DNA of 64,000 bases from Phoronis australis (taxonomy: Eukaryota > Animalia > Phoronida): the NCBI GenBank assembly GCA_002633005.1, contig NMRA01000285.1, positions 488,970 through 552,969 on the forward strand, in the 5' to 3' direction. Below the pieces are notes generated by a model. That model searched no databases, had not been told where the DNA came from, and was given only the letters and a program-made list of their open reading frames with translations. Below, in pieces: positions 1 through 64,000 of this stretch (within the stretch, counting starts at the first letter, position 1; every line of letters begins with the position of its first letter). Both the position numbers and the translations under genes were made by a program.

Positions 1-318
1 CATAGAAACTGGAATCCCGGTGAAAAACAGTTATCTCAAAAAGGTCGGGTTTTATTTTTCGGGCTGGTTAGCTGTTTTGAGGGTGCGAAGTCAGCTTTCG
101 ACTCTGGGTTATGTGTTTTACACCGGGGTTCCAATTTCGATGGAACACCTTGACATGGGATCAACTGATCACGGGTACAATGTCAACTCTTGTACACGTT
201 GATAATAATACATAGTTATGCAATATCAATTGCTACCATGACGATCGAGGCACAAAGTAGAGCCTGCTAACCGGCGGTGATGCCACATAGGGAAATCAAA
301 TGACCGATAAACTTTGTC

Positions 319-13858
<13,540 letters not shown>

Positions 13859-14154
13859 TACTCGCTTGTGTACAAACATATCCTGCCAGATAGCAACGTA
13901 ATGCGAAACCGCATTGAAGATACCGATTGACTTAGAAAGATGGTACATGCCCGAAGACGTTTTGACTATGTTTTCCCCGGATTTCTCTTCTTTGTTCGAT
14001 TTTTAAATTTCGTGTGTGTTCATGTTATCGTAATAATGAAAAGCAGGGTGATGTCTACCGGCAAGTAGTAGCACAGGTCGTGGAGCACACTGAGTGCATG
14101 TGTAAACTGGGGTAGAGATTTATCTTACGCACAAAGATTAGCCTCTAGTGGTCN

Positions 14155-15165
14155 AAAAATTTTCTAGTGCATAGATTCAAACGTAACCCTGAATTAAAAC
14201 TCATGATATTATACGATTTTAGAGGAAAGAAGTATAAGAAACTTTAGTAACTTGAGAATCTCACCCAAGCGAGGCTATTTGCGTAGAAAGTGATATTTTC
14301 TTATCCCAAAGTCCATTCGGTACAGGCACGTAAAAATGTTGAACCATTACTATGAAAGTAGTTTTTTATCCTTGTCGGCAATATTGTTATGTAGGCAGCA
14401 ACGCGGCGATTTGATATAACACATATATTGGTTGATGATAATATTGGAATACTAACAAATAGGTCTGTGTTAGAGAGTCTTTTACTAACTGAGTGGAGAG
14501 TTCAGATGAATCGTATAAACAATCAACACATGGTTTTAATGTGTGGTCGGCACACCAGTACAGCAGACAATAGATCAACGCTAAGCTCCGCCCACGTGAC
14601 AGCCATATTTGTTTTGGTCGTCTGTCGTGCTTCACAAGTTCGAAAAAATGATTAAAATTACGCTGTAAACAAACAGGTATGTCACATTTTCTAATTATGA
14701 AGTAAATATCAGCTTTATTTCTAGTACTTCAACAAAAATTGGAACATAATGACCACGCATTCTGAACGAAATTTGATCTCAACTAAAATCGCGTGCCAGG
14801 GTTTTTTGATAAATGGACCAGATTTTTAGTTATTAGACGGAAAGTGACCAAATGACAAAACGTGGCGTGCTTGCCCCAACTCACACACAAAAATGCCACA
14901 AAATCAAAATCATAATGATTTTGTACATATATTTGGTATGGATAAGTAGAATATTGCGTAAGGAAACAGTTGATGATGATCCCTGTACATTTTGAAAAAA
15001 AATTCGAGGTAAAATTGGATTTTTTGAAAATTAAACAATACGATTTTTTGAAAAAACGAACTACAAAAAATTTGTCACTTTCAGAGTCATGTCTAACTAG
15101 TTAAAACTCCTTTTTTACTCATTTTAGTTAGGAATCTGGAGATTTGATCAGTGTATACACCTACC
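14155..15165. mobile_element. Probable end of a TTAA-targeting DNA transposon, between the duplicated blocks
   Basis: Ends gtgtatacacctacc|TTAA exactly where similarity to copy 1 (gatg|TTAA) begins; the other end is cut by the N join. Confidence 0.45.
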
Positions 15166-16129
15166 TTAAGACATTTTTCTTTTAGTTACAAATTTCAAAA
15201 AATCTGTCAACTGCTCTTCAGTTCCCACTAGGCAAAGCACGTCTCCTTATTTGAAAACATAGACCTGGCACATTTCTCTTATGTCACACTTCCAAAAGAC
15301 CTGAAACACAGTCAAACATTTAATGAATAGCCAAATGGTGCACAACTTCGCTTTCCTGGCACGTTTCGGAGTATACCCCTCATTCTCAAAGGTACAGAAA
15401 CCAACATGATGTAAAGGACAAGGTAACAAGTAAAAGGTGTGAGACATGATAGGTCAATAACACAAGTGTAAACAAGCCTATACTCTAGACAATAACCTCA
15501 AAACGACGCGACACCAAGCTGATAGAGGCTTGTTTACCCTTGAATGTGTTATTGACCTATTGTCTCACACTTGCATGATCTTTTACGTATTACCTTGACC
15601 TTTACATCGTGCAGGTTCCTGTACCTTTGAGAATGAGGGGTACCTCGAAACATATCAGGAAAGTGTGTACTATTTCGCTACTTATATCCGACATTTCATC
15701 TAAACAAAACAATGATATGCACTTGGGAAATGTTTACTAGGTAATTCTTTGAGCGCATGCTCGTATGCGGCCGAGAATTTGAAAGCAGTGTTGAAACAGA
15801 AGAGAGTTTATCTATCGCCTGTGTTTAAAAATTGTTAATCTGGCGATTTAAAAAAATCTTGCAATGTTCGTAATGAACAACTCTCACGTTAGCATCCCCA
15901 CTCGAAGAAGTGGATTCCCCATGATTTATTTAAAGGTATCTTTACGAATTTTTGCGTTCCAGACGTGTTTTTAGGCTGGGCATCTTGTCCAACCCTTGTC
16001 TGAACCTGTCTAGAGAATCGTAGACACGCGTCTCTTTAGTAGACTTTCAATGTTTGCAAGGCGATTGGTATAAGATACAGACAACCATTTTCTGTTTTGG
16101 GGCTTCAAGTTTTGTTTTTCTTGTTTTAG

Positions 16130-16279
16130 GACGTGATAACTGAACTTGAGAAGATGAGACATAACGTGTCCAACACCTACAGTCTGGGATCGTCGGTTGT
16201 GCAAGGCATTTTCGTGACAGACCAAGGCTTGCAGGCTTATTCAGACTTTAGAAAAGGCGGTCGACCAGACGGATATTGA
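16130..16279 (+). CDS. GGT: Second copy of GGT-A terminal exon (probably an uncollapsed allele)
   Basis: Near-identical to 13709-13858 (one aa change, R>K); intact acceptor and stop. Confidence 0.7.
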   Translation, partial: DVITELEKMRHNVSNTYSLGSSVVQGIFVTDQGLQAYSDFRKGGRPDGY

Positions 16280-17280
16280 TACTCGCTTTTGTACAAACAT
16301 CCTGCCAGATAACAACGTTATGCGAAACCGCATTGAAGATACAGATTGACTTAGGAAGATGGTACATACCCTAAGACGTTTTGACTATGTTTTCCCCGGA
16401 TTTCTCTTCTTTGTTCGATTTTTAAATTTCGTGCGTGTTCATGTTATCGTAATAATGAAAAGCAGGGTGATGTCTACCGGCAAGTAGTAGTACAGGTCGT
16501 GGAGCACACTGAGTGCATGTGTAAACTGGGGTAGAGATTTTATCTTACGCACAAAAATTAGCCTCTAGTGGTCTGTGTTTTGAAAACTGAATCAGTATTT
16601 TAGTTCATATTTTCAAGAGCAAAAGGTCATCTGATTCCAACTGAAACATAAAATAGAAAAGGGCTCTGTCAATCAGTGAGGTAAATTACTGTAACTAACT
16701 ATATATTTCATACGAACAATGTGGAAATGAACCAATTTCGAGACCCAGTGGAATTTCAGTAACTGAGTCAATGTACCTCGCGAGTTCGCGGACATCATCC
16801 AAATCCTTGGGGAATACCACCATGCATTACAATTACGGTCATGTGGGACTCTAGAGAGTGTGCAAATTGCCTTCCTTCGGGACACCATATCTCAGTGAAT
16901 GCTGATTGGATACTAGTGAGACTTTCAGATACTGTATTCCATGCGTGTTTCTCCAAGATCTTGTCATGAGTTTTTTTAACGTGTTCCATTTTAATGCCGG
17001 GGATATAAAAAGTGGGACATTTAGGGTTTTTAGGAAGTTTGCATAGCATTAAAAGATAAGTGCAATTTAGAAAAAATTGAAATTTGTGATGGCTACGCAC
17101 TTCTGTAATTTCTATCAGGAAGAGCCTGATGATTAAATATAAATACATAAAATGCTAGTATCCTCCATTTACATTGGGTTTGGCCTTACAACCGTGGTAC
17201 AATACCGTTATTCAAAATACTACGTCAAGACACATTCGACTTAGCGATAATTGCCATGGAACTGATTACAATAGTATATA

Positions 17281-17433
17281 CCGTAAAGTCGCGGGTTAAC
17301 ACCCTGAGCGCTTAAACTGGGAAACCCTGAGCAGGGGGTGGGCGATTACCCAAGCAATGGGCGCTTAAGCCGAAAATTGACAAAAAGATATGGGCTTATT
17401 ACAAGGCTTGGGCGTTAACCCGCGAGTTTACGG
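17281..17433. mobile_element. Tc1/mariner(pogo)-like MITE upstream of the channel ATG
   Basis: TA|ccgtaaagtcgcgggttaacaccc ... gggcgttaacccgcgagtttacgg. Confidence 0.7.
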
Positions 17434-18107
17434 AACTCTCTACAGAGTGTGTGAACTCATTGACAAGGCGTCAATAAATCGGCTGGTGAAGCATGTCTTT
17501 GACTTAACGTAATTTACCATTCCACATATGTTTCACATCAAAAGAGAAGGCGATATTTGCGACACGTTATGAATATGTTTCTGTTTGACTTTGACTTCAA
17601 TGTCAATTATGACGTATATTTCCGAGCGTATTTCCAGCTGGTGTCTGTTACATACTTTTACATCCCAGAGGCACTTTGTCTTTTTGATCTCTGTTAAACG
17701 TTGGCATGTAATATAAATATCTCAAACTCGTCGAAAAAAAACCCTTGACTTTCGTTAGTAACGGATGTTTAGGAGCCAATATGACAAATGACTGCAATGT
17801 TTACCTATTCCTGAACCTGGATGGCTAGAATTAATAGCTTGATTGCTATGTCGAAAAGTTTAATAGTGTTTTTGGATAAATAAAACTCCGTTTAGTTGAG
17901 CGTGCTGCATGTCTTGACGTGTCACACAAGATTAATGAAAATTTTACTTCACACAGAGCTTTCAAGGCTAAAATCTAATTACTTGGGCGTAACAAAAATA
18001 CAACACCCAAGATAATAATTAGTCAAGTATTGATGTTTTACCACCCTTTATAAATGTGCGCTTTTTAAAATATATTAGAAATACGTTTTGCCCAACTGAA
18101 GTGATAC

Positions 18108-18253
18108 ATGGAAGGAGAGATTGAAACAAAAGGGCGAACTCGTCAGGCCTCGGCTGTTCAAAGTTGGGCAAAGATTTGGTTTAAGTTCAGCCAAGCGACG
18201 ACGATTCACGGCATACGCTACATATTCGAGAAAAAGGCGTGGATAGTGAGAAG
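18108..18253 (+). CDS. Channel exon 1 (N-terminus, HG gating motif)
   Basis: MEGEIETK...FSQATTIHGIRYIFEKKAWIVR; in-frame TGA just upstream of the ATG. Confidence 0.88.
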
Positions 18254-21200
18254 GTAGTAACAACCGTTGATCTGTAAAACAGTTGTTGTTTTCTGTATCT
18301 GTCGCTTTTCCATTATTGAAAACGCGATCCTCGAAAAAGACGTACGAAGTTACGGAACCATTGGAGATTGTAAACAACTGTAAAAGGAAATGCACGCAAC
18401 AATATGGGAGTCAAGTGTCAAAAATGCTTTAGTTTTCGATTTGGTTCACCCGTGAGGGTGGTAACTATTGGCGTGTACCAAGAGACAGTTCTGGACCCAA
18501 CGCATCAGAAAACGGTTGGTACCTCAAATAATCGCTGTTTTTAATAAAAACATTCCATAGCTTTGGATTAGAATGAGTTTTTTTGAAACTTCCCAAACCA
18601 CATTTATGTCGTGTTACAATCGAAATTAGCCTCGTTAAGTTTTAAACAAAATTAATTACTTAAGTACATTTACACCACTTTGTATGCCCAAAGCAGTAAT
18701 GAGTCGCCGCTTAATGAGTCAGTAGAGCATTAAGCAATGGCATATACTTTTATTACGAGCACTTACGCGAATGTTTCTGGGGTTGGCTTTTTGTTGTAAT
18801 TGATAAATATTTGATTAGAGTTTGGCGGAAGAGAATGCGACTAGGAACATTGTTATGAGTTTCGTGTTGCCTAGGTTCGAAACGGAGAATATTAAGCTTA
18901 TGAAGCATCATAGCTACCAACTTGTTGCCCTCAAATTTCAAAAATTATGTGCACACCTACGGCGACGAGACGTTGAGCATCTAATCGCTCTCAACACGCG
19001 TTACATTTTAACTTCTTAAGCATGGGTTGAATCACTATATTCTAGGTGCGAAAGAATGCCTGAAACATTGACAACATAGGTATGTTGCTAATGACCAGTG
19101 GACAAATTTTCTTGTGGAAACAAAGCTTACCTAACGCAATAAGGAGATTCGTCAACTTCATTCTGTGAATTTCAAGGCATAGGGATTTCGTGCTATCCTT
19201 GGTACCGAATTCTTTTAAAAGGGGATAACAGCTAGCACAAGTTTTCCCAGTGTTTGTTTTATTGTAATATCCAGGGACACAGGCCATCTGCGTCGTATGC
19301 AAGTGCTCACAAAAATGACCAGGGGCATGTATACATTGCCTTATACGTGCGACATCGCAACAGGCCAGATTCACTCTACCTTATAGTACGAGTCGTAATT
19401 CGGCATGCCGGGGCATTCAAACTTGCAAGCAAAAAGGGCTGATTTACACTGTACACGCATAAAATTAAGGATATTTGACCTCGATGAAGCTTTTTGTATA
19501 AAAAACAAATTCCTGGTGTTAAACATTTCTCCACAGACGTGTTTACCGTACACAGGCACAAAAAATCTTGTAATTCATTCAGGGCCACACTATCTTGTTG
19601 TCCTCAAGTCTAGACAAATTTTTATCGAGTTCATGACAGTTATGTTGCCTTACATCAAAAGTTGGTTTTGACAGGGGCGTGAGTTCATTATTCTTTTAGC
19701 TGTTGGAAACAGCAAACCCCCTTAAAGAACATGATCTTGGGCTGTAAAAATTGTCTTGTGAGGGTTTTTGGACAAGAAGTCGGTAGCAACAGGATTTAAC
19801 ACTCAAAATGTGGTCGAATCCTCCAAACTGCACTCTTCCTCACATTAACAAGACGACATCTCGGCAAAATGTTAGAAATTCTTACAATTTACTTGATGAA
19901 ATGCCAGGTTTATACATAGGACGTGAAGACGTGTTAAACATTGCACAAGCAATCGCGACAGACAATAAATTTCTAAATAGTGTTCGAGTTAGCGTAAAGT
20001 GTTGACAATGCCAAACAATTAACATCGGATAGTCTTCTTTCCAAAGCGCAGTCCTTAACGGGCTGTCAGAAAATATTCGCAACTGACTCTTGACGTGCCA
20101 CTCTCTAGTTCACCCACACATCAGAAAAACCACACATTAACGAGATGTTGCGGACAGAGCTTGCCAATTATGCATACATGTACATCTCCCAGTTTCACCC
20201 AGCGTGTAAAACATGACGTAAGCGTTCATAGTTCAACTTTCATGCGACATATTTATAATTTCAAACCAGTAAATACTGCAGCTAACAAAAAATCTCAGAC
20301 ATACACATTCACCCAAAACCACAGTGCTTAGAGCAAGAACTATCGAAGCCTAGTGTCATTTTACAGTATTTTGCATGATGTTTTTCTACGCTCATAGACA
20401 CAAATTATGGCACCGTAACATAATAATGCTGGTTGCACCATTATACCAAATAATTGAAGAGCACATGATGGCGGCGAGTAGCGACATCTGAGATATAACT
20501 TCCAAACACGTGATGCATCTTTATTTGCTTGACAAGAGAGAGTTTTCGTCGCTTTCGACCAAAACAATTTGTTTTTAATGAAAGTAGAAATATATCTGTT
20601 GTGAGATACAGTGTCAATTTGTTGCTTGTTAAAGTACCATCTCTCCTAATACCTTGAAAACATCTACAATACAATTCTTTTTGTTTCTGTAAATTTACAA
20701 CATACCCCACGAGTTACAATAAATTTTAAGGAAGCACAAATCAATTTTATATGCATTGAAAAGGTCTTTGAGATATAAAACAAACTGGATGGTTACGGGT
20801 ACCAATAGTTCAATTTCAGAATTATCTTAAACGAATAATAATTTACATAGGTCTGTACAAAATTAATTTACATGTATGTGGGACTCGGTTGAATGCTTTT
20901 GAGAAGTCAACTAACGCAGGGTAAAAACTGGCATCCTTCTAGCTGACAGAAAATACTTAATCCATAGTCAGTGAAAGCAGGTCTCACAATGACTCGAGTA
21001 GAGCACCAGAACCAATTTTGGTTTTGGCCTAACACCTTCCACTTACGAATGACGACTTCGCTGGGGTTTTTTCATACTGGATTCTATACATGTACACAGT
21101 GTCAGTTTCCGTCATGACATTAAATTTGACCGTTTTATTTTTGGGGTCTTGTGGCTGATTATCAAGTCCTTGGTCTTTGCACATCAATGTAGATGTCACC

Positions 21201-24200
21201 TTATTATATGTTGCAAGATCAGTGTTGGTTATTGTTTGTATACGCTATAATTAACACCACTAGAATATTCTCATAGTGACTATAATCTGAATTCCTTTCA
21301 TTCTCATTCCCGAATCGCCTCAGTTGTTCATCTATCAACTGCGGCTATGCATGCTCCTCTTGTTCTCCTTTAGTCGCTCTCTGTTCCTTACTTTTTATGT
21401 TCCCTCTTCTTTAGTCTCGGCCAACAGGCGCCACGTTCACGAAACAATACTAACTTCCGTTGTAGACTTCTCTGGGCAGTCGCTGTTGGTGCGGGAGTGT
21501 CGATTTTTCTTTATCAAGTCTCCGGCTGTCTTCAAAACTACCACGCCTGGCCGATGAGCGTGGACATTACGATCAACTACAATGATACCATCAAGTTTCC
21601 GGCTGTAACAATCTGCAACCAGAATGCCTTCAAGTAAGACAACTTTTTATATGTATCGCCATCCTATTCAACATCGTAACAAGCAATTCTACCCTTAAAT
21701 TACCAATTTTCTGCAGTATATCAACTTCTTAATTAGAAAGTAACACCAGAGTGATAAACGGTTTGTCTATTATGAGCGACTTCATTAACACTCACGATGT
21801 TAAATGCTAATGAAGAAAGGGGTATATTTTCTTCTCTGAATAGTCCGAGAATAGAGCGCTGTTCCCACGATGTGACTGTACAGTCATTGGGCGGCGCACC
21901 ATAGGGGGCTGGGGGGCTATAGTCCCCACTTTTTTCAGTGATGTGCCGCCCATGTAAGCTATATGCATTCGTATGCAGCCAGCAATATTGTTTCACCAAC
22001 GACACCTAGTGAGTGTAGTGTTCTTCAACCTCAATCATCTTTATAATACAAACAAAAGAAAGTAATTTTATTTTTGCTAGACTCACCAAGGTCCATGAAC
22101 TGGGTTGGCATCAGATGATCCAGGACTTGTTCGACAGTTCACGCGTGTTTTCTAATGTTGAAAAATACAAGGACCGCAACTTGACAACAGAGGAATTGTG
22201 GACTTGGGCAGCTCATGACAAGAGAGACTTGATAGTTGAGTGAGTTTTCGCGGGTGCCATTTCTCAACGCTTACCGAACCATTGGTTTTGCTTTAGGTAC
22301 AAAGTTATGACAATTGGCACTCACGTAAGTGACGTTCTCCGGCCCCCTCCCGACGACCCCTCACAAAGTCTCTTTGACTAATTCATCACGCGTATATTTC
22401 TTGGAGGGCTTGGTCCTACCTGTAATCCGCCTACGAATCACAAACCACGACCTTGAGTAAGCCACGGAGACGTTTTCAATGTATAGAGTGGTTTTCTTCA
22501 TTTCTGAACAGCCAACTAATCTCAATCTACTGTCGGAATATTAATTTCGAACTAATCGGGATGGCTTAATGTTACTTCATTATGTTATTGAGATGCCATG
22601 TTGCGACGTCGTTTCACAGCTATTTCTCAGTAGCACTGGGATTGATTGTAAAATCATTGTTTGCTAGCAGCTTCAATAATAAATGTTCTTTGTTGGACTT
22701 CAGGTGTAAATGGCGCGGCGAAGATTGCAGTGCGGACGACTTTGATTATATCATGACTGATCATGGAGTTTGCTTCTCCTTTAACTATAAGAACATCAGA
22801 AGTGGAAATGACGAGATAGTATCAGCAGGTTTGGACAGTCTTTATAACAGGAATTTCTGAGAAAACTCAAACCTCCTTGACTTAACAGATATCCGATAGG
22901 AGTATGTACATGTGACTTGAAGAGGGCTCATAGCGGTGCCGAAATCGCCTAACCTCTCGCGTTTGAAGATCCGAATCGTTGATAATTTCCAAGGGAAGTG
23001 GACAATTATCCCTAGTTTTTGTTATTTTAAAGTTTTCGAAATTATAAAATACTGTAATATAACAAAACGACATATCAGGCTCTCAAAGTTGGTGAACTCG
23101 AGTTCGAGTAAAATAACATGCATAAAAACCGGCTTTTACGTTATGCATCGCACGTATCCTTAAAATAATAGCGGATCAGGTTTTTTCTCAATTCGAGAAA
23201 TATTGCAAGCCAAATGCTTATGACCTCAGTTTCAAATCGCTAAGCTAGAACTATTTGTTCGCTCATCGCCTTCCGACAATTGAACATCAATACTTGCTAC
23301 CTGCTAGCGATGTTTGTCATCGCGAAACCTAGGCAAGAGGGAAACCCCCGGCTCTGAAACCGAGTGAGTGAGTTAGTAAATAAATAAAACGAATCGTGAA
23401 GTACTATTTTAAAGACTGTGGACATTGCGGGAGAAACTGGATTCGAAAATGGACAGCGAACGCGCGGCAAGAAAATTTAAAACAAACAGCTACGAACCCT
23501 ATCGGTGTTCGAGGTCAATAACATTTCAGCTTCCGCCTTCTTTAGCTTGGCCTTACTCTCTCCTTTTCCAGGGCCCTTGTACTTAATCTATTCTCCACCC
23601 AGATTCAGTTGCACTAACATAATTGCTATATCCATGTAAAACATACGGTTATCAGTCGAGTCCAAAAGAATTAGGCTAACTGTGGTTACTATTAGGGAGG
23701 TTCACCACTCCAAAGGTTCATTACTCCGAAATTTCAATATTGTGAAAGTTTACACTTGTTGAACAGATTAGTGTTAATTTTCCCGGCATGATGGCCTGGC
23801 CGACATCGTCAATACCCGTTGTCAAAGCAATTGCATTTTTAATGAAACGAGAAATGATACGAGTACAATGAAAGACTACATGTACATGTACATCATTCCA
23901 CAAGCGACATTGGAAACAAATGACGAGATAAATGAAAAAAAGTTGTTACCGTAGCCATTGATGAATTTCAAACAGGAACAAAGCCTGGGGCACGGGGATA
24001 TTTTGTATCAGGGTTGTGCTCAACCGTCGGCTTTAAATTTGAGGCGACTGCAGTGTATTTTGGGAAAGCTAAAAAATAGACACGCTTATTCAAAATAATC
24101 AAAACTTGGTGAAAACTCTAAAATCTTCCATCCTTTCTATTCATAACCAACTTAAAATTGTACACAAGAAAAGTTTCGTGAATTTCTTCTGTTTGCTAAC

Positions 24201-27200
24201 ATGGCAAATGTATAAAAACGAGCTGTTGTAACCAACCAGTGCTTGTCATCAGAGCTAATTGGGATGGGCCAGGAATCAACAGTCGCTTAATTTTATCTGC
24301 AAATAGTTCCTCCGCGGCTGAATACGTTAAATAAAGTCGGAAAAAATGAGTGGCAATGAATGGCTTTACAAGATGTTAGGGGCAAATGCAACGCAAGTCG
24401 CCGCAATGACTACTATTCTGTTTGCTTTAAATTGTCGTGAATACAGTATCTCGTCTGTTTGCTTTAAAGTGTCGTAAATACAGTATCTCGTTGCCAGTTA
24501 CTTGCAAATACAGCTACAGTATGGGAACGAACGTCACAGTGATTCCTGTTAAGTTAGTTTCCGTTTCACGTTTGCTGCCGGCCTGGTCACAGGGGTACGC
24601 TACGCCCATACAAGAAACCCGCGAGATACTTGCGCAGAGAAATCATGGCTCATTGAACGGACATAACGATTTTGTTTACAGTTTACTCCCACAATTCCAG
24701 GCTCCGTTCATTTCCGTGGTGATTAAATTTGACTGTGTACTCCTAGTAAAGTAGTCCTGATCTTGGTTTTACATAACCTAGAGAGGCTGTTTTTGCAAGA
24801 ACGGAGAATTAGTTATGACTACACGTTGATTTTGTTTGGATGCACATTGTTTTATATTGCCATCAGTTTGCATCCAAAGCACATTCCAGTGGTGGTTAGT
24901 TTTGATTTTGTACGTCACTAAGGTTGTCCTGGGCTTGGTTTTTTATGATCTGGAGCGATTTGGCTTTTGTCTAAAGAACTGAGACCTGATTACGGTTCCA
25001 GGTTCGCTTGCGCACCACTTTCGTGCCTATTAACAGTTTCTATATGTAAAGGTATTTTTGCACCTGACTTAGGAGCCAAATACGGACTTCGCCTCAAGCT
25101 AAACAGCGAACATTATGAATACATGGCAGGGCCGCAAACCACTTCCGGTGTGAAGCTTCTTGTCCACGATCAAGAAGAAATTCCAATGGTTCAAGACTTT
25201 GGTATTGCAGTTTCACCTGGCAAGCACGCGTTTACGGCCATCAAACTGGTTCAGGTATGTCAACTATATTTAAACTGCGTTTTGCTCGTGTAGATTTCAC
25301 GGAAAATTTGACGTTTTCTGTGTTGATAGACGTTGCTTCTAACATTACAGAGTATAAGTTTAAGTTCAAGCTGACTGCTTTTCATTTTATAATAGTAGAT
25401 TTGGGGTGGGACTTTCTGGGCGAAGTTTCAGTCATTGTTTTAGCAGTGTTATTTTAATAACATTAAATCATGGCTGAGGTCAGTGACTGCTGTAGCTTAT
25501 TGTCGCATTTGTAGCTATCGTTGTTCTAGTTGCAGCATTGCTGTCATACATACATCTGTCTCATTTTTCCGATGGCTGGTCTTTGGAAGATCGACTGTGT
25601 ATGTCAATATCTATGAGATTGTGTATTTAAAGAAATATCTGTACTGACAACTACGTGTATGAGTTTTAAGTCAGTAAAATTAGATGTTCTTTAAAGTAGA
25701 AAACCTGCTATTAAGACTGTGTACACTTCCATATTTTTCTCCTGACCTTTTCCAAATCTTCTCATACGGATCATTCGCTAGTTGATTTAAGCTCGAGAGT
25801 ACCGACTATTGATACATTTTTAATATCAGATTAAGAGAAATATCATTTAAAGTTAACACAAAACAACATGGCTCACATTCTCAAAAGTCAGTGTTTACGA
25901 ATGTAATCTATCCGTGCTTGAGAAATCTTAGAAACAGATGATAAATGATTAAATCCTTAGGTGTCAACAGGACGATTTAGTTATGCGAAAGAGCTGGAAA
26001 CCCCGGGCTTCTACAATTAGTTTCAATATACGACCCACTGCAATTCATTATCATGGAAGATATATTTTTGATTTCTTCAAAGATGACGAATATTGGGCCC
26101 CCTCACGGCAAGTGTAAGAAAAACCAAAACCTGAAATACTACGAGCAGTATTCTATCTCCGCCTGCTTAATCAACAGAGAGATGGAAGACATGATTAATA
26201 ATACACAAGGGTGCCGCTATGCGTACATGGGTGACGGAAAAGAGAAAGGTAGGCAATTTATATCCCATAACACGTCGTAATTTAATTACACATCTATTTC
26301 ACTGTTCTGCGTTTGCCTGTTGTCTCTAAGGGGGCATTCAAAACAACACAGCCGACTTGTGGTCTGTCATTTCCTTTTGATTTAAAATCGCGCGTTCATT
26401 ATAAAAGTTTTGAATCATTAGAAGCATAGTGCAAATTGGTATTAGTACTTTCGTGGTGGTAATTTAGATGTTGTAGCATGCAACGGCCTCAGAAGCTACA
26501 GTGTGTATGTCATTCATTTAGCAGTCTTGTAAGTACAGAAAAGCAAATAACGATAGTCAACGTCATTCACACGACTGTCTTAAACATGGTTACTTGAAGA
26601 TGTATACACCAGTGACCTAAAGTCGTGAATATAAGCATAAAAAGTGCCGATTGTCATACTACCCAATGTCCGTTAGCAACTGCTCATGTGATGTCATGGA
26701 CATATATCAGCCTTCACAAATATACCTGTTTTGACAATCTTAATCCTTGTTTGTCTCCGTAAGCAGAGTTTTGAAACGGTCGCTGATATCGGCGGCCATT
26801 TTGAATGAGACCCTAAAGTCGTGACCGTTTCGGTTAGACGGAAATACACGAAGTAAGACCTCACAAGTCAACTACAGTGCGTACAGTTACTCTAGATGAC
26901 ATAAAAATGCATTGCATTGTTTATTAATTCATTTGCAATTGAAATAAATTTTTATATGTTGTGCACTCAACTTTGATGTGCACAGACGTTTTCAATGAGG
27001 TTGTTCAAGTAAAACGCTAAGGACCCAGCATCAGTTATCTCTCTGTATTTTATTGCTTTGGCCTTACGAAACTTTATCGACCCTGGGACATTTTGATACA
27101 TTGTTCAAGCTAGCCCTGGAGCTCGTGTTTGAGTAAATCTGAACAATGAATATTTTCGAAAAATATCCCAAAAATGCTAAAAAAGTGGATTAGTGAAATA

Positions 27201-30200
27201 TGCTGTTTTGAAGATACATTTGAAAAAAGAAGCCACTCACTCACTGTTTGTTATCATATTGTGAATACGAACACGTACGGGTATTCGTTTGACGTTCGTA
27301 AGCAGACGAACGCTGGAAACTTCAACGACAGATGTCGCAGGACCGCGCAGAAAAGGAAATAAGATCGTTCACGACTTTAGGGCACTCACGACTTTAGGGC
27401 CTCTGACGGTATATATTTCAATATGTCAATCTATATTCATTACATTTTTCTTAATTTGACATGCACGTGCACGGAAAGCGAGATGTGTTACCTTTTTGTG
27501 ATCAGAAGAATTCCTCTTGTCCGATGTTTTGCGCAACGAGAATCTAACAGTTGTTTGATGTGTAGTTTTCACTTAATTGGTTTTATTGATTATCTCTCAT
27601 TATTTTTACCGCTTTAAAAGTCATTAGTTTAGCTCTGCGACAATTACACGGTACTAATTTGCTGAAAGCTTATTGGCTTTCATGCTGATATTAAGGAGAC
27701 TACTATTTTATGATAACGATCTTGCACAAATCCTCCCCTCACTCCATTTTTTACTTTAGTGCCCTAACATTCATATCCACTGTTCAAAGGACTTTCGTTT
27801 TGACCTATTCTTCACCCTTCAACCTAACATTCCGGTCACTCACAGAAGAGGTCATGCGAGAAGAAAAGCTCTGTTTGGTTTTGGCCTGTCAGAAACCTTT
27901 TTAATAAACTACAATAATAACGCTTCTGCAACAAATGCATTTTACTAAACGACATAGACGTACCAAATATCTGACACGGATGCAGCTGGGGATGCCTTAA
28001 CTCATTGGCTAAGTGTGTTGAAGATCATGTCCGAAGGACAGTTGAGGCCCTGGCTTTAGGTAAAGGTCCCCCGAATTGTTATTGGGAATTTGTATGTGTA
28101 TTGCAAACTTAGCAGAAGCACAATAACTATTCGTCGATACATGTACATGTACATTGACTCATGTTTTTATCCGTAAGTTATCCCGGTGAATGTTCACTTT
28201 TTGAGATTGAAACACTCGACAACTGATATAATATCCCTGCCGCCTACCCTCGCCGCAATAGACGTTTCAGAAGTTACATCTCGACAGTTCAAAAATGAAA
28301 GGAAGTGAGCGAAATGGGATTTTTTATTCTGGAACGTTTTCAAATAACATTTAGAATTTTTGATGGTTTGTTATAATACCTCCACATACGTCAGTTCTGA
28401 ATGTGCGTCATAGCTATCTTCTGTACAAGTATATTGAAGTGTCGACTTCTGAATGGAAGACATTCAACAAAATTATAGCTCTCTAGTGAACTTTCGCCTC
28501 TTGGTTTACATATAGGCCGAAAAAGAGAACATTAAAATCGCTTAGGAAAATGTCGGTGTTTTTAAGTTTTGAGTGATTAGGGAAACCTTAAATTACAACA
28601 GGGGTTCGAGGTACTAAACCCTCAAATTAATGTTGTGGAAGTTTTTAAATAATGTGGTAGTGAGGAGCTACGAGATTTCGATCATCTGACGTTTTATCAG
28701 TGTGTGGTTATCCCCCCTTTGTATATTAGTCGCACAGAGGCAGATGTGACTGGAGTGATCTGGTATAATTACAAAATCTTGGGATCCATTCCGGAAGTCA
28801 GTTTGTGTGCTACGGGCCATTCGATGCTCACTCTGAGACGATTATTCACTTTAAGTCCCTTTCGACTGGTGCTTCAAATAAATCGTCTCGTCACCAATAA
28901 TTTTCCCCGGCACCACCTCCGTTTTCATGCAAATTGTATGCAAAACGCTACACACTATATTTACACTCTCAACTGAAAATTATTGGAGACAACTCACTCG
29001 ACACAATTCTGGCGAACACGATCTCTTCTCTTTCAGCTCCAATTTGTCGACTGCCCAGCCTATTGAAATTGTGGGAGAAAGCAGCACACGCTGGTAAGAT
29101 AGTTTTGAAACAGCTATTCATTTAACATAATGTCACACGCCATGTCGACATTTTATTATTGCTTGTATTTGTGGGTTAACAGTACTATTATTGAAACTGG
29201 GAAGGAGTTCCCTGCCAAATAGGCCTTATTGGCAAACATTACAGTTCAGGAGATAGATTTTGTTACATTTTTGTGAATGAATGCTAAATGTCTCAAGTAC
29301 ACTTTCTGTAACGACTACATCTCTGTAGGCTGGTGTCGTTCTAGGCCAGTTTCACGAAACTTGCAAATTTGCGTTGATTCGATTTTGTAATGATTGATCA
29401 AGAAAACTAACGTGCTTGGTACCTTTTCTACAACAAATCTTACAATTTTCATAATGCAGGCTTGCTTCTAATAACATTTGTTTCTTTCTAGTTAAAGAGG
29501 GGAACTTAAAGCCTAAGCACGACGCAGAATCCTGTCCTCTCCCGTGCCATCGCCATATTGTTGAGCCTCAAGTTAGCCTGGCACAAATGACGTCATATAG
29601 CAAGTTTGCGTTTAAACCAGGCATGGCCCAAAAGTACCAGCGTGCGCGAGAACTGGCAATGCGTGTGAACGTAGAGCAAGTGAAGAAAGACAGAGAGTTC
29701 TTCAAGAAACTGGAAACGGGAATCAAGGAACTCGAAACGTCTTGTCACAGAATAAATGAAAACATTGAATATTTGGAGAAGGAAGTCGGTCAGCTTAATA
29801 ATTCGTTGAGTACCATTTTAAGAGTTCATTCGAAAATTCTTGAGGATATTTCGAAAAATGTCATTCACGTCGAATTATGCTGGGAACTGTTCATGAGCAA
29901 AGTCAAAAGTTCCCTTGAATACGAAAATGTCATTACTTATGGTATGGTGTACACCCGAAGTAATTCTAATGATAATGGATTGAGTGACATTTTTTTAGAA
30001 TCGGAAATAGATAGACAGTCTTCTATACTTGAAGATCATTTGAGGTTGGTGAAAACTCTTAACAAATCATTTTCTCTACTGGAGTTCTATATTGCTATCT
30101 TACCATCGCGGTCTGGAAGCAACGAAGACCGGAAGTACATGAACATAATCATGAAGCCAAACGAAAACAAAGAAATCACGCGCTTTTCATCAGAATTACA

Positions 30201-33200
30201 TCAACTCCTTTCTCGTTATACCGAAAACCTAAGAACATTAGATCCACGCAGGTTTGAGCCAATCGACACCGAAAAGGCGCGAAAGGTTTTCGACGATATT
30301 GCCGGAAAACTCGATGTGCTTGCAATAACATCTGAAGAAAACTTTCTTCTACAAAAACAATACCTGATTGAAGAAAGGCAAAAAACTGAAAACTTACTAA
30401 AGAGACTTCATTATCAAGTTAATGAGACATGGAAATCTCTCCAACAACCGAAGATGATTATCAAAAACCAGCGATTTGAAAGATGGTTCGCATTTACGAC
30501 ACAGGTTCAAGATTACTTAGATGATAGCAACAATGTGTCACGCTTGGATCTTGCAAACACGACGAATCATTTGTTTTCAGATGCTCAAAAGTTAAAGAGA
30601 AAAATGTCACGAGTGAAAACAAGTTCTTCACTAATACGAAGTGGTTTGTACGACCTCAAAGGACAGCTGGACACTATTGTCGATACCTTACACATGCAAG
30701 CTAGTGGACCACTTATCAACATTTACAAAACTATTGAGAATGGGCTGGTGACTAAGGAGGCAAATTCCACGAAGTTTATTATAGCGAGCACGTTGTTAAG
30801 TTCTGGGTGCGTCACTGAAATGCAACTTTCTCATGTGCTAAACAGCACACCAACGTTTAAGGAGATTCTCGACTTCAGTATATATGACTTAGCCAATTAC
30901 CGCAACATATGGCAGGACGCCTTCAAGACTGAGTGGAAGCGGATTCGAAAACGTGCCAGAATTTCTGATCAAATTGAACATAAACATACGGAGTTTGTCC
31001 AGCTGTTTAAAGAGTTCCACAATGAAATGAAAAGCTTTCAGAAAGGCAATGCACTGGATGATTCTTTTATTCAGTAAGCTACTTCGTCAGGCCTTTGCGT
31101 CAAAACCCTTGTATTATACACTGCAACGTGCAAGAGGTGAAACCAAAAAAACACTCGATACAGGCTCCCGTTCAGTAACGCTAGGACCTCGCTAAAAAGC
31201 ATGACTTCGCGAGATTACATGAAATTACGTGAGATATTGCCATGTATTTTAAATGAGAGCACGTGACTGATTAGATTTTAGCTAGGTCCTAGCGTAGGTC
31301 CTAGCGTCTACTGAACGCACGCCTGTTTCAGCAACCGCAGGAAGCTTACTGTTACTGGACCAATTATCTTTTTGAAAATTTACTCTGTGTGTTGTCTCAG
31401 CCTGCGAAAGTTTGGAGCAAGTTTATTAACGCCATGTTAAGTTTTCCAAATAACGTTATTAGTAACCCTTTAGTATGTGATTTCCCGTCAGCCACATGGG
31501 GCCCGTTTTGGCATCGGTCATTAGTAAGGTCTAGTCTAAGCCTAACCCATGGCATCCGTTTAGCCATGTTAGAAATTACTTTTAAAGTTTGTTAGCCAAT
31601 GTCCGGAATACATGTTGTACAGGTAGAACGCAAAGAGACAGAAAAATGACCGGCCGAAACGCCGTGTCCCCGGCCGGAACGTCGTGCCGGGCACGACGTT
31701 CCGGCCGGTCATTTGTCTGGACCATTAGAAATGTTTCGCAAATTGCCTGAAAGAGACCAATAGATTTAAATGCGATTGCACAAAATCTGTAGCAAATTCT
31801 TTACTGATTGAAATATACAGAGCTGATTTTGTGCCTTTTAAAGGGCTGAGAATCCTAGGTAACACACTGAAAGCAGACAACACCATACACATTGTGAAAA
31901 GCCGAAAGTCGTATGTAGCCGAACCGCCCATTTGTACATATGCAGGTTATCCCACATTCATAGGAATACTACTGCCATCGAGATTTGATTTCAACTGGGA
32001 ATGTCCCAATAAGACCAGAGATGGAGTTGTGAAATTTTATAAATTCACGGCGAATTGAATGGCCAGATTTACACATACATGAATACGACATAAATGGAAT
32101 TGCTATTCAAGATACAGTTAATATAGTTCTTGTTATAAGACATTGTATTTTGTTTCAGGAACAACATGATTCAAGTTGACGTCTATCTGCAGGATTTAAG
32201 CTACGAACATATTCAGCAGAGGAAGGCCTATGACACGATTTCATTATTGGGTATAAAATTTTACTTTCTTTAACAAACTGTCGCTGAATTTGGTGTATGG
32301 TGCATAAAAGCTTTATGTATTTCCACTTAAATGCTGTCTGCAAGACATGTGACAAAATAAACAGTGGCGATACTAACTTACTGCAGTATAAGTAATACAT
32401 GCAGTTGTTATAGAGGCAACGATGAGCGCCATGATCCAGCATGCAGCACGTATTGTTGAACTTGCAAGAATTATGCGATGGGCGTAAACTGGTCGCATGG
32501 TTATAATTTACCAGGCGTATCATCGTTTTCCTTTGTTGCATCTTTGTTGGACATAACAGTGCAGGTAGCATGAATATCGTACTTTGGTCGTACACTTGAG
32601 GGTTAATCGTAAATGTTCCTTTATTGTAACTACGGGATCTACCGATTGCTATGCGACCAGCGCTTGCTACCAGGTTTCACGTGGGGATGGCATTTAGAAC
32701 AGCTATGAAAAGAAACGTGGGCCTGCACAGAGCTTTACAACTAGAAAGTTCGATCTTAATAAATAACGGTTTAATGTTTTACATCAATTTAGGTCCCGGT
32801 TTTAGTACTTTGCAGATATTTAAAGATTTTTATTGTCCTTATACTACCCTTTTTCACAAACTCCCATACAGACATTTTGTCGTCACCTACCGGGATATTA
32901 CAAAGTTATTTTAGTACCCGGCTGTTTGTACAACTCAGTTTCAACTAAAGGATTGAGGTTTGTTTATTTCCGCATTTTCTGCATAGATTCTATCATTTAT
33001 ACTGGAATGATATAAATCCGTTAAATTCCTATTATCCACCAAATGTATTGAAATCCAAGCTCTTTCAGTTTGCTCACTGAATTCGGCCAAATTTGTATGG
33101 GATTGAATTGCAGAAGGTCAAAACCTATGCCCGTGTCTATCTGGAAGCTTTGTGTATCTGAACAAATATTATAGTTTGATGATCATCGATTTATAAAAGA

Positions 33201-33912
33201 TAACACAATACAAAAATTTTGACTTTGTGCAATAGCCCAGTTCAGGTGCTCAATAATCCGAACTTGGAATGGAAGTCGGAAACGCTGACCGGTAATTAGA
33301 CAACCTTTCTCGAAATGTCTCTTTGCTTAGCGTTTCTATATTAAAGCGTCAAACGAGGATATTCAAGCGAAATAATTATGTTAACAGTTTTGCGATAGTA
33401 AAACAATTTTATAATCTGTCAATGGAGTGTTATTTTCCGAATACTTATATGCTAATTCATGTCGGTGATCGCTGGAAATTCCACAATCAAATCATTTTTT
33501 TGTTTTTTTATTTCGATATCATATCGCAGGGATTGTTTACTGGTCTAGAAACGGCTGTTTCAGGTAACTGAATTGGTGTCACAATTCGCTTTAGGGAGTT
33601 TTGCCAAAAATGAAGAAAATGGAGTCTTTTAATACAGCTACTTTGATATTATTTTGTTTAAATATATTTTCAGGTGACATTGGCGGATCTATGGGACTAT
33701 TTGTCGGTGCATCTTGTCTGTCGTTGTTTGAAATAGTGGATGCAGCAATTCATCATTTTCTGGCAATTTTCCCAAACTGCAGAAAAAATTTCCGCGTACA
33801 GTTTTCCCTCATAAGACACCGAACTCGAAAGCGGAAAACTGGCCACTCCAACGTCCCAAGGAATGACGCACAAACTGCCTCAGATTTCGGAATTGCACAA
33901 ACGGCTGTTTAA
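18108..33912 (+). CDS. DEG/ENaC (amiloride-sensitive sodium channel, ASIC-like) subunit, ~971 aa, with a very large knuckle-domain insertion
   Basis: Exons 18108-18253, 21466-21633, 22081-22239, 22704-22828, 25073-25254, 26083-26248, 29037-29093, 29492-31073, 32159-32250, 33674-33912 (2916 nt, one open frame, all GT-AG). Motifs TTIHG, TM1, FPAVTICNQN, GVCFSFN, GLRLKL, VSPG, CPLPC, AYDTISLLGDIGGSMGLFVGAS. Confidence 0.92.
21466..21633 (+). CDS. Channel exon 2 (TM1, FPAVTICN)
   Basis: LLWAVAVGAGVSIFLYQV...IKFPAVTICNQNAF. Confidence 0.93.
22081..22239 (+). CDS. Channel exon 3 (short finger domain)
   Basis: LTKVHELGWHQM...WAAHDKRDLIVE; phase 2/2. Confidence 0.88.
22704..22828 (+). CDS. Channel exon 4
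   Basis: CKWRGEDCSADDF...TDHGVCFSFN. Confidence 0.93.
25073..25254 (+). CDS. Channel exon 5
   Basis: GAKYGLRLKLNSEHYEY...GVKLLVHDQEEIP...GIAVSPG. Confidence 0.93.
26083..26248 (+). CDS. Channel exon 6 (thumb)
   Basis: PPHGKC...YSISAC...GCRYAYM. Confidence 0.9.
29037..29093 (+). CDS. Channel exon 7 (57-nt thumb exon)
   Basis: Polypyrimidine-cag acceptor, gtaaga donor, phase 1/1, APICRLPSLLKLWEKAAHA. Confidence 0.78.
29492..31073 (+). CDS. Channel exon 8 (1582 nt): end of thumb, then ~470-aa helical/coiled-coil knuckle insertion
   Basis: ttctag acceptor; ESCPLPCHRHIVEPQVSLAQ runs in frame into ORF 29587-31077; donor CA|GTAAGC at 31074 is in phase with exon 9. Confidence 0.9.
31161..31325. 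mobile_element. MITE in channel intron 8
   Basis: caggctcccgttcagtaacgctaggacc ... ggtcctagcgtctactgaacgcacgcctg. Confidence 0.65.
32159..32250 (+). CDS. Channel exon 9
   Basis: NNMIQVDVYLQDLSYEHIQQRKAYDTISLL. Confidence 0.92.
33674..33912 (+). CDS. Channel exon 10 (TM2, GAS filter, C-terminus QTAV)
   Basis: GDIGGSMGLFVGASCLSLFEIVD...QTAV*. Confidence 0.94.
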
Positions 33913-34969
33913 TAGAGTGCTGAAGAAGAAAGCACATTTGAAGCCAATGCAAATGCCATGTAACGATTGAAAATTTGGAGTGTAGAGTTTTGTGTATACC
34001 TATGTATAATAAGCTTGGAGAAAGTGGTTCGCTAGTGATCGATAGATGGCGATATAATCTGACACTGTCGAGAGTTCGCGCTTTGTGTGTCAGGCAAACT
34101 AAGAAAGATGGCAGCGCGTAAGCGACCTCACCCCTATTACTCTAATCGTTACTTCGTGTTACGCTAGTTTGAACTGTTGAAATGAACGCATAAGCAATAC
34201 AAGCGAATATTTTCAAGATTCTATCATTAAATTTTTATTTGAACTTTGTAGTCGAGCTTTATACATTTTTTTCAACTTTTCTTAACGATCGTTTGTTGTA
34301 AACGGAAAGAAGAAGAAAAGGCATCCCAATAGTGCACTGAGGTACGGGGCGGTGATCTGGCGATTTCTATCATATCGACATGCCTTACTCCTACGATTAT
34401 TCTCGTATATAGTACTTAGTACTTGAATGATCGCAAATGTTCATTGCACGATAAAATCTGTATTCTATCCCCACTGCAGAATTTCATCAACAGTGTGGGC
34501 TCCAAGTGGCTTGAGCTCCGGATTCCTGTTTGAGAGACCTGGCTTCGAATCCCGGCTTCTCTGGCTGACAAACGAGCATTTGCGCAAATGTGTTTCCTAC
34601 TCATCGGTCTTATTAGTGAATGTATGCAAGGGATTCAGTTAATGAGAACCTAGATGTAATGCGAAAGCGATGTGGGGGGTGTGCGAAAAAAATCATCTGA
34701 ATGTAGTTTTGTGTATGGTGCATTCAGTTGCAAGCTTTGATACCCTATCCCAATTAGGGGGGAACAACAATAGGCCCGACTTGAAAAAAAAACAGTTGCC
34801 TGGACTGCAAAACCGATGTTCGGTGATCAAACGTGTTATCCGAGACTTCAAAACGCGATGGCTTCACCCAAAAAACTAGGTGGCTGGACCCAAACTATGG
34901 CCGGTGCTATAACCAGTTGGCTGTTTGAATACTGGCCAATCTGTTTTACATGTAGGTTCGGTAAACCCA

Positions 34970-35720
34970 TTTTCTTACGCCCACATATTTACATATATAT
35001 ATGTGTACACCTTATACAGTCATCCCCACCCGTCCGCCCGGCGTCCGGTGCTCTATCTCCAAAACCCTTTAACGTATGTTCATGAAACTGATTTTGCACG
35101 TGTTTCTTTCATGGATGGGACGGCATGAGCGAACTTTCGGACGGATCCGACTACCGATGTGCCGTCTAATGGCAATTTAAGTTTTTACGTTTACCTCTGT
35201 ATCTTAATGGTCCTCACGGATTTTCATAAAATTTGGCATATGGGCATCTATGAGTGAGATGACGCTATCGTCCCGTTTTCGGATGGATTCGAGATTTTTG
35301 CAGCACCTAGTGGCCAATTTCATTGTTTTTCTAGTCTGTTGTTTGGCGTCCGCCCCTCTATCAACCAAACTGCTTTAAGGATGATTATAAAAATTTGAAT
35401 ATATGTTCTTACTATGAAGAGGACTGTTGACGACGATTTTCCGAAGTCTTCGGTTACTGTGGCCCACCTAGTGACAGTTTTGTTTTGCGCTCATAGCTGT
35501 ATCTCCTAAGCCCTCTGCAGGATCTTCATTAAATTTAGCAAGTGTATTTATATGAACAGACGACGACGACTTTCAGACGGATCTGACTATTGGTGTGCCT
35601 CTATTGGCAATTTTAGTTTTTTACGTTTACCGCTGTATCTTCAAACGCCCTAAACGGGTTTTCATTAAATTTGGTCATAGGCATCTTTAGGTGAAATGAC
35701 GCTATCTTTCCGGTTTCGGA
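34970..35720 (+). repeat. Array of five ~145-bp diverged units, HINE/pearl-like (Helentron-associated) element
   Basis: Recurrent tatct...ttcat(g/t)aaa(c/t)ttgg core at ~35054, 35199, 35358, 35500, 35636, preceded by a ccgtccgcccggcgtccg tract. Confidence 0.6.
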
Positions 35721-36585
35721 TTTTTTGGAACGAGTGGTTTCAAAAGGGTATACGATACGTATACGACTTAATTGACCCTGACAAAAGATATATTTATGAT
35801 TATCATACCTTTTGTACACGTTTTCAATTTTGTCCTTGTATTACTCATTGTTATGGAATTCGAAGTTCAATACTTCGTTCTTGGAATCATCTAAGAGACA
35901 AGAGTACTACAGCCACTCCACTTTTCCAGAACATATCTTTCGAATTTCCTCGGAAAATAAAGGGACGGGGAAAATCTATCAGTTATGCGATGATACTCAG
36001 TCTTGGAAAAAAGTTCTTTTTGTAATTTATCATTGTACTTCCGATGTCAGACTCAGATGGTGTCAATTCCTTATCAACCACAGACTTATTGGTACAAACT
36101 CTTATTTAAAGAAAATAGGTGTTAGTGAATCGTCTTTATGTTCTTTCTGTGAGCAACACGAAGAAACAATTTTACATTTGTATTGGGAATGTTCACTTGT
36201 TCAGAAGTTTTGGGGATGTTTCAAACCATGGATGATAAATCAGTGGGATTTCCCTCTGCAGTTAAATATGCCAACCGCCTTGTTTGAAGATCCAGCCTGT
36301 AGATTAGAAGTTGTAAATTTAATTCTTTGATTAGCGAAATTTCACTTATAAAGGCAAAGATTGTAAAAGGCCAAGCCCAATTTTCACTCATTTTTACGTA
36401 AGGTATGTGATAACCACAATCTGGAAAAATTATTTACAATTATAAATTTAATCCTGAGAGATTCCAGGCAAGGTGGTCTTTTTTGCTTAGCAACTAGCTA
36501 ATTTGTTTGAAGCACTTGACTAGATTTAATATTGCTGTACAACTATGTACAAGTTGGTTGAATTAATAAATAATTCATTAAAAAC
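35720..36585 (+). mobile_element. 5'-truncated L1/Tx1-clade LINE, 3' end of ORF2 (zf-RVT), decayed
   Basis: LRWCQFLINHRLIGTNSYLKKIG...LCSFCEQHEETILHLYWEC..VQKFW; frameshift and stops; AATAAA plus short A-run at 36565-36584. Confidence 0.85.
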
Positions 36586-37666
36586 GCTCAGTTTTTTGAT
36601 TAACGAGTTAGAGTGGAGGCCACTAAATAAGGTTTAAGATAACCTTAAAGAAAAACAGTGAAAATACGGTCGTCTGAATAAACTCACACGGTTCTTGGCA
36701 ATACGCAACATCAGGGTGTGGGCTTTACGCAGAGCTTGGGCATGAGGACTTAGAAGGCGCAGATGGTTGTTTACCTGTTCTATCACGCAACTGGTTTCAC
36801 CATTTTGCATCCTTGCACGGTATTATTGGAATGCGCATTAATCCAAAGAGCTAATCACGTCTGCTTCAATAAAAATGGTACGTACGTCATGTACTTGTAT
36901 CTCTAGCCCGAAGTGGAACACTTAAACAATTCAAAGTAAGGTTCACAGGAACCCAACCATCCATCTCTGAAATGTGATGCTCCGATAGAAGCCAAATCTG
37001 TACTTTAGTTCTCTGCAGTCCCACGTAATCTTGTATTGTAATGCATGATATCTCGCAAAGATTAACCTTGTCTTACTGAACACACCTCGGTTCTGGAAAA
37101 TAGCTCATTCTCAGACCATTCCTATAAAGCAATAGGTTACGTTACCGTCACCAGAACTTGTGTTTGCACTAACGTGGAGCTCCGACTTGTGAAGCATGTA
37201 GTTGTCTGCAATTTTGTAAAAAATAGGGTCTGATCGCCGCCAGGCTCATTTTTAATCATGTGCTCAAATGTTTAAAAAAACTATTTCAGCTAGCATCAGA
37301 TGACCCAAATCACATTAATCAGCTTTCCTCAGTTGGATTTTGTTTTTGGAAATATGAAATAAAACAATTAATCGATTTTCAAAACGCACCTGATGCAAAT
37401 CTGTTATTTTCCTAGTCCTCAGATACATTTCTGTCCCAGTCTATACTGTATTATAAGATTGCCAACATACCGCTTTACGTTTTTATGATAATATGAACAT
37501 ACAACAAACTGAAATGAACAAGGAAAAAGAAAAAAAGAAAGCCGACGAAATTATAGCTAAATCGAAATGTCGCAGCCAATGACAATACATGTCATCAACT
37601 TAATCTGCATCTTCCATACGGTTTTATGTCATTAATAATCCGGATGTGGCTATGCGCAAATGAATA

Positions 37667-37816
37667 TCAATATCCGTCAGGTCGACCGCCTTTCCTAAAG
37701 TCTGAATAAGCCTGCAAGCCTTCGTCGGTCACAAAAATGGCTTGGACACTGGACGGTCGTAGACTAAAGGTGTTGGACATGTTGTGGCCCATCTTCTCAA
37801 GTGCAGTAATCACATC
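37667..37816 (-). CDS. GGT: GGT-B terminal exon 12
   Basis: [13 protein letters not shown]...VQAI...[14 protein letters not shown]. Confidence 0.92.
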   Translation of the reverse strand, partial: DVITALEKMGHNMSNTFSLRPSSVQAIFVTDEGLQAYSDFRKGGRPDGY

Positions 37817-40800
37817 CTGAAAAACAAATAAATCAATGTGTGAAGCCTCGAAAGCACTAAACGGTCGCTAAATCTTCTTCTTACCGCGTCAGGGGGAACG
37901 AGAGTCTTCATAGCAGCGGCGTTGCTGCGATTTTGTCTAGCTTCAGACTCTTTGGATTTGTGAAAATGTGACTAGTCGACACCTACTTTTTACCTGGTTT
38001 CTGGAGTGCGGAGAGTTTTGGGAGTCTGAATGCGCTGTCTTAGATAACTTCATGCAGTTATATACTTCCGGTAGTCGCTAAAGGTAAGAAAATGACTTGT
38101 AGATCTTCCGTTCGAGGCAAAACGCGTGTTGCTTTAAAGTCCTTATCTCAAAGGGCATTCTAGTTCAAAAACTTAAAAACATATACCAAATTAAGTAATA
38201 TGTAACATGGCATAATGTTCACATACTTTCTGTTATCAGACTAAAAGCCTTTTTAGCACAATTTAGTACCTCGGCCGAGATCGGGAAATCATCGACTTTT
38301 CCCGTTTATTTCCGTGACCTGAGTTCCTGTGTGTCAGTTCAGGAACGATTCCTGAATGCCAGCCATGTTGTCGTTGAAAACGTATTGACATCACCGTGAG
38401 CGTAAATGCGTTTTTACTTTGGTTGTTTTTATTTCCCATTTTTGGTCCTTTTTATACAAACTTGATTATTTGTTGTCTTAATTTTACCTGTTCTTTACAC
38501 TATGACGAATGGTATTTAATGCAACATCATAAGTTTGTGAAGTACCTTTGCAAAGTCTCCGGCGTAGCCAACGCTCGGCTACTGAGGTCAGCCCTGACTC
38601 ATCGCGAGGGTTCGTTAAATTAGCAACAGTACTCGTTTAGGTATTAAATCAGAGGAAAAAGTTTCTTGCTCAACAAATGTCTTATCTTTATCGCCATATC
38701 TTGAAATTGATGCGAAGTACCAGCCTAAAGTGAACAACTGCCGTGTCAAGGTGACTACCCGGACGTTTGTGCGCAGTGCGTAATTGGCAGCAAATTGGCA
38801 CCGGCTTTACTGGCCGTTTAAAATGTAAAATAGAAAAAAGGCATATTCATATGGCGATGTTTTGACAAACAAAAACAAGTTTTATCTCAAAACAGTGAGA
38901 TCCACATCTGTGCTTGATTTTGCTACCAGGACACAGTAACCGGCGAAGTAATTCCCCGGCCTACAGTAGCCGTGACTGTTCGCCGGGAAAATAATCACTT
39001 GGTAAATTGGCTTTGACTGAAAACGGGAAGCTATTCACACACTGTGAAAACTCGCAAAACGGCGCAGAAAGCCTTCTTGGCGTGAAAATTTGTATTGAAG
39101 TGGAAGTTCTACCTTGTTCACCTTTCATGGCCAGTTCTACGGTGGCAGTTAGTTGCATGGTCTTGCTAAGTGAAAACGGGAGCTAAAGTCACTCATCGGT
39201 GAGGACTAATACCAAATTGACCTTACTTAAAACTACTGTAGGAACCAACATTGGTTCCTAGCTTAAAATCGTTCATTTAATCGTTCACGATAACTCATAA
39301 CTTGTCGCGATGCTGTCAACTCAGGCTTCTTTCACAGTAAAACAGTTGTCAGTTTTTTACCTCCGGAAATCCACTTTCATATTGCGTTACTGGCGGTAAC
39401 AACTGGTGGTGAATCCGGGGTGCGTCTATCGCCTCCTTTATGTTTTCACCAAACCAAAGAGCTCTCATGATCACCTAAGGAAGTGAAGATAAAGAGTATA
39501 CTTTCTTGTTTACGTATTATCCCATTTTCCTGCACAATTGTATATCTATACGAACAAAAAGAAGTATTTGTATTTAGTTACATGCCAAATAGTGCAGAAC
39601 GTGATTTTTAAAGTTCGACCATGTTTGCCAAAGTTAAAATCTTGACAGATGTTGAATTGTGACCGAACAGCAACACACGTCATACTCTATGCGTACAGTA
39701 CATGCGCCGTTTTTCAATTACACTTTCAGATATAGCCACAACCAAATAACTCTGACGCGAATTCTTGAGTCGCTGATGTTTTTGATGATTTTCTGGGCCC
39801 GGTCTCCAATCTTTTTACTTGAAATGGTACTCGAAATTAGGTTTGGCATTTTCTGCTCAACTTTTGGGCGAACTCAAGATAAGTGTCTATTATTCTATGC
39901 TCGAGTACACAATAACTTACGTAGATAATTTATTGCCCTTAGTTCACAGTTTGTAAACCCAATATTAAAGCAATAAGTTCGAGTTTTAACTCGAAATTTC
40001 GAGTTTTTACTCGATTTTGTAGCACGAATACAAGGGTGTTCAAGGGCAAACTTGAATTAGAAACTCCTATGCATAAACTATAATGTATTCGAGCACAGTT
40101 TGATAACCAATTATCTTAAGTTCGCACAAAAGGAGCAGAGAAATTGCTAAAAATAGTTTCGAGTTCGTTTCGAGCACAAAGATTAGAGACCGTGCCCTGG
40201 TAACGGAAATAATATTCCGTCATTGTGATGAGACCGATTTCTTGAAAAATAGGCTTAAATGAATTTCTTTTTAGCCAGCTAAACAGAACGAAGTACACGC
40301 TCAAATAAAGGAACCAGAAGAGCAATGATGATGGTACATTGCAAGTCAAGCTAGAGGTCAAGGTGGCTATCGCTGGCAAACAAAAACAGAAGAGAATTGT
40401 TTTTGAAACAATTACAAATCATCACTGTAAAAAAGAAACTTTATCTTTGCGCCCATGCGTATACTTACGTATGCTGTGGATGTTGTTATTTTCGATCCAC
40501 CGGAAGCTCCCACGACTAACTGGACGTCACCATTTCCGTCAACAAATATAGTTGGGCAAATCGAAGAAAGGGGTCGCTTTCCTGGTTCAATGAAATTAGC
40601 AGGTGACGGATGAATCCCAAAGCCGTTAATAATATTCGGAGAACAGAAATCGTCCATTTCGCAATTGAAAATAATACCCGTTCGTCGACCTTTTACCATT
40701 GACCCAAAACTAAAAACAAAACAATCATGAATCACAAGCACGTTCCATCATTTGGGCCCAATTCGACGTTAAGCACAAATCACAAATTACAAATAACGTC

Positions 40801-43800
40801 TGCGCTAACCTGCGCAAAAGCAAAAACATCTGTTGGATTAATCCTATCAATTCTGTAACCACGTACAACCTTACTGCGTGTTTATTGTACTCGTAATAGA
40901 GACAGCATCTCCATTGGGTGCCATTATTGAGGCGTGCGCCGTGCCAGTCAACTCGCGGTCCAGAAAAGTTGGTCCATAGTACTCGAAAGTATGCGTCATG
41001 TTGTCCCATATCTTATTCCGTATTTCTTCTGCGTAAGCCTTACTGGTCAGGTTGGCAATTAGCTGTTAAACGTAAAAGAATAGTATTTTCACATTCAAAT
41101 GACGACTATGAGCTGTTTAGTTTTAGTTTTAATATTCCACTGAGGACAAAACACCGTAATGAATCAACAGGGTAGCGCGTGACTTTGTAGTGTCTTATTT
41201 CTAAACAATTTCGTTTTCCAATCGCATTTCCCAGGTTCCTTTCCAGGGCATATCAAGTTTTACAACTTTTGCTTTCTTCGATGCAAATATGTTTAACTTC
41301 AGGCAACTTAGATCATAAAAAATGTGAGTCGTCGGGTATAAAAATTGTGCGGAGGTTTGAAATATCCACCTTCCAGTATATATGTTTAAAACTAACATCA
41401 CAGCGAATACAGTGTCGCAGTGTACTATGCCCTTGCTGTTTTTTCGTCTCTTTACAGGAACTTTATCACACTTGTATGCAATGAAATTACCTTTTCAGAA
41501 GTCAATCTCGTATACAACACTTATAGAATGTACGGCAGCGTCATTTGTTGCCTAGTCTTATGGAAGCTTCACCAATTTCGTGTTCCTCAAATCTAAATGC
41601 CAAAATCATGATTGTGTGTCCAATAACTGGGATTGCCTACTTTCGGGTCTCAACAACAATGCAAAGAAACTACTGGCAACCAGTTATAGGAAAACTTCAC
41701 TAACCGCGCTGATGTCAACAAAGTTTTCGTCTCCCAAGTCTGTCCTTTTGGCGTACGCAAACTTGAAAGCCTCGATGATCCTATGGTACGTTAGAACAGG
41801 CTCTTTTAGCAACGAATCTGTCTTCATTTTATACCCTGGAAGTATTTGGTCGACGGAAAATGAAGTTGATTAGCACAGAAATCCAAACACGGCTCCGTAA
41901 GTGATGCGTTTATGGGAGTCCCTGAAGTCACCAGGAGAGGTAGTGAAAATAATTGAATGTACCAGTGAATATGCCAAGTATCCAATAACAACTGCTGCAT
42001 GTGCAGCTACAGCAAAAGTAATAACATTCGGACGCAGCAACAATACTAACACTAACTGCAGTACGTGGTACAAAGACGGAGTCGTGCGATTTGCTTAATA
42101 CGTTACCGTCATTGAAAAGCATTTGGGTCGCAAACATAGTTTGAAACAATTTTGTGTGGCTGAAATATTTCTAAAATATTAGGATCTTTCGACACAAGAG
42201 CATATTCAAGATCAAAGAAATAAATTGCGAATTCGTCAGCACACATGTAATTTTCTGCAATCACACACAGGTTGATTGTAAGAAGTGTATCTTACCATCT
42301 AAAATATTTAAGATCAACCCCAGCACGATTCCGCTTGCTGGTGGTCTCACCGAGTAGAGCTTTAATCCTCTAATATCGAACGTCATTGGTTCTTTTTCTA
42401 GAACCCTATAATTCTGCAGGTCTTCTATTGTTATTATACCGTCTGAAATCAGGGAAACCAAAAACACGTGGGTGAGTGTAAACACAAAAACGAAAGGATC
42501 TTCCAAACACCTCGGTTCGAGAAACGTTTTTCTCACATGACCTGGATGTGTTACGACACGACTGGTTAACACCGAGTATTTTTTGATAATACAAGGACGA
42601 TTCACAAAGTAGTGCAAAGTAGAAATCCATACGCCTCACATTGTGTCGTCTGGAAAACTAAATCAACAAAACGCGCGCAACCAAGCAATGCCGGAATTCC
42701 GTGAAAGTGCAGGTTATGATTGACAAATCGGTTGACGCAACTGCACGCAATCCCAGTCGGAAGGACATGCAAACAACTTCTTAAACGGACCCATCTCCGG
42801 CGGCGATTTCCATATCCACGTTCATTCAAACGGAGACGATCTCGACTCAAGAAACGCTTTGAGACTGTCCAGCTGTGCTGTCTCAAGGTCAATTCAGTAC
42901 TCGTGTGAGGTTAAGCCTTTCTCAGTGGCGGATCTAGGATATCACAAGGGGGGCCAACATTTTTTCTGTAAGCACTTGCGCAAACCACGATTGTAGATGC
43001 GCATAGCACCGAATGGGGGCCCCCCTCCCGCCCAGGAAATTTTTCTGTTTTTTCATCTAAAAATCAAGCATTTTTCTTGTTTCCTGAAGTATTATCCAAG
43101 ATAAAAATTAGAACGTGTCAAACAGGAAGAAACTGCACCCACCGCAGACTCGAACTCACGACCCGCGCGTGCTTTACCACTACACCACCACGATTTAACT
43201 CGTAATCTGATTCTAAGAGACCTACTTGTTTATGGTCCACAGCGTTTGCGCGCGAAATCTACTTCTTTTCGTAATGCTTATTACACGTTTTGTATTTTGT
43301 GCACTCGGTTCGTAACAAATTTGCTGTATTTAAAATAGTCTTCAAATGCCCAAAAGACCAAATCCGTTTTTCGTGTTGGCAATAATGACGAGATTGCTTT
43401 GGAAATCGTCTTAAGTTAAGGTTTAACAAAGAGAGAATTATGAGTTTCTGAGTGATTCACTAATTAAGGCTTGGATTAAATTCACATCTTACCAGCAGCT
43501 TGTGTTTTTTCATCGTCACTCAGGTTCCATTTTCTTTAAAAAATGAAGAAAATTTTCTTCCTTGCATAGTGGAGCAGACGACGGAAACGGAGTCGTAGTG
43601 CGCAGCGCCACTGCCGGTCGTCTGGGATATCGCGGGAGAGCCTATTATATAATTATATACTTAGCCATAGTTCCGTTACAACTGCGCCGTGTTCCGAATT
43701 TGACACTTGAAATTGGAGCTGAGCCCCCCACCCCAACACTAAAACTGCACACATTTAAATCTTCTTTCATCCGTATAATTTTAATTACCTGGGTTAATTA

Positions 43801-46800
43801 ATAAACTCAACATTTCCCTACGCTCTTGCTGTTTTATTTTTTGCGGCATCCAGGGGAGGGGGCGGGCCCCCTGCCCCCCTAAATCTGCCTATGTTTCTGA
43901 CTGTTATTTATTAACATTTGCCCATGTCATAAACCTGAGACGAATGTAGGATTGCCTGTCACTGAAATGTCGTTAATCATGTCTTCTCATTGGTTCAAGT
44001 AATGAAACCGACATGATAACATTCAGTCATTCCCATCAGTTGAAATCTGGGAAACCCCTGTCAGTTTACTGTTACGTATTATGGCCACCACCTTTGACTT
44101 GAGTAGTTGCAATTTATTAAAACGGGCAGTGTCCGAAGTATACAAAATCAAGAAAACCCCGATCCCGTGGCTAAACGCAAACAAGTACAGTGCACTGAAG
44201 GCGTGTGCAAGTGGTGGCGATGTGATCGATAAATTTCCGACCAAGCATGCGCATTGATGCCTACACGGAATTCCATGTGTCGTTCATCATGTTTCCACAG
44301 GGCCACTTTTTAGTATATAGGTGGCGCTGTGTCAGAGGGTGAGGGACACCTTGATCCTTTATACCTGGTTACTACAAAACCTCCTGATATGCCGCGTGAC
44401 CTATAATGCTCCATCTGCTAGCAGAGACCGATTGCAAATTTTGTTCAAGATCAAGAAACGGAACATCATATAAGATTAAAACGCTTTTCAGAAATCTTAA
44501 CCATTAATGGAAATTTGCATAAAAAGTGAAGCATTCACGTGTCACGAGGTACAAGGAATGTGCTAACTATGGAATATAAACATACTGCTTTCTTTAATGT
44601 CATTCACAATGTCCTCAGAAAGACTTCCGTTGTAAAACGCATTGGCGCCCTCCTCAGCTATTATTCTCAATGTGTGAGCTAATTTTGCGCGGTACATTGT
44701 ATCTCCCTCTTTTAGTAGATTTCCATTGTGCTCGTCCGTGAAGACCTCTCTGAAATTGAAATACAATTTGTTTGAATACACAAAACTGCAACTATTTTGT
44801 AGAAAGGAAATTGAATGTGTCAGTCGCCGACTGGAACAATTTTGCTTGATTTCTGTACACAACAAACAGTTAATACGTTCAAATTAGGGGTACTGTCTCG
44901 TTGCCAGTAGGCCCCAGGAGTTATAACATTATGGGGGGATTTCAGGCAGCGGAAGGGTTACGTTGGTGCTAAAGGAGGACGGTGGCTCGAGATATTTTTA
45001 AATAGTGTTATTGATATATAGAAACGTATATGCAAGGGAGATAAAAAGCACGCATACACACAGGCACACACGCACAAACACACACATGCATAAACACACG
45101 CATAACAAACAAATATCAATTTGAGATGTATCTGGAAAGGTTTAGTTAGTCAATTATTATAGAATACCTGTCATCTTTAAAGAGTTTCCACCATGACAGG
45201 GGTAGCTCACCATGGGGGGCTGGGGGTCTAAAACCCCAAATTTTTTCAGTACCGCGCAGCCCATGCCATGACCCTTTGTCTCAACACAAATTTTATAAAG
45301 GTTACATGAACCTTATTTACCAGGTTACACTTATGTGGAAATACCTTACATTTTGTAACTCCTACAAAGTATATATTTTCTGAAAGGTGAATAATTTTCG
45401 TAGCAAAATTTATTATCCTTATTTACTTGTCTTTATTTTTATGAGACATGCATTTTTACTACTTTTTGAATTTGAGCAGAGATTCTAAAGACCAATTTGG
45501 TCTTTTGTGAACATGTTGATAACGGCATTTTCGAGAGAACTATGTCTCAGGTTTTTGAAATAGATCATTGTTTTTTAATTAACCACTTTTTAGAGCAATT
45601 TGAGCAAAAACGGCCGACGTACTATTGATTTTAAAGGCTTCGTTCTGAAAAATGGGACCTAATTCGAGATTCTTAGACCAGTTTCCTTTAGAAGGGTATC
45701 AAATAGCCAACCGTTCGAAATTTCATAGCAATCCGTTCCCGCATCGCCGAGAAATCGATTCTCAAATATTGAAAGAAACTCCAAAATCGCAACGCGAGAA
45801 ATCGGTAACAACGCACGGCGGTGATCGAGATCGAAGTGCACAATCAGACTTTTCATGAGTTTATTGACTGTGACAGCTAGTACTTTTTATAGGTACTCGG
45901 GTGACATGGGTCGCTGAGATGATAAGAGCGGTGGTTACTCCGAAGATACCTGGATTATACATTCTAACTGATAACCAACCTGAGTTGCTCATTTCCCAAA
46001 ATTTGATGTTTGGACGTAGCCATAGATTTTGACAAAGCCACGCCAACTTTAAAGCCTTCTTCGCAAAACTTAATTGTAGGCTCAAACAGCGTCTTCCACG
46101 GAAGTTTGCCAAACTTCTGGTGAGCTGCCCAGTATCCGGCCAACTCCCCTGGTACACCGATTGATAATCCTCCTAGAACAATATCAAGCATGACTTTCTG
46201 AAGTAAGCTCAAAGAAAACAAAATCACTTAATATCTTCGATAAAAAATTAATCAACGCCGAAAATAGGCAGTGTTGTGCTACTGAATAATATACACAATG
46301 TGACGTTAAGGATATTTCAAACCTTATTTAATGACCTTCATTTTAGCGCCTCATGTATCAAAAAACAAGCTATGTCAACTAGTAATAGTATATATTTTCT
46401 GACAGGAAAAGATCATTCAGAAATTATAAAAACACGAACTGTCAGTATTATTATTTCGTTGATACCTTTACAAGTCAAAATTTCATTGTCAAGAATGCTA
46501 CATACACAGCAAAATAACCCCTTGGTAGATTTTAATGAAGCCATTTTTAAATGAAAACTTCCCAATTAAGCTCCAAAAAGCTTTTAAAGGCGAAGGCAAC
46601 CCTTTTTCATGTCATTTTTAGTAAAAATAAGGCTGGTTGATTTTTTCAGACTTATTTTTCACTTAATTACAACTTTTTTAATTTAATTAATTACTCGCCC
46701 TCTACTCAGGAATTGGACGTTTTGGAAGGCAAGAATTTCGCGCCAGTTTGTTCCTGCGTTGAGTTTACTGTGAGGATCTGTACTACTTTTGTTTTCGTGC

Positions 46801-49800
46801 CGTTTTTCTAAAATTGTCGCCACCAATTCCCATCGACGAGTATTCTACTACAAGCTAGGTTGTTACAGAACTCAATTACGTTGGATTTAGGGATTGTTTA
46901 GTTTGTAGTAACCTGAAAATGGCTGGAGTCGGCGGCCCATATTACAGTGACAGTAGTGACGTGAGTAACGGACAGTCATAGACAGTCAGTGAGTGGGTAT
47001 ACATGTATGTTTGAACCCGAGTATAATGAGGGAGAGTACGTACAGGCACAACCGTCCCACTTTCGCGAGTGTCCCGCGACACACTCCAACCGGATGGTGA
47101 CTTGAGCACACAAACTGCTTACATCCCGCCGCGTGACTCCCTCGCCTCACACCTGGCACTTCCTAAGTAGCTCCAATATTTTAGACAAGCCCACAATAAA
47201 CTTATCAAAGTTTGGCTCACCGATCTGTTTATTGGAGGACGAACTGGCATCTTCACTGGTTGTCGAACTGGGCCTGTATTCACTCCCACTAATCAACATC
47301 GCTGCAGAGCTGCTTACAGGCTCTCGGCTAGAGACAACGGCAAAGGGCATCTTACTGCTAGTTCCCAGAATTGCACGCTCTGTACGTTCGGCGGCCCGAG
47401 TGACAATAGATGAAGTGCCTCCAGTCACTGTAGTGGCCACAGCTCGCAAGGCTTCTCGCTTCAAAGGCGCACTTCTCGGGGGTGGCGACGGGGCTCTGCC
47501 GGAAATCAACAGCGACGGTATGGCACCCTTCTTCAGGCGTTGTTTCACAGGGACCTTCATTAATTCAGCGTACATATCTCTCACGTAATCTGACGACAGA
47601 AAATGCTTGCCACACACTGGATAACCCTCCACTGCTTTGTTCGTTGTGTGGACGGGTAACGCTGCATTCTTCACACGAACGAGCCAAGTACGGCGAAGTG
47701 TGTCATCCTTCGGAAAGCGATGCACAGGTACTCCCAAAGCGCGCGCGAGACGACAATGAGTACTCAGCAACAGTATGGCATGTTGACTGACTCAAGCAAA
47801 CGACGACCTAACTTATCACAACCGAGGTAGAACAATGACTGACTCGACAGACCTCACATTCAAACTACATGAAAAGAAATGGCGCGAAATTCTTGCCTTC
47901 CAAAACGTCACTTCCGGAGTAGAGGACGAGCAATTAATTAAATTACGGAAAGCTGTAACTAAGTGAAAAATATGTCTGGGATAATCAACGAACCTTATTT
48001 TTGCTAAAATGACATGAAAAAGGTTGCTCATTTAATTTCTATGCCAAATTAATTCGCAAAATGTTCGGTATTTTTGGAAAAATAGCTGTTGTATTCGTCT
48101 ATCTTACGTTACGCAAAAACTAGTTGTTTAAATTTGAAAATCCCAAAAAAGTTTTGGACATTCATGATTTAAAGTTTCAATGAAATTCACCGAGCCGTTT
48201 TCGAAACTTCGTGTTTCTAATTTGAAATTTAGTCGATTTGCCGAATCCCAGAAAAAGCACAAAACGTAGCGAGTTTTTAAAATCTGATGGTTATCGCTTA
48301 ATTATTCGGTGAAAACTTGTTTTAAGTCAATAAAACTTATATATCCCCTAGCCATGTTCGCTATATTTCAACATTCACTGGCAATGTCAACTGAAGTTGC
48401 AGTGCGTAATTAAACGCGGGTCGTATGCATGCAGACGCACGACACCCTCAGGATCAAAATTACGTTTTGTGTTAATTTACCCCGACATCTTTCTATCCTA
48501 TGTAACCTCGTTTACTCAATATTATGGCGAATCGGTGAATGAAAGGACCGAGGGTAAATACGAAACTACTCCATTCCTGGCGGGAGATTCGACTTGAGTG
48601 ACAACCTTGTAACCTCTGACCTCGGATAAGTGCTGTAGTAAACAAATTTCCACGCGGTTGCCCGATTCCAAGGTGGTTCTGCTAATTCTTTTTTCTCCCT
48701 ACACGGTAAATATTTGGTATTTGAAGTTCCCCGAGAACGAAGATATTTTGATAGGCACATGTGAAGTATTTTAAAAACGACCAATTTTTGTGAATAAGGT
48801 TTGAGATATCTTCAAATCGAAAAGGATTGCAACGAGCAATTTTCCCTAAGCTAGACCGACAGACCTAAAGAAAAAAATATTTTGACAGTAACAGAAATTC
48901 AAAGTCTCTACGAAAAAACTGTGAAAACACCTGGTGAACAGACCTCTGTTTCAGTGACAGAAAACCACTTTGAATGTGCAATTTAGTCTGTTTTTCACGT
49001 TCTATGCCATTTTAGTCGTCCAAAAGTATATTACGTTGACACACTACAGTTAGTTACTAGGTAAGCCTTTCACGGTTTTGTATGTCGCGGTCACTGAAAC
49101 TGCGCAATAAAACTACCTCTTTCGATTAACTTTACAAAATACCTTTCTTCTTTATGAAAACTTCGAAAAGCCAACGCGAACAGGACCAAGCCACCCTGAT
49201 TCTTGAGTTAACACAAGGAACGATATAAACCGAATCAGCAGGAATCCATTACGAGGAATTGAAAGGACAACTGTTTTGACGCATTTGAACTTGATTTCAA
49301 ACGTATTTTTAAAAAAGTAAATGGTAATGTTATCGGCAATCCAAGCATTGTGATTTAAAGTTGAAGTCGTAGCCTATAAAATGACACCCACCAACTCGGT
49401 CCCCGTATACTGCATATTAGTGGCGGTATGGTGCTTAAAATTGAATCTGAAAAAGGCAATTTAAATGTTACAAGCCATTTTCTTGTACTTAACTGCCTTA
49501 AAACGCTTAAAAGAGAGACACAGCTGCTCCTTTAATATATTTACTTCAAGACATTCAAGCTTACCCTCAGCGGCTAATGCCGCGTTCCCTTTATACATAT
49601 TTGCAGTAGCGGCCCCAGGAGCTTCTTCTCGAAAGTCAAATGTTGTGACATTTTTGTTTTCCCTGAAATGAAATAAAAAGTATCGGTATTGAGCTACAGG
49701 TACGTGACCATGCAGTGACTTGTACAATTGAGATAGGGTGATTGCTGTTAGATATCATGGAATTCACCTAATTGTCCAGACCTGACTGTAACCTTTTGAC

Positions 49801-52800
49801 TCGAGGTCTGCTAATCGAAATTGGTAATTTAGCTAAAACTGTGTTTGGGATCAACAATATATCTGAGACAAAATTAGCCATCATCATCAACAACATAACT
49901 TTCGTCTTCGTCGTCGTCATCATCATCGCCTTCATTAATGGCTTTGATTATAGGTAACGAAGATTTCCGAAAGTCCCCCGTTAATAGTCCCCACAGGACT
50001 CTTTCTGAAACAAGGTGCGAAAAAGCTTTCGGTGGACTGTTTCGAGTCAGATATGGAGGATATTTACAACTCATCAGCATTTCGAGACCTGACAATCAAA
50101 TGGACATTAATATTTAATGAAATGGAGCTTTGGCGAACCTAGGATATCATAGGGGGAGGGGACAAACAAAGGAAAAGTGCACGTTTCGTTAATTGGTCGA
50201 GTTCGTGTGGGGGTCTCGGGACAATGGCCCCACCTAAATCAGTTTTCGATACCATGTGATACCAACACTATTCTCTATCAAACTATATTTTGACCAAAAT
50301 GATTACTGCAACTCTGCAAGTTTCAGATACCGATTTCTCACTTTTAAAAGAATTGTTGTAATATTTCAAGACAACTTCTTGTCAACAGAGGCATCGTATC
50401 CCTTTAAGTATTCAAGTCGGCGACAGTTCCAAACCTCCATATCACAACATATTTTAAAGGCCTAGCAATGCAAGTTTCATCGAGACTCCCGCCATTTTAT
50501 TTAAAGGAACGTCCTGTTGGGTGTGCTTTCTGTGCTCAAAATCAGTGGGCGGTTAGGGGAAATCACAGCCTCAACCATGCAACTTTGTCAAACGTCAATT
50601 ATTTATTGCATTGCAACATACAGTGTACATGAATTTGATTTACTGTACTTGTTATTCTGCCGAGCTGTGAGCCTCAACATGTCTGCGGCGGCCATCCACA
50701 GACACTTTCACAAGATGACAACGATTTGCACATCCAACAGTACCAAACACGCGTACCGTACTGTGTTTACCTGTCGTAAACAATCATGAATGACCCTCCA
50801 CCAATGCCGGTACTTTGTGTGTTGAGTACACCAACACAGATCATCGTTGCAATAGCCGCATCTACCGCTGAACCACTGTGTTTTGCCATCATGCGTCTGG
50901 AATTAGAAAATTTTGAAACATGTACAACCGTATGATGCATGCATGTACACGTACGTTGCATAACTTACAAAACTATGTTAAGTATTCCTGGTTCATCACC
51001 TATTGAAGATATTGTCTCGTTTATTAACATGAAATTCTTTGTTTGATATAAGTCTAAAATACAGTGCAGCCTTGTTTGACTCCTTTGCTTTTTAGAGCAT
51101 TACTCTTGTAAAACTTTTTAGTTGAAAATGACCTTTTCGTTTGACTACTAAGCCCCGTTTACATGCATATGATGTTGTTTAAACCTGAGTGTATGTTTAC
51201 ACAGGAATGTACTTTTACTTATTGCTGACGTTTTTGTTGAGTAAACGAAATACACACGGGTGTATAGCTGTAGATTTGGGTGTACTTTGTGCCACCTTCT
51301 GAGGTCGTGTAAATGTACGTTTACACACGTGCACATATATACACAAAACGTACCGAGAAAAGGCGTATATGAAGTAATATCCCACGAGACATTATTCCGC
51401 GTATCGATACGCGGAATAAGGTCGAGTATTTATCCCATACGCTTCGAATTCCTAAGTTTCTTACATTTTTCCGGCAATTTTTTTAAATACTTAACCCAGA
51501 CTGTTCACATGGCGAATCACATCCTGTATGTATGTACTTGCGCGTAAGGTTGCAAGTTTTCTCTAGTGAAAGAATGTTTTAAAAGTTCTGCTAAAAATGT
51601 TTCGTTTTAGTCAAATGCTGTTTTTTAACTTTACCTGGATTGGTCGGATAAAGTTGTTTTCTTTGCTGTTTCACGTAGCCTAGGCATAGTTCATCATGAT
51701 TTAGGGGGAGACCATTCGCAACCATTGAGCATTATTTTAAAATATGCAAATTAAGGTCGCCAGTATACAAAATTCTATTTTTGCTAATAATTTTCTTACC
51801 AAGCAGATAATTTTGACGTTTTTACCCATGTTTTCATGGTCAGTGAATTTAATAGTGCACGTTTTTTGATGAATACATTGTCAATTTGCATAAGTTATGC
51901 AAATTAAGGCCGTCATTATGCAAAATTCTGTTTTTGCTAATAATTTCCTTAACAAGCACTGCAGGCAGGTTATTTTGATGCTTTCACCCATGTTTCCATG
52001 ATCAATGAATTTAATAGTGAAAGTTTTTTGATGAATACATTGTCAATTTGCATAAGTTATGCAAATTAAGGCCGTCATTATGCAAAATTCTGTTTTTGCT
52101 AATAATTTCCTTAACAAGCACTGCAGGCAGGTTATTTTGATGCTTTCACCCATGTTTCCATGATCAATGAATTTAATAGTGAAAGTTTTTTGGTGGATAC
52201 ATCGTCATTTTGCATAATTTATGCAAATTAAGTCCGCCACTATTCAAAATTTTACTTGTTCTAAAAGCCATGGTACCAATCATCACAGGTGAATTATCAT
52301 GAAATTTGCACCTATGTTTATATGGTCAAGTAGTGTAATGAAATCATGAATGTTGTTGTATGATAAATTTGCAAAATGAATGCAAAGTAAGGTCACCATT
52401 ATTAAAATTATATTTTACTTAAAACGCCTTTACCAAGCACAATGTTTTTACCTATACTTCCATGGTCAGGGAAGTTAATGGACTTCGTTTGCTGGTAGAT
52501 ACATCGTGAATATGCATAATATATGTATATGTATATGCAAATTAAGGCCGCCATTATTCAAAATTCTACTTTTGCTTATAGCTGAAATACCAGGCACCCC
52601 AATCAAACTATTTTAACGTCTTTATTCAATGTTTCTGTGAAATCAGTTGGTAAGTTTTTGCATGATGAATTTTCATAATTTATACAAAAAAGGACACCAA
52701 TATTCCAAATACTGTTTCTGCTCATAATTTCCTTACGGACATTACATGTAGATTATTTTCAAATTTATCTCATGTTTTCATGAATATGCAATAATTGATA

Positions 52801-55800
52801 ATTTACACAAATTACAGCTGTCATAATAATTCTACTTGTGCTTATAACAGCTGCATCAGACACTAGAGGTTAGTTACAAATAGCTAGCTCCATTATTGTG
52901 CAACAAGACGTGAAATGTGCATATGAACTTAACAAATTTTAGAGTGTTTCGGATGACAAAATGTATTTGTCCTTCGTCTGCGTTACTAAGACAAGGAACT
53001 GCTTCAAATACCACAACAATGAATTCACCTAGTAAGCATAGAACAGTCGTAGACATAAAGTTAACAACGGAAACATGTAGCGATATTGTGAAGGTCTCCT
53101 CCCTGCCCATGCGCTGTAGGGTTGTAACGCGGTGGCATGCTACTATGGAGTTGGAAAGGGATCCATCGTTAAAATATTGAAGGCTGGACATGACCTGTCT
53201 GCCATAGGCACTTTTAATGCACATTTTCTGATGTCATGAAACAGGCAACTAAATGTATGTGTGCCTGAATGAAGAGAATCCGGAAGATATCGGGAACCAG
53301 ACTACTGGAATAGGGAAGAGAAATGGCAAGAAATATATGCCCGCCCCCAAACTGTCACCGACAACAGAGGCATTCACAGAGCCCATTACCAGTCGGTCAT
53401 GTGGTGGAACGTCACCAGCACTAGATTCAGAGGACTATGGATGGAAGAAAGACACCATGAACAAATCACTCTCACCATCTATAATTCCGCATGGTGTCCA
53501 ACTCGCTCCTATTGCATACTGTTGATGATTTGGCGTGACTGCAAAAGTCAGATTCAATGAATTGCAGTGTCAATTTTCTACCCCGCACAACATTTTGGGC
53601 ACGCTATACTGTAGTGTGCTCACGTTCCAAGTGTTGGATTAGCATTTGAAACGTCTTATTACTGGTCTCCATTAGACAGCTTATGTCCTGGGTTTATGTA
53701 ATTAAACAATTTGGTCATCTACTACATATACCCTGGGTATCAGACAAAACTAGAATTTGTAATGTTGTGTAATAAATTACAGATCATTTTTGATGTAATG
53801 ACAGATTACCTACAATTCATCAGTAAAAATACCAAAATAATTTACATGTAGTGGCCCCCGTAAGAAAGTTACGAGCTGAAACAGAATTTTTAATAATGGC
53901 CGCCTTTATTTTCATAAATTATGCTAATTTATCCTGCAACTTGCAAACTGATGTCATTAACCTAATTGACCATGGGAAAATACTAGGTTCAAATATCATG
54001 AGAATTTAACTGTGATACTTGGTACCGCAGCTATAATCACTATTAGAATTTTGAATAATGGCACTTTTAATTTGCATTAGTTATGCAAATTTGCATTAAT
54101 TATGCAAAGTTATCACGCAACAATGTGCAAACTGATTTTATTAAACTAATTGACCAAAAGATTATAGGTGCAAAATCATGATAGTTCATCTGTGGTGATG
54201 GATACAGTACTGTAGCTATAAGCACAAGAACAATTGTGAATAATGACGGCCTTAATTTGCATAAATTATGCAAATTGACAACGTATCCACCAAAAAACTT
54301 TCACTATTAAATTCGTTGACCATGGAAATATGGGTGAAAGCATCAAAATAACTTGCCTGCAGTGCTTGGTAAGGAAATTATAAGCAAAAATGGAATTTTG
54401 CATAATGATGGCGTTTATTTGCATAAATTATGCAAATCGACAATGTATTCACCAAAAAATTGGACTATTAAATTCATTGACTATGAAAACATGGGTATAA
54501 ACGTCAAAATTATTTGGCTGCAGTGCTTGGTACGGGAATTATAAGCAAAAATAAAATTTTGCATAATGGCGACCTTAATTTGCATATTTAAAGATGCTCA
54601 AGGGTTGCGAACGGTCACCCCTCTAAATCATGGTTACTAAACCCTAGCGTACATGAAACAGCAAAAAAATACTTTATCCGCCAAAACCAGGTTCAACCCC
54701 CTGGCTCCCGAACTATTTTGGTAGTATTTGCATTGAAGAACATGTTCACGTGACCCAATAAATGGGAGAATATTACACAGCCTACAGTTTGTCTTCCTTC
54801 AGATAAAAATTTAAAAATCTAGTCTTGTTGGTGTTTGGCTGCATACAAAGACTTGACTCAATAAGCAGCATAACTGTAATCAATGTATCACAGAATACAT
54901 ATAGATGTTCTCGATGTCGCAGTTTTCAGTCGATGCCCACCATTGTCGTGTAACTCGATCGCATAAAGCATTGGTCATGTTTGCCGATTTGCATATACTT
55001 CGCAAGTAGTTTTCGAATTTGCTCCAAACGTTTGAGAGTTGGCGATAGTTACACGTTTTATAATGTTTTAGCGAACTGGAAGGGATTTTCTTTTCAAATT
55101 TAAAGAGAGGCTTTAAATAATGTCACATCATCACAGAACACGCAAGCACAATTATTAATTTCTTGATCCACGATGGCATTTTTTGAGTTTCAGAGAATAT
55201 TCTGGCAGATACTTATTCTTCTCCAAGTTGCATCTGTTCTTGCCGTTTTCTCCAACAGTTTCCTCTGTCGTTTCTAAATGCCGGTTTAAAATCCTTGAAG
55301 CTCAACAAAAATTAGTCTAATTCTGAAATAATTTTAATTTCCAGTGAAAACTTTTAATGTAACGAAACTTTTTAACACTTTTTTGTGACGGACGTACGGC
55401 ACCATGATATACAGGAGTTGAGCTTTGACCCCAAGAGGTGGATGGTGTGCCAAAGTTGAAATGTTATTTTTATAAAGTTTTTTGGTTCATGTGATTGCAC
55501 ACATATGATAGTGTAGTGAAATACCCATAACAATAAATAGCAACACACATGAAAATCGAGCTAATTTTTTTAGGGTGAAGTGACCCACAAAAATGGGTTC
55601 ACTGAGGCAAAAACTTGAACGTTATAGGACTATCAAATATGGGTCCTGAAACTAAAGAGAATGGGATTTCAGATAAGACCAGGAATGTTAGTGTGGCCGC
55701 AATTTTTTATTTTTTTCCTCGAGGTTGACCTTTTCACGGAATTGCCCATTTATTATTGCTGTCAACAGTATGTGCTGGTACGGGCCTCAGGATCCTAAAC

Positions 55801-58481
55801 TGCATGATATGGTTAAGACAAACCTACGGGCACGTGCACCTGTTTAAATTTTGTTGCCATACATGTATGCTGGTAGGGGATTCAATGGTTTGCTGTTCCG
55901 CTACTAACAGCTCGTTATTGACTTGTGAAGGGGAGACATTTTATTCGCCGTGTACGGTCTCGAGAAATTTCAAACTGTGAGATTGCAAGACCTGATCACT
56001 CATCATCTAAAAAAGAACGAAAAATGGGTTTGTTGCCCGTTTTCATAATAAACTGTGATTACCTGATTGTGTTTTCTAATGGTAACTCCGCAACCATAAA
56101 TAGGCGTAATTTATTGCCACGCGAACAAGTCATCGAATAACGGACTGGTCAGGAACACCTCGTTTATTTTCGTAGCTTTGAATTATCCCGGTCGGAGGTG
56201 TTTCGTTTCGGCGCATGCGCCCTCTGTAGTCTGTTACTTGGATCCAATGGCTTTCTGACAAACAGATTGTCTTCTTTTCCACTACATTTCAACATTTTTT
56301 TAAAAACGAGTTGGCCTGCAGAAAGGCATCTGCCTCTTGATGATTTTAAATTGTACCATTTTTGCTTTAAGACAAATTTTCCGTTGTGTTCTGCCCCCAG
56401 TCTTGACAATCTGTTTTTCCTAAGTCATACTCATCATTTGCGAGATAGTACAAAGAGCAATCCCGCGTCGGATACCGGCGGGGGATTCCCGCAGGGCGTC
56501 GGAACAACGCAATTTCAAGTAATTATACTAATAATCTTCTCTTTTCGAGCAAACGTTGCTAGCATCATTTTTTCGCTTATGAGCTTATAGAATATTGAAC
56601 GCAAACATCGTTCTTCTTTTTCCCTAGCGATGAAAATTTTATGAATGGAACTAACCGGCAACCAAAATTAAACCGAATCTCAAGTGAAAATCTCACACTA
56701 AATCAAATAAAAAGAACTTTTTGAATTTTTATTTTGAATCTGTTCATGAATCTTTATATGAAATGACATCTACCATGCTGATGGTGCTATACCTTTCCTG
56801 CACCATTACTTCTTTCAAATAATAAAAAAACTACAATCTTTCTGTTTTCAGAAAACATGTCCATTTTCTGAGTACAATTTTCAGCGAGTTTCCCTAACAG
56901 CTCATGCTTCCAGGTGAGGTTACTCCCCAGCCATTGTCACAACGCCTACCTTTTCTGGTACGCAAGTTAATTGTTCCCCCGCATTACCAACAGTTGCGCA
57001 TAATCTCTTGACCTGAGCACAGAGGGACCAAAACGTCAGTTATCTCCGGCTGAGCTACCCTAGCTCATACATGGTGCATTAGATTCGTTATAATCGGGAG
57101 GGGGGAGGGCACTAAACTTGGGGTAATAAAGTGTATCCTAAACCGGCTGAATTTCACCCTTTTTCGCTGCGACATGAGTGAGGGTGAGTTGGATTTTGGG
57201 GACGGCTTGGACCCGGGGAAGGCCCGGCCGGGAGCGTTGGCTGGCCCTGTGCCATGCGATGCTCTGGTGGGAACCACTGCAGGTCCTCCAGGTATGTTTG
57301 TGCCAGCACTGTTATGTAGTGCAATTTCCCTTGTAGTTAAGGCATAGCAGTGTCTGGTAGGTGGGTGTGGTATGATGTCAGTAGAGGTACCTGTAATGTA
57401 CAGCGACCACAACATGGAGGCAAATCCGGGAATGGCATCGGTCTCTTTCTCATTGATTGCGAATACCTTTTCCCCCATCCCCTGCCACTCCTTTACCAGG
57501 GTCACGGCCCCCACGCGGGTTGTGGCTTTGAACAGGATTGTTTATCCATGAACAACCCTGCCCATGTGGCACATACTGAGCCACAACACCACGTTCCTTA
57601 CAATATCTCTTTTTATCACTCCTGCTGGTCTGCTCACTCAGCTTGTCCGGAACCCTGCTTTGCAGGTTGTTATAGCCCAGTTGGCTGTTTGGTGTACCCA
57701 CTTGGTACTTTACATGCTATTTGCCCATTTGGCAGTTTGTACCCACTTGGTACTTGTTATTGAATTTGCCGTTTTGCTCGACCCAGTTGATAGGCAATCG
57801 GCCAATACCCATTTGGTATTTTGTACCCATTTGGTGCTATGCTAACCTGTGCCACTTAGTATCCGATACTCAGTTACACTTTGGGTATCGGAAATGTGTG
57901 TGTTATCTTTTGTAATTAAGGAACCCATCTGGTTCCTTCTGTCAAATATTTATTTGTAGAGCTGTGACCCTGAAATTCCCAATACAACTTAAAATATATA
58001 TCATTCTTGTTGTTTATTTGTCCCCAATAAATAACTTTCCAAACCGATTGGAATTTCTGGTGGTGTCTCAGTTGAATGCCAGTAAATGCGCGTTGAAATA
58101 TAATTTACCAAATGTTTCAAGTTATTATAGTAAAATCACCAAGAATGTATTTCCAAATTAGTTATAAGTATAATTACATTGATTAAATTAATTGTTGAAA
58201 TGGGTCATTTTCTTAAACTTAGGGTAAACAAACTGCCTGTTTTATGCTTACGTGCCAATTTGAGAACATCTTTCCTCGTCAGAAGCCACCGCTGCGTATC
58301 GATACTGTCCGAGTTTATAACCGTCCTCTGGAAAGGATTCACTACTTTCTCTGGTAGTGAACTGCAAGTTCTGTTGTTGCTTGGTGATCGACGATGCGCC
58401 ATATGTTTGATGTTGCCTCGTAACGACAATCCAAACTCCAAGCCCGATTACAAGGACAGAGAGCATGAGAAAAGCTGGCAT
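37667..58481 (-). CDS. GGT: Gamma-glutamyltranspeptidase (GGT1-like), copy B; 593 aa from ATG 58481, or 626 aa from ATG 62556
   Basis: Exons 58510-58252, 50896-50771, 49662-49565, 46172-45980, 44749-44586, 42442-42296, 41835-41705, 41062-40875, 40709-40469, 39474-39361, 37816-37667. Continuous frame; exons 3 and 6-12 have the same sizes as in copy A; DFREEAP, SIGVPGE, GKLPW, GTAH, SDFRKGG present. Confidence 0.94.
39361..39474 (-). CDS. GGT: GGT-B exon 11
   Basis: [25 protein letters not shown]. Confidence 0.92.
39796..40196. mobile_element. PIF/Harbinger-like foldback MITE
   Basis: ggcccggtctccaatcttt ... aaagattagagaccgtgcc with long imperfect arms; CTG TSD on both sides. Confidence 0.75.
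40469..40709 (-). CDS. GGT: GGT-B exon 10
   Basis: [15 protein letters not shown]...[11 protein letters not shown]...GASGGSKIT. Confidence 0.94.
40875..41062 (-). CDS. GGT: GGT-B exon 9 (catalytic Thr)
   Basis: [22 protein letters not shown]. Confidence 0.93.
41705..41835 (-). CDS. GGT: GGT-B exon 8
   Basis: [20 protein letters not shown]. Confidence 0.93.
42296..42442 (-). CDS. GGT: GGT-B exon 7
   Basis: [11 protein letters not shown]...[17 protein letters not shown]. Confidence 0.92.
42923..43893. mobile_element. Non-autonomous TIR element (hAT-like CAGTGGCGGATCTAGG terminus) with 5-bp TSD
   Basis: cagtggcggatctagg ... cctaaatctgcctatg; TTTCT directly on both flanks. Confidence 0.68.
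43134..43192 (-). other. tRNA-derived sequence (SINE head or tRNA pseudogene)
   Basis: Reverse strand has A box TGGTGTAGTGG and B box GAGTTCGAGTC with the anticodon arm missing. Confidence 0.5.
44586..44749 (-). CDS. GGT: GGT-B exon 6
   Basis: [31 protein letters not shown]. Confidence 0.92.
45980..46172 (-). CDS. GGT: GGT-B exon 5
   Basis: [32 protein letters not shown]. Confidence 0.94.
46588..48031. mobile_element. Kolobok-type DNA transposon, internally deleted, in GGT-B intron 4
   Basis: ~160-bp imperfect TIRs (46588-46745 / 47880-48031); TTAA on both sides (46584-87, 48032-35); 5'-AGG terminus; THAP remnant on - strand and MFEPEY-containing KolX-like start on + strand, convergent. 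Confidence 0.82.
47147..47781 (-). pseudogene. THAP zinc-finger N-terminus of the Kolobok transposase, frameshifted and truncated
   Basis: MPYC/frameshift/LSTHC...[13 protein letters not shown]...VCGKHF..DY...LKKGAIPSL (C2CH plus AVPTIF-like box); no DDE core follows. Confidence 0.85.
49565..49662 (-). CDS. GGT: GGT-B exon 4
   Basis: [18 protein letters not shown] (substrate-binding Arg). Confidence 0.92.
50771..50896 (-). CDS. GGT: GGT-B exon 3
   Basis: [29 protein letters not shown]. Confidence 0.93.
51745..52850 (+). repeat. Subterminal tandem array, ~160-bp unit (mirror array at 53870-54590)
   Basis: 51861-52022 repeated essentially exactly at 52023-52184; recurrent palindromic core tttgcataa(g/t)ttatgcaaattaaggcc. 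Confidence 0.9.
52950..53560 (+). pseudogene. Decayed C-terminal (XPG-like) portion of the Academ transposase
   Basis: [25 protein letters not shown] (HALSGCD..GIGK-like), [18 protein letters not shown]...LSP...LAP, with stops and frameshifts. Confidence 0.7.
57660..57890. repeat. Degenerate short-motif array (acccaNttggta)
   Basis: gtacccacttggtac twice, gcccatttggca, acccagttgata, tacccatttggta, tacccatttggtg. Confidence 0.6.
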
Positions 58482-58510
58482 GTTTGCGGTGATGTTCTTT
58501 GTGCGATTTC
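58252..58510 (-). CDS. GGT: GGT-B exon 2
   Basis: [20 protein letters not shown]...[16 protein letters not shown]. Confidence 0.9.
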
Positions 58511-61500
58511 CTGTAGTGAAGAACAGCTGCTATTGAATAATAGTTAGAGTCAGTCAGAAAACTGGAAGTATATTTCTACCGTGGCAGAGACAATAGTCCA
58601 GTTTTCACTACCAAAGTTGACACGGAGCGAAATGATCGGACGCAAATAGGTGTGTAAACAGAACTGACAAGGAGCAAAGTGACACCACGGTGACAACTTC
58701 TGTCACCCGTTTGTGAGGTAGAGCAAATTGCGCCCGATCATCTTGCTCCGTGATAAGCGTATGTCTCGACGCAAAACTGGGTAAGTCAGAAGGGATCCTC
58801 TTTATTGCGCTTGCGCAAAACGCGCATAAGTGGTAGTTTTCGTGCAATTTCTATGATTTGCCAATAAGCTGTCCAGTGCCTTGTCTTTTGACTTTAACCC
58901 TGACCCCCATCCATATTGTGAAGAAACTGTCAAAAAATCAAACACTGTAACCTGTCAAGACTGGGTTCAATTCAAATGCAGGTTTATGTACAATATGCCT
59001 ACTGATGATGGTGCTAATCAGCTGATCACAAAATCATTGAAGCAAAACTCAATGTCACGAATTGTGTACACTTGGGGGAATTAGAAGCACCATGATAATA
59101 ATAACAATAACAAAATTAATAGTGAACCGTTACCCACAATTTGCATCTCCGCATTCGTGCCTACAACTTCCGCCTTGCCACCGTTGTAAGGGTGTGTAAG
59201 CGGCCATTAGACACCGATCATCTTGCGCTGTGTCAGTTGTAATTGCGCTGGGTCAAAAGTTAATGTCTAAACAGGATTACTGGCAGCAATAACGGTAGTG
59301 GCAGGAATACTGAACTACGCACCCCACACGAACAACATTAAATGGCATTTGAAACTTGTTCACTTGAGAGTTTCATATCCTGATGCTTTCGAAACAATTC
59401 GGCTATTTTCGTTGCCTTAAGTTTACCTTCGTAGCACCTCAATCACTTCGTGTATTTTCGGAGACCAAGCTTTGACCTCGTATGTAAACGTTATTTGTTA
59501 TTATGAGCGGACTTCAGTCATGTGACTTTCAAATTGGATAATGATTTCCTGTATCACTGACGTTCGCACATGCTAAGATAACTTTCAACTCCAATGGAAA
59601 ATGGAAAATTTGAGCCTTCAAAAATAGCCGTTGCGTTCCAAATGCTCACGGAGGTGAACGTTTGACCTACATGTACATTATGAGCATGTGCGGACTCCAG
59701 AGGCATTTTAATTGTAATTGATTCCTTAACAACCATTTGACATTATAGTTCCAGTTGAGGATTGCGCAATTGCGGACTTTTTAACGGAAAGAAGATAAAA
59801 CGTTCCGAAATGACTTTAAAACTTCCTCAGCGGAGTTCATGCGCCAATGAATGTTTCTAAATTCATCGTTTTGTCAAAATTCACCTCGCCAATCACGCAT
59901 GCTTTCGTATCGCCGTAAACAATACAATTTTCAGTTGAAGACTATTAGCTGTAAAGTTTGTGAACACGACAATTATAACGTTACCATACATGTATGTTCA
60001 TGAACATGTTCTTTAGTTGTGTTTTGCTTAGATAAAACACATTAATTATTTCCGACTGGGTCCACTTGAAAATCAATGTTTTCACTGAAAGGTCACTCAG
60101 TCTTTTAAAGAAGTTTAAATATTAACAATAACAATAACGACATCAATGATAACATGACATCCGTATCTCCGGAAGAATACCTATTACTAAACGCAGATTG
60201 ACTCACTTCAATCGTGACGTCAGGCGGAAATCTTTACTATAAGAAAGTAATAATTGTGTGCGGATATATCTGCATAGAGCCAACATGCAACGACCTCACG
60301 ATCGACACCGACTGTGTAATGGGCCTCTAATGGTGTTCGTATTGGCAATGTAAACATAATTTTCTAGCTTGCGATTACCCAGAATTCGTTCTACCTATTG
60401 ACCAATAGAGCCTTTATGTTTAAAAGGCTATTTGTTTTTCGATCTTGACATGTTTAGATTTAGAGATAACGTTTTTCAAAACGAGACATTTAAGTTTAGG
60501 AAGGTGTTCGTTTTTCCAGAGCAACGTAATCTGTAGTTACATATATTTTAGTTAAAGAGGAAAGCTAGCGTTTCCAGTGTCATTTTTATTAAATTGTGGT
60601 TTTCTGGTTATCGTTAATAAATGTTCAAGTTAATCAATGAAATTTCCAGTTGATTATGATGTGTCAATGCATAAGTGGTGAATCATCGTCATTTACATGC
60701 ACTTCGCACTGCGGTTGACATCGGATGCGTCATTGTCGGCATATCTTGTCGGCAATATAGTCTGACATAACGTGCCCGCATTTTGAGAACCAGTTTGATG
60801 CCCATTCTTTAGTGGGGAAAACTGGGTCGCACAATGCGGCACGTTATATCAGAGCATTACCTCATTGCGGGCCCTCTTGGAAAGCAGTGCTATCACTGAA
60901 GAGGCCACCCTCATTTTAAATATCACAATAATAAATAAATAAATAAATTGCTTACGTGAGGTTGTAATGCATGCATTTACATTAGACAATGATTTGCCTG
61001 GGCCCAAGTCTCATTCAGAACTCTTAGAAGTTGTTGCCTACCGGGATGCTTGCATCATGAGCTCACGAAGAACTTAAAATTCCCGGGGTTTTACTGATTA
61101 CTAGTGAATGACCCATTCATCGGAGTAAGCTCGTTCGTGCCAAGAATGTAGCATTCCCGCTCACGCCTCGAATAAAGCGGGGAAACTGTAGTATATACGG
61201 CAAACTCTTCTTGCCGTTAGATTACAAAAGCCACATTACAAGCTGCCGAGATCACTAAAATACCTGTTAAAAATAAACATATTATGATCTAAAGAAGGTT
61301 GCCATACCGTCGATATTTCCCTTCTTTGCTCCATCGTCACCTGTTAGGTATTATGCTTCGTTTCTTTTTAAAACGGGAAGTGTCGCGAACTGCAGCCACT
61401 GTAGTGACTCAAAACCACGATGTTGGCGCGCGCGAACAGTCACCGCTGCGTCCAAGGCCGACAACTACCGATATAGCACAGCTTCACCATGTACTTGATT

Positions 61501-62486
61501 CGTATCTTTGTCGGTGGTCGCCAATTCCAGAGCACAAGTCCCGTGCAATGCACATAAAACAATCATGCTAAAACCCTACTTTACTGATTTTAAGTAGGAT
61601 TTGTTCGGGAATACTCGTCACCAGGCAAATAGGTAATAGGCACTGTTTTGAAAATAGCATGCAATCAACAAATCACAATGAATATTCGCACAAAAAATTA
61701 ACGGGAAATGATTTGGGCCAAGGACGTCACTTCAGGAGTGGCGCATGCAAAATTAATTAGAACCCGTGAGAAATTTTAATCAAATGTTTAAAATATTGCA
61801 CTGGGTGAAAACCACGCAAAGCCTTCAGTGTCAGTTCGGGAGATACCGTCTGACCAATGTGGTGACATGCCTCAGATCTTCCACGAAAAAAAGACGTTGC
61901 ATTGCCATTTAACTGCCAGCTGGATAAAGTCAGCAGTGCTAGCAAAGCTGTTCCAAACACTTGCTCACATGTAGATGAGAATTTATTCCGTCTTCGTCAA
62001 ACAAGCTGACAACGTACACCAGAGCTCGATCCTCGGCTACGTGAACGGATACAAACGTGAACGTGCAGGTCGGCATTCTTTGCATACTACTTCATAATGT
62101 TGACCGGTACGTTTTTGCGTCCACTCACAAAACACAATACATTGTACTTTTGCTTTACCATAAAAACAAGCGAATGAAAATGTACATAAAACAGTGATTA
62201 GCTTACCGAAATAAAACATTGACTTGCTGATCTGTCGTAGACGCCAAATCTATTCGAATGTTTTGGTTGAATGTTTTCGATTGGTTAATCATCAGCACCC
62301 AATAATGAGCAAGTCTAGTAAGTCAAAGTCACCTTCCAAGAGCGACTAATCCAACAGCTCACATACAGTAGACTACGTGTAGCAGAAACAAAAATGCATG
62401 CGCGACCCTCACCTGTGAACTATGGTAACGCACATGCTGGCGTTCGCGTCCGACGTGTAACCGAAGCTCCCTCATAACTCACCCAC

Positions 62487-62556
62487 CTGTACTTAACCAG
62501 AGTACACATATAATGTATGATGATTTGCCACCAAGACAATTATGCACCACTGTCAT
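62487..62556 (-). CDS. GGT: GGT-B putative exon 1 (coding in a shifted frame, or 5' UTR)
   Basis: Reverse strand ctggttaagtacag|gtgggtgagt is homologous to copy A exon 1; ATG 62556 gives phase 1, in frame with exon 2. Confidence 0.5.
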
Positions 62557-64000
62557 TCAGTGTTTGTCATCTACTTTGAAAGACATCGCATGTTACGCAT
62601 GTAGGATAGTGACAGCACTGTGCCAGCATGCCTCGCTAAATGCATTAAAAAGTTGACCAAATGTCATTTTCACACGAAAAACAAGAAATTCAAACACGTG
62701 CTCGTGAGCTATATTTGTTTTTGCAACAGATAACGTCAAGAAATTTGATAATTTTCCTATTTACTTGTTGGGATTAAAATTTAAGCTATAATGGCGGAAA
62801 TTGTTCTTAGCAACAGGCAACCGAAAACTTTTCTGCTATTAAGCAGCTTGCTGCGGCTCACGACAACTGTGAGCATAACCATTTAGTGATAAATTTTCTA
62901 AACGTTAGATCAACTTATTATTACCATCGCAATGCAAGGAGATTATGTTTTGCCTTTGTTTAAAGGAGTGTTTGTGTGTGTGTCCCGAAGGGTCATTCCA
63001 AAGAATAGGTATATGACACCAGCAAGTGTACCCAATAATTTTGAGAGACCCCCTCATAGTTCGGTGCCCCCACGCCTCCCTTCCGGTGACGTACCCCCCG
63101 TCCTTTCCCGACTGCCAGCTTCGTTGGCCATTTGCGGACCCAAAGTACAAATGATTCTAACACCATTGTTAATGAGAATCCATGTTGCAAAGGCCCTCTG
63201 ATAGTGATACTTCTAGTAGAACTGAGGTTGAGTGCAAAACTACTGTTCGATAGCAGCCTTATAATAAATATCGAAATAACATTTTAGACTAATTTAGACT
63301 TTAAGGGTAAAATAGCCTCTCCGCCNGTACATATGCACAAATTTTGGGCAACTTAAAATGGATCTATTCTTACTAATTGCTTAATCAATATTTATTCTGA
63401 CAATGCAAATAAAAGAAAAATTCTAGTTTATGTTTCACCTTTTTTATCTTTTATTACTAGGAGATATGCATTGAGTAAAGAAAGAGGGGCGTCCGATAAA
63501 ATGTCGCCCAAACATCTGTCTGCTACTTCCCCACTTTTGTTGCATGTGGAGTGTTTCTGTAGATTATGCAAATGGTTTCAAGCGTTGATGGGGAAATCTA
63601 TCTCAAAAAATACATGGAATTTTGTAGACTATTTTGCAACTGGTTTCATGTAATTACATTGTACCTCTTGGTTTGATTTAGCTCAATTTTAAACCTTTTG
63701 TTATCGTCTGGTAGAGACACCCACCGCTGAAATTGTCTGGCATCTTAGTGACGTGTGATGTGCAGAGATGGTGAACATCGTGCAATAGGTTTCAAATGGT
63801 TAGCTGGTGGTTTGATTTAGCTCAGTTATTTGAACGTGTCTAGTGGGGCTAATCCACCGTTTGTCTGCCAGTGTTTATTCGCGATACCTGAGCTGACGGT
63901 GATTATTTTGCAACTTGTGGATCAAGCTAATTTTTAACCTGTTTATATAACCGCCTGTCTGATACTTCCCACCACTAAAGTCGTCTGGCAGTAGTAGGTA

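Follow-up and report, generated by a model that had tools for sequence, protein, structure and literature searches.

Variation among solved DEG/ENaC structures lies mainly in the finger, and the knuckle is small. The closest solved matches to the Phoronis channel reported here are BASIC/ASIC5 (PDB 9mky, 9mkz) for the exon that encodes TM1 (E = 2e-8) and ASIC1/ASIC2 (6ave, 6l6p) for the thumb and beta11-beta12 (clade A; PF00858). Like these channels, the Phoronis protein has a short finger and the HG, FPAVTxCN, and GAS motifs, and it differs from them in ∼475 to 480 extra knuckle residues, a Met at the position of the ASIC wrist histidine, and the apparent loss of two thumb disulfides. The solved DEG/ENaC chains among the matches listed are at most 679 aa long.

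Additional knuckle sequence is tolerated in guinea pig delta-ENaC (PMC13109204), where an exon is fused with intron DNA; this is a clade B mammalian channel. The extension had no measured effect, and nothing in the available text of that study points to a conserved, folded domain as large as this one. A working model for force transfer through a knuckle-borne matrix link comes from the glycan tether of alpha-ENaC and the tether model of Caenorhabditis elegans MEC-4, as set out in the accessible parts of PMC6955349 and PMC10148893. Both are clade B channels, with a glycan or separate matrix proteins as the tether, in contrast to the built-in predicted helical domain in Phoronis. FaNaC and WaNaC/MGIC channels, which are gated by peptides, are also lophotrochozoan DEG/ENaCs, and the FaNaC knuckle helix lines the ligand pocket, but these channels belong to clade B, comprise 508 to 679 aa, and are without a knuckle insert.

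Gene model and channel core

Within the window, the whole 64,000-nucleotide stretch of Phoronis australis DNA analyzed here, ten forward-strand exons, bounded throughout by AG acceptors and GT donors, give a single 971-aa DEG/ENaC frame. Exon 1 (18108..18253) contains the start codon, the N-terminus, and the HG gating motif (TTIHG) and ends at a phase 2 GT donor. TM1, beta1, and the FPAVTICN motif are encoded by exon 2 (21466..21633), for which BASIC/ASIC5 is the top PDB match. Exons 3 (22081..22239) and 4 (22704..22828), both in-frame GT-AG exons, encode the short finger region and the beta-ball and palm (TDHGVCFSFN), respectively, and exon 5 (25073..25254) encodes palm and beta-ball with both ENaC and ASIC matches; an alternative acceptor at 25052 would add 7 aa to exon 5 and give a 978-aa product. 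The thumb starts in exon 6 (26083..26248), continues through the 57-base exon 7 (29037..29093), and ends in exon 8 (29492..31073), which also encodes beta10 and a predicted helical knuckle insert of ∼475 aa. Exon 9 (32159..32250) supplies beta11-beta12 and the pre-TM2 region, equivalent to ASIC1/2 residues 403 to 431, and exon 10 (33674..33912) supplies TM2 with the GAS filter, a short C-terminus, and the stop codon.

Five of the six gene segments scanned matched Pfam ASC in profile order (E = 1.6e-14 for exon 2 and 8e-10 for exon 5, followed by 5.5e-4, 2e-3, and 4e-5). The insert exon had no Pfam ASC match, and exon 1 scanned alone had no Pfam match. In the 971-aa model, the HG motif before TM1, the FPAVTxCN motif after it, and the GxS filter (GAS) in TM2 are all intact, and TM2 aligns to ASIC1 residues 433 to 457. 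The best structural-chain matches were clade A channels for three exons, ENaC beta/gamma, marginally, for one, and PDPNaC1 for TM2. Judged from sequence, the protein is likely a channel subunit on the ASIC/BASIC branch. FaNaC scored below BASIC/ASIC in three exon comparisons and was absent from the matches listed in two others; we rejected membership in FaNaC/WaNaC because similarity to FaNaC was weaker than that to BASIC/ASIC for every exon tested.

The thumb retains in exon 6 the cysteines equivalent to ASIC1 291, 309, and 324, and four others are missing, namely, the equivalents of 313 and 322 (by alignment to 6ave) and, apparently, of 360 and 344 (by eye). We take 360 and 344 to be the disulfide partners of 313 and 322 in ASIC1, and two whole thumb pairs have apparently been lost, with three pairs left. 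The available text of PMC10507113 gives the ASIC wrist histidine after TM1 as H73 in mouse ASIC1. This histidine was not found in the equal-length match of residues 1 to 56 to ASIC2 residues 45 to 100, where it is chain position 74 and Met occupies its place. Like BASIC, the Phoronis channel has WP.

The insert exon and its transcription

The preliminary description proposed that the long open frame at 29492 to 31073 is an internal exon, and we find a 1,582-base exon that is in frame with GT-AG introns on both sides and has junctions (29093/29492 and 31073/32159) exactly as proposed; gene model and RNA depth agree on both. The frame is open for 540 codons from 29455 to 31077 (496 aa from the Met at 29587), the other five frames have 23 to 41 stops across the same interval, and the chance of such an open frame at intron base composition is ∼1e-11 per 64-kb window. 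Skipping of exon 8 would shift the frame. From C324 to N403, chicken ASIC1 has 79 residues and the equivalent span here has 560, an excess of ∼480 (∼474 past the last thumb Cys), which places an insert of ∼475 to 480 residues in the knuckle, where it had been located originally. The content of the insert was also described correctly: seven sequons, three cysteines (five in the entire exon), and no TM segment (peak 19-residue hydropathy, 1.14).

RNA data came from three raw-read runs for the species, all from one study, with ∼18 to 19% of reads covered. Reads on the gene were sparse (∼12 sense reads in total), and the depth on exons was entirely sense-strand. In run X1, the bin at 29000 to 29110 held 117 bases, close to the 114 expected from two reads through the 57-base exon 7 (2 × 57), the intron held 0, and the bin at 29444 to 29554 held 128 (2 × 63 = 126 expected). 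In run X2, 91 bases lay at the end of exon 8, non-repeat intron bins held 0, and exon 9 held 120 and 68 bases (expected, 120 and 64); exon 10 also had sense depth in this run. Splicing was deduced from depth alone because no junction reached the joint-listing threshold of three reads. The gene is transcribed, and the depth is consistent with splicing at both exon 8 junctions, possibly on the strength of a single fragment apiece. An early donor after 29600, raised in the preliminary description as a route by which transcripts could skip the insert, was not seen in use: reads continue to ∼29850, and in-phase internal donors are only weak.

The few RNA reads, a 333-base stretch (29888 to 30220) with no reads in any of the three runs, the confinement of the insert to one large exon, and a phmmer search with that exon that returned no match at E = 0.001 among 1.84 billion protein representatives would all suit a captured transposon or viral open reading frame or a mis-spliced prediction that is skipped in real mRNA. 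We consider this highly improbable and largely refuted. No Pfam family matched at the gathering score and no transposon family was among the weaker Pfam matches; there was no PHROG match below E = 0.05, no viral contig match, and no convincing viral fold; and terminal repeats flanking exon 8 were looked for and not found. Furthermore, exon 8 encodes the end of the thumb and beta10, both needed by the channel, a related metagenomic locus (L006) has the same insert spread over six exons, and mRNA fragments from Lingula include it.

Other searches with the insert exon were similarly blank. A word-index search limited to proteins of 924 to 2,635 aa found nothing; exons 5 and 2 also found nothing in such searches, which reflects search reach because both exons are conserved. 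ESM Atlas had no usable match to the whole exon and, for exon residues 1 to 135, only leads below 0.8; ASC members made up a minority of two of these three. In the PDB, sequence search with the exon recovered nothing beyond a weak match to the UspA1 coiled coil, and the thumb ends had no match. The TM2 pattern had no match in prokaryote genomes and viral contigs.

The preliminary description also envisaged a coiled coil of ∼470 aa with clear heptads that recur near its end. Residues 60 to 121 of exon 8 (∼29671 to 29856) had a heptad score above all 200 shuffles and residues 358 to 401 (∼30565 to 30696) one above the 95% shuffle level, so heptads are present, but the recurrence near the end was borne out only weakly, by a second-tier score at residues 481 to 526. 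Heptad-like windows cover ∼230 of the 526 exon 8 residues. The two strong stretches are not continuous, and the model is a multi-helix antiparallel bundle, contrary to a single ∼470-aa coiled coil. Predicted from a four-row alignment, the insert is nearly all helix and folds back within one chain (mean pLDDT, 48.9; pTM, 0.37); this low-confidence model and the lack of a TM segment agree with the extracellular, helical character first suggested. Better parts of the model (pLDDT, 60 to 71) align with three-helix bundles, although such fold matches are generic, and a single-sequence model (pLDDT, 41.9), compared by Foldseek with the PDB and BFVD, matched nothing at E = 0.001. We moderately favor an antiparallel helical bundle as the fold.

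Relatives carrying the insert

Nine metagenome loci contained the TM2 motif, six of them with too little sequence upstream of TM2 (7 to 1,278 bases) to judge. Both loci that reach the thumb, L006 and L007, have the insert, and L005 shows only a weak insert fragment. The residues past the last thumb Cys number 544 in L006, 530 in L007, and 508 in the Phoronis gene. Phase 1 and phase 2 introns occur at the same two insert ends in all three, the insert of L007 being a single exon, and sequons are equally numerous in the relatives (7, 7, and 9). Identity to the Phoronis insert is 17 to 19%, compared with 32% between L006 and L007. From beta10 onward, Phoronis and L007 align with a global score of 99 (reversed control, −24; z, 6.5 to 8.4), which no block shuffle reached (300 for every one of three block sizes). 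With the ends removed, the middle of the insert gave z values of 3.6 to 3.9 against L007 and ∼2 against L006 (12 to 17 of 300 shuffles reached the score), and a two-sequence HMM supported homology for the first 70 insert residues only.

Lingula transcript fragments (comp141642) include both insert ends and the inner motifs of L006 and L007. In the PMC10507113 dataset, long channels from lophotrochozoans share with these loci the core motifs (by eye), insertion point, and similar length: seven annelid and mollusc proteins of 923 to 1,017 aa (Platynereis Contig12523, comp421979, Contig12073, comp417475, and comp413124, Aplysia XP_005111008.2, and Octopus A0A0L8I926) have the thumb end, beta11, and short leftover tails in the trimmed alignment, and their insert lengths are deduced rather than read end to end, the insert itself having been trimmed. 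By eye, Platynereis has at least eight long paralogues. Schistosoma A0A5K4FAF1 (1,031 aa; missing from the trimmed alignment) and Macrostomum A0A267FD09 also resemble the group by eye. Sea urchin Spurpu_009902 was considered as a relative and rejected, as its pattern did not fit.

The insert group shares a start motif, Y/F-x-x-A-R/K-E, and an end motif, F-x-x-x-N-x-x-D-x-x-F. The inner motifs WGL/WGV, MDERTF, and NADFA are kept among L006, L007, and Lingula; in comparison with these, MDERTF and NADFA were not found in the Phoronis insert beyond traces. The four thumb cysteines missing from the Phoronis gene are mostly kept in the published relatives. It has a predicted helical insert of 450 to 550 aa between beta10 and beta11 with the common end motifs and intron phases, and is either a divergent member of a knuckle-insert subfamily or sister to it.

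The suggestion that this architecture is possibly undescribed held in part. We found no description or published name for it in the searchable literature and none of five motifs in the PMC9949801 supplements; the available text of PMC10507113 labels such long-channel groups only “uncharacterized.” The insert is not peculiar to the Phoronis gene, and the subfamily sits unannotated in public sequence sets, where it was probably overlooked because alignments trim it out.

Possible roles of the insert

We are confident that the gene encodes a DEG/ENaC subunit with a ∼475-residue knuckle insert. A force tether is our tentative proposal for its main function, by analogy with alpha-ENaC, whose knuckle N-glycans act as shear-force tethers according to the accessible part of PMC6955349. 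The first long helix (exon residues ∼60 to 150) would rise from beta10 and pack with two later helices (∼280 to 317 and 351 to 404), the last helix (∼476 to 518) would run back to beta11, and three tall, glycosylated bundles would crown the trimer, each a lever or tether through which the gate could receive force from mucus or matrix. The knuckle and finger make an intersubunit collar, as described in the available sections of PMC6197857. In the Phoronis copy, the apparent loss of two thumb disulfides may loosen the coupling of force. Counting against a lever, the FaNaC knuckle helix moves relatively little while the channel gates (PMC11026163), and activity was unchanged when the enlarged guinea pig delta-ENaC knuckle was swapped (PMC13109204). 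The aromatic motifs conserved in relatives and the many Platynereis paralogues fit ligand recognition equally well, against a tether.

The insert might instead be a recognition domain: far above the membrane, it would bind a peptide, a protein partner, or a ligand from the environment and would gate the pore via the knuckle-finger collar. We regard this as a weaker candidate, suggested by the inner motifs kept among L006, L007, and Lingula, by the diversification that the Platynereis paralogues imply, by the place of the knuckle helix in the FaNaC peptide pocket (PMC11026163), and by low RNA depth, which fits expression in a few sensory cells; yet those motifs are largely lost in the Phoronis copy, Pfam, phmmer, and fold comparison revealed no ligand-binding fold, and a spacer is a more natural use for long heptad helices than a pocket is. 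Less probable still is a role in assembly or placement rather than gating, in which the insert would select partner subunits or anchor and space the channel, possibly as a coiled coil of three strands on the 3-fold axis, the stalk of the preliminary description. Residues 60 to 121 have the strongest heptad pattern, and their profile has weak matches (E = 2e-4 or worse) to designed coiled coils and to trimeric HR1-type helices, which we read as composition rather than homology; the silent swap of the mammalian knuckle extension, in the available account (PMC13109204), would also suit this role. Against it, the monomer model puts the first helix into an intrachain bundle, and heptads are weaker in L007, where 22 of 200 shuffles reached the best score. 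The tether proposal in its fullest form, a widespread, undescribed lophotrochozoan subfamily in which three knuckle bundles converge at the 3-fold axis, make the ectodomain twice as large, and render the pore force-gated without accessory proteins, is one that we hold doubtful.

A conserved knuckle domain of ∼475 residues approximately doubles the ectodomain and appears in annelids, brachiopods, and molluscs. To this group the Phoronis locus adds a divergent member, a paired loss of thumb cysteines, and the first RNA support for the knuckle insert architecture, from sparse reads. If the insert binds a ligand, a new gating stimulus would be indicated. If it is a tether, the long-standing question of force sensing by DEG/ENaC channels would become testable in a single chain whose insert is removed or truncated, and with a built-in tether the force-from-filament model could be put to a self-contained test in this family.

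Structure and transcription of the channel gene

The preliminary description took a long stand-alone-looking frame to be an internal channel exon, and gene modeling bore this out. The open frame (29455-31077) runs for 540 codons without a stop, well past chance expectation, and includes exon 8 (29492-31073, + strand) of a ten-exon gene at 18108-33912. All introns are GT-AG, the spliced frame encodes 971 aa with a single stop at its end, and Pfam ASC matches occur in five flanking segments in the order of the profile. The thumb end and beta10 come first in exon 8, which stops immediately before beta11; chicken ASIC1 spans 79 residues from C324 to N403 versus 560 in the corresponding Phoronis span. 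Recomputation gave the same 7 sequons, 3 cysteines, and 0 transmembrane segments in the knuckle insert (the tower) as originally counted. Exon 5 has two in-frame acceptors, at 25052 (978 aa) and 25073 (971 aa), and RNA was too sparse for a choice.

Three raw RNA runs from a single study, matched by species label, were aligned over ∼18 to 19% of each run. Depth over exon 8 is equivalent to about 12 reads, on the sense strand throughout, and 29888-30220 had zero reads across that portion of all three runs. Depth in one run (X1) fits two reads that cover the full 57-base exon 7, leave the intron empty, restart at 29492, and extend to about 29850; depth in another (X2) fits two reads linking the end of exon 8 with exon 9. 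The proposed junctions 29093/29492 and 31073/32159 thus both fit the sparse reads by depth arithmetic, with perhaps one fragment per junction and no joint listed at the threshold of three reads.

A short, MITE-like element with nested inverted repeats (31157-31329) lies 84 bases past exon 8. Heavy coverage at 31161-31325 is that of a genomic repeat, with reads derived from elsewhere in the genome. Repeats resembling this element occupy roughly 21888-21955 and 26600-27400, and there is a hairpin spanning 31639-31719. Gamma-glutamyltranspeptidase exons (PF01019; E values of 3.5e-30, 1.2e-28, and 1.2e-10 across both sets) flank the channel gene in converging orientation (10521-10886, +, and 40412-42635, −), apparently as two paralogues. 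Also present are a non-LTR retrotransposon fragment 3' of the gene (35681-36330, +; zf-RVT, E 7.5e-9), a THAP-domain ORF that is possibly a P-element-type transposase remnant (47147-47791, −; E 2e-9), and an assembly gap bordered by simple repeats (N run, about 4885-5870).

Relatives of the insert

Direct protein searches recovered no insert relative. A degenerate TM2 pattern run against metagenome contigs yielded nine loci, two of which (L006 and L007) reached the thumb, and both carry the insert, as six exons in L006 and as a single 1,681-base exon in L007. Intron phases at both insert ends are identical in the two loci and the Phoronis gene. L006 and L007 share 32% identity, and Phoronis is collinear with either at 17 to 19%. 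From beta10 onward, the global score of Phoronis against L007 was higher than in every one of 300 block shuffles for each of three block sizes (z, 6.5 to 8.4), with z of 4.8 to 5.5 against L006; with both ends trimmed off, z fell to 3.6 to 3.9 and ∼2, respectively, and support from a two-sequence HMM was limited to the first 70 residues. Judged from these alignments, the insert ends are clearly homologous and the middle is probably so. L006 also has an extra thumb-end-like exon (3676-3805, −) just upstream of the used one, possibly duplicated or alternative.

Among ∼78 entries of 859 to 1,216 aa in parts 48-51 of 53 of supplement 11 of PMC10507113, compared by eye, 12 have a thumb end near residue 290-420 followed by ∼500 unexplained residues. 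The seven checked in the trimmed alignment (five Platynereis, Aplysia, and Octopus) jump from just past beta10 to just before beta11, retaining short tails only of their excess, which, on these partial sequences, most likely sits in the knuckle. Two Lingula transcript fragments directly display the insert start, inner motifs (WGL/WGV, MDERTF, and NADFA), and end by eye. Many other long entries in those parts appear by eye to carry an insert in the finger instead. Ptychodera (hemichordate) entries 999, 1024, and 1048 there have a distinct, shorter knuckle insert of ∼200 aa (by eye), which suggests that the knuckle was enlarged more than once.

Predicted shape and channel core

Of the heptads described earlier, those at exon residues 60-121 are strong, exceeding 200/200 shuffles, and 358-401 are also marked, but the end stretch (481-526) is second tier. 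The AlphaFold2 model built from a four-row alignment is helical almost throughout and has low confidence (mean pLDDT, 48.9). Its better parts align with bundles of three antiparallel helices, namely spectrin repeats, BAG, STAT, and engineered hairpin mimics. These matches (top Z, 15.4; mostly under 13) are generic, with no homology shown, and the model suggests an antiparallel bundle within each subunit. A first-helix profile weakly matched designed and trimeric coiled coils, matches that we read as compositional.

The HG, FPAVTICN, and TM2 GAS filter motifs are all intact in the 971-aa model, and the best solved-structure matches fall mostly in clade A. Where ASIC has its wrist histidine, this protein has Met, making ASIC-type proton gating unlikely. 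Cysteines matching ASIC1 313 and 322 are absent from the thumb, as, by eye, are those that we take to be their disulfide partners. The four (26083-26248, 29037-29093, and 29494-29550) were apparently lost as two whole pairs; such pairwise loss would be the pattern expected of a gene under selection. Published relatives in the portion of the set covered mostly retain these cysteines.

Origin and possible roles of the tower

The insert exon had no transposon, phage, or viral matches, no terminal repeats flank exon 8, and relative L006 has introns inside the insert. These observations argue against recent capture, and the transposon or viral ORF envisaged at the outset did not materialize. That the insert is an artefact is highly improbable.

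A tall glycosylated bundle at the knuckle would provide a lever, a role that we propose tentatively. Counting against it, the knuckle of FaNaC (a peptide-gated channel) moves comparatively little during gating (PMC11026163), and an enlarged knuckle from a mammal had no effect on activity when swapped (PMC13109204), as far as the parts of those papers covered here indicate. Ligand or partner recognition by such a bundle is a somewhat weaker candidate than the lever, and a role in assembly or as a spacer seems less likely again.

Searchable full-text literature, outside which most subscription journals lie, held no description of such an insert. The tower channel is real and probably an undescribed variant within a known channel family, and the Phoronis copy is a divergent member.
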